From an uncultured Nitrososphaerota archaeon (GTDB lineage: Archaea > Thermoproteota > Nitrososphaeria > Nitrososphaerales > Gagatemarchaeaceae): a DNA stretch of 64,000 nucleotides. A program made the position numbers and the translations under genes. The notes under the pieces are model-generated. The model made no database searches. It had not been told where the DNA came from and worked only from the letters and a program-made list of their open reading frames with translations. The stretch covers positions 754,595-818,594 of the forward strand of contig CAWISW010000003.1 in assembly GCA_963838925.1 (NCBI GenBank), in the 5' to 3' direction. Positions 1 to 64,000 of this stretch are shown here, one piece after another. Position 1 is the first letter of the stretch; the number at the start of each line of letters is the position of its first letter.

Positions 1-10
1 GGCAAGCCAG

Positions 11-157
11 ATGGCGAAGTTCAGCGGCATAGTCGAGAAGAGGCTACTCACGGTCACCGAGAAGGAGAACGAGCTCACGCTCGTCTTTGAGGATAACCGG
101 TTCCTGTTCGTCTCACTGAAGGACGGAAAGCTCCACTCTGAGAGCGTCCCAGAGTGA
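11..157 (+). CDS. Small hypothetical protein (48 aa, MAKFSGIVEKRLLTVTEKENELTLVFEDNRFLFVSLKDGKLHSESVPE)
   Basis: Manually translated from ATG 11 to TGA 155-157; codon usage matches core genes; below the ORF-track cutoff; could start upstream of the window. Confidence 0.6.
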   Translation: MAKFSGIVEKRLLTVTEKENELTLVFEDNRFLFVSLKDGKLHSESVPE

Positions 158-172
158 ATCGAAGTCCTTGGC

Positions 173-772
173 CTAGACTGATATTGCTTCCTCGCGGAAG
201 CCCGACCTGTCGAGCGTCAGCAGGTCTATCCCGTTGCCGCTCATCGCGTCCCTCTCGATTGCGGCCTTTATCGAAGACACGGTGAGGTCCCGAGCGTCCT
301 TCTCGGACAGCCCCGCCTTGAACCCTGCCTCGATGACTCCAGTCGCCATCTCTGCTCCGGTGCCGACCGAGGCGTACTCGTCGGTGATTAGGCTGCCGAG
401 GGGGTCTAGCACCCAGACCTTCGGCTTGACGTCGACCCCGCCCAGTATCACCTGGGTGAGCAGCGGCGAGAACCTCCTCTCGAACATTATGACAGACGTG
501 AGCTTCGCGACCGCGGAGGCCTTCAGGGTCCTCTTCGCCTCGAGCTCTTTCAGCTTCGCGTAGACGCCGACCTCCTTCACAAGATTCTGCATGTCCGCGA
601 TCATCCCTGCGCACACGGCTCCGCAGCTGTCGGTCATCCTGAAGACCTTCTTCCCGTGCTTGCTGATGACCATGTTTCCAAGCGTGATCCTTCTCTCCGC
701 CCCGAGCACGACCCCGTCCTTGTAGGCGATGCCGACGGCCGTGGCTCCGGGGATATACGCGTCAAACGACAT
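173..772 (-). CDS. psmB: Proteasome beta subunit, probably the non-catalytic paralogue
   Basis: GATAVGIAYKDGVVLGAERR, AGMIAD, DPLGS, GTGAEMA, RDAMSGNG motifs; Ala where the catalytic Thr1 normally sits. Confidence 0.93.
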   Translation of the reverse strand: MSFDAYIPGATAVGIAYKDGVVLGAERRITLGNMVISKHGKKVFRMTDSCGAVCAGMIADMQNLVKEVGVYAKLKELEAKRTLKASAVAKLTSVIMFERRFSPLLTQVILGGVDVKPKVWVLDPLGSLITDEYASVGTGAEMATGVIEAGFKAGLSEKDARDLTVSSIKAAIERDAMSGNGIDLLTLDRSGFREEAISV

Positions 773-867
773 TTTGCTGATTACGACCTAACAGTCGCCG
801 TTGGCGCGGTGTTATTAGCTATTTTGTTCGCGACGGGGAGATCGAGAGCAGGGAGGCCTCCCCGACC

Positions 868-1866
868 TCAGAAGAACCCGAACTCCGCGGACGTGAACTG
901 CCTGGCCACGTGAAGGCTTGTCCTCAGGTGCTCCGTCACGTATGGGATCAGCAGCGAGGACGGGGACTCGGAGAGGCAGAGCACAGGCGCGAGCATGTCG
1001 GCCAGGTGGACGTCGGCCCTCGCTCCGGAAGCGTAGGCTGAAAGGAAGCTCTCGGCGGCCTCCCTCCCGACCTTCTCGGCGGGCTTCTCGCGGGCCCCTA
1101 TGGAGTCGCCCCCTATGTAGCAGCCGCCCCCGACCATCGAGACGAGTATCGAGCTCCCAGGAGACACCGAGTCCTCCAACGACACGTGCCTGTCCAGCAC
1201 CTCGACGCCTCTTGGCCTGAGCGCCGTGACGGCCGCCCTGGCCTGCCTCTCAGCGACCGAGACCGGGAGCTTGCTGCATCTGCTCACCAGCGAGACGACG
1301 CCCTGGCCTTCCCCTCCCTCCCTCTTCGAACCGAGCTGGAGAGGCTCGACCGACTCGCACGCCTCGATGTGTATCGCCGCCCTCCCGCCGCCGTTCGGGT
1401 AGTAGCCTCGCCTCTCGACCTTTATCGAGAACCCTATCCCAGCCGCCCCCATCGCTGGCGCGACGACGCGGTCGAGGTAGTCGGAGGTCGGGCTCCAGGG
1501 GACGTCGGTCCCCCCGATCAGGTCGAGGTCGTATGAGTTCCCCATCAGCGAGACCGCCGGCACGACCGCCTGGAGTACGAGCGGGATGCTCGCCGCCGTC
1601 CCCAGGTCGAACGAGCCCCGCGCGGTCCCGACCTCTCCGGGAGAGAAGGTCAGCTCCGTCGAGCCCACCGCCGCGCCCTGCACCTTCGCGGAGCATATCT
1701 CGCCGAGTATCTTGATCGTCGCGGAGTGCTGCGGACGGAGCCCCGGGATCCTCCTCCCCGCCCTTATCTTGGTGACGTGGATGGGGACCCCTAGCACCAT
1801 CGAGAAGCAGACCGCCGTCCTGAGTATCTGGCCCCCTCCCTCGCCGTACGAGCCGTCTACCTCCAC
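868..1866 (-). CDS. rtcA: RNA 3'-terminal phosphate cyclase
   Basis: DGSYGEGGGQILRT, GLRPQH, GGTDVPWSP, RRGYYPNGGG, DVHLADM, TEHLRT; GTG start at 1866 lies downstream of a TATA-like box at 1934-1941. Confidence 0.93.
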   Translation of the reverse strand: MEVDGSYGEGGGQILRTAVCFSMVLGVPIHVTKIRAGRRIPGLRPQHSATIKILGEICSAKVQGAAVGSTELTFSPGEVGTARGSFDLGTAASIPLVLQAVVPAVSLMGNSYDLDLIGGTDVPWSPTSDYLDRVVAPAMGAAGIGFSIKVERRGYYPNGGGRAAIHIEACESVEPLQLGSKREGGEGQGVVSLVSRCSKLPVSVAERQARAAVTALRPRGVEVLDRHVSLEDSVSPGSSILVSMVGGGCYIGGDSIGAREKPAEKVGREAAESFLSAYASGARADVHLADMLAPVLCLSESPSSLLIPYVTEHLRTSLHVARQFTSAEFGFF

Positions 1867-1971
1867 GGGGGTGGCTGTGTGGGGAGGCGGTCGATGCGTT
1901 TGCGTCGTGACTGTGAGACAGCGGCAAAAACCGCTTAAATACTCACCGAAATCCCGCAACCATAGAGCCAC

Positions 1972-2502
1972 TTGACCGTCGGCGTGCTTGTGGGGAGATT
2001 CCAGCCTTTCCACAACGGACACCTAGAAGCGGTGCGCCATGCCCTGCAAGAGGTGGACTTCCTGTACATCGTCATCGGCAGCTCGCAGAGGAACCACGAG
2101 CGCGACAACCCGTTCACCGCAGGAGAGAGGATCGCGATGATCAAGGCGGCGCTCGACTCGGGCGGGGTCAAGCCAGGGAGTTGGATGGCGATCCCCATCG
2201 CGGACACGGAGTCGCATGCGCTCTGGCCGGAGATACTGAAGACCACCGTCCCGCCTTTCAGCATAGTGTTCACCAACGACGGCTTGACCACGAGGCTCCT
2301 GAAGGAGAGCGGCGTCAAGGTCGAGGCCGTCCCATACCTCGACAGGTCGAGCTACTCGGCGACCAACGTGCGCAACCGCATCTTGGAGATGAAGGACTGG
2401 GAGAAGCTCGTCCCCGCGCCCGTCGCCGCCATGGTGAAGAGCATCGGCGGGGTCGAGAGAGTTAGAAGCATGATTCACAAAGACCTTGAAGGGGAGGAGT
2501 GA
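1972..2502 (+). CDS. nadM: Nicotinamide-nucleotide adenylyltransferase
   Basis: GRFQPFHNGH, IGSSQ, NPFTAGERI, YSATNVR motifs. Confidence 0.95.
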   Translation: MTVGVLVGRFQPFHNGHLEAVRHALQEVDFLYIVIGSSQRNHERDNPFTAGERIAMIKAALDSGGVKPGSWMAIPIADTESHALWPEILKTTVPPFSIVFTNDGLTTRLLKESGVKVEAVPYLDRSSYSATNVRNRILEMKDWEKLVPAPVAAMVKSIGGVERVRSMIHKDLEGEE

Positions 2503-2513
2503 GGGGCTAACCG

Positions 2514-3665
2514 ATGACCGCGACTCATCCGACCAAGAAGCTCCTGATGATTCCGGGGCCGACCAACGTCTCCGACAGGGTCATGAACGCGATGCTGAGG
2601 CCGATGATAAACCACAGGTCTCCCGAGTTCACCGAGCTCGTCGAGAGCATCACTGAGAAGGGCAAGTACCTGTTCCAGACCGAGGAGCACATCGTCACGA
2701 TAACCGCCTCCGGGACGGGAGGCGTCGAAGCGATAGCGTTCGCCCTCGTCCGCCCGGGAGACAACGTCGTCGTGCCGGTCTACGGGGAGTTCGGGCAGCG
2801 CCTCGCTGAGGCGTTGGAGCTCGCGGGCGGCAACGTGGTCAAGGTGTTCGCGGAGCCTGGCAACGTCCCCCGCCTCGAGGAGGTCAGGGAGGCCATCAGG
2901 AGGACCGACAACCTGAAGGCGGTCTACACCGTACACAACGAGACGAGCACGGGCTGCACGATCCCCTACGTCCAGGACCTGGCGAAGGCGGCGCACGAGA
3001 AGGGCGCCTTCATGGTCGTGGACGGGGTGTCCAGCATCGGCGGGTACTCGGTCCCTGTGGACGCCTGGGGGGTGGACATGTGCGTCACGGCGAGCCAGAA
3101 GTGCATCGCGGCGCCGCCCGGCATGGTCATCATCTCCCTGAACGGGAAGGTGGCGGAGTTCCTGAAGAAGACTCCCCCGACCGTCAGGTACTTCGACCTC
3201 GGGAAGCACCTGGACTTTCTGGAGCACGGCTTCACGCCGTTCACTCCCGCGGTCTCGCTGTACTACGCGCTCGACGAGGCGCTGACCGTCCTCAAGGAGG
3301 AGACCCTGGAGAAGAGGGTCGCGAGGCACGAGAGGTGCGCCGCCCAGCTCTACTCGGCGGTCGAGTCCATGGGCTTGGAGTGCTTCGCCGACAAGGGGTG
3401 CCGCTCGAACACGGTCATCGCAGTGAAGACCCCCAAGGGCATCGATGACGAGCACTTCCGGACCATCCTCAGCGACGAGCAGGGGGTCGTGATAACCGGG
3501 GGCTTCGGCCCTCTGAAGGGGAAGATACTGAGGCTGGGGTCCATGGGAGACGTCACCAGCGGGGACATCCAGAGGACCGTCGACGCGATGGCCAAGACCT
3601 TCACGAAGCTCGGACACCCGGTCCAGGCGAAGCCGCTCGCCGACGCCGCAGTCCGCCGAACGTAA
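2514..3665 (+). CDS. Class V PLP aminotransferase (serine-pyruvate/alanine-glyoxylate family)
   Basis: LMIPGPT, HRSPEF, HNETSTG, DGVSS, ASQK (PLP lysine), TPFTP. Confidence 0.92.
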   Translation: MTATHPTKKLLMIPGPTNVSDRVMNAMLRPMINHRSPEFTELVESITEKGKYLFQTEEHIVTITASGTGGVEAIAFALVRPGDNVVVPVYGEFGQRLAEALELAGGNVVKVFAEPGNVPRLEEVREAIRRTDNLKAVYTVHNETSTGCTIPYVQDLAKAAHEKGAFMVVDGVSSIGGYSVPVDAWGVDMCVTASQKCIAAPPGMVIISLNGKVAEFLKKTPPTVRYFDLGKHLDFLEHGFTPFTPAVSLYYALDEALTVLKEETLEKRVARHERCAAQLYSAVESMGLECFADKGCRSNTVIAVKTPKGIDDEHFRTILSDEQGVVITGGFGPLKGKILRLGSMGDVTSGDIQRTVDAMAKTFTKLGHPVQAKPLADAAVRRT

Positions 3666-3716
3666 GCACTAAGCATTTAAACTGACTCGGGACGACGATG
3701 GGTGTTTCATAACAAA

Positions 3717-4514
3717 ATGGCATTCGCTAAAGGGACCCTCGTCTACGTGAACTACACCGCCAAGGTGAAGGATACCTCCGAGCCGATAGAGACGACCCTG
3801 GAAGACGAAGCCAAGAAGCTCAACATCTACGACTCCGAGAGGAGGTACGAGCCGCGACTCGTCTCCGTCGGAGAGGACTGGGTCCTGAAGGGCCTGGACG
3901 AGGAGATCGGCAAGATGGACGTCGGCGAGAAGAAGACCGCCGAGCTCCCCCCTGACAGGGCGTGGGGCGGGCGAGACCCGACGCTCCTGAGGATGGTCCC
4001 CCTGCGCAAGTTCGGCGACAGAGCCGACGAGCTGCGGGTGGGCGACGAGGTCGAGATGGACAACCGCGTCGCGGTGGTCCGGTTCATCGGGTCGGGAAGG
4101 GCGCAGGTCGACTTCAACCATAGGCTTGCAGGAAAGACGCTCATCTACGACATCGAGGTCATCAGGAAGGTCGAGCCAGGAGAGGACACAATCCGCTCCC
4201 TGATGAAGAGGCGGTTCCCAGGAGAGGGCGAGAAGCTGGCCTTCACCCAGGACGCCGGCGATGTCTCTGTGACCATCCCGGACGAGGCCTTCCTCGTCGA
4301 GGGGCTGCAGTTCATCAAGAGGGGGATTGCGAACGACATACTCCACTTCGTCCCCGAAGTGAAGAAGGTCACGTTCACAGAGGTGTACCCGCGCAAGGAA
4401 GAGGCTGCGAAGGGCAAGGCCAAGGGCAAGGCCGACAGGGCCGAGGGCGCAGAGGAGGAGCCGGTCAAGGCGGACGCCCCCGCGAAGAAGCAAGAAGCGA
4501 AGCAGACGGCCTAG
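3717..4514 (+). CDS. slyD: Long-type archaeal FKBP peptidyl-prolyl isomerase
   Basis: VNYTAK, VLKGLDE, DFNHRLAGKTL plus archaeal C-terminal domain; ATG 3717. Confidence 0.92.
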   Translation: MAFAKGTLVYVNYTAKVKDTSEPIETTLEDEAKKLNIYDSERRYEPRLVSVGEDWVLKGLDEEIGKMDVGEKKTAELPPDRAWGGRDPTLLRMVPLRKFGDRADELRVGDEVEMDNRVAVVRFIGSGRAQVDFNHRLAGKTLIYDIEVIRKVEPGEDTIRSLMKRRFPGEGEKLAFTQDAGDVSVTIPDEAFLVEGLQFIKRGIANDILHFVPEVKKVTFTEVYPRKEEAAKGKAKGKADRAEGAEEEPVKADAPAKKQEAKQTA

Positions 4515-4518
4515 CCGA

Positions 4519-5559
4519 CTAGATTACGCCCGTCTTCCTCGCCAGCTGCCCCGCGGACTTGCGGTCTAGCTTCACCTTCGAGAGTATCGTGTAGCGGTCC
4601 GGCCTTATCGTGGGCGCCTCGACGAGCGCCCGCTTGATCTCGTCGTCGGTTATCCCGAGCTCCGCCCCAGACGTCGGGGCGTTCACGTCCTTCAAAGCCT
4701 GCCTGACCCCCTCCCAGTCGAGACCGTGGAGCGATGCCATCATGATCGTCCCTATCCCGCACTGCTCGCCGTGGAGCCCCTTCCCAGGGCAGATCGCGTC
4801 GAGCGCGTGGCTGAAGAGGTGCTCTGAGCCGCTGCAGGGTCGGCTGCTCCCCGCGATCCCCGCGGCGACGCCCGCGCTGATAAGGCCCTCCACCAGGGCT
4901 CGCGCGGACGCCTTGTCGTAGGCCCCTATGCTCTTCGAGCCGTCCAAGAATACCTGGGCGCTCAGAAGGGCGAGGCTGGCGGCGTATCCGCCGAAGTATT
5001 CGCCCGCCTCCTTGCTCGCGAGCTCCCAGTCCTTGACGGCGGTGAGCTTCGACACCAGGTCGCCGCACCCGGCCGCCTCGAGCCTCTTGGGCGCTGCGGC
5101 TATGACGTCGATGTCAGCCAAGATCCCGACCGGAGGCTTCGCTCGCTCCGAGTAATGGGTCCCCGTCCCAGAGATCGAGGCGAACGGGCTGGCGATCCCG
5201 TCGTGGGACGCGCTCGTCGGGACCGAGAAGAACGGCGCGTTGATCTTGAAGGCCGCGAGCTTCCCCACGTCCACGCTCTTCCCGCCGCCGATCCCGACTA
5301 TGCAGTACGCCTTGGACGAGGCCTTCATGACGCGCTCGACGTTGCGCATGTCAGAGGCGACGACCTCGACCCACTCGACCGGCTCGCCTATCGACTTGGT
5401 GACCACGCCCCTCACCTTCTCCTGGACGTTCGCCCCTGAGGCGATGACGGCGGACCTCCTGCCTCGAGGGAACTCTATGAAGTCCCCGAGCTCCCCGAGG
5501 ATCCCATCGCCTATCCGGATCCGCCGAGGAAACTCCATCGTGTGGGAGCCCAGCGGCAT
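4519..5559 (-). CDS. egsA: sn-glycerol-1-phosphate dehydrogenase
   Basis: GIGGGKSVDVGK, PTSASHDGIAS, SRPCSGSEHLFSHALD, HGEQCG, RPDRYTIL. Confidence 0.96.
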   Translation of the reverse strand: MPLGSHTMEFPRRIRIGDGILGELGDFIEFPRGRRSAVIASGANVQEKVRGVVTKSIGEPVEWVEVVASDMRNVERVMKASSKAYCIVGIGGGKSVDVGKLAAFKINAPFFSVPTSASHDGIASPFASISGTGTHYSERAKPPVGILADIDVIAAAPKRLEAAGCGDLVSKLTAVKDWELASKEAGEYFGGYAASLALLSAQVFLDGSKSIGAYDKASARALVEGLISAGVAAGIAGSSRPCSGSEHLFSHALDAICPGKGLHGEQCGIGTIMMASLHGLDWEGVRQALKDVNAPTSGAELGITDDEIKRALVEAPTIRPDRYTILSKVKLDRKSAGQLARKTGVI

Positions 5560-5745
5560 CGACTTCGACGCTTGCAACCCGAGGATAAAAACTTCCAGAC
5601 GGCTAGCCGACGAGTGGGCCTGAGCGATTCAATTCATGCAAAGGTTAATTAAGCGACGCGGCACAACCATTTTTCGTCCTCTCCGAGGACATTCGGCATG
5701 CATATCCCACCAATCATCGATACTGATAGAGAGAGAAAATAGAGA

Positions 5746-6405
5746 ATGAACACTTCGACCCAAAAGATACCGGAACAGGCCAGGTACCACGGCACGACCA
5801 CCGCGGGGCTCGTCTGCTCCGACGGGATAGTCCTCGCCACGGACACGAGGGTGACCGCCGGAGGGTTCATCGCGCACAAGAGGGGGAAGAAGCTCCTACA
5901 GGTCGACCGCCACCTCGCGGTGACAATCTCGGGAGGAGTGGCAGACGCGCAGAACGTCGTGGACAGCCTCAAGTATTACGCTAACACATACAGGGTCGAG
6001 CACAACCTGCCACTGCCCGTAAAGTCCGCGGCCCGGATCGTCTCAAACATCCTCTTCGGCTCGCGCTACTATCCTTACATCGCGATCGTGCTCGTCGGCG
6101 GATACGACAGCACCGGCGGCTCCATCTACAACGTCGACCTCTTCGGGTCGGCGATACCCGACAAGGTGACCGCGACGGGGAGCGGCTCCCCGGTGGCGTA
6201 CGGAGTCCTCGAGGAGGGGTACCAAGAGGGGATGAGCGTCGCGAAGGGGGTGACGCTGGCGGCGAATGCGATAATCGCGGCTACCCGGCGCAACGTCTAC
6301 ACGGGCGACCACTTCGACATCGCCGTCATAGACAAGGCGGGCTTCAGAGAAGTTTCAGAGCAGGAGAAGGAGAAGCTCCTCGCTCAGTTCGCGGGACGCA
6401 GTTAA
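5746..6405 (+). CDS. psmB: Proteasome beta subunit, catalytic
   Basis: Propeptide followed by HG|TTTAG, SGGVADAQ, ATGSGSPVAYG; directly upstream of aCPSF1 as is usual in archaea. Confidence 0.95.
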   Translation: MNTSTQKIPEQARYHGTTTAGLVCSDGIVLATDTRVTAGGFIAHKRGKKLLQVDRHLAVTISGGVADAQNVVDSLKYYANTYRVEHNLPLPVKSAARIVSNILFGSRYYPYIAIVLVGGYDSTGGSIYNVDLFGSAIPDKVTATGSGSPVAYGVLEEGYQEGMSVAKGVTLAANAIIAATRRNVYTGDHFDIAVIDKAGFREVSEQEKEKLLAQFAGRS

Positions 6406-6408
6406 GTT

Positions 6409-8322
6409 TTGGCGCAGAAGGCAAACCACGTAAGCCTCATGGGGACGATTCTAAACAGTATCCCAGCGGAGGCTCAGATCACACGGATAGAGTACGAGGG
6501 CCCGCGCATCGCCCTGTACACCAAGAACCCGAAGTACCTCCACCAGAACAACTACATCATCTCCGAGATAGTCAACAGCGTCAAGAAGAGGGTCGTCACC
6601 CGCACCGAGAAGTCGATCAGGAAGCCCGAGCAGGACGCAAAGTCCCTGCTGGAGAAGGCGATCCCCGTCGAAGCCGGGGTCAACAACTACTTCTTCGACG
6701 ACGCCACCGGCGAGGTGCTGGTCGAGGCGAACAACCCCCGTGTGCTCTCCCCGGACGTGGGATACGACCTCGGGGAGCTGATGGGGCAGACGGGCTGGAA
6801 GGTCAAGGTCAGAAAGGCGCCCAACATCCCGTCCTCCGCGATACAGAGCATGTACTACGCCATGAGGACGGGCAGCGACGAGAGGGAGAAGTTCTACAGG
6901 GAGCTGGGCGAGGCCATCTTCAGGCCGAGGTTCACGACGGCGGAGCAGGTCACGATAAAGTGCTTGGGCGCCGGGCAGGAGGTCGGCAGGTCCTCATGGC
7001 TCGTCGAGACGTCTGAGAGCAAGGTGCTGCTTGACTGCGGGATATCCCCGGGTGCGAAGAACGCCTGGGACGCGTACCCCAGGCTCGACTGGGCGGACGT
7101 CCACCTCAACGACATCGACGCCGTCGTCCTCAGCCACGGCCACCTCGACCACATGGGGTTCCTCCCTGCCCTCTACAAGTTCGGCTACGAGGGGCCGGTC
7201 TACTGCACGGAGCCCACCCTCCCGCTGATGACGCTCCTACAGAACGACTTCATCAAGATAGCCCAGATGGAAGGAGGCAGGGTCCTCTACGACCAGAAGG
7301 ACATCCGCGACCTCATACAGCACACCATCACTCTCCAGTACGGGACCGTCACCGACATCTCCCCCGACATCAAGCTCGTCCTGAACAACGCCGGGCACAT
7401 CCTCGGCTCCGCGACCGTCCACCTCCACATCGGGGAGGGGGTCCACAACATCGTCTACACCGGCGACTACAAGTATGGCCGGACCCAGCTCTTCGATTCG
7501 GCCAGCTGGAACTACCCGCGGGTCGAGACGCTCATCACCGAGGCCACCTACGGCAACAAGGAGGACATCATGCCTCCGCGCGAGGAGGTGGAGATGAACT
7601 TCGTCAACGCCATCAACAGCACCCTCGCTAACGGCGGGAAGGTCCTCATCCCGATCCCCGCCGTCGGGAGGGCGCAGGAGATCATCCTCGTCCTCGACCA
7701 CTACATGAGGAACAAGGTCCTCACGGAGGCGCCGGTCTTCCTCGAAGGCATGATCTCGGAGGCCACCGCCATACACGTCTCCTACGCCGACTACCTCTCC
7801 AGGGAGCTCCGCAGCAAGATCCTCGACCAGGGCATCAACCCGTTCGTGAGCGAGTACTTCACGTCGATAGAGCACCCGTCGAACCGGGACGAGGCCCTGA
7901 GGGAGGGCCCCGCGGTCATCATGGCCACTTCGGGCATGCTCGAGGGCGGCCCGGTCCTGCAGTACTTCGAGCACATCGCGCCCTCCGAGAGGAACAAGAT
8001 CCTCTTCGTCTCATACCAGGTCCAGGGGACGCTCGGCAGGCGCGTCCTCGACGGCACCCACCAGGCCAGCCTGCTCGGCGACAACGGGAAGATCAAGATA
8101 GTCGACGTCAACGCCAGCACGGAGAAGGTGGACGGGTTCAGCGGCCACAGCGACTACAACCAGATAATCAGGTTCATCGGGAAGATGCGCCCTAAGCTCC
8201 AGCAGGTCATCGTCCAGCACGGGGACAAGAGGAAGATAGAGAACCTGGCCTACGTTATCCAGCGCATCTACAGGATTCCGGCGCTAAGGCCGGCAGTCCA
8301 AGAAGCTATCCGCGTGTTCTAG
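6409..8322 (+). CDS. fttA: Beta-CASP ribonuclease aCPSF1 / transcription termination factor
   Basis: N-terminal KH region, EVGRS, SHGHLDH, AGHILGS, TGD, FSGHSD. Confidence 0.96.
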   Translation: MAQKANHVSLMGTILNSIPAEAQITRIEYEGPRIALYTKNPKYLHQNNYIISEIVNSVKKRVVTRTEKSIRKPEQDAKSLLEKAIPVEAGVNNYFFDDATGEVLVEANNPRVLSPDVGYDLGELMGQTGWKVKVRKAPNIPSSAIQSMYYAMRTGSDEREKFYRELGEAIFRPRFTTAEQVTIKCLGAGQEVGRSSWLVETSESKVLLDCGISPGAKNAWDAYPRLDWADVHLNDIDAVVLSHGHLDHMGFLPALYKFGYEGPVYCTEPTLPLMTLLQNDFIKIAQMEGGRVLYDQKDIRDLIQHTITLQYGTVTDISPDIKLVLNNAGHILGSATVHLHIGEGVHNIVYTGDYKYGRTQLFDSASWNYPRVETLITEATYGNKEDIMPPREEVEMNFVNAINSTLANGGKVLIPIPAVGRAQEIILVLDHYMRNKVLTEAPVFLEGMISEATAIHVSYADYLSRELRSKILDQGINPFVSEYFTSIEHPSNRDEALREGPAVIMATSGMLEGGPVLQYFEHIAPSERNKILFVSYQVQGTLGRRVLDGTHQASLLGDNGKIKIVDVNASTEKVDGFSGHSDYNQIIRFIGKMRPKLQQVIVQHGDKRKIENLAYVIQRIYRIPALRPAVQEAIRVF

Positions 8323-8678
8323 CCAGAGAGCGAGCCGCGCCAGATCCTCACGCCGGGCGGCGTTATGACGATCCTCTCCTCGCCGAGCCTCGCGATGTCC
8401 CCGCCTATCGAGGTCGCGAACTCGTAGAGCTGCTCCACGACCGTCTTGAGGTCCTCGACGCTCTTCTGCGCGAGGGGCGTGACCCTCAGGATCACTATGG
8501 TCCTCTTCGCCACGTCGTCCTGTATCCCAGGAAGGTCCTCGGCGCTGCGGAGCTGGAGCGCCTTCAGCAGCATGCCCCCTCCCTCCTGCGCGGCGCCCTC
8601 CCCGGACTCTTCTGTGGTCAAACTCGATTCCAAGCTGATCTTGTCACGCTCAAGGAGATATTCCTGGCTTTTAAACAT
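8319..8678 (-). CDS. sepF: Cell division protein SepF homologue
   Basis: C-terminal GGDIARLGEERIVITPPGVRIW; true start may be TTG 8633. Confidence 0.85.
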   Translation of the reverse strand: MFKSQEYLLERDKISLESSLTTEESGEGAAQEGGGMLLKALQLRSAEDLPGIQDDVAKRTIVILRVTPLAQKSVEDLKTVVEQLYEFATSIGGDIARLGEERIVITPPGVRIWRGSLSG

Positions 8679-8702
8679 AAATCCAATATATAGGGGGAGA
8701 GG

Positions 8703-9188
8703 TCAAATTTTCTTGTACGCGTTCCAGTATTTGTCTCCAGCGTGATGGAGGTTCTTGACGCAGTTGCCCTTCTTCAGCTCCGCCATCTCGGCGCTTGACA
8801 CCGCCGTCCTCCCGACTGCGGCAGCCCTTCCCTTCTTGTCCTCGCGCACGACGACGAGCTTCCCCGCCTCACCCCAGTCGTCGTACTTCGAGATCCCCGG
8901 CCTCATCACGTCGGCGCCCTTGATGATGTACTTCACTGCCCCCTCGTCGATCGAGACCGAAGGGAACAGGCCGACCGCGTCGGGGGACCCGACATAGGGG
9001 AGGTATCCGCCTCCTCCGCCGCTCACGAAGGTGAACTTCCCGTCGATTATCACGAACTTCGTCTCCTCGTCCGGCTCCAGAATCTCCACTTGGGCGGAAC
9101 GCGCCACCTCGAGGTGTATCCCGGTGGACCTCTCGATCTCCGCGATGAGGTCCCTCGAGTCGCTCTTTGACACGACCTGTCTCTTCAA
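8703..9188 (-). CDS. Pre-PUA/PUA RNA-binding protein (MCT-1/Tma20-like)
   Basis: DEGAVKYIIKGADVMRPGI, KGNCVKNLHHAGDKYW. Confidence 0.9.
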   Translation of the reverse strand: MKRQVVSKSDSRDLIAEIERSTGIHLEVARSAQVEILEPDEETKFVIIDGKFTFVSGGGGGYLPYVGSPDAVGLFPSVSIDEGAVKYIIKGADVMRPGISKYDDWGEAGKLVVVREDKKGRAAAVGRTAVSSAEMAELKKGNCVKNLHHAGDKYWNAYKKI

Positions 9189-9267
9189 ACGTCAGGTCAG
9201 CGTCGAATACATCAATTTAATAAAGCCAGCCTGCGACGCCCGTTCTCAACCGGTGCCCATAGACACA

Positions 9268-9498
9268 ATGTCAGCGGACATGGCGATCAAAGTGCTCGAG
9301 ACGAGCGTCGGAAAGGTAGTCCTCATCAAGCTCAAGGGCGGCAAGGTCATCAGAGGCTCGCTCCAGGGCTTCGACCAGCACATGAACCTCTCGCTGGAGT
9401 CTGCAGAGGAGATAGTCGCCGACGGCAAGTCGACTTCGCTTGGCACCCTGATAGTCCGGGGAGACAACATCATCATGATCTCCCCACCGCCCGGCTGA
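9268..9498 (+). CDS. Sm-like (Lsm/SmAP) RNA-binding protein
   Basis: GSLQGFDQHMNL (Sm1) and IVRGDNI (Sm2); ATG 9268. Confidence 0.95.
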   Translation: MSADMAIKVLETSVGKVVLIKLKGGKVIRGSLQGFDQHMNLSLESAEEIVADGKSTSLGTLIVRGDNIIMISPPPG

Positions 9499-9573
9499 TC
9501 CTCGACACGCCGGCTTAGCAGCCCACGGTAGAACTCTTTTACGCGGCCCCCAACGCCAGCGCTCCAGGGAACC

Positions 9574-11565
9574 TTGAGCAGCGTCGGGCCCGGAACTCGC
9601 AAGATCTCCTCCGTCGCAGTGCTCGGGGCCGGGACGATGGGCCACGGAATCGCCGAGGTCGCCGCCTTGGCGGGGTTCCGGACGGTGCTCTACGACGTCG
9701 AGCAGCGCTTCCTGGACTCCGGTATGGACAAGATAAGGTGGAGCCTCTCGAAGCTCGCCGAGAAGGGCACGATCACCGCCGAAAGGGCGGAGAAGGCCGC
9801 AGCCGCAATACTCTGCACCACCGACCTGGGGGTGGCCGCCAGGTGCGACCTCGTGGTCGAGGCCGTGCCGGAGAGCCTCGAGCTGAAGAGGGGCATTTTC
9901 GCTCGCCTGGACTCCGCCTCGAGCGACTCGCTCCTCGCGACCAACACTAGCAGCATCCCGATCTCGGAGATCGCGGCGGCGACCACGAGGCCCGAGCGGG
10001 TCGTGGGAATCCACTTCTTCAATCCGCCAGTTCTGATGCCGCTCGTGGAGGTGGTCAGGGGGTTGAAGACCAGCGACGAGTCCGTGTCAAAGGCGGTCGA
10101 GTTCTGCGGGGCCCTGGGGAAGCACGTGGTCGTCTGCAAGAAGGACGTCCCCGGGTTCATAGTCAACAGGATCCTCGGCCCCACGATGAACGAGGCCGCG
10201 TGGGCCGTCGCCAGGGGGGAGGCGACCACGCGCCAGGTCGACTCGTGCTGCGTCTACAAGCTCGGCCTCCCGATGGGCCTCTTCGAGCTCGCGGACTACA
10301 CGGGCATCGACGTGATCTTCGCAGCCTCCCGGACGAGGAGCAGCAGGGAGCCCTCCTCCCTGCCCGTCGCGCCGGTCCTCGGGGAGATGGTCAAGGCTGG
10401 GAGGCTCGGCCGCAAGACCGGGGAGGGGTTCTACGCCTACCCCGCAACCGGGCCTCTCTACGCGAGGGCCGAGGGCGAGTCGGTCGACCCGCTCCTGTTC
10501 TTCTCCGTCGGCGTGAACTCCGCGGCCTGGCTGCTTCGTAACGAGGTCTGCTCGAGGGACGACCTCGACACGTCGGTCAAGCTCGGGCTCGGGTTCCCTG
10601 AGGGGATACTCCGGATGGCCGACTCGTGGGGGATAGACAGGGTGGTGGCCGCATTACGTGCAAAGCAGGCCTCGCACGGCGACGCCTACGCCCCAGACCC
10701 CCTCCTCGTCCAGATGGCCGAGAGGGGCGACGTGGGCGCGTCCTCGGGCAGAGGTTTTTATGACTACGGCTCGAAAGAGACCAAGTTGGAAGAGGTCGTT
10801 CTCAAGAAGGCGCCGCCGCTAGCCTGGATAACCCTGAACAGGCCGCACAGGCACAACACCATCACGCCGAGGATGATGGACGAGCTGGAGGCGGTCTCGA
10901 GCGAACTCGCGAAGGACGCGACGGTGAGGGTGGTCATCATCTCCGGCGAGGGAGGGAAGGCGTTCAGCGCAGGAGCGGACCTCACCGCGTTCGAGTTCAC
11001 CACGCCCCTCAAGGCCTTCGAGGCCTCCAGGAGGATGTTCGAGGTCTTCACGCTCTTCGAGAGGATGCCCAAGCCGGTCATCGCGGCCATCAACGGCTAC
11101 GCCTTCGGAGGCGGGTGCGAGCTCGCCCTCGCGTGCGACTTTAGGCTCGCATCCGAGTCCAGCCAGATAGGGCTGACAGAGACCAACCTCGGGATTATCC
11201 CCGGAGCGGGGGGCACTCAGAGGCTCCTGCGCCTCGTGGGCCTGAGCAGGGCGAAGGAGATGATCTACTTCGGGGAAAGGCTGCCAGCCCAAGACGCGCT
11301 CAAGGCAGGGCTGCTCGACAAGGTCTTCGCAAACGAGAGTTTTCAGTCCGACGTCGAGAGTTTCGCGAGGAAGCTCGCAAAGCGCGCCCCGGTCTCCTTG
11401 AAGCTCGCGAAGTACGCGATCAACCTCGCACAGCAGGTCCCCTCCGCCGACTCTGGCCAGCTCTTCGAGGCCGGAGGGTTCGGGCTGGCTCTCTCGACCC
11501 AGGACGCCTCCGAGGGCATCTCGTCGTTCCTGTCAAAGAAGGAGCCGGAATTCAAAGGCGAATGA
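9574..11565 (+). CDS. Bifunctional 3-hydroxyacyl-CoA dehydrogenase / enoyl-CoA hydratase
   Basis: GAGTMGHGIA, TNTSS, HFFNPP, PGFIVNR; C-terminal crotonase domain with FSAGAD, GGGCE and PGAGGTQRL. Confidence 0.94.
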   Translation: MSSVGPGTRKISSVAVLGAGTMGHGIAEVAALAGFRTVLYDVEQRFLDSGMDKIRWSLSKLAEKGTITAERAEKAAAAILCTTDLGVAARCDLVVEAVPESLELKRGIFARLDSASSDSLLATNTSSIPISEIAAATTRPERVVGIHFFNPPVLMPLVEVVRGLKTSDESVSKAVEFCGALGKHVVVCKKDVPGFIVNRILGPTMNEAAWAVARGEATTRQVDSCCVYKLGLPMGLFELADYTGIDVIFAASRTRSSREPSSLPVAPVLGEMVKAGRLGRKTGEGFYAYPATGPLYARAEGESVDPLLFFSVGVNSAAWLLRNEVCSRDDLDTSVKLGLGFPEGILRMADSWGIDRVVAALRAKQASHGDAYAPDPLLVQMAERGDVGASSGRGFYDYGSKETKLEEVVLKKAPPLAWITLNRPHRHNTITPRMMDELEAVSSELAKDATVRVVIISGEGGKAFSAGADLTAFEFTTPLKAFEASRRMFEVFTLFERMPKPVIAAINGYAFGGGCELALACDFRLASESSQIGLTETNLGIIPGAGGTQRLLRLVGLSRAKEMIYFGERLPAQDALKAGLLDKVFANESFQSDVESFARKLAKRAPVSLKLAKYAINLAQQVPSADSGQLFEAGGFGLALSTQDASEGISSFLSKKEPEFKGE

Positions 11566-11604
11566 AATGATAAATACAGTCTCGCCAAACTTTTTCCATC
11601 AGTC

Positions 11605-12765
11605 TTGACAGGCCTCCCAGCCATCTCCTTCTCGCCTGAGCATGAAGACCTCCGCGCCTGGGCCAAGGAGTTCGCCAGCAGGGAGATCGCCCCTGTCGCG
11701 GACAAGATTGACAGGACGGACGAGTACCCTCGCGACCTTGCAAGGAAGATGGGGGAGTACGGGCTCCTTGGCCTGGGGACGCCGAAGGAGTACGGGGGCC
11801 TCGGCCTCGACATGATCTCATCGGTGGTCGTCGCGGAGGAGATCGCGAAGGTCAGCCTCTCGGCGGGCCTCATCATCGGCGTCCAGAACGGGCTGGTGGC
11901 CTACCCGATCTCGGAGTTCGGCACCAAGGAGCAGAAGGAGAAGTACCTCCCCGCCCTGGTGAAGGGCGACATCATCGGCTCCTACGGGCTCACCGAGCCG
12001 GGCGCGGGGTCGGACGCCGCCAACATCCAGACCAAGGCCGAGAAGATGCCGGGCGGCTCGTACAAGATCAACGGCTCGAAGATCTGGATCTCGCAGGGGA
12101 TGCTTGCCGACGTGGTCGTCCTCTTCACCAGGACCGGGAGCGTCGCCGACGGCGCCGCGGGAATGACCGCATTCGTGGTCGACAAGGGCAGCCCCGGGTT
12201 CAAGGTCGGCGGCAAGCTCGAGGTCATCGGGATAAGGGGCACCGGGACGGCCGAGCTCGTCTTCAACGACTGCCACGTGCCGGAGTCGAACATGCTCGGC
12301 TCCGTGGGGGACGGCTTCCTCATTGCGATGGCCGTCTTGAACCAAGGGCGCATCGGGGCGGCAGCGGGCGCCCTCGGCGTCGCGAGCGCGGCGCTCGAGG
12401 CCTCCATCTCATACTCAAAGAAGCGGGTGCTCTTCGACAGGCCCCTCGGGAAGTTCGAGTCGATCAGGTTCCTCATCGCCGATATGGCGACGAGGCTCGA
12501 GGCGGCCCGCCTACTGACCTACAGGGCGGCATACCTCAGGGACAAGGGGGAGGAGTTCGTGAAGGAGGCGTCCATGGCGAAGGTCTTCTCGACCGAGATG
12601 GCGGTATGGGCGTGCGAGAGGGCCATCCAGATCCACGGCGGCATCGGCCTTAGCAAGCTGCTCCCCCTCGAGCGCTACCTAAGGGACGCGAAGATCCTCG
12701 ACATCGTGGAGGGGACCTCCGAGGTCCAGCGGTGGATCCTCTCGAGGGAGATCCTGCAGGACTGA
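11605..12765 (+). CDS. Acyl-CoA dehydrogenase
   Basis: LTEPGAGSDA, NGSKIWIS, GRIG, QIHGGIG, IVEGTSEVQR. Confidence 0.95.
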   Translation: MTGLPAISFSPEHEDLRAWAKEFASREIAPVADKIDRTDEYPRDLARKMGEYGLLGLGTPKEYGGLGLDMISSVVVAEEIAKVSLSAGLIIGVQNGLVAYPISEFGTKEQKEKYLPALVKGDIIGSYGLTEPGAGSDAANIQTKAEKMPGGSYKINGSKIWISQGMLADVVVLFTRTGSVADGAAGMTAFVVDKGSPGFKVGGKLEVIGIRGTGTAELVFNDCHVPESNMLGSVGDGFLIAMAVLNQGRIGAAAGALGVASAALEASISYSKKRVLFDRPLGKFESIRFLIADMATRLEAARLLTYRAAYLRDKGEEFVKEASMAKVFSTEMAVWACERAIQIHGGIGLSKLLPLERYLRDAKILDIVEGTSEVQRWILSREILQD

Positions 12766-12771
12766 GCGGCT

Positions 12772-13938
12772 TTGAGAAGCGTCGCCATAGCGGGCCTAGG
12801 CCACTCCAAGTTCGGAAGGAGGACCGACGTCGACGTGGCCGAGCTCGCGTTCGAGTCGATCAAGCAGGCCATCGATGACTCCGGCGTCCAGAAGAAGGAG
12901 ATCCAGAACGTCACGCTCGGGAGCGCGGGCGGCTGGTACGAGGAGACCCTCCCCGCAGTGCTGGTAAACGAGTACGCCGGGTTCGAGGACGTAGGGACCA
13001 TGCGCGTGGAGGCGGCGTGCGCAAGCGGGAGCGCGGCGGTTAGGAGCGCGTACCTCAGCGTGGCGAGCGGGGAGGCGGAGGTGGCGATGGCCGTCGGCGT
13101 CGAGAAGATGACCGAGGTGGACACGCTCACCGCCGTCGAGCTGATGGGGAGGTCAGGCTCGTACCTCTGGGAGTTCGAGAACTACGGGATGACGTTCCCC
13201 GCCTACTACGCCCTCTACGCGGCGGCGCACATGAGCAGGTTCGGGACCACCCAGGAGGACCTCGCCAGGGTCGCCGTCAAGGCCCACCACTACGCGTCCA
13301 TGAACCCGCTCGCCCAGTTCCAGAAGGAGATAACCCTGGAGAAGGCGCTCTCTTCGCAGGTCGTCTCGTGGCCCCTCAAGCTCTACGACGCATGCCCCAT
13401 CACCGACGGCTCGGCAGCGGTCGTCCTTGCAAGCGAGGAGGCCGCCAGGCGTCTCACCGACACCCCCATCTGGATCCGGGGGATCGGCTTCTCTTCCGAC
13501 TCTGCAAACCTCAGCAAGCGGGCCGACTACGTGGGGCTCAGGGCCACCGTGGACGCGTCGAGGAAGGCGTACGCGGCCGCCAAGGTCGGGCCGGAGGACG
13601 TGGACGTCGCCACCTGCCACGACTGCTTCACGATAGCCGAGCTGATGGCCTACGAGGACCTCGGCTTCTGCGCGAAGGGGGAAGGGGCCAAGCTCATCCG
13701 TGAGGGGCAGACGGAGGTCGGAGGCAGGATACCGGTCAACGTCGACGGGGGCCTCAAGGCGAAGGGCCACCCCATCGGGGCGACCGGCGTCTCTATGATG
13801 GTGGAGATCTCGAAGCAGCTCAGGGGCGAGGCGGGAGGGAACCGGCAGGCCTCCATCAAGAACGGAGTCGGGCTCGTCCACAACGTGGGGGGGACCGGCC
13901 ACTACTGCTACGTCACTGTCCTCTCGAGGTCGAAGTAG
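12772..13938 (+). CDS. Thiolase, SCP2-thiolase type
   Basis: EAACASG, HDCF, KGHPIGATG, HNVGG fingerprints. Confidence 0.93.
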   Translation: MRSVAIAGLGHSKFGRRTDVDVAELAFESIKQAIDDSGVQKKEIQNVTLGSAGGWYEETLPAVLVNEYAGFEDVGTMRVEAACASGSAAVRSAYLSVASGEAEVAMAVGVEKMTEVDTLTAVELMGRSGSYLWEFENYGMTFPAYYALYAAAHMSRFGTTQEDLARVAVKAHHYASMNPLAQFQKEITLEKALSSQVVSWPLKLYDACPITDGSAAVVLASEEAARRLTDTPIWIRGIGFSSDSANLSKRADYVGLRATVDASRKAYAAAKVGPEDVDVATCHDCFTIAELMAYEDLGFCAKGEGAKLIREGQTEVGGRIPVNVDGGLKAKGHPIGATGVSMMVEISKQLRGEAGGNRQASIKNGVGLVHNVGGTGHYCYVTVLSRSK

Positions 13939-14379
13939 TTGGCGGACGACAGCTCCCCCCCGACCATCAGGTCGAAGCGCAGCCTCACGCTCAGGTTCAA
14001 CATCCCGATGTCGAAGACCAGCCGGTTCTGGGAGGCCCTTGGCGAGGGGAAGTTCGTCACGACGAAGTGCGACGACTGCGGGAAGCTCACCTTCCCGCCA
14101 CAGGCGGACTGCCCCCGGTGCATGAGCGGGAACTCCAAGTGGGTGGACCTCGGGGCCGAGGCCGAGCTCCTGACCTTCACGCACGTCCAGATCACGCCGA
14201 CCAGCTTCGTCGACCACGACCCCTACGTCGTCGCCATCGGGAAGCTGAAGGAGGGGTTGAACGTCCTCGCGTGGGTGGAGGGCGCAGAGCCGGAGAAGCT
14301 CGCCCCGGGCGTGAAGCTCAGGATCGAAAGCAGGAAGGAAGCTGAAGGCGGGCCCGACTACGTCTTCGTCTTGGCATGA
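13939..14379 (+). CDS. DUF35 Zn-ribbon/OB-fold thiolase partner
   Basis: CDDCG-x-FPP-x-CPRC plus OB fold; starts immediately after the thiolase stop. Confidence 0.92.
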   Translation: MADDSSPPTIRSKRSLTLRFNIPMSKTSRFWEALGEGKFVTTKCDDCGKLTFPPQADCPRCMSGNSKWVDLGAEAELLTFTHVQITPTSFVDHDPYVVAIGKLKEGLNVLAWVEGAEPEKLAPGVKLRIESRKEAEGGPDYVFVLA

Positions 14380-14392
14380 CCAGCGACGGTCG

Positions 14393-14776
14393 CTAGAACT
14401 CGACCTGGATCGAGCGTATGACCTCGGCGACCCTCAGGAACCTGTCCTTGTAGAAGAGGATCTTCGTTATGGACCCCTTGAACTTCAGGAGCCCCTTTAG
14501 CACCGCCGACTGGAAGTCGACCTCCCCCTTCGCGACCTTCGTCCACGTCTCGTACGAGCCCTCGAAGGAGAACTCGGCCTGCGTCGCAAAGTCCGACGGC
14601 GCGACGGTAGTCTTACCCTCCTCGACCTTGATGAGGTAGAACGACGCGACGGCCGAGTCGACCGAGCCCAGCTTCACGCTCGTCTTCAGGCCCTTCGTCC
14701 CCTCCTGCCACTTCGCGTCGTTCGTCAGAAGATCCTGCAGCTGCACGAAGAACTCGGGCGAGAAGTACTTGACCAT
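14393..14776 (-). CDS. SCP2 sterol/lipid-binding domain protein
   Basis: YFSPEF start and WTKVAKGEVDFQSAVLKGLLKFKG signature. Confidence 0.85.
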   Translation of the reverse strand: MVKYFSPEFFVQLQDLLTNDAKWQEGTKGLKTSVKLGSVDSAVASFYLIKVEEGKTTVAPSDFATQAEFSFEGSYETWTKVAKGEVDFQSAVLKGLLKFKGSITKILFYKDRFLRVAEVIRSIQVEF

Positions 14777-15060
14777 CAGCTACCCGCCCCGGGGACGGCT
14801 TTTTTGAGCTTACCTATCGCCCCCGAGGTCAGCCTCGACTTGAGGGTGACCGCCCCCGCGCTGACCTCGAGCGCGTCCTTCACCATCGGGAGGTCTACGC
14901 TGTCGGTCTTCACTATGACGGCGTGGTCGAACCAGACGGCCTTCTTCGCGAGGGCGGGGGATATCTTCGCGATCCTGTGGGTGAGCTCCTTCCGAGCCTC
15001 CTCGTCTATCTGGGCCTCGCTCGTCAGCATGAGGTACCTCTTGTGCCTGGGCCCTCTCAA
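14776..15060 (-). CDS. rnp2: RNase P protein Pop5/Rpp14 homologue (short, 94 aa)
   Basis: RHKRYL at N-terminus and LTSGAIGKLK at C-terminus; TTG start overlaps the upstream stop (TTGA). Confidence 0.75.
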   Translation of the reverse strand: MRGPRHKRYLMLTSEAQIDEEARKELTHRIAKISPALAKKAVWFDHAVIVKTDSVDLPMVKDALEVSAGAVTLKSRLTSGAIGKLKKAVPGAGS

Positions 15061-15497
15061 GCCGTCGCCCCCTCGAGGATCCGGGCGTAGAAGGCGGCCG
15101 GGTCTTCCTTCGCGAGATGTGCGCGCGGCTTGACCTTCACCCTGATCGGGTCGGAGCTCGCGAGTGTCGCGTTCCCGCTCATGACAAGAACTTGCTTGCT
15201 GAGCCTTATGTAAAGCGCGTTGTGCTCGTCGAGAAGGGAGCCGAGGTCCGCGAGTATCGCCTTCCTCTCGTCCTCTCCGATCTTGGCCACGATCCTCCTG
15301 AGCGCCTCCTCCGCCTCGTCCCCCGTCAGGTGGTGCCTGACCCAGACTATCGTGTTGCCGTGGTGCCCTTCCGCCTCCACCCGCTCCTCGGGGAAGTCGC
15401 GCCCCAGCAGCGCGCAGACTGCGCGCTTCACCTTCTCCTCGTCCTCGGTCATCTGGAGGAAGTAAGAAACCTCGAGCGACTGGACGGACGAGCTCAC
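15057..15497 (-). CDS. DUF54 RNA-binding protein of the exosome/RNase P neighbourhood
   Basis: TEDEEKVKRA, EGHHGNTI, LYIRLSKQ, DPIRVKVK. Confidence 0.88.
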   Translation of the reverse strand: MSSSVQSLEVSYFLQMTEDEEKVKRAVCALLGRDFPEERVEAEGHHGNTIVWVRHHLTGDEAEEALRRIVAKIGEDERKAILADLGSLLDEHNALYIRLSKQVLVMSGNATLASSDPIRVKVKPRAHLAKEDPAAFYARILEGATA

Positions 15498-15565
15498 GCC
15501 GCGCCCGACTTGGTGAAAATAACTTTATCAAGTCTCGCGGGCCGAAACCTCTCAGAAGAGGGAGT

Positions 15566-16576
15566 ATGCGCGGCCACCTGAGAGTCCTCGGCATAGAGAG
15601 CACCGCCCACACCTTCTCCGCCTCAGTGGTCGCAGAGAAGGAGGGGATCGTGACGAACGCGAAGGACGTCTACGCGCCGCCAGAGGGCAGCGGCATCCAT
15701 CCAGCCGAGGCCGCCGACCACCACCTCGCGGTGGCGGTCAGGGTCGTCAGGGAGGCTCTGGTGAGGGAAAACGAGCGCGGGAGCGACATCGACCAGATAG
15801 ACGCCATAGCGTATTCCATGGGGCCTGGGCTGGGTCCGTGCCTGAGGGTCGGCGCCGTGACCGCGAGGACGCTATCGCTCTCGACCGGGAGGCCGCTCGT
15901 CGCGGTGAACCACGCCGTGGGGCACATCGAGCTCGGGTGCCTCCTCACCGGGGCCAAGACTCCCCTCGTCCTCTTGATCTCGGGGGGGCATACGATGGTC
16001 GTCGCCCACTCCGGCGGAGTCTGGAGGGTGCTGGGCGAGACGCTCGACCTGACGCTGGGGCAGCTCCTCGACCAGATGGGCAGGTACGTCGGGTTCGCCT
16101 CCCCGTGCGGGAGGAGAATCGAGGAGGCCGCCGCCAAGTCGAGCCGCTACCTCAGGCTCCCATACACGGTCAAGGGAAACGACGTCTCCTTCTCAGGCGT
16201 GCTCACGGCCGCGAAGAAGCTGGTCGACGGTGGCGCCTCTTTCGAGGACGTCTGCTACTCGCTCCAAGAGACCGCGTTCGCGATAACGACCGAGGTGACT
16301 GAGCGCGCGCTCGCGTTCACGGGCTCCAGGGAGCTCCTCGTGGTGGGCGGGGTCGCTGCCAACCGCAGGCTCGCCGAGATGCTCGAGATGATGGCTAAGA
16401 GGCACGGCGCCTCAGTGAAGGTGGTGCCCCCGAAGTTCAGCGGGGACTGCGGTGCGCAGATCGCTTGGACGGGGCTCCTCGCCTTCAGGTCCGGGGAGTT
16501 CCTTCCCAGGGTCGCCGACAGCGTCGTCAGGCAGTCATGGCGGCTAGACACAGTCCCGACCCCGTGGAGGAGCTAG
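15566..16576 (+). CDS. kae1: KEOPS tRNA threonylcarbamoyltransferase Kae1
   Basis: LGIESTAHT, GPGLGPCL, VNHAVGHIE, SGGHT, GGVAAN. Confidence 0.96.
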   Translation: MRGHLRVLGIESTAHTFSASVVAEKEGIVTNAKDVYAPPEGSGIHPAEAADHHLAVAVRVVREALVRENERGSDIDQIDAIAYSMGPGLGPCLRVGAVTARTLSLSTGRPLVAVNHAVGHIELGCLLTGAKTPLVLLISGGHTMVVAHSGGVWRVLGETLDLTLGQLLDQMGRYVGFASPCGRRIEEAAAKSSRYLRLPYTVKGNDVSFSGVLTAAKKLVDGGASFEDVCYSLQETAFAITTEVTERALAFTGSRELLVVGGVAANRRLAEMLEMMAKRHGASVKVVPPKFSGDCGAQIAWTGLLAFRSGEFLPRVADSVVRQSWRLDTVPTPWRS

Positions 16577-17244
16577 TCGATGATTGGGAGACGGGAAGGC
16601 GCGCAGTGAAGCTCCTCTATCGCGGCGCGGAGGCCGACGTCTACCAGGGAGAGTGGTGCGAGATGCCTGCCGTCTACAAGATGAGGAAGCCCCTCCCCTA
16701 CAGGCTCCCCGAGCTCGACAAGCTGATCCGAAGCCAGAGGACGGTGCACGAGGCGCAGCTGATACACGAGGCGAAGCTCGCCGGGGTGTCCGCGCCGCAC
16801 CTTTACTATCTCTCTCCTCAGGACGCCCTCCTGGTGATGGAGTTCATCGAAGGAAGGAGGCTGAAGGCCGTCTTGCTGGAGCCGGGCCTGACAAAGGCGA
16901 GGCTCGAGGAGCTCGGCGAGGAGTTCGGCCGGAGCATAGCGAGGCTCCACGCGGCGGGGATAATGCACGGCGACCTGACGACCTCCAACGCGATAGTTGA
17001 CGGCAAGGTCCTGAGCCTCATCGACTTCGGGCTCTCAGTCCACTCGCGGAAGCTCGAGGACCAGGCGGTCGACCTGAGGCTGATCAAGGAGACGCTGACG
17101 GGCGCTCATCACGACATCTCCAAGCGCTTCATGCAGGCGCTGATGTCCGGCTACTCCTCCGTGCTGGGGAAGGAGCGGGCGGAGGCCGCGACGAAGAAGC
17201 TTGCCGAGATCGAGAGGCGTGGGAGGTATGCCAGGGTCGAGTAG
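16564..17244 (+). CDS. bud32: KEOPS kinase Bud32
   Basis: GAEA, MHGDLTTSN, IDFGLS, EDQAVDL, ERRGRY; start is GTG 16564 or GTG 16606. Confidence 0.94.
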   Translation: MEELVDDWETGRRAVKLLYRGAEADVYQGEWCEMPAVYKMRKPLPYRLPELDKLIRSQRTVHEAQLIHEAKLAGVSAPHLYYLSPQDALLVMEFIEGRRLKAVLLEPGLTKARLEELGEEFGRSIARLHAAGIMHGDLTTSNAIVDGKVLSLIDFGLSVHSRKLEDQAVDLRLIKETLTGAHHDISKRFMQALMSGYSSVLGKERAEAATKKLAEIERRGRYARVE

Positions 17245-17821
17245 CCGGAGAGCGAAGCCGGTCCTCTTCGCGACCTCGAACCGGGGGAAGCTCGAGGAGG
17301 CGAGGGCCATACTAGCTCCTCTCGGAGTCTCCGTGGAGCAGTACGACGGGAAGGGCATCGAGATACAGGCGGACACCAACAGCGAGGTGGCAGCGTACGC
17401 GTCCAAGGGCGCCGCTGCCTCCGCAGGGCGGCCGGTTCTCGTCGAGGACGCGGGTCTCTACGTCGACTCCCTCGACGGGTTCCCGGGGCCTTACTCCTCG
17501 TACGCGTTCAGGACCATCGGGCTCGCCGGCGTGCTCTCGCTCCTCAGCTCGCCCGGAACCGGGAGGGCCGCCAGGTTCGTCAGCTCCCTCGCGTACTGCG
17601 AGCCCCGCGGAGAGCCGGAGCTGTTCGAGGGCTCCGTCCGGGGGCGGATAACGACCAAGCCGAGGGGTAGGGAGGGCTTCGGGTTCGACCCGATATTCGT
17701 CCCCAGAGGCGGCGCGAAGACCTTCGGCGAGCTCACCCTCGAGGAGAAGTGCGCCGTCTCTCACCGGGCCGCCTCCTTGAAGAAGTTCGCGGAGTGGTAT
17801 CTCTCGCGGGACCGGCGCTGA
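17228..17821 (+). CDS. rdgB: Non-canonical purine NTP pyrophosphatase (HAM1/RdgB)
   Basis: FATSNRGK, VEDAGL, GFGFDPIF, SHR. Confidence 0.95.
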   Translation: MPGSSSRRAKPVLFATSNRGKLEEARAILAPLGVSVEQYDGKGIEIQADTNSEVAAYASKGAAASAGRPVLVEDAGLYVDSLDGFPGPYSSYAFRTIGLAGVLSLLSSPGTGRAARFVSSLAYCEPRGEPELFEGSVRGRITTKPRGREGFGFDPIFVPRGGAKTFGELTLEEKCAVSHRAASLKKFAEWYLSRDRR

Positions 17822-17870
17822 CGCCGGGAATGGTTTTAAACCGGGGGAAATCGAGTCGGTCAGGTTCCAT

Positions 17871-18320
17871 TTGGCGAGGATACATTCGCATCGGCACGGG
17901 AAGAGCCACCAGACCAGGCCCACGAGCAAGAGGGCGCCGAGCTGGCTCACCTACAGCGCCGACGAGGTCACCGCGATGGTCATCAAGCTTGCGAAGGAAG
18001 GGGTCACCCCCAGCTCGATCGGGGTCAGGCTCAGGGACGAGTACGGGATCCCGCTCGTGAAGCCGATAATAGGCAAGTCCGTGATGGAGCTGCTGAGGGA
18101 GAACAAGCTGGCGCCGGCAATCCCGGAGGACCTTCAGAACCTCCTCGACTCGGCGAGGAGGGTCCAGTCCCACCTCAACGCGTTTAAGGCGGACAGGAAG
18201 AACGTCCGCTCGCTCGAGCTCATCGAGGCCAAGATCTACAGGCTCTCCAAGTACTACAAGGAGATAGGCGTCCTCCCGCAGGACTTCAAGTACAGCGCAG
18301 TAGTGGCTCAGCTAAGCTAA
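17871..18320 (+). CDS. rps15: 30S ribosomal protein uS15 (S13e type)
   Basis: MARIHSHRHGKS, IGVRLRDEYGIP, IPEDL, LIEAKIYRLSKYYK. Confidence 0.97.
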   Translation: MARIHSHRHGKSHQTRPTSKRAPSWLTYSADEVTAMVIKLAKEGVTPSSIGVRLRDEYGIPLVKPIIGKSVMELLRENKLAPAIPEDLQNLLDSARRVQSHLNAFKADRKNVRSLELIEAKIYRLSKYYKEIGVLPQDFKYSAVVAQLS

Positions 18321-18328
18321 GCCGATAG

Positions 18329-19789
18329 GTGGTCCTCCGAGTGGTGGCGAACGAGGCTGCTACGAAGCCCGCTCCTCTCAAAGACCTTCATGCGCTCATG
18401 GCTCGCGCCAGGAGGGAGGCGGAGCACCTCGTCGCGCTCTCAAACCGGGGCGCCAGGGTCCTCGTCGTCACCCACATCGACGCCGACGGCCTCTCGAGCG
18501 GCTCCATCGCCTTCTCGGCGCTGGCTCGGAAGAACTTCGCCGTCTCGGTGAGGGCGATCCCCGACCTCGACCCGCGCGCCATCGAGAAGCTGAAGGCGGA
18601 CAAGTTCGAGTTCTACCTGTTCACGGACCTGGGCTCGGGGCTCCTCGGCGCCCTCTCCGGGGCGTTCGGCGAGAGCTTCGTCGTGGTCGACCACCACCAG
18701 ATACCAGAAGGAGACGCCTCCCATCCCAGGCTGATCAACGCCTGGAACTACGGCTACGACGGAGGCGAGGAGGCGTGCTCCGCCACGATGGCCTACGCGC
18801 TCGCCAAGGCGTTCGACGACCGAGGGAACCAGGACCTCTCAGCCCTGGCGCTCGTGGGCGCGCTCGGCGACCGTCAGGACAAGATGGAGGGACGCTCGCT
18901 CGGCGGGCTCAACAAGGTGGCCCTCGACGACGCGGTCACGAACGGGCTCGTCGAGCTCTCCAACGACCTCCTCTTCTTCGGCAGGGAAACGAGGCCAGTC
19001 CACGAGGCCATCGCGATGAGCTACTCCCCCTTCATCGCGGGACTGTCTGGGGCGAAGGACGCCGCGCTCGCGGCGCTCACGAACGCAGGCTTCAGGCTCA
19101 AGGAGGGCGGGAGGTGGCGCACGCTCGGGGAGCTCTCCAACGAGGAGAAAGGAAGGGTGATCGAGGTGATCTCAGGCTTCATCGCCTCGGCGGGCCACGG
19201 CTCCGACATCCTCAAGGACCTCGTGGGGACTGTCTTCACCTTCGAGTACGAGGACCCCCTCACACCTCTGAGGGACGCCAGGGAGTTCTCGAGCGTCCTG
19301 AACGCGTGCGGGCGCATGGACAGGACCGACCTGGGGGTCTCGATCTGCCTCGGGGACAGGGAGGAGGCGCTTCGTCTCGCGCTTTCGCTCATGGCGGAGT
19401 ACAGGGGAAAGCTGAACAAGGCCATCCAGAGGCTCCAGCTGGAGCCCGACAAGGTCGCCACCACGGGGGACGTCATGCTCGTCATGGGAGAGGAGTTCAT
19501 CGAGGAGAGGATGACCGGGTCGGTCTCGTCCCTCCTCGCGTCCTCCGACCGCTTCCGCGACAAGCTCGTCCTCGTCAGGGCCAAGTCCGGGGACTCGGAC
19601 CTGAAGTACTCGTCGCGCATCGGCGACTCCTACCCCGGGAAGGTCAACCTCGGTGAGGTGATGAGGCAGGCCGCGGAGAGCGTGGGCGGAGTGGGCGGGG
19701 GGCACAGCATGGCAGCTGGCGCCAAGGTGCCCTTCTCGAGGCGGGACGACTTCACAAGGCTCGTCCTGGAGAAGGTGGCCGCGCGCTGA
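18329..19789 (+). CDS. DHH/DHHA1 phosphoesterase (RecJ/Cdc45-like)
   Basis: HIDADG, DLGSG, DHH, GDRQ, GGGHSMAAG; conserved rps15-DHH-pcc1 order. Confidence 0.92.
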   Translation: MVLRVVANEAATKPAPLKDLHALMARARREAEHLVALSNRGARVLVVTHIDADGLSSGSIAFSALARKNFAVSVRAIPDLDPRAIEKLKADKFEFYLFTDLGSGLLGALSGAFGESFVVVDHHQIPEGDASHPRLINAWNYGYDGGEEACSATMAYALAKAFDDRGNQDLSALALVGALGDRQDKMEGRSLGGLNKVALDDAVTNGLVELSNDLLFFGRETRPVHEAIAMSYSPFIAGLSGAKDAALAALTNAGFRLKEGGRWRTLGELSNEEKGRVIEVISGFIASAGHGSDILKDLVGTVFTFEYEDPLTPLRDAREFSSVLNACGRMDRTDLGVSICLGDREEALRLALSLMAEYRGKLNKAIQRLQLEPDKVATTGDVMLVMGEEFIEERMTGSVSSLLASSDRFRDKLVLVRAKSGDSDLKYSSRIGDSYPGKVNLGEVMRQAAESVGGVGGGHSMAAGAKVPFSRRDDFTRLVLEKVAAR

Positions 19790-20088
19790 CCGCCGCCAAG
19801 GCCAAGAGCCCCGAGGCGGGCCTGAGCGTCGTGCTCATGATCGAGTGCGCGGACGAGGCAGTGGCCGACGCGCTGAACCAGGCCCTCATGCCGGACAACA
19901 GGTACTTCCCGAAGGACCAGCGGTTCAGGGCGTCGAAGGAGGGCTCCACCATCCGTTTCGAGGTCGACTCCCCGAGGGCTAGGCCCGTCATCAGCACCGT
20001 CTCGAGCATAATCTCTGACGCCCGGCTCTTCCGCGACGTCTGGGTGGAGGCGAAGACCCGTGGGCTGGGAAACGCCGCGCAGGGGTGA
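19786..20088 (+). CDS. pcc1: KEOPS subunit Pcc1
   Basis: Size, ALMPDN motif and position after DHH; an in-frame CTG at 19786 overlaps the DHH stop (first canonical start is GTG 19831). Confidence 0.75.
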   Translation: MTAAKAKSPEAGLSVVLMIECADEAVADALNQALMPDNRYFPKDQRFRASKEGSTIRFEVDSPRARPVISTVSSIISDARLFRDVWVEAKTRGLGNAAQG

Positions 20089-20166
20089 CAGAAGGCACGG
20101 CCGTAGCCGCCGCGTTATCGGGGCGCGAAGGTTAATGCGAGGGGCGGACGAGGGGAGAGGAGAACA

Positions 20167-21441
20167 ATGCTCGACGTGAAGCTGCTCCGCGAGAGCCCCG
20201 ACACAATCAGGAAGGACCTCAGGAAGCGAGGCTGGCTCGAGAAGCTGCCGCTCGTGGACGAGGCCGTCGCGGACGACGCCGAGTGGCGGCAGGCCAAGAA
20301 GCGCGTCGACGACCTGAGGCACGCCCAGAACAAGCTCACAGCCGAGATAGCCACGCTGAAGAGGGCAGGAAAGGACGCGAAGGACAAGCTCGGGGAGGTG
20401 AAGGGGATACCCGAGGAGATCGCGGCGCTGGAGAAGAGGGCCCAGGAGCTTCAAGCGAGGGTCAGGGAGATACTCATGTCGCTGCCGAACATCCTCCACG
20501 AGTCCGTGCCCACGGGGCCCGACGAGAGCGGGAACGTCACGGTGAGGACCTGGGGCAAGCCGAGGAAGTTCGACTTCAAGCCGAAGGACCACCTCGACCT
20601 GCTGGGGGCCCTCGGGCTCATCGACATGGAGCGGGCGGCGAAGGTCTCGGGCGCGCGGTTCTTCTTCCTGAAGGGGGACGCCCTTCGGCTCGAGCAGTCG
20701 ATAATGAGGTACGCGGTGGACTTCCTCTCCGACAGGGGCTTCACCGCGGTCGGCCCGCCGCTGATGATGCGAAAGGAGGCGTACGCGGGGGTGGTCGACC
20801 TCGCGGACTTCGGGCCCGTCATCTACAAGGTGGAGGGGGACGACCTCTATCTCATCGCCACCTCGGAGCACCCCCTGGTCGCCATGCACATGGACGAGAT
20901 CATGCAGGGCGGCTCGCTTCCCGTGAAGTACTGCGGGTTCAGCCCCAACTTCAGGGTCGAGGCCGGGGCCCACGGCAAGGACACCAAGGGGATATTCCGC
21001 ACCCACCAGTTCTACAAGGTCGAGCAGGTGGTCTTCTCGAAGCCCGAGCAGAGCTGGCAGCTCCACGAGGAGCTCATAGGGAACGCGGAGGCCATCTTCC
21101 AGAGCTTCGGGCTGCACTACCGCGTCGTGAACATCTGCACGGGGGACATAGGCACGGTCGCGGCGAAGAAGTACGACCTCGAGGCTTGGATGCCCACCCA
21201 GGAGAGGTTCAGGGAGATGGTCTCCTGCAGCAACGTGACGGACTACCAGGCCAGGCGCCTGATGATCCGGTACAAGGAGAAGCAGAGCTCCGAGCCCACG
21301 CTCGTCCACACGCTCAACTCGACCGCGGTCACCACGCGGGCGCTGGTCGCGATAGTGGAGAACTGCCAGCAGGAGGACGGCTCGATATCCATCCCGAAGC
21401 CGCTGGTGCCGTACATGGGCGGGCGCGAGAAGATTTCCTAG
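20167..21441 (+). CDS. serS: Seryl-tRNA synthetase
   Basis: YLIATSE, FRVEAGAHGKDTKGIFRTHQF, EMVSCSN, HTLNST. Confidence 0.97.
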   Translation: MLDVKLLRESPDTIRKDLRKRGWLEKLPLVDEAVADDAEWRQAKKRVDDLRHAQNKLTAEIATLKRAGKDAKDKLGEVKGIPEEIAALEKRAQELQARVREILMSLPNILHESVPTGPDESGNVTVRTWGKPRKFDFKPKDHLDLLGALGLIDMERAAKVSGARFFFLKGDALRLEQSIMRYAVDFLSDRGFTAVGPPLMMRKEAYAGVVDLADFGPVIYKVEGDDLYLIATSEHPLVAMHMDEIMQGGSLPVKYCGFSPNFRVEAGAHGKDTKGIFRTHQFYKVEQVVFSKPEQSWQLHEELIGNAEAIFQSFGLHYRVVNICTGDIGTVAAKKYDLEAWMPTQERFREMVSCSNVTDYQARRLMIRYKEKQSSEPTLVHTLNSTAVTTRALVAIVENCQQEDGSISIPKPLVPYMGGREKIS

Positions 21442-21482
21442 GTCGATGTTTTTAAGCCAGATAAATCAGGCCGGCAAGCTAG

Positions 21483-22121
21483 TTGCCCAAGAAAGTAACA
21501 GGGAAGGTGCGGGACAAGTGGAAACTGAAGCAATGGGTCACAGTCCTCGCCTCCCCGTCGTTCGGGAACGCGCCCATCGGCAGGGTGCCGATGACCGACA
21601 TCGAGAAGCCCGCCGGGCGGGTCGTCGAGACGACGCTCTACGACATCCTGAAGCAGGACCCACAGCACTACAGCTTCAAGCTCTACTTCCAGATAGACAG
21701 GGTCGACGGCGACACCGCCTACACCATCCTAAAGGCGCACGAGTACTCGAGGGAGTACCTCCGCAGCCTGATCAGGAGGGGCTCGTCGATGTCAGACTTC
21801 ATCAAGGACTACACGACGAAGGACGGCTACGTCGTCAGGGTCTACACGATAGCTCTCTCGCAAGGGAGGATGAACGCGTCAAAGAAGCACGAGATCCGCA
21901 TGATCACCGACAAGATAATCGGGGAGCGGGCCGCGTCCTTGGAGTACGACCAGTTCGTCCAGGAGACCGTCCTCCAGAAGCTCGCCTCCGACGTCTACAA
22001 CGAGGCGAAGAACATCACCAGGCTGAGGCACGTCGGCGTGAGGAAGACCAAGCTCATCGGCAGGCCTACTGCCGCGTCGGCCGAAGCGCCGATCGAAGAG
22101 CTAGCCGCGCCTGCCGCTTGA
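21483..22121 (+). CDS. rps3ae: 30S ribosomal protein eS1 (S3Ae)
   Basis: RDKWKLKQW, GRVVETTLYD, YLRSLIRRGSS. Confidence 0.96.
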   Translation: MPKKVTGKVRDKWKLKQWVTVLASPSFGNAPIGRVPMTDIEKPAGRVVETTLYDILKQDPQHYSFKLYFQIDRVDGDTAYTILKAHEYSREYLRSLIRRGSSMSDFIKDYTTKDGYVVRVYTIALSQGRMNASKKHEIRMITDKIIGERAASLEYDQFVQETVLQKLASDVYNEAKNITRLRHVGVRKTKLIGRPTAASAEAPIEELAAPAA

Positions 22122-23303
22122 GATAATCTTCACGATATCCCTGTCTTTCAGCACATAGTCTGAAGAGAGTCTCATCCCCGTCCTCGCGTCCATAGCGTAG
22201 AGGAAAGTCTGCGCGAGGTCGCTGTGAATCCTCCTCGCCAGGTCCAGCGCGGTCGACCCCCCGTTCATCACGTACGCGTCCGGCAGCACGTCCCCGTCCT
22301 TGTTGCAGAGCTTCGTCTCGTCCTCCACCGGGTAGACGACCACCGCTTTGAGGAGCCCGAAGTACGCCTGGTCGATGGCCTGCTGCACCCCCGTGCTCCC
22401 GTAGACGTCGATGACCCTCTCCTTCACCAGCTCGAGCGCCCTCGCCTGGGCCGGCGTCAGCCCCTCCTTGGTCACCTTGAACGACGCGTCGCCCGGCGTG
22501 TAGGCGATTACGCCCGCCTCGGCCGCCTTGCGCAGGAGCAGCTCCGCCTCCGCCGCGCATGGTATGACGGTCTTCCCAGAGCTCCTCAGGGCCGGGATCT
22601 TGTCCGCCGCTGACGGCAGGTCGGCCTTGTTCGCCGCGATCAGGCTGGGCTTGTTCCTCTCCCTGAGCGCCCTCACGAACGACTCGAGCGAGCCCGGCCC
22701 CCAGCCCAGGGGCCTGTCAGCCTTGAGGTGCAGCTTGAGGAGGGTCTCCTCGACCATCGCCTCTGTGATCCCGATGCCGGTGAGCCTCTGTGCGAGCGCG
22801 GGCACCACGCTCGTCTTCAGCTGCTCTGAGAGCTTGGAGGTCTTCTCCCAGTCTCGCTTGATTATCCCGAGGAGCCACTGGTCGACCTCGTTCTCCACCA
22901 TCTCGACGTCCTTCATGGGGTCCTGGCTCCCCGGGGCGGTCTTCTGCCCCTCCAGGTCGGTTGAGCCCGAGGCGTCGACGACGTGGACGACGGCGTCGGC
23001 CTGCATGATGTCCTCGAGGAACTGGTTCCCGAGCCCCCTCCCGGTGGCTGCGCCGGACACCAGGCCCGCGACGTCTATCAGCTTCACGGGGATCAGCCTC
23101 ACGCCGTTGGCGCAGACCGAGTTCTTCGGCTTGTCGACGACGCCCATCTCCTCGTGGATGCACTTCGTCCGGAGGTACGCCATCCCGACGTTCGGCTTTA
23201 TGGTCGTGAACGGGAAGTCCGCGATGGGGACGCTCTTCAGCGTCGCCGCGACGAAGAAGGTCGACTTGCCGACGTTTGGCTTCCCCAGGATCCCGACTAT
23301 CAG
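22101..23303 (-). CDS. ychF: YchF/Obg-family GTPase with TGS domain
   Basis: GKPNVGKST and FPFTTIKPN lie upstream of the track's ATG 23183; DVAGL, ANKAD and a TGS tail follow; the best available start before the P-loop is CTG 23303. Confidence 0.92.
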   Translation of the reverse strand: MIVGILGKPNVGKSTFFVAATLKSVPIADFPFTTIKPNVGMAYLRTKCIHEEMGVVDKPKNSVCANGVRLIPVKLIDVAGLVSGAATGRGLGNQFLEDIMQADAVVHVVDASGSTDLEGQKTAPGSQDPMKDVEMVENEVDQWLLGIIKRDWEKTSKLSEQLKTSVVPALAQRLTGIGITEAMVEETLLKLHLKADRPLGWGPGSLESFVRALRERNKPSLIAANKADLPSAADKIPALRSSGKTVIPCAAEAELLLRKAAEAGVIAYTPGDASFKVTKEGLTPAQARALELVKERVIDVYGSTGVQQAIDQAYFGLLKAVVVYPVEDETKLCNKDGDVLPDAYVMNGGSTALDLARRIHSDLAQTFLYAMDARTGMRLSSDYVLKDRDIVKIISSGRRG

Positions 23304-23890
23304 GAGCCCTCGCGCCTCGTTTTCTTCCTGGTGATCAGCCGGACTCGCACGTCAACCGCGTGGTAGCTCTTTGGGAAGGCGAGACGGCTCTCGCTGTGGA
23401 TGCAGAACTCGGGCGAAGGGCCTAGGACCATCTGCCGCTGCCACAGGTCGGTCCTCCTGTCTCCCGCCAACTTTGAGAGGTCCTCCAGGAATGCCTGATA
23501 AGTCGTCCGGGGCGGCTTTTGGACCCAGGCCGCGAACCGTGCCTCGCCCAGGGGGAGCCCTCCCCTCCGCAGCCTGTAGAGCCCTCCTGCCCCGCCGGAC
23601 GCCTCCATCGCGACGTCGTCGTGCGCCTTCCTGTTGTCGTCGGACACCGCCCCTTCGTTCAGCGCTCCCAGCGACGCGTAGTCCCTCACCACGTACCAGT
23701 CCTCGCAGGCCCCAGAGCGGGCGCCCGCCCAGGGAAGGGCCCTGACGCGGAAGCTGAGGGTGTCGACGAGCCCGTCCGGCGCGTGCGCCTTGAGCGAGGC
23801 CTCGAACTCCAGGAGCTTCCCCTCGTACGCGCTCTGGCTGATGCCCGGCCGGGGCCAGTGCCAGAAGACGTAGCCGAGGGGGGACGACAA
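23300..23890 (-). CDS. Hypothetical protein
   Basis: GYVFWHWPR, EDWYVV, LWQRQMVLGPSPEFC; host-like codon usage; TTG start at 23890; stop overlaps the ychF start. Confidence 0.75.
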   Translation of the reverse strand: MSSPLGYVFWHWPRPGISQSAYEGKLLEFEASLKAHAPDGLVDTLSFRVRALPWAGARSGACEDWYVVRDYASLGALNEGAVSDDNRKAHDDVAMEASGGAGGLYRLRRGGLPLGEARFAAWVQKPPRTTYQAFLEDLSKLAGDRRTDLWQRQMVLGPSPEFCIHSESRLAFPKSYHAVDVRVRLITRKKTRREGS

Positions 23891-23978
23891 GGCGCGGGTC
23901 AGGCGCGTCCGCGTCGCTCTAGGTAAAAAGCCATCCCGAGACAAACCATTTACATCGAGCGACGCCTCCCCGCTACCC

Positions 23979-25292
23979 ATGCCCAGGGTGGTGGTGGTCG
24001 GCGGCGGGGTGGCCGGCCTGTCAGCCGCCCTGGCCGCCTCTGGGATGGGGGCGAAGACAACCCTCCTCGAGTCGTCGAAGAAGGTCGGGGTGTCCAGGGC
24101 CCTGATGCCACTCTTGCTCTCCGACGGGTGGACGGAGGACGACCTCGTCCTCCCTCAGGCGGACGCGCTCTCGGGCGCCGGCGTCCAGGTGAGGACGGGC
24201 GTCACAGTCGAGTCCGTCCAGCACAGGGAGGGGATCGTCCGAGTCTCTTCGTCCTCGGCCGGCCTAGGGTTCGACTCCGTCGTGCTCTGCACCGGAGCGG
24301 CCAGCGACGTCCCTCAGCTCAGGGGCGTCACGAAGCCGAACGTCTTCGTCCTGAGGGAGCCCGCGGACTACCTCAGGCTCTCCAAGTCGCTGCCCTCCCT
24401 TGAGACTCTGGTCGTCTCGGGCCCCATCCCGCTGGGCCTGAAGCTCGGCGAGATCCTCTCGGCGAAGGGGAAGCGCGCCCTCGTCTACTGCGGGAAGGAG
24501 GGCCTCGCCCGCCAGTTCTCGGAGTCGGTCGCCGCCGCGATTCGGCGCGAGGCCTCGGCAATGGGCGAGGACCGCCGCTTGACCCTCGTCGACGACTCGG
24601 TCGACTCCATCCTGGGGGTAAGGACCGCCGAGGCTGTCTCCTCGTCCGGGGCCGTCCAGACGTGCGACGGGGTCGTGGTCATCCCGAGGAGCGTCCCCTC
24701 CTTCCCGAAGGTGGAGTGCGAGAAGGGGCGCGACGGCGGGCTCCTGGTCGACTCCGCCATGTGCACCAGCCTCCGAGGCGTCTACGCAGCGGGGGACTCC
24801 GCTGAGATCAGGTTCAAGTCCGGCTCCGTGCCCGCGCGCCTCTACTCCACCAGCAGGATGGGGGGCGAGGTCGCGGGGATCAACGCAGCCGGGGGGAAGG
24901 CGTCCGCGGCGCCCTCCTGGTCGGTGGAGCAGACCTACTTCGGGCTGGAGTTCTGCTCCGCCGGGCTCAGCGAGGCGGAGGCCTCGGCCATGGGGCTCGA
25001 AGCCCTCACCTTCGACGGCGCCTCGAGGGAAGTCCTCCGTGGCGGTGCCGGCCGTCCCCACGAGACCCTTGTCTCCATCGTCTATGACGCGGCGACCCAC
25101 CAGGTCTACGGCCTCCAGGTCGCGGGCTGGCGCGCCTCCTCCCTGTCGAGCGCGGCCTCCATGATAGTCTCCCTCGGCCTGACGGTCGAGCAGCTCGTCC
25201 ACCTCGAGACCCCGTACTCGCCGGGCTCCAGTTACGACGTTTCTCCAATATCCTTAACAGCAGGAAAAATCCCGCGGTCCAAAGGAAGCTGA
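23979..25292 (+). CDS. FAD-dependent NADH oxidase/CoA-disulfide reductase-like protein (divergent)
   Basis: GGGVAG, LCTGA, VYAAGD and a C-terminal dimerisation domain. Confidence 0.85.
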   Translation: MPRVVVVGGGVAGLSAALAASGMGAKTTLLESSKKVGVSRALMPLLLSDGWTEDDLVLPQADALSGAGVQVRTGVTVESVQHREGIVRVSSSSAGLGFDSVVLCTGAASDVPQLRGVTKPNVFVLREPADYLRLSKSLPSLETLVVSGPIPLGLKLGEILSAKGKRALVYCGKEGLARQFSESVAAAIRREASAMGEDRRLTLVDDSVDSILGVRTAEAVSSSGAVQTCDGVVVIPRSVPSFPKVECEKGRDGGLLVDSAMCTSLRGVYAAGDSAEIRFKSGSVPARLYSTSRMGGEVAGINAAGGKASAAPSWSVEQTYFGLEFCSAGLSEAEASAMGLEALTFDGASREVLRGGAGRPHETLVSIVYDAATHQVYGLQVAGWRASSLSSAASMIVSLGLTVEQLVHLETPYSPGSSYDVSPISLTAGKIPRSKGS

Positions 25293-25293
25293 C

Positions 25294-26214
25294 TTGGCGA
25301 AGCGCAGAGTCCTGGTCTGCGACGCGATGGACGTCGCGACGCTTGGATTGACCGACGCCTTCGAGGTCGACTACGAGCCGAAGATCACCAAGGAGGAGCT
25401 CCTCTCAAGGGTCGAGAACTACGACGCCCTCGTAATCCGCAGCAGGACGAAGGTGGACGCGGAGGTGATAGCGCGCGGGACCCATCTGAAGATCGTCGCA
25501 AGGTCAGGAAGCGGGGTCGACAACATAGACCTCAGGGCCGCGAACGCCAATGGGGTCGAGGTGGTTAGCAGCCCCGAGGCGCTCGTAGAGTCCGTCGCGG
25601 AGCACGTGATAGGCCTGATGCTGACGCTTGCCAGGAACATCCCCGGGGCGGACGCCGCGATGAAGGAAGGGAGGTGGGACAAGGAGCGGTTCGTCGGCGT
25701 CGAGCTGAGGGGCAAGACCCTCGGGATCGCCGGGCTCGGGCGCATCGGGAAGCGGGTCGCCGAGATAGCCCGCGTCATCGGGATGTCACTCCTCGCCTAC
25801 GACGTGGTCGAGATACCGCAGGAGACCCTGGCCTCCATGGGCTGCAGGATGGTCGACCTGGACACCCTCTTCGCGTCCTCCGACTTCATAACCCTCCACA
25901 TCCCCCTCACCTCCGAGACGAGGCGCATGGTCGACTCGCGCAGGCTGTCGCTGATGAAGAGGAGCGCGTTTCTCATAAACACCTCCCGCGGCGAGGTGAT
26001 AGACGAGGCGGCCCTCGGGCGCGCCCTGAGGGCAGGAGAGATAGGAGGGGCGGCGCTCGACGTCTTCGAAAGCGAGCCTCCTCGCTCGGACATCGCGACC
26101 GCGCCGAACATCATAGCGACGCCCCACATCGGGGGGCAGACCAGGGACGCCCAAGCGATGGCCGTGACCATAGTCGGCGCCAAGATCAACCAGTTCTTTG
26201 CGGGAAGGCAGTAG
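25294..26214 (+). CDS. serA: D-2-hydroxyacid / D-3-phosphoglycerate dehydrogenase (no ACT domain)
   Basis: RSGSGVDNID, GLGRIG, INTSRG, ALDVFESEP, TPHIGGQT. Confidence 0.85.
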   Translation: MAKRRVLVCDAMDVATLGLTDAFEVDYEPKITKEELLSRVENYDALVIRSRTKVDAEVIARGTHLKIVARSGSGVDNIDLRAANANGVEVVSSPEALVESVAEHVIGLMLTLARNIPGADAAMKEGRWDKERFVGVELRGKTLGIAGLGRIGKRVAEIARVIGMSLLAYDVVEIPQETLASMGCRMVDLDTLFASSDFITLHIPLTSETRRMVDSRRLSLMKRSAFLINTSRGEVIDEAALGRALRAGEIGGAALDVFESEPPRSDIATAPNIIATPHIGGQTRDAQAMAVTIVGAKINQFFAGRQ

Positions 26215-26249
26215 AGCGAAGACTTATCTTCCTCTTTCAAACCGGGGCA

Positions 26250-26714
26250 ATGTTCGCTTTGTACAGACAGATAGGGGAGACCTGGCAGAAGGTCTTCAAG
26301 GACAAGTCGGGAGACATCCTCGAGAGGGCGGTCGCCCTGAGGAGGGGCCCGACCATGGAGCGCATCGCGCGCCCCTCGCGCCTGAACAAGGCGAGGATGC
26401 TGGGCTACAAGGCAAAGGAAGGAGTGGTGGTAATCAGGATAAGGGTCGCCTCCGGCGGAATGAGGCGGCCTCGCCCTGTGTCAGGCCGCAGGCCGAAGCA
26501 CTTGGGGGTCCTCAGGATGAAGTCGGACGAGCCGGTGCAGAAGGTCGCGGAGCGGCGCGTCTGGCAGAAGCACGCCAACCTCAAGATGCTCGGTTCCTAC
26601 GAGCTCTGGGTGGACGGCAAGCACAGGTGGTACGAGTGCATCATGATCGACCCCGAGCACCCGGTCATCAAGAAGGACTACGACTACCGGCGCAGACTCG
26701 GCCTGGTCTCCTGA
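26250..26714 (+). CDS. rpl15e: 50S ribosomal protein eL15 (short form)
   Basis: RPSRLNKARMLGYKAKEG, GRRPK, VAERRV, DGKHRWYE, DPEHP; ATG 26250. Confidence 0.93.
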   Translation: MFALYRQIGETWQKVFKDKSGDILERAVALRRGPTMERIARPSRLNKARMLGYKAKEGVVVIRIRVASGGMRRPRPVSGRRPKHLGVLRMKSDEPVQKVAERRVWQKHANLKMLGSYELWVDGKHRWYECIMIDPEHPVIKKDYDYRRRLGLVS

Positions 26715-26716
26715 GC

Positions 26717-27991
26717 CTAGAAGCCTACAAGCTGCGGCTGTTCCGGCTTCAAGACCTCCCTCAGCAGGACCGTCGCATACTCGCCCTTCCCCAGCGAGAA
26801 CTCCAGCACGAAGCCCCTCTCCTCCCTTGCGCATGACAGGTCGCTCGAGAGGAGCGGCGCAGGCCTGAACCCGCCCTCGCTGCTCATCTCCTCGGCCTCC
26901 TTGATGTAGAACGCCCCCGGGGCGATCCCTTCTTCCTCGATCACCTTGGCGAGGACGGCGTCGAACCTCGACCCGTAGTTCCTGTACGCATATCCCACTA
27001 TCTGCAATAGGGGGACGGAGACGCCCTCCTTGGGAACCTCCTCCCTCACCCCGTGCACCCTCCCCACCGTTAGCCCGTCGTCCTTGAGGCGCGCCCAGTT
27101 GTCCCCTGGCAGGGCCTTTGAGATGTCGAGCCCCTCGGCCAGAGCCCTGCTCAAGGCGAGGTTGAAGATGTACGCCTGGTACGAGTTCACCAGAAGGCGC
27201 CTGATGGGGATGGGTATCCTCCTGAGCGCGCCTATGTGGTCCTCGGGCTTCTGGGCGAGGTGCGAGGCGATCTTCCGCTCCAGGTCCTGACGAGGCGAGA
27301 ACAGCCGGAGCGCCTCCCCGTAGCGCCCCTCCCCGCACAGCCTTCTGGCCTCCCTGGCGTCCTCGTCCTCCCCCTCCCTCGGGTCCGCGACCATCAGCCC
27401 GACCGCGCCTCCAAAGTCCTTCGCGACTATCGCCTTCCCCACCCTGCGGTTCACCCCTCCCTTCAGGCCGAACCTCTGGTAGCCGTAGAAGTTCGCGACC
27501 CGCCTGGCCCCGCACGCGGCGAAGCACCTCTCGACGTCGCCCCCTATGTCCTCTTGAGTCTCCAGGAGTATCCTGAAACTGTTCCCGGTGAGCATCCCCC
27601 TCGTGATGGGCCTCGAGAATCCTACCAGCACTGCCTCGAACCTGCTCCCGTGGAGCTCCGGAGGAGAGGACGCCCGCGTGCTCCTCGCGCTCATGTACTG
27701 GACGACAGTGGCGTTCTTGTCCTTCAGGCCCGCGAAGTTCACCTCGCTCTTGATCATCTCGGCGATCTCCCTTGCGACGTGGGGCGTGTCGACCCCCGCC
27801 TTGGTCACCCTGTAGACGGGGACGAGCCCCGGCTCCTTGGCCTGGACGACGCCCTTGAGGGAGATGAGCTCCTGGACCTGGAAGTCGTTGAAGCTCGTCC
27901 TCAGGCGGCCTTCGTGCCGCCCCCCTTCGGTGGAGTATCGAAGCAGGCCTGAGTCTGTGTCTATCTGCGGGGGCTGCGCCTCAGCCGTCAT
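26717..27991 (-). CDS. truD: tRNA pseudouridine(13) synthase
   Basis: DFQVQE, AGLKDKNATVVQ, GNSFRI, NFYGYQRFG, YQAYIFN, GEYATVLLRE. Confidence 0.95.
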   Translation of the reverse strand: MTAEAQPPQIDTDSGLLRYSTEGGRHEGRLRTSFNDFQVQELISLKGVVQAKEPGLVPVYRVTKAGVDTPHVAREIAEMIKSEVNFAGLKDKNATVVQYMSARSTRASSPPELHGSRFEAVLVGFSRPITRGMLTGNSFRILLETQEDIGGDVERCFAACGARRVANFYGYQRFGLKGGVNRRVGKAIVAKDFGGAVGLMVADPREGEDEDAREARRLCGEGRYGEALRLFSPRQDLERKIASHLAQKPEDHIGALRRIPIPIRRLLVNSYQAYIFNLALSRALAEGLDISKALPGDNWARLKDDGLTVGRVHGVREEVPKEGVSVPLLQIVGYAYRNYGSRFDAVLAKVIEEEGIAPGAFYIKEAEEMSSEGGFRPAPLLSSDLSCAREERGFVLEFSLGKGEYATVLLREVLKPEQPQLVGF

Positions 27992-27993
27992 CG

Positions 27994-28353
27994 TCAAAGC
28001 AGCTTCAGTTTGCCGGTGACCTTGTCGATCTCGCCAGAAGGCCCGGGCCCAATCCCGAGGCACGTCGTGGTCCCAGGCTCGACCTGGGTCAGGCCCCTGT
28101 CCACGATGAGGGACGAGGGGAGGCCGAGGCTCCTCGCCTGCTTCTGGAGGTCTGTCAAAGCGCTCTCCCCCCCTTCAGACTTGACCACGACCTTCGCCTG
28201 GCCCTGCTCCCTCCAAGAATCATACCAGTCGGGGTGCTTGTGCCGGGCCGCCTCCGCGGCGTCGAGGGCCGCGTGGGCCACCTGCGCGGCGACCTTGCCC
28301 TTGCCCATCTTCAGGTCCGACCTGACCACGATTACCTGCTTGATTTCGGTCAC
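27994..28353 (-). CDS. pth2: Peptidyl-tRNA hydrolase Pth2
   Basis: KQVIVVRSDLKMGKGKVAAQVAHA, DRGLTQ, GIGPG, TGKLKLL. Confidence 0.97.
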   Translation of the reverse strand: MTEIKQVIVVRSDLKMGKGKVAAQVAHAALDAAEAARHKHPDWYDSWREQGQAKVVVKSEGGESALTDLQKQARSLGLPSSLIVDRGLTQVEPGTTTCLGIGPGPSGEIDKVTGKLKLL

Positions 28354-28421
28354 GACGGCCGGGCACCCAATTCGAAGGGTTATTACGCGCCGGGTTAAGG
28401 CTTGCTCCGGCTCTGGACACG

Positions 28422-29636
28422 GTGGATCTCATGCCAAACGCCTCCGACACCTCCTCCTCTCGCCGATTCGACGTCATCGTGGGCGGGGGGAGCGTGGCAG
28501 GGCTCGCCTTCGCAGCAGAGGCCTCGAAGAGAGGGCTCAGCGTGCTCGTGTTTGAGGAGGACGGCGAGATCGGCGAGCCCGAGAAGTGCGACGGGCTCGT
28601 CAGCCTCCAGGAGCTGAGGAGGTACGCCATGCCCGAGAAGTCGTGCGTGCAGAGCCGCGTGACCAAGGGGGTGGTGTATTCGCCCTCTGGAAGGAAGGCG
28701 TCCCTCGACGCCTCCCGCCTGGACGTCATAGTAATCGACAGGAGCGCGTTCGACAAGCAGCTCGCCCGGAACGCCGAAGCCTGGGGGGCGGAGGTGAGGC
28801 TGGGGGCTCGCGTCACGGCGGTCGAGGAGCGTGCGGACGGCGTGAAGGTGAGCGCCGGCTCCGAAGTTTACTCCTCGACGTACTACGTGGACGCGACCGG
28901 CCCTACAGGCGTGATGAAGTTCAACAGGAGCGGGCTCGTCCCGACCGCGAAGTACGAGGTGGAGGGCGACTGGTTCACCGACGGCGTCGTCGAGGTCTAC
29001 ACCGACCAGGAAAAGTACCCGGGCTTCTTCGCCTGGGTCATCCCCCGGGGCCCCGGGATAGCCAAGGTCGGGGCGGCTGGCTTCGGGATCAACGCCGTGA
29101 AGGCCCTCGAAGCCTTCCTGGCTGAGCGCGACTCCAAGATCGTTAGCAAGGTCGCCTGCACAATCTACGTCGGAGGCCCCATCGACCAGTTCGTCTCCGG
29201 GCGGACGGTGTACGTTGGGGAGTCCGCCGGTCAGGTCAAGCCGACGACCGCGGGAGGGATCCCGAGCTCGGTCGCGGGCGGGACCATCGCCGCCCGCTGG
29301 GTATCCGACTCCATCCAGCTGAAGGACCCCTCGCTCCTGGCGCGATACCAGCCCGACTGGTCTGGCAGGTACGGGAAGGAGTACAGGCTCATGACCAGGC
29401 TCAGGGGCATCTTTGAGAACCTCTCCAACAAGGACCTCGACAAGCTGGTGGCCACGCTCGAGCGGCCGAAGGTCGCCTCCAAGCTTGCCTCCGGGTCCTT
29501 CGACTTTCACGCGAGCGCCGCCCTCTCCGCCCTGGGGGTCAAGGGGCTCCTGCAGTTGGCGGGAGTGCTCGTCTCCTCGGAGGCGAAGCAGGCGGTGTCT
29601 GCCCTGGTCCGCCCTTCGGGCTCCAAAGAAAAGTGA
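28422..29636 (+). CDS. Geranylgeranyl reductase family flavoprotein
   Basis: GGGSVAG, PEKCDG, DRSAFD, FAWVIP, VGESAGQVKPTTAGGI. Confidence 0.9.
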   Translation: MDLMPNASDTSSSRRFDVIVGGGSVAGLAFAAEASKRGLSVLVFEEDGEIGEPEKCDGLVSLQELRRYAMPEKSCVQSRVTKGVVYSPSGRKASLDASRLDVIVIDRSAFDKQLARNAEAWGAEVRLGARVTAVEERADGVKVSAGSEVYSSTYYVDATGPTGVMKFNRSGLVPTAKYEVEGDWFTDGVVEVYTDQEKYPGFFAWVIPRGPGIAKVGAAGFGINAVKALEAFLAERDSKIVSKVACTIYVGGPIDQFVSGRTVYVGESAGQVKPTTAGGIPSSVAGGTIAARWVSDSIQLKDPSLLARYQPDWSGRYGKEYRLMTRLRGIFENLSNKDLDKLVATLERPKVASKLASGSFDFHASAALSALGVKGLLQLAGVLVSSEAKQAVSALVRPSGSKEK

Positions 29637-29693
29637 CCTGCGCGCGGGAAACTTCGGAAGGTATAATTCCTAGCCTCGGACGGGCCTTCTTGA

Positions 29694-29876
29694 TTGTCGC
29701 AAAGGTCAGTGGCGCTTCCGGTCTGCACGTCCTGCAACCGACCCATCATGCCGGGAGAGAAGGCCTCCAAGTTCAGCTGCCCCAGCTGCAGCCAGGTGTT
29801 CGTCTGGCGCTGCGAGAAGTGCCGCAAGTTCTCCCGAAGGTACAAGTGCGTCAACTGCAGTTTTGAGGGGCCATAG
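29694..29876 (+). CDS. Zn-ribbon protein (DUF1610/HVO_2753-like)
   Basis: Four CxxC motifs ending CSFEGP; directly upstream of EF-1beta. Confidence 0.92.
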   Translation: MSQRSVALPVCTSCNRPIMPGEKASKFSCPSCSQVFVWRCEKCRKFSRRYKCVNCSFEGP

Positions 29877-29878
29877 CG

Positions 29879-30166
29879 ATGGCAGGCTCCTATCTCGTGC
29901 GAGTGAAGGTAATGCCGTCAGGCCCGGAGGTCCCAGCCGACAAGCTCCTAGAGTCGATAAAGGGCGTCCTGACCAGCGAGATGGTCTTGAAGGGGAGCAA
30001 GGAAGACCCCATCGCGTTCGGGCTCTACGCGCTGATACTGGACATCGTGGCCCCTGAGGAGGAAGGCATGATCGACAAGGTCGAGCAGGCGGTGGCGAAG
30101 GCGCCCCTCGTGACCCAGTCCGACCTGATGGGCGTGAGCCGGATGTCGAGCCGCCTCAAGGTCTGA
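29879..30166 (+). CDS. ef1b: Elongation factor 1-beta
   Basis: VKVMPSGPE and EDPIAFGLYAL. Confidence 0.93.
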   Translation: MAGSYLVRVKVMPSGPEVPADKLLESIKGVLTSEMVLKGSKEDPIAFGLYALILDIVAPEEEGMIDKVEQAVAKAPLVTQSDLMGVSRMSSRLKV

Positions 30167-30255
30167 GCCCCTCGTTCCTCGAAGCTTTAATAACCCAGCC
30201 GACCTCCCAGAATCCTCTCTAGGGTATTAGGAAGAAAGAGCGTGTCGCTAGAATC

Positions 30256-30492
30256 TTGAAACCTCCACTTCGGTTTTCGCTTTACGAGCTGATCAAGGAG
30301 AAGAAGCACGCGACGGACGACGAGCTCCTCGGCATCCTCAACAAGGCCGACGGGTGCTCCATCCACGAGCTCAACAAGGGGCTCCTGGACCTCGAGATCC
30401 TAGGCGCCATCACGGTCAGGTGGGTCGCGAAGGAGAAGCGCCGCGTGGAGTTCGTGGAAGCGGTCGCCGCCCCCGTGAGATACGCCGAGTGA
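30256..30492 (+). CDS. Small winged-helix protein
   Basis: TDDELL...ELNKGLLDLEILGAITVRW; has its own TATA-like upstream region. Confidence 0.75.
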   Translation: MKPPLRFSLYELIKEKKHATDDELLGILNKADGCSIHELNKGLLDLEILGAITVRWVAKEKRRVEFVEAVAAPVRYAE

Positions 30493-30554
30493 GACTAGGT
30501 TTTTAGCCGGCATCGGAGGCCGAGAAAGGGGAAGATGCAGGTGAGCATCCGAGC

Positions 30555-31580
30555 TTGGGCGTAGACCTCGGGGACGTCATCCCCCGCAGGAAGGTCGCGC
30601 TGGAGTCCCTGAGCAACAAGAGGATAGCCATCGACGCGTACAACACCCTCTACCAGTTCCTCGCGATCATCCGCGGCGTGGGAGGAGAGCACCTGAAGGA
30701 CTCCAAGGGCAGGGTGACCAGCCACCTCAGCGGGCTCTTCTACAGGAACATCAACCTCCTGGAGCTCAACATGAAGCTGGTCTACGTCTTCGACGGGGCG
30801 CCGCCTGAGCTCAAGGCCGTCGAGATAGACAGGCGGAGGAAGCAGAGGGACGAGGCAAGGCGCCAGTACGCGGTCGCCTTCGAGGCCGGCGACATGGCGA
30901 GCGCCAGAAAGTACGCCGAGGCGTCGACCTCCCTCCGCCAGGACATGGTCGTGGAGTCGAAGCAGCTCCTCGACGTCATGGGGATACCCTGGGTCGACGC
31001 ACCGTCGGAGGGCGAGGCGCAGGCTGCGGTGATGGCGATGGAGGGCACCGTGGACGCGGTCGGCTCGCAGGACCACGACTCGCTCCTCTTCGGGGCTCCC
31101 CTGCTGGTCAGGAACATCACGATATCAGGAAGGAGGAGGCTGCCGAGCAAGAACATCTTCATCGAGGTCGAGCCCGAGACGATTAGCCTTGACGAGACGC
31201 TGAAGGCGCTCGGCATGTCAAGGGAGCAGCTCATCGACTTTGGGATCCTCATGGGGACGGACTTCAACCCCGACGGGTTCAAGGGCATCGGCCCCGTCAG
31301 AGGGATGAAGCTCCTCAAGACATACGGCTCTATCGACAAGATCGAGCCTCTCAAGGAGGAGGTCGCTAAGATCGACTACCAGGCGATAAGAGACCTCTTC
31401 CTTCATCCCCCAGCGAAGAGCGGGGTCACGCCCTCCTGGGGGGAGCTCAAGCCGGACGCCCTGAAGGCGTTCCTAGTCGACGAACACTCGTTTTCCGCCG
31501 AGAGGGTCGATGCCGCTGTCAAGAGAGTCTCCGGCCTGGAGAGCTCGAAGACCGAGACGCTCGAGAAGTGGTTCGGATAG
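30555..31580 (+). CDS. fen: Flap endonuclease 1
   Basis: DAYNTLYQFL, TSHLSG, VFDG, APSEGEAQAA, SQDHDSLLFG, GTDFN and a C-terminal PIP-like TLEKWF. Confidence 0.97.
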   Translation: MGVDLGDVIPRRKVALESLSNKRIAIDAYNTLYQFLAIIRGVGGEHLKDSKGRVTSHLSGLFYRNINLLELNMKLVYVFDGAPPELKAVEIDRRRKQRDEARRQYAVAFEAGDMASARKYAEASTSLRQDMVVESKQLLDVMGIPWVDAPSEGEAQAAVMAMEGTVDAVGSQDHDSLLFGAPLLVRNITISGRRRLPSKNIFIEVEPETISLDETLKALGMSREQLIDFGILMGTDFNPDGFKGIGPVRGMKLLKTYGSIDKIEPLKEEVAKIDYQAIRDLFLHPPAKSGVTPSWGELKPDALKAFLVDEHSFSAERVDAAVKRVSGLESSKTETLEKWFG

Positions 31581-31588
31581 GGCGCCTG

Positions 31589-32197
31589 TCAGTCCTGTGT
31601 CATCCCCTGGAACTCCTTGGCCGACCTTGCGCGCAGCGCGGGGTTGATCCGCGACTCCTCGCTCAACGTCCTGAAGGGGACGGCGCCGTAGTCGTGGCCG
31701 GGGTAGATCACAGTGCTCCCAGGGAGCGGCATGATCTTCTCGTGGAGGCTCGCGAAGAGGGTCGCGGCGGAGCCCCCCGGGAGGTCCGTCCGCCCCCAGT
31801 AGTCGATGAACAACGTGTCTCCCGTGAAGAGGTGCTTCCCGTCGTAGTAGCAGACGCTGTCCAGGGTGTGCCCCGGCGTGTAGATGACCTTCACCTCGCT
31901 CTGCCCCAGCTTCAGGGACTCCCCGTCCCGGACGCCGCGTCCTGGGTTGACCTCGGAACCTTGGAAAGCCACCGTCTCGGCCCCGAGCTCCGAAGCGAGC
32001 TTGTCCAGCGTCTGGACGTGGTCGTAGTGGTAGTGTGTCGCGCAGGCGTATCTCACCCGCATGCCCTCCTCTGAGGCGACCCTCAGTATCGGCTCGGTCT
32101 CCCATCCCGAGTCGACTGCCATGGCTTCCCCGCTCTCGTCGGCGACAAGGTACACAAAGTTCTGCATGGGGCCGACGGCGATCTGGAAGACCCTCAT
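31589..32197 (-). CDS. Metallo-beta-lactamase fold hydrolase (glyoxalase II-like)
   Basis: THYHYDH, TPGHT, FTGDTLF, GRTD, YPGHDY; ATG 32197. Confidence 0.93.
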   Translation of the reverse strand: MRVFQIAVGPMQNFVYLVADESGEAMAVDSGWETEPILRVASEEGMRVRYACATHYHYDHVQTLDKLASELGAETVAFQGSEVNPGRGVRDGESLKLGQSEVKVIYTPGHTLDSVCYYDGKHLFTGDTLFIDYWGRTDLPGGSAATLFASLHEKIMPLPGSTVIYPGHDYGAVPFRTLSEESRINPALRARSAKEFQGMTQD

Positions 32198-32862
32198 CGG
32201 GCTCCTCCCCTCCCCCTGATGCCTATAGGCACGACCACCACCTCCCCGGTGAACTCCTCGCGCCCCCTCAGGCCTATCTTCGGAAGGTGGAGCGCCAGCG
32301 TGACGTCTGCCCTCACCGAGGGCCGGCTCGCCTCCCCCGTGCCCGGGTCGATGCCCGAGGGGAGGTCTACGGCTACCTTGACGCCCCTCGAGGCGTTGAC
32401 CATGGTTATCGCGGTCGCGTAGGGCTCGTTCACGACCCCGCCCTTGACCCCTGTCCCGAATATCGCGACCACTATCACGTCGGCATCCGCGATGACGCCA
32501 GAACTCTGGGCCAGGGAGGCGGCGTCGTCGGCCACGTGGAGCTCGGCGCGGGTTCCCGAGAGCGTCCGCCAGTTCTCTCGCGCCTCCTCGGTCCGTATCC
32601 TCTCCGGCGCAGTCAGGAGCACAACCTTCACGGGGCACCTGGCCGAGAGATACCTGGCCGCCACCAGCCCGTCCCCTCCGTTGTTGCCCCCTCCGCACAC
32701 GACGCACACCCGCTTGGCATCGCCGTATCTGGAGAGGACGAACCGGGCGACCCCCCTCCCGGCGTTCTCCATGAGCGCTTTCACGCCCAGGCCGTACTGC
32801 GCGGCGCCCCTCTCCAGCGCGACCATCTCCTCAGGCGTGACGTACTCCAAGGTCTGCTGCAC
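32194..32862 (-). CDS. nnrE: NAD(P)H-hydrate epimerase (YjeF N-terminal domain)
   Basis: LMENAG, GGGNNGGDG, AIFGTG, AVDLPSG. Confidence 0.92.
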   Translation of the reverse strand: MQQTLEYVTPEEMVALERGAAQYGLGVKALMENAGRGVARFVLSRYGDAKRVCVVCGGGNNGGDGLVAARYLSARCPVKVVLLTAPERIRTEEARENWRTLSGTRAELHVADDAASLAQSSGVIADADVIVVAIFGTGVKGGVVNEPYATAITMVNASRGVKVAVDLPSGIDPGTGEASRPSVRADVTLALHLPKIGLRGREEFTGEVVVVPIGIRGRGGAR

Positions 32863-32928
32863 CTGCCAGCCAAGGAAGTCGAATCAGCTTTATCAACCAT
32901 CGCGCTTCCCTCCCTCAGTGGAAGAGAA

Positions 32929-33417
32929 TTGAGCCGCAAGGGCGAGGGAAGGCACGTCTCGATGTCGCAGATGACGACCGTCAGGCTGATGATGCCGACG
33001 GACGGGAACGTCCTGGGGAACGTCTTCGGAGGCGCGATAATGAGGTACATGGACGAGGTCGCCGGCATCGTGGCCTTCCACCACGCGAGAACGAACGTGG
33101 TCACCGCATCGATCGACCGGATGGACTTCTACGCTCCCGTCTACATCGGGAACCTCCTGATTCTGAAGGCGGCCGTCAACTACGTCGGCAGGACATCCAT
33201 GGAGGTGGGGGTGCGGATCGAGGCCGAGGACCCACTCACGGGGACGACCGCCCACACGGGCTCGTGCTACCTGACATTCGTGGCGCTCGACGGGAACGGG
33301 AAGCCCTGCCCGGTCGAGCCGGTCATCCCGGTGACGGCCGACGAGAAGCGGAGGTACCGCGAGGCGGTGGCGAGAAGGAAGCTCCGGCAGCGGATGCTCT
33401 CCCACCGGAAGCAATGA
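32929..33417 (+). CDS. Hotdog-fold acyl-CoA thioesterase (YciA-like)
   Basis: GNVFGGAIMRYMDE, VTASID, GRTSMEV, TFVALD; TTG 32929. Confidence 0.93.
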   Translation: MSRKGEGRHVSMSQMTTVRLMMPTDGNVLGNVFGGAIMRYMDEVAGIVAFHHARTNVVTASIDRMDFYAPVYIGNLLILKAAVNYVGRTSMEVGVRIEAEDPLTGTTAHTGSCYLTFVALDGNGKPCPVEPVIPVTADEKRRYREAVARRKLRQRMLSHRKQ

Positions 33418-33484
33418 GTTTGATTAACAGTTCAAACAATATAGAGTTCCTATGAGTTAACGGTGCCGTGGGAGTCAACCTACA

Positions 33485-33838
33485 ATGAGCTTCTCCGACG
33501 TCCTCCAGCTGGCGAAGATAGGCAAGAGGGATGCCGCAGCCATCCTCCTGAGGGAGGAGTTCGGCAAGCTCCAGTCGCCCGAGCAGAGGGTCAACCTCTG
33601 CAAGTGGATAGCGTCGTGCTTCGAGGGCCTCGAGGAGTACGAGAGCGCCGCAGAGTGGTACGAGATGACGGGGCTGCTCTCCCTGGGCGAAACCAGCAGC
33701 GACGCGGCCAACGCGATCCGCGCGCTTCCCGAGTACGAGAAGGCCCGGGAGTTCTACACGATGTGCGCTGACGAAGAGAAGGTGGAGCTCTGCTCCTCCG
33801 TGATCTCGCAGCTCAACAAGTGCTTCGTCGCCTCCTAG
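33485..33838 (+). CDS. Hypothetical helical-repeat (TPR/SNAP-like) protein
   Basis: Host-like codon usage; ASCFEGLEEYESAAEWYE and YEKAREFY helical-repeat pattern. Confidence 0.65.
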   Translation: MSFSDVLQLAKIGKRDAAAILLREEFGKLQSPEQRVNLCKWIASCFEGLEEYESAAEWYEMTGLLSLGETSSDAANAIRALPEYEKAREFYTMCADEEKVELCSSVISQLNKCFVAS

Positions 33839-33847
33839 GCGAGAGCT

Positions 33848-33997
33848 CTAGCCAGACTTTTCCTTTCCCAGGGCGTTCCGCCGGTTCACGGTCTTCGTAT
33901 AGCACGCCACGCAGATGAACTCCTCCTTCGTGCCAATCTTGAAGGGCTTGGCGTCGACCTTCAGTTGTGAGTCGCAAAGGTAGCACTTTAGCTCCAA
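33848..33997 (-). CDS. Small Cys4 zinc-finger protein (49 aa, MELKCYLCDSQLKVDAKPFKIGTKEEFICVACYTKTVNRRNALGKEKSG)
   Basis: Manually translated; CxxC-x20-CxxC; TTG start preceded by GTGAGG, 10 nt after the stop of the Hjc-like gene; absent from the ORF track. Confidence 0.7.
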   Translation of the reverse strand: MELKCYLCDSQLKVDAKPFKIGTKEEFICVACYTKTVNRRNALGKEKSG

Positions 33998-34007
33998 GGA
34001 GCCTCAC

Positions 34008-34301
34008 TCACTTCCGCGCACGCAGGCGCCTCTTCTCCAGATTGCCCCGACCCTTGAAGTGCCATATCTCTGCGTCTGCGTTGAAGGCCTCTGCCCATTT
34101 AACCAATTCCTTGGCCTCCTCGGCCTTCACCCTCGCCTTCCCGTTCTTCACCTGCACCAGCAGCGTCACGCCGAGCTTGGCGGCGAAGATGTCCACGGGG
34201 CTGTGGGAGCCCGCGCTCCTCCCGACGACCCACCCATCCTTTCTCAGAAGCTCCATCGCCCTGTACTCTTTTGATCTCCCCCGCTCGTACTGAGTGACCA
34301 A
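34008..34301 (-). CDS. Hjc-like PD-(D/E)XK nuclease (short)
   Basis: GRSKEYRAMELL, RSAGSHSPVDIFA, LLVQVK. Confidence 0.8.
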   Translation of the reverse strand: MVTQYERGRSKEYRAMELLRKDGWVVGRSAGSHSPVDIFAAKLGVTLLVQVKNGKARVKAEEAKELVKWAEAFNADAEIWHFKGRGNLEKRRLRARK

Positions 34302-34386
34302 ACGTGGGCACCGCCGACTAGTGAGTTATAGAGACATCGCTTCCAGACTCTGCCAAGTCGTCACCTCCGTGCTGATTTTTGGGGTG

Positions 34387-35040
34387 TTAGCTGCCGTCAC
34401 CTAGGCCTGGCTTAGGGTTCTCCCCTATCTCGCGGTAGGACTCGACCGCCTCTTTCGCCACAAAAAGGACGATGATGCCTGTCGCGATGTAGTCAGCCCA
34501 AGCAAACCTGAGAAAGAACTCGACCAACAAGCTTCCGAGCAGTGCGATTGCCATGAAGAGACACGTCGCCGACTCCGCCGCGTCTATCGAGAGTGGGCGG
34601 CAGTCCGCCTGCCGTCCTATCCTTCCTTTCTCGATCCAGAGGTAGGGCATCACTACGACTGCGCCTATGGCGATTGCGATGCCAAGCGGCGAACCTTCAG
34701 CCTTTATCCCCGAAAAGTAGGAGTAGGCCGAGCCAAGAGCGATGATCGGAATCAGAAGGAAGAGAAGAGTAGCGGCAATCTTCTCCGTACTCTCACCGCT
34801 TGCCTTCGTTGCCCCAGGCGACCTGAGATAGGCGGCAACCGCATAGGCCGAGAGCAGTTCTATCAGGCTGTCGCCCCCAAATGCGACGAGGGCGAGACTT
34901 CCGGCGAGTATTCCAGCCCCTACTGAGATTGAGGCCTCCACCGTCATCCACCCGACACTGAAGTATTCCAGCAAGAGACCTCGATGAAGGAGCCTGAGGT
35001 TCCTCGTTTCGTCGCCCGCGGGTTTCAAGGCCACGGACAA
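34387..35040 (-). CDS. Cation transporter, CDF/TMEM163-like without cytosolic domain
   Basis: Six hydrophobic segments; LEYFSVGWMTVEA, AFGGDSLIE, DAAESATC, WADY. Confidence 0.8.
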   Translation of the reverse strand: MSVALKPAGDETRNLRLLHRGLLLEYFSVGWMTVEASISVGAGILAGSLALVAFGGDSLIELLSAYAVAAYLRSPGATKASGESTEKIAATLLFLLIPIIALGSAYSYFSGIKAEGSPLGIAIAIGAVVVMPYLWIEKGRIGRQADCRPLSIDAAESATCLFMAIALLGSLLVEFFLRFAWADYIATGIIVLFVAKEAVESYREIGENPKPGLGDGS

Positions 35041-35133
35041 GCAGCGCCTACTCCTTACTTATTGTCTCGGCCTCGTGCCCGCGATTGGTTGTCGTCCCCC
35101 GAGGGGCAACCTTATGTCTTCCTAGTCAGCGAC

Positions 35134-35832
35134 GTGGTCGTCACAAACTTGGAACTAGGGGTAGACGAGTCGCTGAAGGGAGTCGAGGAGGGCATGCAGG
35201 AAGTGCTCGCGAGGAGGGAGAGGATCCTCAAGACCACCAGGGACTGCATCTCCTTCTGCTCGAAGGCGATAGTCCACCTCCACACTGGAAAGACCGCTGA
35301 GGCGCAGCGCGAGGTCAAGGAGGCCGAGAAGATCCTGAAGAGCCTGAGGAAGGAGGCCGGAGCCGGGACGCTCTCCAGATACCTCGCCTCGCCGGAGGCG
35401 GAGTTCGTCGAGGCCTCCTCGGTCGAGGCTATAGTGCTCGGCAAGCCCATCCCCCGGGCGAAGGACCTCGGTGTGTCCGGCGAGGGGTATCTCCTGGGGC
35501 TCCTCGACACGGTGGGCGAGGTGAAGAGGCTCCTCCTCGACGCGATGATGAGGTCCGAGATAGAGAAGGCACGGGGGTACTTCGAGGTGATGGAGGGGTT
35601 GTATTCGGTTCTCTCGCCGTTCGCGGTCTACGACCACGTCGCGAACGGGGTGAGGCGCAAGATAGACGTCGCGCGCATGCTGACCGAGGACGCGAGGGGA
35701 GTCATGGCGGAGGAGGCCAGGCGCTCCAAGCTCGTGTCCTCGATGAGGGATCTCCAGGGCTCGCTCGAACGCAAGAGCACGAGCTCCCGGACAGCACGGA
35801 GCAAGGCATCGGGCAGGAAGCCCGCCCCCTGA
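35134..35832 (+). CDS. Translin family RNA-binding protein
   Basis: RRERILKTTRD, EFVEA, YLLGLLDTVGE, RRKIDVAR. Confidence 0.88.
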   Translation: MVVTNLELGVDESLKGVEEGMQEVLARRERILKTTRDCISFCSKAIVHLHTGKTAEAQREVKEAEKILKSLRKEAGAGTLSRYLASPEAEFVEASSVEAIVLGKPIPRAKDLGVSGEGYLLGLLDTVGEVKRLLLDAMMRSEIEKARGYFEVMEGLYSVLSPFAVYDHVANGVRRKIDVARMLTEDARGVMAEEARRSKLVSSMRDLQGSLERKSTSSRTARSKASGRKPAP

Positions 35833-35851
35833 CCGAAGCTTGGGTCAGGCG

Positions 35852-36586
35852 CTAGGCGCCAAGGTCGTCGTCCCCAAGCGCGGAGACCTTCCGATAGTAC
35901 ACGTCCTCGTACCGGGCTGAGGGTTTCAGGATGAGGCCCGCGGCGATGAGCTTCTCGCAAGCGGCCTCGACGTCGTCAGGGTCGAGGTCGACCTTGTATC
36001 GCTCCTCCACCTCGCTCTCTATCGTCATCAGCCCCTTCTCCTGCATGTCCCCAAGGACTGCAAGGACCCGCCCCTCCAGGGTGTCTTCGCCAGGTGCTGG
36101 TGGGAGTTGCTTGACCTTCAGCTGCTTCGCCTTTAGCTTCTCGATGACCTTCGCCCAGTCGTTGAGGTTCCTCCTCCTCGAGGCGCCTGAAATCTGCTGC
36201 ACGAACTCGGTCGTGCGTGCGGCGCCCCCGCCTTCCGTCCAGCTCACCTCGAGCTTTGGCGCGATCGCCTCTCCGTGGTGGCCCGCGGCCTTGGCAATGC
36301 TAGAAATCGGTATCTCGACGCTCGCAGAGTCGAGGGCCATCGAGCCCAAGCTCACGACGTCGGAGAAGAAGAGGCGCTTCGCGCTGAAGGCGCCGATCCT
36401 TATGCCCTCCTCCTTCTCGTTGCTGTGCACGTATACCAGCCTGCGGTCGGTGAGGACCAGCGTCCCCTCCGTCTCACCACCGAGCCCGAAGGCGCCCTCG
36501 ACGCCCTTGCGGATGCCCGGCCCCCTGCGTATCACCGCCTGCTCTTGCGCGAGCATGACCTCTGGCGTGGAGTCGTTCTGGCCCAT
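35852..36586 (-). CDS. Hypothetical protein with PH/GRAM-like N-terminus and winged-helix-like C-terminus
   Basis: EGTLVLTDRRLVYV...VEIPISSI; C-terminal DLDPDDVEAACEKLIAAGLI. Confidence 0.7.
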   Translation of the reverse strand: MGQNDSTPEVMLAQEQAVIRRGPGIRKGVEGAFGLGGETEGTLVLTDRRLVYVHSNEKEEGIRIGAFSAKRLFFSDVVSLGSMALDSASVEIPISSIAKAAGHHGEAIAPKLEVSWTEGGGAARTTEFVQQISGASRRRNLNDWAKVIEKLKAKQLKVKQLPPAPGEDTLEGRVLAVLGDMQEKGLMTIESEVEERYKVDLDPDDVEAACEKLIAAGLILKPSARYEDVYYRKVSALGDDDLGA

Positions 36587-36726
36587 CTGGAGTGACCTGC
36601 CTCCGACGCAGACCGAGGCTATTAAAAGAGATTCGACAGCGAACTTGTCCGACGAGCGAGCCCCACTGACTTATATCCCGGCCAAAGTGGATTCGCCGCT
36701 CAACCGCAGAGGAAGAGACCAGAGAA

Positions 36727-37413
36727 TTGGAAAAGATCAAGCCCGTCCTCATCCCGACCCTCGTGGAGCTCGTCAAGCTCAAGGCGCACCTCGGGTTCGT
36801 GCCCCTCTCCACGGAGGAGCTCGCGGACAAGCTGGGGCAGAGCCAGCAGGCGGCCTCCAGGCACCTTCAGGAGCTCGAGAACCTCGGCTTGGTGGAGAGG
36901 AAGCGTTCGGGCGCCAAGCTCGTGGTGAAGCTCACAAACGCGGGGCAGGACGTCGTCCGCTCGCACTACTCGGGTCTCAAGGTCGCGCTGGACGGCAAGC
37001 CGAAGGAAGAGATGAGGTTCGTGGGCAAGGTCTTCCAGGGGCTCGGTGAGGGGGCCTACTACGTCGGGCTGGAGGGCTACAAGAAGCAGTTCTCAAAGGT
37101 CCTCGGTTTCGACTCCTACCCGGGCACCCTCAACGTAAGGCTGGAGAACCCAAGCCAGATGGAGCAGAAGAAGGAGCTCCGCGGGTTCGACGGGCTGAGG
37201 ATAGAGGGGTTCGAGAGCGGAGGGAGGACGTATGGGGGCGCTAGGTGCTATCAGGCCACCATCGGCAAGGACAAGCTGCCCGCCGCCGTCCTGGTCATCG
37301 ACCGGACCCACTACGACGACAGCGTGCTCGAGATAATCTCCCCTCGCTACCTCCGGGAAGCGCTGGGGCTGAAGGACGGCGACCAGGTCGAAGTAAGGGT
37401 CTCGGTGGCCTAG
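36727..37413 (+). CDS. ribK: CTP-dependent riboflavin kinase with N-terminal HTH (RbkR type)
   Basis: SQQAASRHL HTH, GLGEGAYY, YPGTLN, RTHY, EIISPRYLR. Confidence 0.94.
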   Translation: MEKIKPVLIPTLVELVKLKAHLGFVPLSTEELADKLGQSQQAASRHLQELENLGLVERKRSGAKLVVKLTNAGQDVVRSHYSGLKVALDGKPKEEMRFVGKVFQGLGEGAYYVGLEGYKKQFSKVLGFDSYPGTLNVRLENPSQMEQKKELRGFDGLRIEGFESGGRTYGGARCYQATIGKDKLPAAVLVIDRTHYDDSVLEIISPRYLREALGLKDGDQVEVRVSVA

Positions 37414-37416
37414 GCC

Positions 37417-38049
37417 TCACATCGAGAAGAGGATCTTCGAGGTCTTGACATCGGGCAGCGTCGCCCCGAGCCTAGCTGTGGTTATCTTGACGCCCCTCTT
37501 CGCGGCCTCGCGGACGACCTCCTCGCCGGCCAGGCGCTGGTCGTAGCCCAGTGCCACTACGTCTGGCCTGATCCTGAGAAGGATCTCGTAGATGCTCCCC
37601 TTGTTCCCGGGGAGGGCAAGGTCCACCTGCCTCATCGACGAAACCAGCCCGACCCTGGAGGCCTGGTCGGTCACTGGCGGCCTCCCCTTGTTCCTCTCCA
37701 CGCTCCCGTCCGTCGCGACCACCACCACCAGCGTGTTCCCGAGGCTCCTTGCCTCGGCGAGGGCGTGGACGTGCCCAGGATGGATGATCTCGAAAGCCCC
37801 GCCGAGCATGATCACCTTCAGCCGCCGCCTGCCCGCCGGAGTGAGTCGGACTAGGCCTTTCTCCACCTTGACCAGGTTCCTCTCGTCCGACTCCCTGATG
37901 GCGGAACGAGTCGCGCTCGCCGCAATCCCCAGCCGCGCGCTCACCGAGCCCACCGTGGCTCCGCCTCCCCTCAGTCCCTCGACGTAGACGGCCCTGAGCA
38001 GGTCCACCGTCTCGATAGTCGAACGGCCCCCGGGCTTTCGCCGCGTCAC
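37417..38049 (-). CDS. ribL: FAD synthase with N-terminal winged-helix extension
   Basis: GAFEIIHPGH, VVVVATD, PDVVALGYDQ, KTSKI; adjacent to ribK. Confidence 0.85.
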   Translation of the reverse strand: MTRRKPGGRSTIETVDLLRAVYVEGLRGGGATVGSVSARLGIAASATRSAIRESDERNLVKVEKGLVRLTPAGRRRLKVIMLGGAFEIIHPGHVHALAEARSLGNTLVVVVATDGSVERNKGRPPVTDQASRVGLVSSMRQVDLALPGNKGSIYEILLRIRPDVVALGYDQRLAGEEVVREAAKRGVKITTARLGATLPDVKTSKILFSM

Positions 38050-39086
38050 CAGCTGAGCTTCACCTCTCCGGTGAAAGAGAGCGCGTCGATGAGGCCCTCG
38101 GCGTACCCAACGCTGAGCATGGCGAGCTCGTCCTGGTTGTTCGCCAGGAAGTTCTCCGAGTCCTTCAGGTAGAGCTCGGCGTTCTCGAGCAGGTCCTTGT
38201 GCCTCTCCTTCAAGCTCTCTCTCGCCTCCTTGAGCGCCCGCTTCGCTTTTTCAACATAACGAGGCACCAAGACCTGTGCCGTTCGTTTGACCGTAGCCGA
38301 GTTGTCGACGATGTCCTTCTTGTCTATCTTTAGGACCGCCTCAAGGACCTCTTCCTCGGTGAAGTGCAGCCTTCCCGGGATTATGACGCAGTGGGGCGGC
38401 GGCCCGAACGACCTGGACCCGAGCGCCCCCATCGGTCCTCCGATGACGGATGCGTCCTTCATGCCGACCCTGCCCAGGACCAGCGCCAGCGTCCCCTCGG
38501 ACAGGACCTCCCGCTTGAAGTTCTTCTCCGCGTCCATGAGCCTCTGGAAGACGAAGCTCGGCTCCACGCCCTGCTTCTTCTCGACGTCGTACTCCAGCAG
38601 CAGCAGCGTGTGCTGGCCCTCGAGCAGGTTGCGGTGGATTCGCTGGTAGACGTCCTGGTGGTGGGAGGCGCTCTCCACGGTGAAGGTTATCGTCCCTCCG
38701 AACTTGTAGTAGTGGAGCCCGCTCTCGCTCGCCGCTGCAGCCGGGATCGTCGTCCCGTGGACGACGCTCGTCCGTATCCCCCGGGAGGCCGCCCTTACCC
38801 TGAGGTCGTTGTGGGTGGTCGCGATCATGGGGTCGCCCTGGACGGCGAGCACAACCCTGGAGGCGCCCGCCTTCTCGAGGATCTCCCTTCCGTCTTCCAC
38901 GAACTCCCTGCCGACGAGCGAGACCTTCTTCCCCGTCGCCATCTCCAGGTCGTCTACCAGCGCCGCCGAGCCGGGTGAGGTGTAGCGCTCGAGGTATGTC
39001 GAGTCGGAGGACTTTATCGCATCTATCCCCGCCAAGCTGACGCCGCGTTCCCCAAGCCCCAACCCCACGAAGACCAGTTCTCCCAA
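38046..39086 (-). CDS. dph5: Diphthine synthase fused to C-terminal DUF357
   Basis: FVGLGL, ERYTS, GDPMIATTH, GLHYYKFG, HTLLLL, FGPPPHCVIIPG; tail YLKDSENF...SVGYAEGLIDA. Confidence 0.93.
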   Translation of the reverse strand: MGELVFVGLGLGERGVSLAGIDAIKSSDSTYLERYTSPGSAALVDDLEMATGKKVSLVGREFVEDGREILEKAGASRVVLAVQGDPMIATTHNDLRVRAASRGIRTSVVHGTTIPAAAASESGLHYYKFGGTITFTVESASHHQDVYQRIHRNLLEGQHTLLLLEYDVEKKQGVEPSFVFQRLMDAEKNFKREVLSEGTLALVLGRVGMKDASVIGGPMGALGSRSFGPPPHCVIIPGRLHFTEEEVLEAVLKIDKKDIVDNSATVKRTAQVLVPRYVEKAKRALKEARESLKERHKDLLENAELYLKDSENFLANNQDELAMLSVGYAEGLIDALSFTGEVKLSW

Positions 39087-39177
39087 GTTCTCGCCACGGG
39101 CGACCGCCGGCTCCCTAATAATACTCGACGCCTGCGGTGGAAAGTAAATATCCCACACTTTGACCGGCACCCATGCG

Positions 39178-39319
39178 GGGCCCGTGGCTCAGAGGCTCAG
39201 TCGAGAAGACTGAGTCGAGAAACCAGGTCAGAGCGGCTGGCTCTTAGCTAGCAGTGGGAGCAACCAGCATGTCGTGGGAAGCGTCAAAGCGCTCACGAAT
39301 TCAAATCCCACCGGGCCCG
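39178..39319 (+). tRNA. tRNA-Lys(CTT) with three introns: 39193-39222 (15/16), 39247-39262 (37/38), 39279-39299 (53/54)
   Basis: Removing the three inserts gives GGGCCCGTGGCTCAGCCAGGTCAGAGCGGCTGGCTCTTAACCAGCATGTCGTGGGTTCAAATCCCACCGGGCCCG, a complete cloverleaf with anticodon CTT at 39243-39245; each junction folds into a BHB or BHB-like motif; CCA is not encoded. Confidence 0.92.
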
Positions 39320-40609
39320 CACAACTCTCCTCTTCCCTTGCTTGCCTGAACCTCTGACTTTTCTAACAACAATACTGCGCAAGGTCTTTTCGTCGTCAAG
39401 ATACGAAAAGATGATGAAACCTACGCGAATTGCACTATTGTTAGCGAAGTCCTGACCCAGTTTCCTTGCGAGGGAAGCGAGTTGAGTTTTGATTGCCTCT
39501 TCTCGGCTGAACGGAAGAAATTGTGTAAAGTCCGCGATTAGTCTCGCCTGAATCGAGAAACGGTGATCAGCGGTCCAAAGGTCTCTTCCGCCTGCTGAAG
39601 GCTCGCCGATAACGGGGTTACTTAGTCCTAAGAATCTGGTACCAACCGAGTGAGCTATTTCTGCGCCTAACCTTCCATGTTCATAGGCTGTTCCTGAGTA
39701 AAGCATCTTGTTTTCAAGAGCCCTCAGGATTCGCACCTTGAAGTGGAGGTGCGAAGTGGGTAACCCCTTAAGAAAGGATGGCGCCGCCTTTTCCAATTCA
39801 AAATCGAAAAGTTCCACGGGACTCTTGAGATAGCTTGTCCACAGATTGAATCTCCTAAACTTGCTGTAGGCGATTATCAGTCTGATTCCGTCCGAGAATA
39901 CTAATCTTGCAATTCTGAACTGTCTTCCATCTTCAACTCCAAGTAACCCGTGGCAATCTCCGTCGTGATAAAGTGCCAGCCTCTTTTCTCGACTGAACAA
40001 GTCATTAACCTTCGCAATGAGTCGAGGTCGTCGGTTTGAGCTACCAAGATTTGTTATGGTGGCCTGTATATGGAATGATTCCTTCATCCGTCCCCGTTCT
40101 TGATCTAGATGGAGCCTTATTGCGCCCTTACCAATAACTTCAAAGGACATTCTGACTCTTTTTGGAGCTCGTCTTATTCCGATTGAGTTGAGAAACCTAA
40201 CCTCCTTAAGGTTCTCGAGAAAGAGCCCATGAGTCAGAAGGCGCAGCCGAAGGCTTACCCTTGCGCCAACTGGCGCAGCATAGCTGGGGATTGTCGGCCT
40301 CCAAAACAGCTTGCCTTCAAAAGCTCGGTAGAAGAGATGACTCGAACCCGCGACTTGGATTTCATAAAACCTTGCAAGAGGTGATGACCCAATCTTCTGT
40401 TTGTTGGGCCCTGGCAAATCTTCGGAACGGATTCGCAACCTTCCGGCTTTGTTAATTCTGGCATTCAATGACGCGACTTGCTGAATCGCACTGTCTGGTG
40501 GATTTGGTAGCACCCGCTCTCTCCCGATTATCACAATCTGCTTTATATTCGCCGACGCCAGGAATCGCAAGCGAGCTTCAGGTCTTGCATCTAGAGTTCG
40601 ATATCGCAA
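39293..40609 (-). CDS. Basic hypothetical protein, possible C-terminal PD-(D/E)XK-like nuclease domain
   Basis: 438-aa ORF with AT-richer codon usage; HGRLGAEIA...GRDL...SIQAR pattern; 3' end runs antisense into the tRNA. Confidence 0.6.
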   Translation of the reverse strand: MRYRTLDARPEARLRFLASANIKQIVIIGRERVLPNPPDSAIQQVASLNARINKAGRLRIRSEDLPGPNKQKIGSSPLARFYEIQVAGSSHLFYRAFEGKLFWRPTIPSYAAPVGARVSLRLRLLTHGLFLENLKEVRFLNSIGIRRAPKRVRMSFEVIGKGAIRLHLDQERGRMKESFHIQATITNLGSSNRRPRLIAKVNDLFSREKRLALYHDGDCHGLLGVEDGRQFRIARLVFSDGIRLIIAYSKFRRFNLWTSYLKSPVELFDFELEKAAPSFLKGLPTSHLHFKVRILRALENKMLYSGTAYEHGRLGAEIAHSVGTRFLGLSNPVIGEPSAGGRDLWTADHRFSIQARLIADFTQFLPFSREEAIKTQLASLARKLGQDFANNSAIRVGFIIFSYLDDEKTLRSIVVRKVRGSGKQGKRRVVRARWDLNS

Positions 40610-40805
40610 GCATACTACAGAAACGATTGCAACGAGTGAAGGACAAACAGAATCGAGACTCGATGAATTCTCGATGTCAATGGATATGAGAACCTAGGCA
40701 AGTTTGGGAGCTTCATTGGATCTCGAGATCCCTTAATCAAAACAAGGACTCATTACTTTCTCTTATCCAGGAAATAGTCATGGGTTCAAATCCCACCGGG
40801 CCCGC
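39300..40805. mobile_element. Small tRNA-integrated genomic islet with no integrase visible
   Basis: Flanked by the 21-bp direct repeat TTCAAATCCCACCGGGCCCGC (39300-39320 and 40785-40805); interior is visibly AT-richer than the flanks. Confidence 0.8.
40760..40805 (+). repeat. att-like copy of the tRNA-Lys 3' half in spliced (intron-free) form
   Basis: CTCTTATCCAGGAAATAGTCATGGGTTCAAATCCCACCGGGCCCGC compared with spliced tRNA CTCTTAACCAGCATGTCGTGGGTTCAAATCCCACCGGGCCCG. Confidence 0.85.
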
Positions 40806-40932
40806 TCAAATCATCCTCGAGCGTGCGGAGGCCTTGCCGAGACGGGTCAGCAGGAGAAGCCGGTCGCGCGCCGAAATTATTAACGATAACATAAGTTAAA
40901 TATCTCTCGCAGGCAATCGACTCCGAAGCATC

Positions 40933-41316
40933 TTGACCGTGGTGAGCCTTTCTTTTCCCGATAGCATGCTGAAGGAGATGGACGCAATCCAGAAGGACTC
41001 GGGGTTCACGGGGAGGTCAGAGCTCGTCCGTGCCGCGATTCGAATGCTTCTCGAAGACTCGAGGGAGAGGGCGGCTTCCGTGGGAGAGATGAACGGGTTG
41101 CTCGTGGTCACCCACGACGAAGAGGAGGAGGCGCCCGTCACCAAGCTGAAGCACCAATACGAGGACATCATCACCACGCATGTCCACAACAAGACCAAGA
41201 CGTCGATGTGCATAGAGCTCTTCGTCGTCCAGGGGGACGCCAAGAAGATCAACGCCATGACCAAGTCCTTCCAGGCCGAGGACAAGATGAAGAGCACGAA
41301 GCTCATCCCGATCTAG
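40933..41316 (+). CDS. NikR/CopG ribbon-helix-helix metal-responsive regulator
   Basis: VVSLSFP...GFTGRSELVRAAIR RHH domain; C-terminal THVH...CIE metal site. Confidence 0.9.
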   Translation: MTVVSLSFPDSMLKEMDAIQKDSGFTGRSELVRAAIRMLLEDSRERAASVGEMNGLLVVTHDEEEEAPVTKLKHQYEDIITTHVHNKTKTSMCIELFVVQGDAKKINAMTKSFQAEDKMKSTKLIPI

Positions 41317-41412
41317 GGACCAGCCACGCATATCCCCGCCTCGAACCGATATTGACAACGCTAAGATGGACTCTAACAGCTCGTTCGAGTCTTATCCGAT
41401 TAATCCTCTAAT

Positions 41413-41443
41413 GTTAATACTTTGTCGACAAATAGTTATTAAT
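41413..41443. promoter_or_regulatory. Candidate operator GTTAAT-N19-ATTAAT enclosing the palindrome TTTGTCGACAAA
   Basis: Inverted half-sites overlapping the TATA-like region of the 36-aa gene; same spacing as the sites at 42577 and 57945. Confidence 0.45.
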
Positions 41444-41464
41444 CTCCGAGTTGTCTCCGCTCAC

Positions 41465-41575
41465 ATGTCAAGCGGGTCCAACTCGCCGGTCAGTCGGTAC
41501 CGAATGTGGGCGGCGGTTATCGTCGCCATCGCGCTCGTCTTGATGGCCGTCGCGTTCTATTTCGTGGCAGGCTGA
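41465..41575 (+). CDS. Small single-pass membrane protein (36 aa)
   Basis: MSSGSNSPVSRYRMWAAVIVAIALVLMAVAFYFVAG; ATG about 22 nt after TTATTAAT, consistent with a leaderless transcript. Confidence 0.6.
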   Translation: MSSGSNSPVSRYRMWAAVIVAIALVLMAVAFYFVAG

Positions 41576-41638
41576 AGCTTATTCCGTCGGGGAGCCAAGA
41601 CAGCTTATCTCGCGACGAGTCCGTCTAGCGTGTCAGTC

Positions 41639-42397
41639 TCACCGAGTCGAGGATGAAAGATCAGTTCGGAGGTGACGTTTATCCTCGCGACCATGACTTC
41701 TCTCTCCGTTGAGCACGAAATGGTCGGTCGCGCCGAGGATCAAGATGCCTATCCCTAGAGCGAGGAGCAGGTCGGCATTCGTCAGCCAAGCCAACGGGGT
41801 GCCAACCTGAACGTCCATGACGTGAACTCCGAACTCGCGCCTGTCAAAGAGGAGGATTTCTATCGGAAGGACGATTGTGGCGGCCGCAGCGAACTCGAAC
41901 GAACGGACCAACCTCTTGCCGAGTCCGCCTTGGAAGAAGGCGACCGAGAAGAGGAGGAGCATTCCGAGCCAGCCCATGTAGTACACGTCCAAGCTCGACC
42001 GGACAGTGGGAAACTGAACTAGACCCAGATAGGCGACGAGCCAGCCGGACGGAAGCCGGCTCGGGTAAAGCGTAAGCGCAGGCCCTAACAGGCCGCTCGT
42101 CCACAGGAACGCCAGGTTGAGGACGACGAGACTGGCCACCATCCCCGAGATGAGGGCCACCCTCTTGCTCAAGATGCGAAGCCAGAAACCCGCGAACAAC
42201 CAGGCCGCAGAGTACTCCAGGAACAGATTTCCTGAATCCCGAAGGCCGCCATATGCCCCGTAGATGTGATACGAGGATGGAGCGGCCAAAAACTGAGTAT
42301 AGTAGAATACCGCCGCGCCGAGACAAGCGGTTGAAGCGCCGAAGGCTGCTCGTGCGCCCCACTTTCGGAAGGAGGCCGAGACCGACACTAATTCCAT
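41639..42397 (-). CDS. Hypothetical integral membrane protein
   Basis: About six hydrophobic segments; PIEILLFD...WLTNADLL. Confidence 0.7.
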   Translation of the reverse strand: MELVSVSASFRKWGARAAFGASTACLGAAVFYYTQFLAAPSSYHIYGAYGGLRDSGNLFLEYSAAWLFAGFWLRILSKRVALISGMVASLVVLNLAFLWTSGLLGPALTLYPSRLPSGWLVAYLGLVQFPTVRSSLDVYYMGWLGMLLLFSVAFFQGGLGKRLVRSFEFAAAATIVLPIEILLFDRREFGVHVMDVQVGTPLAWLTNADLLLALGIGILILGATDHFVLNGERSHGREDKRHLRTDLSSSTR

Positions 42398-42576
42398 GAA
42401 TAGTCCACCCTCAGTGCAGCGCTCCCCTGATTAACATGTTCGGTGCATTCGATGGTCGTAGGCCGTTCCGAATGCGCGTCCAGGAAGCCGAGTCGTCCGA
42501 GTCCACGACAGGATTATTACCACCGAGGGGTTCTTAATTAGCAATACTAGAACTATTGCCTGAAGCAGATAGTGAT

Positions 42577-42607
42577 GTTATTTAGAACGTTGACAATACT
42601 TAATAAC
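42577..42607. promoter_or_regulatory. Candidate operator GTTATT-N19-AATAAC upstream of the ABC operon
   Basis: Perfect inverted half-sites overlapping the TATA-like TTAATAA; a second palindrome GCAATA-N7-TATTGC lies at 42541-42559. Confidence 0.5.
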
Positions 42608-42641
42608 CTTGCTCGTGATACGTGAGCCCAGAGAAACGAAG

Positions 42642-43709
42642 ATGGAAACTTCGAAACCAGCGGGAAACAAGCTTCTGATGCCGGCCGTAGCAGTAATAGT
42701 AATCCTGGTGCTCGCCGTAGGGGCAGGGCTTTACTTTACCAGGGGCTCGTCCTCCACCACGACCTCGACGGTAACCGTTAGTGGGTCTAGTTCGGTAAAC
42801 ACGGGGTCCAACACAGTGATTAACATAGTTGCCGCCGAGAACTTCTGGGGCAACTTGGTGAGCCAGCTTGCGGGTGTTCACGGTAACGTCACCAGCATAG
42901 TCTCAGACCCTAACACCGACCCCCACGAGTACCAGAGCAATCCAGCGAACGCGAAGGCCATAGCCGACGCGAAGCTAGTGATAGTCAATGGGATGAACTA
43001 CGATACCTGGGCTCAGTTGCTCATCAACGCGAGCAACACTCCGGGCCAGACCGTGGTCACTGCTCAAAACGTCGTAGGCATTAAGACCCCAGACCAGACG
43101 CAGACGATAAACGGGGCGACTTCCACGATAAATCCTCACCTCTGGTACAGTCCCTGGTATGTCAACGACACCGTTCACGCAATGTATAACGCGCTCGTGA
43201 AGATAGATCCCACCGATACGCCCTACTTCAACTCGAACTACGCCACCCTGAACTATTCGCTCTATCACGTCTACATGGCGCAGGAGGAGCAGATCAAGGC
43301 GCAGTTCGGTGGCACTTCTTATGGCGATGGCACGGCCAAGAATGGAACAAACATCGCCGCGACGGAGAGCATAGTCATCTTCCTGGCAAACGCCACGGGT
43401 CTGAACATCATCACGCCGCAGGGATTCATGAAGGCCATTGCTGAAGGGGACGATCCGTCTCCCGCGGACGTCGCGACTTTCCAGAACCAGCTGACCGGCG
43501 GGAACGCAACGGTCGCCTGCATGGTCTACAACGTCCAGACCCTCACGCCTATCACCCAACAGCTGAAAGTGGAGGCCACCCAGTACGAGATCCCGATCAC
43601 CACCGTGTCGGAGACGCTACAGCCTCCGAACCTCCCGTTCCAGAACTGGATGCAAGGCGAGGTCGCGGGCCTGCAGAACTGCCTCAACTCCGTAGCCCTA
43701 GGCGCCTAA
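42642..43709 (+). CDS. znuA: Zn/Mn ABC transporter substrate-binding protein (cluster A-I)
   Basis: N-terminal TM plus Ser/Thr linker, AAENFWG, DPHEY, NGMNYD, NPHLWY. Confidence 0.9.
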   Translation: METSKPAGNKLLMPAVAVIVILVLAVGAGLYFTRGSSSTTTSTVTVSGSSSVNTGSNTVINIVAAENFWGNLVSQLAGVHGNVTSIVSDPNTDPHEYQSNPANAKAIADAKLVIVNGMNYDTWAQLLINASNTPGQTVVTAQNVVGIKTPDQTQTINGATSTINPHLWYSPWYVNDTVHAMYNALVKIDPTDTPYFNSNYATLNYSLYHVYMAQEEQIKAQFGGTSYGDGTAKNGTNIAATESIVIFLANATGLNIITPQGFMKAIAEGDDPSPADVATFQNQLTGGNATVACMVYNVQTLTPITQQLKVEATQYEIPITTVSETLQPPNLPFQNWMQGEVAGLQNCLNSVALGA

Positions 43710-43713
43710 ACGA

Positions 43714-44541
43714 ATGAATAGGGCCACGAAGACGGTGGCCGTCGGCGTGCAAACGGCACTCATCACGGCCGACCGCCTTTCAGCAGGCTACAGGGAGAAG
43801 GTGGTCTGGCAGGACGCGAACTTCGAGTTCGGTCGGGGCGAGTTCGTGGCCGTCATAGGGCCGAACGGTGCGGGAAAGACCACGCTGTTTCGCCTGCTTT
43901 TGGGGCTCCAGCCTCCGTTGGCTGGCAGCCTCAAGATCTTCGGCGAGAGTCCTACCCGTGGCAGCCCGCGAATGGGCTACGTACCCCAAAGGCACACGAT
44001 TGACAGCGACACCAACATCGAGTCCCTTGAGCTGGTTCGGCTCGGCCTATCGGGGAAGAAGTGGGGGTTCAATCCGATTGGCCACAAGGACCGCGAAGCC
44101 GCGTTCGAGGCATTGAAAGCCGTTGGGGCAACGGAGCTCGCGCACAAGCCGCTCGGGGTGATGTCCGGGGGAGAGCTCCAGAGAATCTTTCTTGCAGAGG
44201 CCCTTGTGAGCAACCCTGACATCCTCCTGCTGGACGAGCCGCTCTCTAACCTCGACCTCCGTCGAGAGACGGAACTCCTTCACCTAGTGAACGATATCGT
44301 TCGGAAGCGGGGTGTGACCGCCCTGCTCATCGCCCACAACATCAACCCTCTTCTGCCGCACCTCGACAGAGTGATGTATATCGCGAACGGCAAGGTCGCC
44401 ACGGGGAAGCCTGAAGAGGTCCTGACGTCGGAGAGCCTCACCGCGCTCTATGGCGTTCAGGTCGAGGTCCTGCGCGACCCGCACGGTAATGTCGCTATAA
44501 TCGGCGTGGAAGAGCATCACGGCGATCCTGGGGCCGGTTAG
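43714..44541 (+). CDS. znuC: Metal ABC transporter ATPase
   Basis: GPNGAGKTT, GYVPQ, MSGGELQR, LLLDEP. Confidence 0.93.
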   Translation: MNRATKTVAVGVQTALITADRLSAGYREKVVWQDANFEFGRGEFVAVIGPNGAGKTTLFRLLLGLQPPLAGSLKIFGESPTRGSPRMGYVPQRHTIDSDTNIESLELVRLGLSGKKWGFNPIGHKDREAAFEALKAVGATELAHKPLGVMSGGELQRIFLAEALVSNPDILLLDEPLSNLDLRRETELLHLVNDIVRKRGVTALLIAHNINPLLPHLDRVMYIANGKVATGKPEEVLTSESLTALYGVQVEVLRDPHGNVAIIGVEEHHGDPGAG

Positions 44542-44542
44542 C

Positions 44543-45460
44543 GTGAGCGGCAGCTTCAACATCAATCCCAACATCTTCTACGACCTCCAGCAGATGTGGC
44601 ATTACCAGTTCATGCAGCACGCCTTTGAAGCAGGCACTATCATCGCGGTTCTAGCGGGTGTCACGGGCTTTTTTGTGGTGCTCCGTCGGTCCGCATTCAC
44701 CGCCCACGCGTTCTCGGAGATTGGATTCGCGGGAGCGGCGGCAGCAATCCTGATCAATGTCGCCCCGATTGTTGGTCTCTTGGGCGGCTCAATCGCGGGC
44801 GGCCTCGCGATAGCGGCACTCGGCCGCCGCGCCACAAACCGTGACACCCAAATCGGTATTGTGCTTGCATTCTCGCTAGGTCTCGGTCTACTCTTCATCA
44901 GCCTCTATTCCGGCTATTCGACCGAGGCCTATTCGATTCTCTTCGGTGACATACTCGGAATAAGTTCCAGCGCCGTCTTTCTGAGCCTTGAAGCATGCGG
45001 CGTGATTTTGTGCGTTATCGGATTCTTGTACCGGCCCCTTCTGTTCGCGTCTTTGGACGAGGACGTCGCAGAGGCCAAAGGCATGCCGATGCTCTTCCTG
45101 GGAACGATGTTCATGCTGATCGTCGCGGTCTCGGTGTCCTTCGCAGTCCAAGTGACGGGTGTCCTTCTCATCTTCTCTTTGATGGTGACCCCCGCAGCGA
45201 CCGCCACGTATCTCGCGAGGCGACCGCAGCGGGCCATCCTCATCTCGGTTGCGATAGGGGTCGGAGCGACCTGGTCGGGGCTCTTCATCGCCTACTACAC
45301 ACCCTATCCCGTCAGCTTCTTCATAACTGCAGAAGTATTCGGCCTATACATCCTGGTGCGGGTCATCCGCGAGGCGCTCAGGTATCGTGTTCGCCGCGAC
45401 GTGGCTCGGAGGTCGCGACAGATGCCTCTTGAAGCGGGGACAGGGTTAGCTTCCGAATGA
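44543..45460 (+). CDS. znuB: Metal ABC transporter permease (ABC-3 family)
   Basis: FMQHAF, VVLRRSAFTAHAFSE, ILFGDIL, GVLLIFSLMVTPAATA. Confidence 0.92.
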   Translation: MSGSFNINPNIFYDLQQMWHYQFMQHAFEAGTIIAVLAGVTGFFVVLRRSAFTAHAFSEIGFAGAAAAILINVAPIVGLLGGSIAGGLAIAALGRRATNRDTQIGIVLAFSLGLGLLFISLYSGYSTEAYSILFGDILGISSSAVFLSLEACGVILCVIGFLYRPLLFASLDEDVAEAKGMPMLFLGTMFMLIVAVSVSFAVQVTGVLLIFSLMVTPAATATYLARRPQRAILISVAIGVGATWSGLFIAYYTPYPVSFFITAEVFGLYILVRVIREALRYRVRRDVARRSRQMPLEAGTGLASE

Positions 45461-45721
45461 CCTGAAGCCTAGTCCCCTCTCAGCGCGTGCCAACCCACAT
45501 CGGATTCACAAATCACGGCGGACTTCGTTCCACAGCTCATCTCTGGCTCGTTTTCACGACAGGCCGAGGGTTATTATCGGCGCAGTAATTGTTAATGCAA
45601 AGACTATAATACGCTAAACATAAGTAACGCATATTACATATAGAACGCGACAAATGTATCAACCTGAGCCTGAGCGCCTTGGGTGCAAGGTTGGAAGCAG
45701 GGAAGGCGTGGTCGGAGAGGC

Positions 45722-47074
45722 ATGGGCGCCAAACTGAAGCCTAGACGGGCTCGGGGTTCGGTCTCGCAGTTCGCTAGGCTCTTCGCCGGCGTCGGGGCCG
45801 TGGGCTTCCTGACGCACGTCGCAGAGTACTCTTCGTTCATCATCGTCTTGGTCTTCCTGTCGGACAAGCTCACGGTAACCTTCCAATTAGGAACGGTCGG
45901 GTACGTCTTCGTGGGCTCGATTTCGGGCATCTATCTCGTGACTTCCGGCCTCATATCGGTCCCCATGGGTCACCTCTGCGACAAGTACGGGCGCCGGAAT
46001 TTCACGGTCTTTGGATGCGTGCTCGGCGCAGTCTCCCTAGGCTCGCTAATCGTGTCGAACTCGTTCAACAGCCTGCCGGAGTTCATCGGCGCGATGGCGG
46101 TGTCGCTGTGCGCCCTCGGGGTCGCCCACGGGACCTACACTGCGAGCACGCTCTCCTACAGCGGGGACCTTGCGGAGCGCTACAAGGAGATGGGAAAGGC
46201 TTACGGCCTTGTCGACGGCGCGGAGTTCGCCGGCTTCGCTTTCGGTCCCGCATTGGGCACGGCGATCTCGGTCATCACAAAGAGCAGGATTAGCGTCTTT
46301 CAAGACGCTCTCTACCTGATGCTCGCCTCTGCGTTCATCGCATTTTTCCTCATGCCTGAAATCAAGGGCGCCTCATACAAAGCTCACTCAGGAAACGGTT
46401 CCGCAGACCATGTCAACATCGAGTCCCATCCGCTCGGCCTTGACGCGTTGCACGAGGACGAGCACAGCCACAGCGCTTCCTGGGAGGACTACATCAACGC
46501 CTTCAGAACTCCGATCGTCAGCGTCGCGCTCCTCACAACGATAGACGGCGCGATTGGCTTCGCAGGGTTCTTTCAATTCGTTCCCCTCTACGCCAACTCG
46601 CTGGCCGGGTCGATTCCAGTCTTCGGGTCGCTCTACGGCTACTTCCCCTCGATAATGGCCATCACCACGATCACGGTGATGGTTCCCCTCGGCCACAGGC
46701 TCGACAGTGGAAAGAGGAGAATGCCGTACCTCGTGGCTGGGCTGATCGGAAGCTCGATATCGATCGCGGCGGTCTTCTTCAACTCCACGCTCCTGACGTT
46801 CATAGTCGCCTCGTTCGCACATGGGATCTTCATCGCAATGATCAGGATCAGCCAGCTTCTGATCCTAGGGGAGGCGAGCCACCCATCCAACCGGGCTGCG
46901 ATAATGGGGACAAACCACGCGATGGAGCATGCCGGTTACGGGATAGCCGCCATTTCCATTGGGATCCTTGTCGGGTTCCTCGGCTTCGTGAGCGCGTTCA
47001 GAGTCCTTTCGCTCATTCTACTCATAGCCGGGGTCGCGTTCCTCGTCTATGCGGTCAAGAAAAAAGTGCAGTGA
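45722..47074 (+). CDS. MFS transporter with His-rich central loop
   Basis: GHLCDKYGRR (motif A), about 12 TM segments, loop containing HEDEHSHS. Confidence 0.88.
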   Translation: MGAKLKPRRARGSVSQFARLFAGVGAVGFLTHVAEYSSFIIVLVFLSDKLTVTFQLGTVGYVFVGSISGIYLVTSGLISVPMGHLCDKYGRRNFTVFGCVLGAVSLGSLIVSNSFNSLPEFIGAMAVSLCALGVAHGTYTASTLSYSGDLAERYKEMGKAYGLVDGAEFAGFAFGPALGTAISVITKSRISVFQDALYLMLASAFIAFFLMPEIKGASYKAHSGNGSADHVNIESHPLGLDALHEDEHSHSASWEDYINAFRTPIVSVALLTTIDGAIGFAGFFQFVPLYANSLAGSIPVFGSLYGYFPSIMAITTITVMVPLGHRLDSGKRRMPYLVAGLIGSSISIAAVFFNSTLLTFIVASFAHGIFIAMIRISQLLILGEASHPSNRAAIMGTNHAMEHAGYGIAAISIGILVGFLGFVSAFRVLSLILLIAGVAFLVYAVKKKVQ

Positions 47075-47931
47075 TTGCGAGAATGACCGGAGAGCCAAGA
47101 CACAATGCGTCGAGCGTATTGGGTCCGAAGGCGGCGTTAGTGTGGATTGCGTTGGCCTTGGTTGGGATTGTGGTTCTCGCTTTCGTCATGTCGGGGTTTG
47201 CCTTCCCAAGGACCGCGACCTTTTCGACAAGCAGTTCCGGCCAAACCAGCAGCGCCGAAGGCGTGCCGCCCTTCAACCAGACCGTCCTACAAGCGCACCT
47301 GAACAAGCTGGACCGCCTGAATGTGAACGGGGCGGATTCCGACTATTCTGACAACGCCGTCGTTGTCTGGACGGGTGCGTCGGGTACCTCGCTGGCCTAC
47401 GGTGGCACCTACAACGGCCCCAACAGCATCCGGGACCTCCTGGACAGCGTCGTCGGAACGGCGACCAACATGTCGGTCATCATAAGGTCCTTCACCGCCA
47501 AGGCACCGTCGGCCTCGAGGGTCGAAAGCGTCAACGCGACACTCTTTCTCCTTGGGAACAGCACAGTCGTCGGTCAGGTCACTGCGAACATCGACGCCCA
47601 GTATCAGTTCGTCTACACCGATGGCGTGTGGCTGATCTCCCAGGAGAGCTGGGACTACAAGACATTCACGACCCAATTCAACGCGGGGGAGACCACCTTT
47701 CCGCAGTGGCAAACCGTCGGTCCCCCCCTTCCTCAGCGATACTCTGAGAGTCCGTTCAAGAACTGGGTCTACTTCTACGGCGGGGCAGCAGCAGCCGTAG
47801 CCATAGCCGGATACTTGGCTAGCATCCCGGTCTTGGTTAGGCTCCGACCTAAGGCAGCCACAAGCCGGCCTGATGTCCATGAAAACCCAATCCCTCGTGT
47901 ACGTGGTCAAGAAGAGGGTACGGTGACTTGA
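47071..47931 (+). CDS. Membrane-anchored SnoaL/NTF2-like protein (N- and C-terminal TM)
   Basis: QAHL...DYSDNAVVVW...GTYNGPNSIR...WLISQESW. Confidence 0.75.
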   Translation: MIARMTGEPRHNASSVLGPKAALVWIALALVGIVVLAFVMSGFAFPRTATFSTSSSGQTSSAEGVPPFNQTVLQAHLNKLDRLNVNGADSDYSDNAVVVWTGASGTSLAYGGTYNGPNSIRDLLDSVVGTATNMSVIIRSFTAKAPSASRVESVNATLFLLGNSTVVGQVTANIDAQYQFVYTDGVWLISQESWDYKTFTTQFNAGETTFPQWQTVGPPLPQRYSESPFKNWVYFYGGAAAAVAIAGYLASIPVLVRLRPKAATSRPDVHENPIPRVRGQEEGTVT

Positions 47932-47935
47932 TAAT

Positions 47936-48529
47936 ATGATTTTGGAATCCCAAGGAAATGGGTATTCGACCGAATGGGGCTCAAAGAGAGCCCTGTTGTG
48001 GGTAGGCGTCGCTATCGTCGGGATGGTTGTCATGGGCTTTGCGTTGTTCGCATACGTCTCCCCTGGGATTGCATATCGGTCTGCCGGCTTAAGCCAGTCG
48101 GCCGCTTCGAGCGTCCCTCTCTTCAGCCAGTCTGTGCTCCAGGCGCACCTTGACAAATTTGACGACCTCAACTTCAACGGAGCGGCTGGGGACTATTCAG
48201 ACAACGCGGCCGTGATCTGGCAAGGAGCCGCTGGCACCTCGCTAGCGTACGGTGGCATATACTACGGACAAAACGACATCCGGAGTCTCCTCGTCAACGC
48301 GTTCGGCAGGTCTACGAGCATGTGGGTGACCATAATTTCCTTCGATGACAAGCCCTGGTTCAATCCAGGCATGGAACAAGTCAACGCGACGCTGTTCTTG
48401 CAGGGTAACGGCACCACCATCGGTCAGGTCACTGCAAACATCAGCGCCAATTACAAATTCGTGTATTCTAACGGGGTTTGGCAGATTTCACAGGAGAACT
48501 GGATATACGACGCTATCACGACTAACTAG
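47936..48529 (+). CDS. Membrane-anchored SnoaL/NTF2-like protein, tandem paralogue
   Basis: QAHL...DYSDNAAVIW...GIYYGQNDIR...WQISQENW. Confidence 0.75.
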   Translation: MILESQGNGYSTEWGSKRALLWVGVAIVGMVVMGFALFAYVSPGIAYRSAGLSQSAASSVPLFSQSVLQAHLDKFDDLNFNGAAGDYSDNAAVIWQGAAGTSLAYGGIYYGQNDIRSLLVNAFGRSTSMWVTIISFDDKPWFNPGMEQVNATLFLQGNGTTIGQVTANISANYKFVYSNGVWQISQENWIYDAITTN

Positions 48530-48728
48530 GGCGCCGATGACTATCCCCCAGTAATGGCAAGCCCTCGGCCCGCCATTTACCTCGCGGGCACTCGGAGAGC
48601 CAATTCAAGAATATTGTCTACCTCTAATGAGGGATAACGCCCGGCAACAGTCTTCGTAGGTTACCTGGCTACCCTCCCTGTGGTGGTCGAGCTCCGGAAG
48701 GGGCGCGCGAGGAAAGAATCCTGAGCTT

Positions 48729-49226
48729 CTAGGATGTCCTTTTCACCGAAGCAGAACGTGGCTGTTTCTTGACGCCTGAGGCAGGACGAAGAAGGAACCA
48801 GGACACGCACGCTCCATAGTGGCCCTTGAGGTCCTTCGAGAGGAACTTGTAGCTCCGCACCACCTTCCTGCAGCCTGATGTCCCGCACTTGCACTCCATC
48901 GCGAACCCGTCCCAGCCCACGTTCGTCGAGTAGTCGAACGTCACCTCGTCCCCCTCCTCTATCCGGCGGAGCGCTACTATCCTCGTCCTTCCCATGATGA
49001 CACAGTTCGGCTCGCAAGAGTGGTTCATGAACCAGCCCGCCGACCCCTTCTTGGGGACGACGTACCTATCGTAGTCGACCTGGAAGCAGTACTGCCACAG
49101 CTCCTTGGGGATGTCCTTGATCGACCTCTCCTTTCCGGAGTAGTCCCAGACGAGCTCGCCAAGCTCTATCCTTCTCGACGCGTAGACCCCCTTCCCCTTC
49201 GCCGCCGCCTCGCCGATTCGTAGCAT
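48729..49226 (-). CDS. SET-domain protein-lysine methyltransferase with post-SET motif
   Basis: KGKGVYA, FMNHSCEPN, EVTFDY, CKCGTSGC; ATG 49226. Confidence 0.92.
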   Translation of the reverse strand: MLRIGEAAAKGKGVYASRRIELGELVWDYSGKERSIKDIPKELWQYCFQVDYDRYVVPKKGSAGWFMNHSCEPNCVIMGRTRIVALRRIEEGDEVTFDYSTNVGWDGFAMECKCGTSGCRKVVRSYKFLSKDLKGHYGACVSWFLLRPASGVKKQPRSASVKRTS

Positions 49227-49357
49227 CGGCTTCCGCTGGCTTGCGCTCCCAGCATCCTTGGCGTGCAATGTCAGCGGCCCAACCGTCCGGCGAGCCTTTA
49301 AAAGTCGTGCACCGTTAGAATTATCTGAACTAGGTTGCCGCCAGGCGGGTCAAAGAG

Positions 49358-50128
49358 TTGAGCGGGCTGATGGAAGAGAGCGGGGCGCCTCCCCAGAAGG
49401 GCTGGGTCAGGGACGGGATCCTGTCTCTGTTGGCGAAGGGCCCCGGGACCGCCACGGAGATTGCAAGGGAGCTCGGAGTCTCGAAGGCCACCGTCTCGTA
49501 TCACACGAAGGCCCTGATAAGGCGGGACATGATCGAGATCTCCGACATCAAGAGCATAAGGGGAGGCGTCTACAGCAAGACCTACGCGCTCAAGCGCGGC
49601 ACTCTCGCCCTCGCGAGGCGAAGGGGGGAGCAAGGCGGGTCCCTGACGACCCTGGACGACTTCTTCGAGAAGCTCCTCATGAGCTGGCACCTCGAGCCGA
49701 GGAGGAAGCCCGCGGACGAGATAGAGGTCTTCCTCTACCACCTTTACAGGCTGCTGGCGGAGTCCGACTCCCTCGACGACACGATATTCGAGGACTTCGG
49801 GCAGCGCGTCGGGACGGTTCTCATCGCGCCCTCGCTGAAGTTCACCACCATGAAGAGCGGGATCAAGGAGCTCTCGTCCTACCTCGGAGCCGAGGACATG
49901 GCGCAGCTCTCGTCCGAGGAAAGCAAGGGGGGCGAGCCGAGGCTCGTGTGCATGGGGTGCTTCGAAAACAAAGAATATGGGAGCCTCGTTTGCTCCTTCA
50001 CCAAGGGCATGCTCACCGGGGCGATCAGGGCGAAACGGGGCGGGAGGCTGCAGCTCGAGAGGCTCAAGCAGGGCTCCGGCACGTCCGGCTGCCTCTACGC
50101 TGTGAGGACGAGGGGATTCAAGGCTTGA
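49358..50128 (+). CDS. ArsR-type HTH plus V4R-domain transcriptional regulator
   Basis: ATEIARELGVSKATVSYHTKAL HTH; FGQRVG...CMGCFE...CSFTKGML...C V4R pattern. Confidence 0.85.
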   Translation: MSGLMEESGAPPQKGWVRDGILSLLAKGPGTATEIARELGVSKATVSYHTKALIRRDMIEISDIKSIRGGVYSKTYALKRGTLALARRRGEQGGSLTTLDDFFEKLLMSWHLEPRRKPADEIEVFLYHLYRLLAESDSLDDTIFEDFGQRVGTVLIAPSLKFTTMKSGIKELSSYLGAEDMAQLSSEESKGGEPRLVCMGCFENKEYGSLVCSFTKGMLTGAIRAKRGGRLQLERLKQGSGTSGCLYAVRTRGFKA

Positions 50129-50946
50129 GCGCTCGCAGAGGTCAACCTAGCAAGCCCCAGCAGAGCGGGGGGCAAAGCGGCCGCGACCGTCGGTCGCCTT
50201 CGCGCGTGCGGGTCCCTCAAGGAGGAAAGCGACCGCTAGACAGGGACGAGTTCCTCAAGCTCCTCGAGACCAAGCTGGAGGAGAAGTATCAGGACAAGCA
50301 CCCCCTGATGCTCATGCTCTATGCGGGGAAGCTCAGCCCCAAGCAAGTGAGGGCATGGATAATCAACAGGTTCTACCTCCAAAAGAACATCCCGCTCAAG
50401 GACGCCGCGATACTCTCGAACTGCCCAGAGACCGAGGTGAGGAGGCTCTGGATCGGAAGGATACTCAAGCGGGAGGGCCTCGGCGGGAGCATCGGAGACG
50501 TCGAGGGGTGGATAGGGTTCGCGGAGTCGGCGGGCATCGTGAGGAACGACATCCTGAGGGCGAAGTGCCTCCCGGGAGTCAGGTTCGCTGTGGACGGCTA
50601 CGTCAACTTCGCGAGGCGCGCGGACTGGACAGAGGGCGTCGCCGCCTCCCTCATCGAGTACTTCGCGAAGGGGGAGCTCGTCAAGAGGATAGAGGCGTTC
50701 AAGCGGCACTACCCGTGGATCGAGCCGGAGGGCTACAGGTTCTTCATGTCCCGCCTTGGGCAGCTCGACGAGGCCAACGAGACCACCCTCCGCATCGTCC
50801 TACGGTACTGCCAGACGAGGGAGATGCAGCTGCGCGCGATAGACGCGGCCGAGTCGATGGCGGACATCTATTGGAGCCTCCACGACGCCATCTACGTCGC
50901 CTACGTCATCCAGGACAGGCCGCTCTCTGACTCTTTGTCAGGCTGA
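50125..50946 (+). CDS. PqqC-like protein with catalytic residues substituted
   Basis: HP...GKLS...AWIINRFYLQ..IPLKDAAILSNCP...RRLW..RI...PGVRFAVDGYVNFAR...YWSLHDA; TTG 50125 overlaps the regulator stop (alternative start GTG 50206). Confidence 0.88.
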   Translation: MSARRGQPSKPQQSGGQSGRDRRSPSRVRVPQGGKRPLDRDEFLKLLETKLEEKYQDKHPLMLMLYAGKLSPKQVRAWIINRFYLQKNIPLKDAAILSNCPETEVRRLWIGRILKREGLGGSIGDVEGWIGFAESAGIVRNDILRAKCLPGVRFAVDGYVNFARRADWTEGVAASLIEYFAKGELVKRIEAFKRHYPWIEPEGYRFFMSRLGQLDEANETTLRIVLRYCQTREMQLRAIDAAESMADIYWSLHDAIYVAYVIQDRPLSDSLSG

Positions 50947-50965
50947 GCGGATGTCACCGTAGGGC

Positions 50966-52879
50966 TCAGCTCCTCCTTGCAGCCTTCCTCAGCGACCTGT
51001 TCTCTATCAGGAGCACCGTAACGACGGCTGCCAAGATGCCCGCTGCCGCTATGGGGACGAAGCTCTCCCACGACGGGGCAACGGGAGGAGGGACCGCGAA
51101 CGCCATGAGGTCTCCCGGGAGCCCGCCCGGGAACGCGCCGTATGAGGGGGCCCCGATGAGCTGGTAGAGATAGACCTGCCCGTCCGCGGCGGAGCCGATC
51201 GTGGGGCTGTCGTAGAGCGGCGGACCGACGTACAGGTCGTAGACCTGCTTCCCCGTCTTCGCGTTGAGGATGTGGATGCTCCCGTCGAGGCTCCCGGCGA
51301 ATATCAGGCCGTTGCTCGCGGTGAGCCACCCTCGGTAGGGGACCGTCGGGAGGAAATAGCTCCATGCGACCGTCCCGTTGGAGGCGTGGATGGCGTAGAT
51401 GGTCGTGTTGGCCTGCTGCCAGTCCGGGGTGAGGTCTGTCACACCCCACACCTGGGCTCCCTCGGTGCTCACCGCAGAGACCTTCCCCGAGGTGCAGAAG
51501 TTGTAGCTCGCCACGTAGATCATCGAGTAGGCGTAGGCGATGTCCGACTCGATGGCCCCGTTCTCCCCTGGGCACTGCCTGAACTCCTGAGTGGAGGGGT
51601 AGTTGATCCACGGAAGGGTGCCGGAGTAGTTGCCCGTGACGACGTAGTTCGCATTGCCGGTCAGATTCCTGACGACCGACGGCGGGTCGAAGTACCAGAG
51701 CAGCTTCCCTGTCAGGGCGTCCATCGCGTAGACGTAGCCGTTCTTGCATCCCTTGAAGACCGCCTCGTGCACGCTGCCCCCTGAGGTGACGTTGCCCAGC
51801 ACTGTGTTCCAGCCGCAGTCGAAGTCGTAGAGGTCGTGCGGGGTGGCCTGATAGAACCAGATCATGCGGCCGTTCGTCGCGTTGAGCGCGATGACGGAGT
51901 CGGCGTAGAGGTCAGGCCCGGGCCTGTAGGTGCCGTTCCAGTCCGGGGAGGCCTGCGAAGTGGAGACGTACACGATCCCGTGCCTGGTGTCCACCACGGG
52001 GTCTCCGAAGCTCGGCCCCGCGCCCGCGAGCGGCCCGCTTGCCCCCGGGCCGTTGAGGCTCAGCGTCCCCCAGTCGCCGCTCACCGGGGCCACGTTACCG
52101 TGGCACGAGGAAGGCGGGCACGAGTCCACGTCCCAGCTCGCGTTGCCCCCCGCGGGCGGCGTCACGTACCATCTCCAGAGCAGGTTGCCGCTCGTCACGT
52201 CGTAGGCGGCAACGAAGCCGCGCCCCACGTTTGTCCCTTCGGAGACCGAACTCGTCCATATCATCGTGTTGCCGTCGAAGACCGGAGGGACGCCCATCCC
52301 GTCGTAGAATCCGGCGTTCCCCGGTATGTCCTTGCAGATGTCGGAAATCTTCATCGCCACGCTGCCGGTCTCCGCGTCGAGGGCTATCACCGAGCAGTCG
52401 GGCAGGCTGACCCAGACGTCACCGCGGTAGTAGTTGATTCCGTGCATGTGCCCGACCAGCAGGCCGAGCGGCAACCCCGTGGTGTTGAGCTGGGCAGCAT
52501 AGGACCATATGACTGTGCCCGTCTCCCCGTTGATGGCGTAGACCGTGAGGTAGTTCGAGAAGAGGTAGACGGTGCCGTTCACAACGAGCGGAGGAGAGAT
52601 CGACCCTTGCCCGGTAGCGTTGAGGCCCGGGACGTTGTACTCGGCGGGGAAGGGGAGGGTCCACGCGACCTGGAGGTTTTGGACGTTCGACGCGCCCACT
52701 TGGCTCTGGGCGACGTAGTTCGTGTGGTTGGAGTTCGAGTTCATCGTGGTCCAGTCCGCCGCGGCTCCCGCGCTTGCGTTGGGCTGCGACTCGGCGGGAG
52801 CGGGCGGAACCGTGAGGCTCATGAAAAGGAGGAGGAGCAGCCCTGCCACGACCGGCTTCCACGCTTGAGCCCTCTTCAC
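50966..52879 (-). CDS. Secreted PQQ-binding beta-propeller dehydrogenase 1 with C-terminal membrane anchor
   Basis: Signal peptide, NVQNLQVAW, repeated AxxxxxGxxxW blades, RGFVAAYD, RPGPDLY, WFYQATPHDLYDFD, CPG, C-terminal TM and basic tail; GTG 52879. Confidence 0.9.
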   Translation of the reverse strand: MKRAQAWKPVVAGLLLLLFMSLTVPPAPAESQPNASAGAAADWTTMNSNSNHTNYVAQSQVGASNVQNLQVAWTLPFPAEYNVPGLNATGQGSISPPLVVNGTVYLFSNYLTVYAINGETGTVIWSYAAQLNTTGLPLGLLVGHMHGINYYRGDVWVSLPDCSVIALDAETGSVAMKISDICKDIPGNAGFYDGMGVPPVFDGNTMIWTSSVSEGTNVGRGFVAAYDVTSGNLLWRWYVTPPAGGNASWDVDSCPPSSCHGNVAPVSGDWGTLSLNGPGASGPLAGAGPSFGDPVVDTRHGIVYVSTSQASPDWNGTYRPGPDLYADSVIALNATNGRMIWFYQATPHDLYDFDCGWNTVLGNVTSGGSVHEAVFKGCKNGYVYAMDALTGKLLWYFDPPSVVRNLTGNANYVVTGNYSGTLPWINYPSTQEFRQCPGENGAIESDIAYAYSMIYVASYNFCTSGKVSAVSTEGAQVWGVTDLTPDWQQANTTIYAIHASNGTVAWSYFLPTVPYRGWLTASNGLIFAGSLDGSIHILNAKTGKQVYDLYVGPPLYDSPTIGSAADGQVYLYQLIGAPSYGAFPGGLPGDLMAFAVPPPVAPSWESFVPIAAAGILAAVVTVLLIENRSLRKAARRS

Positions 52880-52993
52880 TGGCGTTCTCGCCTTCGTCGT
52901 CGGAGTCGTCCACTTTAAGCTTGGAGTTGTCGCCCTTGCGCCTGAAACTCTCTCGGAACGGTCATAAAGGGCAGAATACTCCGAGACCTGACG

Positions 52994-54484
52994 TTGGAAG
53001 CGCTCGCCAAGCGGCGCAAGTGGTTCTCGCTGGCCGCGGTGAACCTCGGCAACTTCGTCCCGCCCTTGGACACTGGGATAATGTCCCTCATCCTTCCGAC
53101 GATCTCCATCAGCCTGAAGGCCCCGGTCGGGGTCGTCCTCTGGGTCCCGCTGGAGTCCCTCATCATCACAGCCGCGTTCATGCCCATCTTCGGGAAGTTC
53201 TCCGACCGTCACGGAAGGAAGCGATACTTCGTCCTAGGCCTGGCGCTCTTCTCGGTCGGAGCCTACCTCTCCGGTAACTCCCTGACCATCTATGAGCTCC
53301 TGATCTACAGGGTCGTCCAGTCCTTGGGAGGGGCGTTCATCCTTTCGAACGGCAGGGCCCTGATCGTCGACGCCTTCGAGCCCAGGGAGCGGGGATTCGC
53401 CCTCGGGACCCACATCTCGGTGATCTACATCGGGATGACCGTCGGCGTAGCGCTGACGGGGAGCGTCGTAACGATAACCCAGTCTGTCGGCTGGCGGTAC
53501 GTCTTCTACGCCAACTCCCTGATAGCCGCGGCGGCGATTCCCATCTCTCTGATAGCGCTGAGGGAGAGCGAGAAGAACCTCGCGATCAAGACGGATTGGC
53601 TCGGGTCGGTCTTCTTCGCGGGGGCCCTCGGCTCCGCCCTGGTCGCCTTGACCGCGGCAGCCAACGGCCTGTCCGCGATCAACTGGTACATCCAGCAGCT
53701 CTACATCCCCTTCCTCCACTACTACGTGTACCTGAATCAAGAGTATTCCATCCCACTCTACGCCATAGGCGCCGTCGGGATAGCGTCCGCGGTCCTCTTC
53801 GTCCTTCGCGAGACCACCACCGCGCAGCCGCTCATCAACTTCAACACCTTCAGGACGAACTCCATGTTCGCGTCGACCAACTTCTCGGCCCTCTTCGTGT
53901 ACATGGGGCACTATGGCACGCTGATACTGCTCTCGTTCTATCTCGAGCTCATCAGGGAGTTCAGCCCACTGACCGCGGGGCTCCTGCTCACCGTCGAGCC
54001 GCTCTCGGTCACTGTCTTCGCCGTCTTCGGGGGGTGGATCGCGAGCAGGACTTCCAGCCGCGACCCCGCTGTGGCGGGCTGTGTGATTGCGATGGCCGCA
54101 CTTCTCCTTCTCAGCACCCTTAACCAGGAGACCTCGACCACTACTATCGCCTTCCTCTTGGGAATGCTGGGGGCGGGAGTCGGCATCTTCGCCCCCACGA
54201 ACACCAACGCCAACCTGGCTTCGGTCCCGGCTGGCGACCGCGCGATGTCCAACGGCGTACTGGGGATGATGAGGTCGACGGGTCAGAGCGTCAGCCTTGC
54301 GATAGGGACGATATTCATCGGGCTCTACCTGTTTGGGGCCGCGCTCCAGGGGAACGTCTCGATCGCGAAGTACATCTCAGCGGTCGACCTGTTCTTCGTC
54401 GTGGGGGCCGTGTTGGTGGCGATAGCGACTATCTTCGCGTTCAGAGGGCGCGAGTCCGCGGAGGCCCACCACGGCCCCCCGTAG
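52994..54484 (+). CDS. MFS transporter, DHA2 (EmrB/QacA) family
   Basis: LDTGIM...LPTI, FGKFSDRHGRKR, RVVQSLGGA, ERGFALG, GWRYVFYAN; about 14 TM segments. Confidence 0.9.
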   Translation: MEALAKRRKWFSLAAVNLGNFVPPLDTGIMSLILPTISISLKAPVGVVLWVPLESLIITAAFMPIFGKFSDRHGRKRYFVLGLALFSVGAYLSGNSLTIYELLIYRVVQSLGGAFILSNGRALIVDAFEPRERGFALGTHISVIYIGMTVGVALTGSVVTITQSVGWRYVFYANSLIAAAAIPISLIALRESEKNLAIKTDWLGSVFFAGALGSALVALTAAANGLSAINWYIQQLYIPFLHYYVYLNQEYSIPLYAIGAVGIASAVLFVLRETTTAQPLINFNTFRTNSMFASTNFSALFVYMGHYGTLILLSFYLELIREFSPLTAGLLLTVEPLSVTVFAVFGGWIASRTSSRDPAVAGCVIAMAALLLLSTLNQETSTTTIAFLLGMLGAGVGIFAPTNTNANLASVPAGDRAMSNGVLGMMRSTGQSVSLAIGTIFIGLYLFGAALQGNVSIAKYISAVDLFFVVGAVLVAIATIFAFRGRESAEAHHGPP

Positions 54485-56384
54485 GGGTCCGCCTCCTCAG
54501 CAGCGTGTACATCGCCAGGATCACGACCAAGACCCCCAGCACGATGATGACCGGCTGCTCCAATCCTCCCCCACCGCTGCTTACTACGCCGCAGTTAGTG
54601 GTGCAGGTGAGCGTGTACGCGACCACGACTCCCGGCGTCGCTCCGCCCAAGTCGCCGCCCCCTGCGGGTGCGAACAAGGTCATGACTCCCTCGGTGTTGG
54701 TGCCGATGGACACTCCCGCCGCCCCTATGCCTCCAAGGGAGAAGCTCTTGAGCAGCACTCCCGACTGCTCGTTGAACATGTAGAGGATGCCCGCCCTGTC
54801 GACCACGTACAGCACGCCTCCGCTCACCACGGCCGAGGATCCCTGATACCTGTTGGGGAGGTTGTAGTGCCAGATTGGCTGGCCGGTCGAGAGGTTGATC
54901 GCGTATACGGTCCCGTTCTCGGCCGCTGCGGGGTCGTCGGTATAGATGTACCCGTTGATCGTCTGACCCTTGTACGGGTAAGGCCCTGGCGTCATGAGGC
55001 CGCACGCGTTCTGGGTCACGACGAAGAGCGTGTTCCCGTCGACGGCGGGTGCCATCTCGATCCCTCCGTCAGGCCCCGGGCAGATGTCCTTGTTCCCGAA
55101 GAGCGCCTGGGACGCGTTAAGGTTGGCGGTCGACGTCAGGCCGTCGTTCCAGTTGTTGGAGGACTTGGGCCCGACCATTATCGGCGCGTACACCGGCTTC
55201 CCGGTGGCGGCGTTCAGGACGTAGATGTCGTTGTTCTTTGAGGCCTGTATGACGACCTGAACCGACGTCCCGTTGACGGTTATGTCCGAGAGGCTGTCGC
55301 TCCACCCCCCCTCGTGCTCCGTGATGTCGTGCGAGGACATCTGGTAGTACCAGATCATCTTCCCGGTCGCGGAGTTGAGCGCAACGATGCAGTCCGTGTA
55401 GAGGTTGGGGCCCGGCCTCAGCGAGGCCTCGTAGCCGTCTGACGGGTGCCCGGTGGAGAAGTAGAGTACGCCCGTCTTGTTGTCCACCGCTATGAGCCCC
55501 CAGGCCGCCCCTCCCCCGATGAGGGCCACGTCCTGCGGGGAGGTGCCCCAGTCGCCCTTGTACGGGGTTATGTTGCCCGGTGGCTGGCCATAGTTCACGG
55601 TCGTCCCGTTGGCGAGCGTGACCATGTCCTCGTAGTCCCAGTTGGGGTCTGCGGTGATCGCGGACGGTACCGAGTACCATATCCACGACATGTTCCTCGT
55701 GTTGATGTTGTAGGCTGCGACGAAGCCCCTCCCCCCGTAGTCGGTGGTGGAGGCTCGGAGGATCAGGTTGTCACCGACAAGGATGGGGGCCTTCTCCCCG
55801 TAGTACGTGCCCGTGTTCCCCTGGATGTTCGCAGCGATCGGAGGTATCGTCCACTCGAGGGCCCCGGTAAGGGCGTTGAGCGCGTAGACCGCAGTGTTGG
55901 ACGCGGTCACGTAGATCGTCTGGTTGTAGTCGGATATCCCGCTTATCACATACGCCCCGGACCACCACTTTTCTCCGATGAACGACGTCATGTTCACCTG
56001 ATAGTCCCAGGCCTGGGTGCCCGTCTCGGTGTTCAGGGCGATTATGCGATTGTAGGGGGTCGCCAGGTACTCGAAGCCGTTCACGACCAGCGACTGGGCC
56101 TCGATGCCGAGAGCAGGAGGCGCCCCAGGGATGCTGTACGGGTTGACGGGCACCTGGTAGATCCATGTCGGCTGAAGGTACTGGACGTTGCTCGCGGTGA
56201 TGACCGTCTGCGGGTCGTAGTTAGTGTTCTGAAAGTCATAGGACGATGCTCCCCAGTTCGGAAACGGGGAGGGGGTGGCGGTCTGGGCGTTCACCATCGT
56301 ATTGGAAAAACCGCCGAACGCGATGAGGAGAGTGACCGCTACTATCGTTAGTCTGGCGACAAATCGTCGAAGACCCATCGTCAA
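54441..56384 (-). CDS. Secreted PQQ-binding beta-propeller dehydrogenase 2 with C-terminal membrane anchor
   Basis: Signal peptide, ITASNVQYL, ALNTETGTQAW blades, GRGFVAAY, GGGAAW, RPGPNLY, WYYQMSSHD, CPGPDGG, C-terminal TM and RRR tail. Confidence 0.9.
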   Translation of the reverse strand: MTMGLRRFVARLTIVAVTLLIAFGGFSNTMVNAQTATPSPFPNWGASSYDFQNTNYDPQTVITASNVQYLQPTWIYQVPVNPYSIPGAPPALGIEAQSLVVNGFEYLATPYNRIIALNTETGTQAWDYQVNMTSFIGEKWWSGAYVISGISDYNQTIYVTASNTAVYALNALTGALEWTIPPIAANIQGNTGTYYGEKAPILVGDNLILRASTTDYGGRGFVAAYNINTRNMSWIWYSVPSAITADPNWDYEDMVTLANGTTVNYGQPPGNITPYKGDWGTSPQDVALIGGGAAWGLIAVDNKTGVLYFSTGHPSDGYEASLRPGPNLYTDCIVALNSATGKMIWYYQMSSHDITEHEGGWSDSLSDITVNGTSVQVVIQASKNNDIYVLNAATGKPVYAPIMVGPKSSNNWNDGLTSTANLNASQALFGNKDICPGPDGGIEMAPAVDGNTLFVVTQNACGLMTPGPYPYKGQTINGYIYTDDPAAAENGTVYAINLSTGQPIWHYNLPNRYQGSSAVVSGGVLYVVDRAGILYMFNEQSGVLLKSFSLGGIGAAGVSIGTNTEGVMTLFAPAGGGDLGGATPGVVVAYTLTCTTNCGVVSSGGGGLEQPVIIVLGVLVVILAMYTLLRRRTPTGGRGGPPRTRAL

Positions 56385-56731
56385 ACGCCGCTCGACACTT
56401 GACGAGTTAATAAAAGATTCTCATATTCGAAGAGAATTCTTTCCTCCATCGAAACGACATAACAACCCCGTCTCAGTTAATATCGCCTTCTCCTCGAGCC
56501 GATCCTGGCGAGGACGAGGACGGTGGTCCCTGCGACCGCTGACAACGACTTTGGCCTGGGAACCTTCAAGGAGGTGCTCGCAACCTTTGCCTTCCCCCTC
56601 CTTCTCGATTTAGACCCTTCGAGCGCGGATGCCTTCACCCGACATGCAAGGAAGCGCAGCTCGCCTCCACGGGGCGGCCTCCAAATCTTTAATCGTCGGG
56701 GCGGTCTTCGGCACAGAATTGTGTCGGAGCG

Positions 56732-57265
56732 ATGCTGACTTCAGAGAGCCCATCACGAGGCGAGGCGAAGGCGAATGAGACGGGGGTCCTGCGCAGCTTC
56801 CTCTCGCTCTACTCCTCTTGGAAGACACTCCTGACCAACGCGGCACTTTTCGCGGTGTACTACGCCGCGTTCTACGAGTCAATCGTCCGTTCAAACGCGG
56901 GCTACTTTCTCCTCGCGATCCCCTACTACCTCTTCCTCTTGCTCATCCTCGCGTCCTCGGTCCTGGCGACCGTCGCGGCTTCGTACCTCAGGGCCTCGCG
57001 GAGGGCGCGCAGCCTGACGGGGGTCGCTCAGAGCCCGGTCTCCGTCGCGCTTGGGGCCGTGGTGGCGAGCTGTGCCTGCAGCCTGCCCCTCGTCGGCCCC
57101 GTGCTCTACTTCGTAGGGCTCAACGCCGTCGAGGTGAGCGGAGTCGAGTCGTTCCTCGCCTCGTACCAGGAGGCCATCATATGGGCGATCGTGGTGCTCG
57201 ACGCGTGCGGCATCCTCTACTACCTTAGGCTGGTCTCCCGCTCAAGGCTGGGCGGCAGCACCTGA
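56732..57265 (+). CDS. Membrane protein with intramembrane ASCACSLP motif
   Basis: About four TM segments; Cys pair followed by Pro inside a hydrophobic segment. Confidence 0.7.
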   Translation: MLTSESPSRGEAKANETGVLRSFLSLYSSWKTLLTNAALFAVYYAAFYESIVRSNAGYFLLAIPYYLFLLLILASSVLATVAASYLRASRRARSLTGVAQSPVSVALGAVVASCACSLPLVGPVLYFVGLNAVEVSGVESFLASYQEAIIWAIVVLDACGILYYLRLVSRSRLGGST

Positions 57266-57352
57266 GCGGCCATTGCCAGCCCGCAGAAACCGACTCCTTC
57301 TAACCCTTCGATGCGTTCTTAAGACAGCGTAGGGGTGGCAACTGTCGCATAG

Positions 57353-57922
57353 ATGTACGGCGTTTCCTACGAGGCGTATCAGAAGGCGGTCGCAAAGAGG
57401 CGTCTTACCCGACAGGAGGGCCCTCAGGAGGGCGAACCCGAAGCCGCGCCCAACGAGATTCAAGGCGGATCCAACAAGATCCGGAACGCAATCATCGTGG
57501 GCGTCATCGTCATCATCTTGGGGGTGACGCTGGGAATCGTCCTTCAACCACAAGCGGCGACCGGGCTCACGATAAGCCTGAGCTCGGGGAAGGTGATAGA
57601 GGCGAATAGCTCCGACGTGGTGCTGGCGATCGACCTTACGATCCACAACAACACGAACAAGAACATGACCTACTATGGTGCTTCGTGGGCGGTCTCTCAG
57701 GACGGGAACGGGCTCGACTCGGGGGTATTCTTCGAGCACTACGCCATGCCTCCGGGGATGACCCGGAACCTGAACGAGACGGTCGACATCAACCTTGGAG
57801 ACGTGGTCCTCACCCAGCCTCTCGGCCAATCTGGGACGTGGAGGTTCCAGGGCTCTGCAACCGTTGACGTGGCTGGCGCGAACCAGACACAAGGGTTCGA
57901 CTTTAACTTCTCGACGACGTAG
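57353..57922 (+). CDS. Single-pass membrane protein with extracellular beta-sandwich (LEA/Ig-like) domain
   Basis: One TM followed by alternating beta-strand pattern, e.g. LTIHNNTNKNM. Confidence 0.65.
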   Translation: MYGVSYEAYQKAVAKRRLTRQEGPQEGEPEAAPNEIQGGSNKIRNAIIVGVIVIILGVTLGIVLQPQAATGLTISLSSGKVIEANSSDVVLAIDLTIHNNTNKNMTYYGASWAVSQDGNGLDSGVFFEHYAMPPGMTRNLNETVDINLGDVVLTQPLGQSGTWRFQGSATVDVAGANQTQGFDFNFSTT

Positions 57923-57944
57923 CCGCTAGAACGCGGCCTGGGCC

Positions 57945-57980
57945 GTTAATAACACCGTGAACGAGATTAGTTAACACCGT
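57945..57980. promoter_or_regulatory. Candidate operator GTTAAT-N19-GTTAAC and direct repeat TAACACCGT x2 upstream of ZIP
   Basis: Half-sites at 57945-57950 and 57970-57975; 9-mer repeats at 57950 and 57972 (22 bp apart). Confidence 0.45.
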
Positions 57981-58014
57981 ATCCGTTAAATGCCCGGACT
58001 AGCGCCGGCGGCAC

Positions 58015-58761
58015 ATGGACTTCGCGGAGACCCTCGTGCTCTCTTCGATCATGGGGCTCTCTATCTACATCTCGCTCCCCATAGTCCTTCACAGGAGGAC
58101 AGGCGAGCGGAGCTCGCGAATCCTTACAGCGGTCGCCATCGGGATTCTGATATTCCTGATGGGGGACATCTTCACGAACGCGGCCGCCTCCCTGTACAAC
58201 GGCTCGCTGTACGGTTTCGGTTCCTCTGCAGCCAACGACGGCGTCTTCGCGGCCGCCTTCGGGGCCGGGTTCCTCGTCCTCTTCCTCGCCGAGAGCAGGT
58301 CGAAGGAGGGGCTCTCCCCCGCGAAGCTCGCGCTGGTGATCGCGATCGGGATGGGATTCCAGAACCTCACGGAAGGGCTGGTCTTCGGCTCTCTCAGCAT
58401 CGCCGTGGGGCTCTCCGGGGCCGCCCTGGTCGTGCTGGTGGGCTTCATCTTCCAGAACATCACGGAGGGCTTCCCCATCGCTTCCCCTTTCATCGGCCGG
58501 TCCGAAGGTAAGACCGGCGTGATGCTCCTCCTGTTCCTGATTGGAGGCATCCCCACCATAGTCGGCGGCGCCGTCGGCTTCTATTACAACTCTATCTCGC
58601 TAGACCTTGCCTTCGACGGGATCGCGATCGGCGCAATCCTCTACGCGATCCTCCCAATGCTCAAGGCGCTCTTCAGGGAGTCTTCGCCGCGCATGCAGCG
58701 GCTCAGCTACCTCGGCGTGTTCCTGGGCTTCTTGCTCGGATTCCTGGTGAACTTGGTGTGA
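58015..58761 (+). CDS. ZIP (ZupT/GufA) family metal permease
   Basis: About eight TM segments; FQNLTEG and FQNITEG signature helices. Confidence 0.88.
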   Translation: MDFAETLVLSSIMGLSIYISLPIVLHRRTGERSSRILTAVAIGILIFLMGDIFTNAAASLYNGSLYGFGSSAANDGVFAAAFGAGFLVLFLAESRSKEGLSPAKLALVIAIGMGFQNLTEGLVFGSLSIAVGLSGAALVVLVGFIFQNITEGFPIASPFIGRSEGKTGVMLLLFLIGGIPTIVGGAVGFYYNSISLDLAFDGIAIGAILYAILPMLKALFRESSPRMQRLSYLGVFLGFLLGFLVNLV

Positions 58762-58780
58762 CGGGTTCGAGGCTTGCTGC

Positions 58781-60598
58781 TTGAACAGGCGGAAGTTCAT
58801 CAAGATAGCCGTCGGAGGCGCGATAGGCGGAGGGGCGGTGGGCCTGGGCGTCTCAAGGCTGATCGCGCCGTCCAAGAGCGCCCCTTCATCGAAGGCGCAA
58901 CTCGACTCCGCCACCCTCACGAAGTTCGTGGACCCGCTCCCGATCCCCCAGGTTGTTTCTCCTTCAACGCCCGGAGGGAACGATTTCGTAGTCACCATGA
59001 CTCAGTTCAAGCAGCAGCTCCACAGCCAGCTCCCACCGACCGAGGTCTGGGGATACAACGGCTCCTATCCGGGGCCGTCCTTCGAGGCCTCGAGAGGGAC
59101 CCCGATATCGGTCACATACGCCAACGCCTTGCCCAAGGTGCACCTGTTTCAGGACGCGGTGGACGAGACAGTCTCCCACGGCTACGGCTTTCCCGACGTC
59201 CGCACGGTCGTCCATCTCCACGGCGCGGAGGTGAAGGCCGACAGCGACGGCAACCCCACGGCTTGGTTCTCCTTCAACTTCGAGACCACCGGCGCCGGCT
59301 GGTCGCAGAAGGCATACACCTACCCCAACTCTCAGGAGGCCACGACGCTCTGGTACCATGACCACGCAATCGGCACGACCCGTCTGAACATCTGCGCGGG
59401 GCTGGCGGGGTTCTACTTCCTAAGGGACCCTGGCATCCAGTTCGAAGCGGGCCTACCGGGAGGCCCCATGGACCCACCGATCATGAAGAAGGGTGTGGTC
59501 GTCGGCGGGCCGTACGAGGTCCCGCTGTTGATCCAGGACAGGCTCTTCAACTCGGACGGGTCGATCCTCTATCCGAACCAGGGCGTCAACCCGAGCATCC
59601 ACCCTGAATGGATCCCCGAATACTTCGGCGACACCATATTGGTGAACGGTAAGGTCTGGCCTTACCTCAACGTGGAGCCGCGCAAGTACCGCTTCAGGTT
59701 CCTCGACGGGTCGAACGCGCGATTCTACGACCTCTCCTTCGCGAACAAGCCCGTGAAGATCCATCAGATTGGGACCGACGGCGGGTACCTCTCGGCTCCT
59801 GTGCCGATCGCCGACATCTTCCTCGCCCCCGCGGAACGAGCCGACACAATAGTCGACTTCTCGGCCCTCGAGGTCGGCGACAAGGCTATCCTCTACAACA
59901 CCGCGCCCGGGCCCTATCCCGGGGGCGACACGCCGGACACCGAAACGGTCGGGCAGATAATGCAGTTCAACGTGGTCGAATCGCAGGGCGCGGACGCCAG
60001 CGTGCTTCCGCCCGCGCTGGTGCCGGTCCCGTCGCTTCCGCTCCTGGGCGAAAGCGTGAGCGTGACTAGGAACCTGTATCTGGTCGAGTACGACACAGCG
60101 GCAGGTCCGATCGTCAGCCTCCTCAACAACCTCGATTTCGGCAGCCCAATCCAAGAAGACCCCGTCCTCGGCTCGACGGAAGTCTGGCAGCTCATCAATC
60201 TCACCGAGGACGCGCACCCCATCCACCTGCACCTGATACAGTTCCAGATCTTGAACCGGCAGGAGTTCGACGCAGACAAGTACTTCACGGACTATTTGGC
60301 CGCAAACCCCAACCTGGCCTCTGGAGCGGGGATCGGGACGACCCCGGACACGACTCCGTACTTGGAGGACGCTCCCTTCGCGGTGCCCCCTGAAGAGGCA
60401 GGGTGGAAGGACACCGTCAAGGCCTACCCGGAACTGATAACCCGCCTGATCGTGCGGTTCGCCCCAAGGACGGGCTCCAACTTTTCTTTCGACGCCACGG
60501 CTCCTCCCAACTACGTGTGGCACTGCCACATCCTCGAGCACGAGGACAACGACATGATGCGGCCCTACCAAGTCCTTCCCCAAGGCGCTTCGACCTAG
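58781..60598 (+). CDS. Tat-exported multicopper oxidase (CotA/bilirubin oxidase-like)
   Basis: NRRKFIK twin-arginine signal; HLHG, WYHDH, HPIHLH and HCHILEHEDNDMM copper motifs. Confidence 0.95.
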   Translation: MNRRKFIKIAVGGAIGGGAVGLGVSRLIAPSKSAPSSKAQLDSATLTKFVDPLPIPQVVSPSTPGGNDFVVTMTQFKQQLHSQLPPTEVWGYNGSYPGPSFEASRGTPISVTYANALPKVHLFQDAVDETVSHGYGFPDVRTVVHLHGAEVKADSDGNPTAWFSFNFETTGAGWSQKAYTYPNSQEATTLWYHDHAIGTTRLNICAGLAGFYFLRDPGIQFEAGLPGGPMDPPIMKKGVVVGGPYEVPLLIQDRLFNSDGSILYPNQGVNPSIHPEWIPEYFGDTILVNGKVWPYLNVEPRKYRFRFLDGSNARFYDLSFANKPVKIHQIGTDGGYLSAPVPIADIFLAPAERADTIVDFSALEVGDKAILYNTAPGPYPGGDTPDTETVGQIMQFNVVESQGADASVLPPALVPVPSLPLLGESVSVTRNLYLVEYDTAAGPIVSLLNNLDFGSPIQEDPVLGSTEVWQLINLTEDAHPIHLHLIQFQILNRQEFDADKYFTDYLAANPNLASGAGIGTTPDTTPYLEDAPFAVPPEEAGWKDTVKAYPELITRLIVRFAPRTGSNFSFDATAPPNYVWHCHILEHEDNDMMRPYQVLPQGAST

Positions 60599-60629
60599 AA
60601 GGGCGGCTGAACGTCCATCCTCCGGAAGA

Positions 60630-62453
60630 ATGAAATCAGGTACGCTCCCCGACCGAGCCGGCCACGAGAGAGTTGAGTTCGCCGAAGTGACCTTCTTTCC
60701 CATCAGTTCTGGAGCTCCTGGCGGGCGCCGAGCCAAATCAGTCGCGGTCGCGATACTCTGGCTCCTCCTGGCTTCAGCGTTCGTTGCGACGGTCGGGCCT
60801 CGGTCGCCTCCCGCTAGCGGCTTTCAGGAGGCGGGACAGTTCGCGTCGACGGTCATCGGGCAGGCGAACTTCACTTCGCAGTCGAGCAGCCTCGCCTCTG
60901 CCAGCCTGAACAGACCGTTCAGGTCGGGGTTCGACGGGTCAGGCGACTTGTGGGTCGCGGACGAGAACGACCACCGCGTCGTGGAGTTCAAGCCCCCCTT
61001 CACTGACGGAGAGTCGGCCTCGGTGGAGATAGGCCAGCCCAGTTTCGGAGTGACGACGACCACTCCTGCGAACGTCACCGTGGCATCCCAGGCGAGCCTC
61101 TACGGGCCGGTCTCCGTCGCATTCGACTCGTCAGGAGACCTGTGGGTGAGCGACTTCGTCGACAACCGCGTCACGGAATACGTGCCGCCTTTCACGAGCG
61201 GGATGAACGCCTCGCTCGAGCTGGGGCAGCCAGCCGGGGACCTGCAGTTCATGACCCACACGCCGCGGCCGCCCAACAACGGGCTTGCCGCTCCTCTCGA
61301 CCTCGCGTTCGACCCTTCCGGGGACCTATGGGTGGCCGACAGAGGCAACAACAGGGTGGTCGAATACGCGCGGCCCTTCATCGACGGCGAGTCTCCCTCT
61401 GTGGTGGTAGGGCAGGATTTCCTCAACGCAAGCGTGGGGGCGACGACGCGGAGCGGGCTCCATTCACCAGAAAGCATCGCCTTCGACGCCGCCGGCAACC
61501 TCTGGGTCGTCGACCAGGTTAACAACCGGGTGCTCGAGTTCGCCTCTTCTTCGCTCAAGGGAAACGGACCCCAAGCCGTGTTGGAGATAGGCCAGCGCGC
61601 CGGTCAAGAGCAGTTCCTCTCCAACGAGTCCGGAAGGTCGCAGAGCGCTTTGAACGCCCCGGTGGGAGTGGCTTTTGATTCGTCAGGCGACCTCCTCGTC
61701 TCCGACCGCGCGAACAACCGCATCCTCGGGTTCAGTCCACCCTTCACGGACGGGATGAACGCCTCTTTCGAGATCGGCCAGCCGGGAGGTACAGGCCAAT
61801 TCACCACTGGAGTGTCTTCAACTTCCCAGGACAACCTAGACAACCCCTTGGGCATCGCCGTCGACGCTCGGGGGGACCTATGGGTGGCTGACCAGCTGAA
61901 TGGCAGGCTTCTCGAGTTCAGCGGCGACGCCGCCGCGACATCTGGCGAAGACGCGATTGTGTCCCAGGGCGCAGCGGCTGTGAACGAGCCTTCGACCGGT
62001 GTCTCCGTCGGCATGAAGGGCATCGCGTCCGGGTCATTGGTGAACTTCTACACATCAGACTTGGAAAGGCAGCCTCCCGGCACCGGGAGTCCGGGTCTGA
62101 ATGCGCCCGGGTCCTACTCCGCGTTCTACGAGGTAGAAGCGTCCGACGCGAGCGGTAGCGCCGCGACGGTCTGCATCGCCAACACCCACGTCACTGGTTC
62201 GACCGATCTTCGGCTTTACGCGGACGGTGTGTGGTATGAGGCGAGCGCGGTAAACAGGACCCAGGGGGTCTCGATCTGCGGTGACCTCCCTCCCCCTGAG
62301 CTACATAGCCTGCTTCTCTTGGCGATAGGCGGGCCATCCTCCGCGTCGAGCTCCCCTTCCTCATGGCCGCTGGGAGCGCTCGTCGCCGTCGCGGCTGTGG
62401 TGCTAGCCGGCGTCACGTTCGTCGTTCTGAAGAGACGGAGTCCGAGATACTAG
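60630..62453 (+). CDS. Surface NHL-repeat beta-propeller protein with C-terminal TM anchor
   Basis: Six repeats of GQ...LxxP...FDxSGDLWVxDxxNxRVxE; C-terminal TM followed by KRR. Confidence 0.88.
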   Translation: MKSGTLPDRAGHERVEFAEVTFFPISSGAPGGRRAKSVAVAILWLLLASAFVATVGPRSPPASGFQEAGQFASTVIGQANFTSQSSSLASASLNRPFRSGFDGSGDLWVADENDHRVVEFKPPFTDGESASVEIGQPSFGVTTTTPANVTVASQASLYGPVSVAFDSSGDLWVSDFVDNRVTEYVPPFTSGMNASLELGQPAGDLQFMTHTPRPPNNGLAAPLDLAFDPSGDLWVADRGNNRVVEYARPFIDGESPSVVVGQDFLNASVGATTRSGLHSPESIAFDAAGNLWVVDQVNNRVLEFASSSLKGNGPQAVLEIGQRAGQEQFLSNESGRSQSALNAPVGVAFDSSGDLLVSDRANNRILGFSPPFTDGMNASFEIGQPGGTGQFTTGVSSTSQDNLDNPLGIAVDARGDLWVADQLNGRLLEFSGDAAATSGEDAIVSQGAAAVNEPSTGVSVGMKGIASGSLVNFYTSDLERQPPGTGSPGLNAPGSYSAFYEVEASDASGSAATVCIANTHVTGSTDLRLYADGVWYEASAVNRTQGVSICGDLPPPELHSLLLLAIGGPSSASSSPSSWPLGALVAVAAVVLAGVTFVVLKRRSPRY

Positions 62454-62509
62454 CATTTCTTCGGCAAGAAAAGAAATCGCTAAATATACCCCTAGGTCGA
62501 GGTTTTTCC

Positions 62510-62842
62510 GTGAGATTTCAGAGGAAGGCCGTCGGAACAACCGCCCTCGTGGGGGCCGTGATCGTTGTTGCGGTCGTCGTGGGAGCACTCGCATACTTTG
62601 TCGGCACAGGAAGCTCGTCTTCGACCACAGTTACCGCATCGAGCACCATGACGGTCACAGGAGCAGGCACCATGAGCATCGTGACGGACGTGGCGACTTC
62701 GACTGGATTAACGACAACCACCTCCACCTCCTCTGTCTTGACGACGGTGGTCACAACCTCCACGAAGACCGTCACCTCGGCGTCTACGGTGTTCACTCTT
62801 TGCCCAGGATGTGTAAGCGATGACGACGGAGATGGAATCTAG
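62510..62842 (+). CDS. Pilin-like (class III signal peptide) Thr-rich protein ending CPGCVSDDDGDGI
   Basis: MRFQRKA|VG plus hydrophobic helix and Ser/Thr stalk; GTG 62510 follows TAAATATA. Confidence 0.75.
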   Translation: MRFQRKAVGTTALVGAVIVVAVVVGALAYFVGTGSSSSTTVTASSTMTVTGAGTMSIVTDVATSTGLTTTTSTSSVLTTVVTTSTKTVTSASTVFTLCPGCVSDDDGDGI

Positions 62843-62846
62843 GAAA

Positions 62847-63194
62847 TTGACCCCGTACGAGGCGTTCAGGCAGAAGAGGCGCGGCATAGGCTCAGGCGCA
62901 GCCGTCGGCCTCATAATAGTCGTAGCAGTCGTCATAGGGATAGTCGGATACTACGTCGGCATGAGCGGGAGCAACTCGAGCATGACTAGCACGACAACCT
63001 CCGTCACGACGATGACCGCCGCAGGCGCTCCCACGACCTCGACAACGACCGTGACTACGACGGTGGGCAGCACCGCGACGGCGTTGGCGACCACTACCGC
63101 GACGACGACGTCAATTAACACGGTGGTCGTTACAATATCGACGACGACCACACAAACCGAAGGCGTCCAGGACGCCGACGGCGACGGTGTCTAA
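62847..63194 (+). CDS. Pilin-like (class III signal peptide) Thr-rich protein ending QDADGDGV
   Basis: QKRRG|IG plus hydrophobic helix and Thr stalk; TTG 62847 (alternative upstream ATGs). Confidence 0.75.
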   Translation: MTPYEAFRQKRRGIGSGAAVGLIIVVAVVIGIVGYYVGMSGSNSSMTSTTTSVTTMTAAGAPTTSTTTVTTTVGSTATALATTTATTTSINTVVVTISTTTTQTEGVQDADGDGV

Positions 63195-63370
63195 GTCCGC
63201 TCGGCGCGAGAATACGTCGCGAAGCTCAAGGTGCGCCCGCAGCAAAAGCTGCTAGATTCAGGTTCCACTTGGTCAGTGGACCTCGCGAACTGTAGGGCCG
63301 CGGACTGTTTAGGTAGAGATAGCGCGGATTCTCTGAGTGACCGACTAGCGCTGGACGCTTGCGCCCGAAT

Positions 63371-63394
63371 GAGCTGGACTTTCTCGTCCAGCTC
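63371..63394. terminator. Perfect 9-bp hairpin between convergent genes
   Basis: GAGCTGGAC-TTTCTC-GTCCAGCTC abutting the stop of the minus-strand gene. Confidence 0.4.
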
Positions 63395-63953
63395 TACTCG
63401 GACTTCAGCATGTACCAGTTGAGCAGGCCTATCAGGACGCCCAGGAGCGCTACGCCGATGAAGGCGGCCTCGACGATAGGAGGCATGTCGTAGAACAGGC
63501 TAGACGAGTCGCTCGAGAGCGCCGGAATGATGTCAGCCTGAATGACCGCAGAGACGACGATCGCGTTGCCTCCGTGGGAGAGGTAGCTGCCGCCCACGTA
63601 GCCTATCGCCGCCATTAGACCGCAGGCGCCGAGGTCCCGACCTCGAAGACGATGAGGTGGAGGGAGCTCAGGAGGTTGTTCGCCTTGGTCTTGCCCCAGA
63701 ACTTGGAGGAGAAGTAGTAGCTCAGGCCGAAGAACATCGACCCGAAGACTCCGACAAGGATCCAGATGATCCACGCGATAAGGACCCGAGTTCCGGGCCA
63801 CTGTATGTCCATCGTGGAGAGGCAGCCGAAGAGCCCTGGAGGCGTCGCGATGCAGAGATTCGGGTCCAGGATGGGGAGGGTAAAGACGAAAGCCAGAAAG
63901 CCGTTCACAACAGAGAGCTTTAGGAACTCATTTGCTAAGTCCTCAGTTCGCAT
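63394..63953 (-). pseudogene. Membrane protein gene split by a 1-nt frameshift near 63635 (pseudogene or sequencing error)
   Basis: Frame 63615-63953 reads ...HLIVFEVGT and frame 63394-63801 continues LGACGLMAAIGYVGG...; one extra C in GGGACCTC would join them into a single TM helix. Confidence 0.7.
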
Positions 63954-64000
63954 TTTGCATTGGTGTGCAATCAGCCTATATAATTTTTGCTCGGCGCGGG

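Follow-up and report, generated by a model that had tools for sequence, protein, structure and literature searches.

A PqqC-like protein with a remodelled pocket, encoded with an HTH-V4R regulator beside PQQ-family dehydrogenases in Thaumarchaeota

Described relatives of the locus

The nearest described counterpart of the protein at the centre of this study is PqqC (EC 1.3.3.11) of Klebsiella pneumoniae (1OTV, 1OTW, 3HLX). The two have the same fold and length, 42% identity and the same basic cradle, but in the protein encoded in our window (the whole 64,000-nucleotide stretch of DNA that was analysed) H24, Y53, D83, H84, T146, Y175 and K214 are replaced, and the partner is a regulator and not PqqB, PqqD or PqqE. 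The superfamily fold is also that of the CADD di-metal oxidases (1RCW, 8VA9), the E-value being 2e-5 to CADD 1RCW versus 3e-59 (phmmer) to PqqC 1OTV/1OTW. CADD-like paralogues, here group D, are present in related archaea, and their Glu/His metal ligands are absent from the window's protein at the aligned positions.

For the regulator the comparison is with MsvR, presented as methanogen-specific in its description (PMC3729527). Like MsvR, the window's regulator, a thaumarchaeal one, has an N-terminal winged helix-turn-helix (wHTH) and a C-terminal V4R-type domain, the latter with conserved cysteines that may correspond to those of MsvR. Its promoter also holds a conserved element beside the TATA box, an arrangement that would suit an autorepressor. 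The element is a different one, GTTAGAATTATCTGAAC as against the TTCGN7-9CGAA inverted repeat given in that text for MsvR, and the window's regulator is always paired with a PqqC-like gene; its match to the NCBIfam MsvR model (NF053755; residues 15-247, E 3.7e-16) scores 59.6 bits, below the 220-bit cut-off. After HTH proteins, the best structural match of its C-terminal domain is the phenol-sensing V4R domain of PoxR/DmpR (5FRU, 5FRX; E about 8e-4, TM 0.47, about 16% identity), with H-NOX also matched in the structure comparison. PoxR is, however, a sigma-54 activator, whereas the window's regulator is of the wHTH repressor type.

Bacteria that scavenge PQQ without synthesizing it furnish another comparison. 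In PMC12124388 and PMC11331073 these are E. coli, with the outer-membrane TonB-dependent transporter PqqU, and M. extorquens, with the periplasmic group-2 binding protein PqqT. They resemble the archaeon in having PQQ-family dehydrogenases without biosynthesis genes, and PqqT, a non-enzymatic protein dedicated to binding PQQ, sets a precedent for one that holds the cofactor (same sources). The window's protein differs in being cytoplasmic by sequence, in having the PqqC fold and in being archaeal, and the one binding protein compared gave no match to PqqT (9B1U). As for these archaea, the ancestor of mesophilic Thaumarchaeota is said in PMC10640624 to have 'gained the PQQ synthase, pqqC', and two genome papers have taken the thaumarchaeal pqqC homologue at face value. 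No published description of the changed PqqC residues or of the regulator pairing was found in a search taking in few subscription journals and no supplements.

The locus and its conservation

The regulator gene (49358..50128, + strand) encodes 256 amino acids with a wHTH of ArsR/MarR type (Pfam HTH_5/HTH_20 at residues 20-60) and a V4R-like sensor domain, an MsvR-type architecture. Pfam V4R gave no match in it at E 0.01 or below, and the V4R call rests on the MsvR model and the fold (AF2 model, pLDDT 77.5). Of its cysteines, C201, C212 and C245 never vary among 32 relatives and C198 hardly does; the genome has only one such regulator gene. Upstream, a TATA-box-like TTTAAAA (49297..49303, + strand) read from the sequence is a putative promoter for regulator and PqqC-like gene together, orthologues having boxes of TTTATA/TTTAAA type at the matching upstream position. 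Between it and the regulator start is the conserved 17-mer GTTAGAATTATCTGAAC (49314..49330, + strand), a candidate autoregulation operator, which the window matches only once when up to 3 mismatches are allowed. It is near-identical upstream of the regulator in close loci and present there in 5/5 same-genus genomes, the reversed control pattern giving 0 matches. The regulator would probably repress its own operon through this 17-mer, lying as it may over the transcription start.

The PqqC-like gene (50125..50946, + strand) begins, as the earlier note had described, on a TTG (50125-50127) overlapping the regulator's TGA (50126-50128), a 4-nt start/stop overlap. That start is plausible: the called proteins of close relatives begin at the same 'xSA' position, one of them with ATG, and the regulator TGA is overlapped by GTG or TTG in five of six close loci and by CTG in the sixth. 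The remainder of the gene order is also as that note had read it. DH1 (50966..52879, - strand; PF01011 E 1.5e-53) runs towards the PqqC-like gene, from which its stop codon, at 50966, is separated by a 19-bp gap, and is followed by an MFS transporter of DHA2/EmrB-like type (52994..54484, + strand; PF07690 E 2.7e-37; TIGR00711 E 8e-40, below the model cut-off) and DH2 (54441..56384, - strand; PF01011 E 8.5e-52). The PF01011 matches identify the eight-bladed PQQ propeller domain in both dehydrogenase homologues, whose PQQ dependence is predicted from family; against the methanol/ethanol family TIGR03075 they score 206 (DH1) and 198 (DH2) bits, below the 480-bit cut-off. The best solved relative of DH1 is XoxF 6DAM (E 6.5e-34, a distant alignment). 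Both dehydrogenase homologues carry a hydrophobic anchor at the C-terminus, and the N-terminus of DH1 resembles a signal peptide. The start of DH1 is most likely the GTG at 52877-52879, ahead of the signal-peptide-like stretch, and a start at 53212 was rejected in its favour. The divergent DH1/MFS promoter region (52911..52977) holds two blocks, CACTTTAAGCTTGGA (52911-52925) and CTCGGAACGGTCATAAAGGGCAGAAT (52952-52977), conserved in an alignment of 15 orthologous intergenic regions. In close loci the MFS gene adjoins DH1 and DH2 orthologues stand behind the MFS gene, the former arrangement being altered in L043 and L087.

How constant is the association of these genes? The regulator is directly upstream of the PqqC-like gene on the same strand in 12/12 genome loci and in 34 of 43 metagenome loci; in the remaining nine the sequence reaches no more than 332 nt upstream, and with at least 800 nt the figure is 33/33. 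Where sequence continues beyond the PqqC-like gene, a DH1 orthologue comes next: this holds for all 11 such genome loci and, given 1300 nt or more downstream, for all 16 metagenome loci. Regulator and PqqC-like gene occur together in 20 genomes of a 201-genome sample of the order, one without the other in three and neither in 178, and in a 61-genome sample of the family the 13 genomes with the PqqC-like gene are the same 13 that have a DH1 orthologue (at least 51% identity), all these genomes being related and so not independent observations. The coupling of a PqqC homologue to an HTH-V4R regulator beside PQQ-type dehydrogenases, which had been put forward from this one locus with synteny in relatives as its check, is thus strongly borne out. 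In a second family, regulator homologues adjoin a different PqqC-like group in convergent orientation.

Genes for making PQQ were sought in the whole genome (1.84 Mb, 3 contigs, 87% complete) with searches run without a positive-control genome, and no pqqB, pqqD or pqqE-grade match was found; in the order, by searches of the same kind, PqqE over the cut-off and PqqB were each found in 0/201 genomes. Thus the earlier proposal of a missing pqqABDE holds genome-wide for pqqB, pqqD and pqqE, but the PqqA search, which likewise gave no match in the 1.84 Mb, shows little, as its controls also gave none. With no pqqA/B/D/E seen in the genome PQQ would not be made by the known route, and uptake of it, or of a late precursor or derivative, from the surroundings would be needed.

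The PqqC-like protein and its clade

The PqqC-like protein is a heme-oxygenase-like helical bundle whose AF2 model (pLDDT 90), in the comparison with PqqC-PQQ complexes that had been suggested, finds two of these, 3HLX and 1OTW, as its top Foldseek matches (rmsd 1.9-2.0, TM 0.85, at the identity given above). It scores 227.6-227.8 bits against TIGR02111, below the 240-bit equivalog cut-off. The ORF is intact and the copy single, no second pqqC having emerged from the whole genome. Each of the replacements claimed earlier (H24Q, D83K, H84R, H154L, Y175F, D186A, K214M) is present in the phmmer alignment to 1OTV/1OTW, where H24, Y53, H84, T146, Y175 and K214 of bona fide PqqC read Q, L, R, I, F and M. 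So are all nine residues proposed to hold PQQ (Y23, R50, Q54, K60, R80, Y128, R157, R179, Q182), but within the clade Y23, Y128 and Q182 vary, so that 'PQQ-shaped minus catalysis' would be too simple a description of the pocket.

H84, Y175, K214 and H24 are said, from the work of Klinman and Schwarzenbacher, to have their roles in the oxidase chemistry of PqqC. Among the 74 nearest clusters (47-92% identity), which belong to group A, R84 and L154 are in all 74, position 175 is F in 72 and I in two, and K214 and H24 are in none. By comparison, the 46 bacterial canonical PqqCs further down the same list have Y175, K214 and T146 without exception, with position 84 being H in 42 and Q in four, and position 154 H in 31, M in 13, Q in one and I in one. 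Across group A the replacements are of H24 by Q/I/V/L, Y53 by L, D83 by K/R, H84 by R, T146 by I/F/Y, Y175 mostly by F and K214 by M/L, while conservation of R50, Q54, K60, R80, R157 and R179 reaches 90% or more in group A and in the canonical PqqCs alike. At 21 positions the residue that canonical PqqC conserves is all but missing from group A, and residues have been gained: D93 (75/75), E153 (75/75) and H222 (69/75).

Of the 'catalytic losses' earlier proposed, the absence of His84 and Tyr175 equivalents stands, but H154L is ordinary PqqC variation: H154 is variable among the 46 and its change not diagnostic, and with Q at 84 in four of them and M at 154 in 13, changes at these two positions do not by themselves prove lost activity. 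Furthermore, by their PDB entry titles 3HLX (Y175F) and 3HML (H154S) are complexes with PQQ, so a single change at Y175 or H154 leaves PQQ binding possible. A PqqC-derived protein with a changed active site is supported, but the term 'pseudo-PqqC' undersells one that has gained invariant polar D93 and E153 and, mostly, H222; these would fit a new function as well as a mere binder.

The gene is under purifying selection and not decaying, as dN/dS is 0.05-0.19 (NG86, 28 close pairs, dS 0.37-1.4) where decay would have it near 1. In the tree group A is one clade (SH-aLRT 97). The archaeal clade around it (96) includes another group, whose residues are near-canonical, so the residue state of group A is derived. 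The sister archaeal group keeps H24, H84, Y175, R179 and K214, and its genomes are also without PqqE and PqqB; none of the archaeal PqqC-like groups has the full canonical residue set. Judged from sequence, selection maintains the gene as a functional one, it belongs to a PqqC branch peculiar to archaea, and its remodelling is a family trait.

Possible roles of the PqqC-like protein

The reading we prefer, at roughly even chances, is that the protein still binds a PQQ-like polycarboxylate, does not perform the canonical oxidation and serves the cofactor supply of DH1. The earlier interpretation of the module is partly supported: the changed active site, the coupling to the regulator beside PQQ-type dehydrogenases, the lack of the other pathway genes and the selection on the gene bear it out, and PQQ binding, loss of catalysis and contact or signalling with the regulator stand as proposals. 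The organism would take PQQ, a late precursor or a derivative from its surroundings. In Klebsiella PqqC the carboxylates of PQQ/AHQQ are held by an arginine/lysine cradle. This cradle is strictly kept here (R50, Q54, K60, R80, R157, R179) and would bind such a molecule in the cytoplasm, while the residues of oxidase chemistry and of the polar pocket side have been swapped for a new fixed set, and the eight-electron AHQQ-to-PQQ oxidation would no longer be carried out. Probably made from one promoter together with its MsvR-type wHTH-V4R regulator, with which there may be cross-talk, and travelling with one type of apparently exported, membrane-anchored PQQ-family dehydrogenase, the protein may supply DH1 with cofactor by holding, salvaging or reporting it. 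In a chemical-proteomics study PQQ probes are reported to have enriched PqqC of P. putida (PMC13088180).

There are observations on the other side. D93, E153 and, in most members, H222 might form a catalytic site of a new kind, or they might occupy the pocket. With the dehydrogenases exported, scavenged PQQ could load outside the cell, and a cytoplasmic binder would be unneeded. Upstream of DH1/MFS and of DH2 the 17-mer GTTAGAATTATCTGAAC does not occur, so control of DH1 and DH2 by the regulator would be conjectural.

We consider it unlikely, if by no means fanciful, that the protein is an oxidase finishing PQQ or a PQQ-like quinone from an imported late intermediate or a non-PqqE route, with the MFS transporter exporting the product to DH1 and DH2. 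Cytoplasmic enzyme, transporter and exported dehydrogenases would make a coherent locus, the carboxylate cradle is kept, four of the 46 otherwise canonical PqqCs have H84Q, and a PqqC-type substrate may exist given the five canonical residues of the sister group in genomes lacking PqqE and PqqB. Yet H24, Y53, H84, T146, Y175 and K214 are all replaced together and the replacements are fixed, the TIGR02111 score is below its cut-off, and no candidate upstream pathway was seen. Arginine, moreover, is a poor general base.

Another idea, in our estimation rather doubtful, is of a neofunctionalized enzyme unrelated to PQQ and acting on some other carboxylated aromatic, be it a molecule sensed by the V4R domain or a product or substrate of DH1. 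It would accommodate the 21 family-discriminating positions, the gained residues among them, the likeness of the sensor domain to phenol-binding PoxR, and the many chemistries hosted by the TENA/PqqC/CADD fold (Foldseek matches); it sits poorly with a gene that strictly co-occurs with, and adjoins, one for a PQQ-family dehydrogenase, with the six retained basic/polar residues common to PqqC and with 42% identity to PqqC over the whole fold. Decidedly improbable is a protein that binds no ligand, its pocket closed by new side chains (for instance R84 with E153), and acts on the V4R regulator as a protein partner or modulator: the pairing does outlast the gene-order change between the two families, co-occurrence is near-perfect (the 20, 3 and 178 above) and start and stop overlap by 4 nt, but the invariance of R50, K60, R80, R157 and R179 is difficult to account for unless an anionic ligand is bound, and no fused form was found among longer proteins (4 matches, none with an HTH or V4R domain). 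A decaying, functionless remnant of a lost pqq operon, to which a lone pqqC homologue without pqqA/B/D/E might have pointed, is refuted at the sequence level by the low dN/dS and by new residues that are fixed in 74 clusters, the most distant at 47% identity, the ORF being intact and the synteny conserved.

Returning to the preferred reading, a cofactor-supply role could be extended, tentatively, to an archaeal cofactor-economy module of regulator and PqqC-like protein, in which an imported PQQ-type molecule (it would be PQQ, PQQH2, an amino-acid adduct or a late precursor) might be captured or repaired in the cytoplasm by the PqqC-like protein and then either passed on for export to surface quinoproteins or reported to the regulator. 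If true, this would be how the abundant heterotrophic Thaumarchaeota of soil and the dark ocean run many PQQ-type dehydrogenases without a PQQ pathway. Since their proposed heterotrophy depends on such dehydrogenases, the source of the cofactor decides their reliance on PQQ-producing bacteria. PqqE and PqqB in 0/201 genomes, the lack of a full canonical set and the rewired pocket of the soil group contradict the reading of pqqC as a synthase, and published claims of own PQQ synthesis in these archaea need checking; the tight pairing of PqqC-like protein and sensor-regulator offers a concrete two-protein system to test.

A minor observation concerns the N-terminus of the PqqC-like protein, where residues 1-35 are a basic tail, disordered in the AF2 model; distant relatives begin near residue 35.

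Residue signature and descent of the PqqC-like protein

The protein encoded at 50125-50946 (+) is of the PqqC fold, selected and rewired, and its gene lies in the geometry of co-transcription with a sensor regulator. Klebsiella PqqC was matched at E 3e-59 in a phmmer search of the PDB, with a gap-poor alignment, and residues are numbered here as in the PDB chain, presumably the numbering of the literature, with Y23-H24 lying within DFYHIHHP. From an alignment by eye the earlier note had held that the residues contacting PQQ look retained and the catalytic ones replaced. On rechecking the phmmer alignment, every substitution that it named (H24Q, D83K, H84R, H154L, Y175F, D186A and K214M) and every retention that it listed (Y23, R50, Q54, K60, R80, Y128, R157, R179 and Q182) is present in the window's protein. 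H154L however is of no diagnostic value as a mark of loss, M being found at 154 in 13 of 46 canonical PqqCs, and Y23, Y128 and Q182 are variable within the archaeal clade. The protein scores 227.6 bits with TIGR02111 against a cut-off of 240. Its AF2 model, built on 26 relatives, has a pLDDT of 90 with residues 1-35 disordered, and the top structural matches are the PqqC-PQQ complexes 3HLX and 1OTW (rmsd 1.9-2.0), followed by apo 1OTV (rmsd 2.7), a closed-versus-open difference to which little weight is given. A CADD-like, di-metal reading was rejected: the Glu/His metal ligands are missing and the match to 1RCW is at E 2e-5, as against 3e-59 to PqqC.

The best 120 database clusters were compared as two sets, the first 74 (47-92% identity), whose members with a source name are from archaeal MAGs, and the next 46 (44-50%), whose named members are bacterial PqqC. 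R84 and L154 are in all 74 of the nearest clusters, position 175 is F in 72 and I in two, and neither K214 nor H24 occurs in any. In the 46 canonical clusters Y175, K214 and T146 are each universal, H24 is in 45, and position 84 is H in 42 and Q in four. The boundary between archaeal and canonical sets is sharp. Compared column by column, 21 positions are conserved in canonical PqqC with the residue nearly missing from the archaeal set, which has gained D93 and E153 (each 75/75, the window counted in) and H222 (69/75); for R50, Q54, K60, R80, R157 and R179 conservation reaches 90% or more in either set. Codon alignments of the window's gene with 11 orthologous loci gave dN/dS of 0.05-0.19 for 28 close pairs (Nei-Gojobori; dS 0.37-1.4), more distant pairs being near saturation. 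This is not the neutral drift that the earlier note had raised as a sign of decay and, taken with the signature across the 74 clusters, it led to rejection of a pseudogene reading.

Descent was considered with a quick IQ-TREE run on 50 sequences, rooted with CADD-like paralogues, the stars of which are to be taken with some caution. The window's archaeal clade, group A, is single (SH-aLRT 97) and nested in a larger archaeal clade (SH-aLRT 96) that is sister to 16 of the 17 bacterial PqqCs sampled. Since the enclosing clade also holds groups B and C, the group A state is derived. Group B has H24, H84, Y175, R179 and K214 together with R50M; group C carries R50W and R179L, and its position 84 is either H or Y. 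The full canonical residue set is kept by none of the archaeal groups seen. At least three more PqqC-like groups, B, C and D, are found in a second family, whose genomes are small (loci L013-L035), D being CADD-like with Glu/His at the metal-ligand positions, and in one of these loci (L018) a group C gene, a V4R regulator gene and a CADD-like gene adjoin one another.

PQQ dehydrogenase clusters in these archaea have been published, the pqqC homologue being called PQQ synthase in the available text (PMC10640624, PMC7300363). In the literature on PqqC, or on PQQ biosynthesis in marine Thaumarchaeota, covered incompletely and supplements aside, neither the changed residues nor the pairing with the regulator was found described. 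Public annotation of group A (protein clusters P0054, P0010 and P0044) is inconsistent: NCBI has 'PqqC' for one Geothermarchaeales MAG member and 'hypothetical protein' for several from Nitrososphaerales, and JGI has 'pyrroloquinoline-quinone synthase' for many.

Gene order and co-occurrence

The host genome is 1.84 Mb in three contigs and 87% complete. By ORF and domain searches a SET-domain gene (48729-49268, -) is followed by the gene for a regulator that has a wHTH and a long C-terminal domain (49358-50128, +) and by the PqqC homologue, whose TTG start overlaps the regulator's TGA, as the earlier note had read it; the overlap is of four bases. Its order for what follows also stands: convergent with the PqqC homologue is DH1, a PQQ-family propeller protein ending at 50966 (-), then a DHA2-type MFS transporter (52994-54484, +) and DH2, a second propeller protein (54441-56384, -). 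Taken whole, the long ORF of DH1 would run 218 bp into the MFS gene. Its start was set at the GTG at 52877-52879 because this precedes a signal-peptide-like stretch and because the alignment of 15 orthologous DH1-MFS intergenic regions was anchored at this predicted start.

Recurrence of the arrangement, a check proposed with the original claim, is plain: the regulator gene is directly upstream on the same strand in 12/12 genome loci, persisting down to 53-59% identity for the PqqC-like protein and 32-37% for the regulator, and a DH1 orthologue is convergent in all 11 that have downstream sequence. Among 43 metagenome group A loci the regulator is seen in 34, including 33/33 with at least 800 nt upstream (in the other nine upstream sequence stops within 332 nt), and DH1 in 26, among them all 16 whose downstream sequence is 1300 nt or longer. 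In the second family regulator homologues (30-34% identity) adjoin group C genes in convergent orientation, so that the pairing of regulator and PqqC-like protein has outlived rearrangement; group B genes there adjoin a propeller gene.

The following counts are descriptive and not a test, the sampled genomes being related and hence not independent. Across 201 genomes of the order the PqqC-like gene is in 22, the regulator in 21, both in 20 and neither in 178. The exceptions are two genomes with the PqqC-like gene only (G120, and G150 where it is cut at a contig end) and one, G111, 71% complete, with a cut match to the regulator only. Of 61 genomes sampled from the family, 13 have the PqqC-like gene, and exactly these 13 have a DH1 orthologue (at least 51% identity); two have distant propeller genes without it, and 46 have neither.

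Some departures deserve mention. In one soil subgroup (L093, 887-1577) the PqqC-like gene is separated from DH1 by two inserted ORFs, a small one of RHH type and one that is PIN-like, by eye likely a toxin-antitoxin pair. One relative's regulator was matched as three pieces in different frames and another's DH1 orthologue in two (L038 7184-7914; G183:C64:41945-42669; G216:C3:1110827-1112624); these are frameshifts or assembly errors. The SET-domain gene, which in loci of the same genus points away from the regulator gene, is kept also in same-genus genomes without the module. It is the sole neighbour that those genomes share with the window, there being no other synteny, which makes them uninformative as to the module's borders. 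G+C is 0.53-0.59 over window positions 38000-50000, against 0.62-0.67 across the first 38 kb. Among the sequencing runs listed as containing sampled words none was of RNA; four were of soil DNA, all from a single study, two of them with at least half of the words and two with a small share.

The regulator and its upstream element

In Pfam the wHTH is the only domain of the regulator matched. The NCBIfam MsvR model aligns to residues 15-247 at E 3.7e-16, far under its cut-off, and JGI labels several relatives 'predicted hydrocarbon binding protein'. A sensor fold of the V4R type is supported by an AF2 model (pLDDT 77.5) in which the C-terminal half finds its matches in PoxR's phenol-sensing domain and in H-NOX proteins. 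Three cysteines are invariant among 32 relatives and a fourth nearly so, and there is no second such regulator gene in the genome.

About 10 nt after a TATA-like box upstream of the regulator gene is GTTAGAATTATCTGAAC (49314-49330), a 17-mer conserved in close loci and occurring once in the window. It is upstream of the regulator gene in 5/5 same-genus genomes, a reversed control pattern having no matches there. MsvR, in the available text of PMC3729527, represses its own gene, with boxes that overlap the BRE/TATA or the start site, and by this analogy the conserved element here is a candidate operator of the regulator. The upstream regions of DH1/MFS and of DH2 contain no copy at up to three mismatches and carry conserved promoter blocks of their own. 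A one-mismatch copy at G000:C3:100493-100509 (L049, 1501-1517) in the window's own genome is flanked on one side by the divergent gene for an FbpA-like ABC binding protein (SBP_bac_6) and on the other by the gene for an ABC ATPase, and in same-genus G216 the 17-mer is also at two paralogous binding-protein genes (L055, L058). The sites could form a small regulon including an importer, which is a lead only: the reversed control matched once in the window's own genome, and extra sites in G229 and G221 adjoin other, unrelated genes. Near the PqqC-like genes of the marine-type family no close homologue of the FbpA-like protein was found.

Ligand, pathway and dehydrogenases

The PqqC-like gene is strictly tied to one type of exported dehydrogenase, and the known PQQ pathway is missing. 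The genome has a single PqqC-like gene, with no intact second copy of the kind that the earlier note wanted looked for. Its claim that pqqB, pqqD and pqqE are absent extends from the window to the 1.84 Mb, 87% complete genome, where PqqB and PqqD gave no match and PqqE only generic radical-SAM matches (up to 74 bits, cut-off 381); for PqqA the search was silent everywhere, control genomes included, and is uninformative. Among the 201 genomes of the order PqqE passed its cut-off in none (best 151.7 bits), and PqqB was found in none. The PqqE model is at least fold-sensitive, as it gave sub-cut-off matches in all 14 control genomes, none of them a PQQ producer. The window's own genome has about seven PQQ-family propeller genes.

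H24, Y53, H84, T146, Y175 and K214 have roles in PqqC chemistry, and their joint loss would speak against the canonical oxidase reaction, while the basic cradle that is kept would suit a PQQ-like polycarboxylate as ligand. A PqqC-derived holder of PQQ is reasonable since the PqqC mutants Y175F and H154S were crystallised with PQQ (PDB entry titles) and since PQQ probes enriched PqqC in a 2026 chemical-proteomics study (PMC13088180, available text). The chances that the protein is such a holder, without the oxidase reaction, would be about even. The weak point of any cytoplasmic handling of the cofactor is that dehydrogenases outside the membrane could take up scavenged PQQ directly.

It is unlikely that a finishing oxidase is still active on a precursor that is imported or made in an unconventional way; near-canonical group B does exist in genomes equally without the pathway, and the six lost residues weigh the other way. 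Just as doubtful is a new enzyme with another substrate, to which the gained polar residues would be congenial and the kept cradle less so. A partner of the regulator without any ligand is a distinctly improbable reading: complex prediction for the two proteins (score 0.01, mark 0.32) is neither for nor against pairing, and in the four longer proteins that a fusion search gave (PqqB-PqqC, rSAM-PqqC and another) there is neither an HTH nor a V4R domain. Decay, faced with a signature fixed in 74 clusters and such low dN/dS, is hardly credible.

DH1 has an Asp-x-Asp, the lanthanide-type signature. It lies in HDLYDFDCGW, aligned to HDEWDYDG of XoxF (6DAM), and at the position of XoxF's CC the vicinal Cys-Cys is missing; DH2, aligned by eye, has HDITEHEGGW (Glu-His-Glu) at the matching place. 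Downstream of DH2 (56732-60598) are genes for a cysteine-bearing conserved membrane protein and a 248-aa multi-pass membrane protein that is ZIP-like by eye, neither with a Pfam match, and for a multicopper oxidase of three domains. The two membrane-protein genes are behind DH2 in relatives too.
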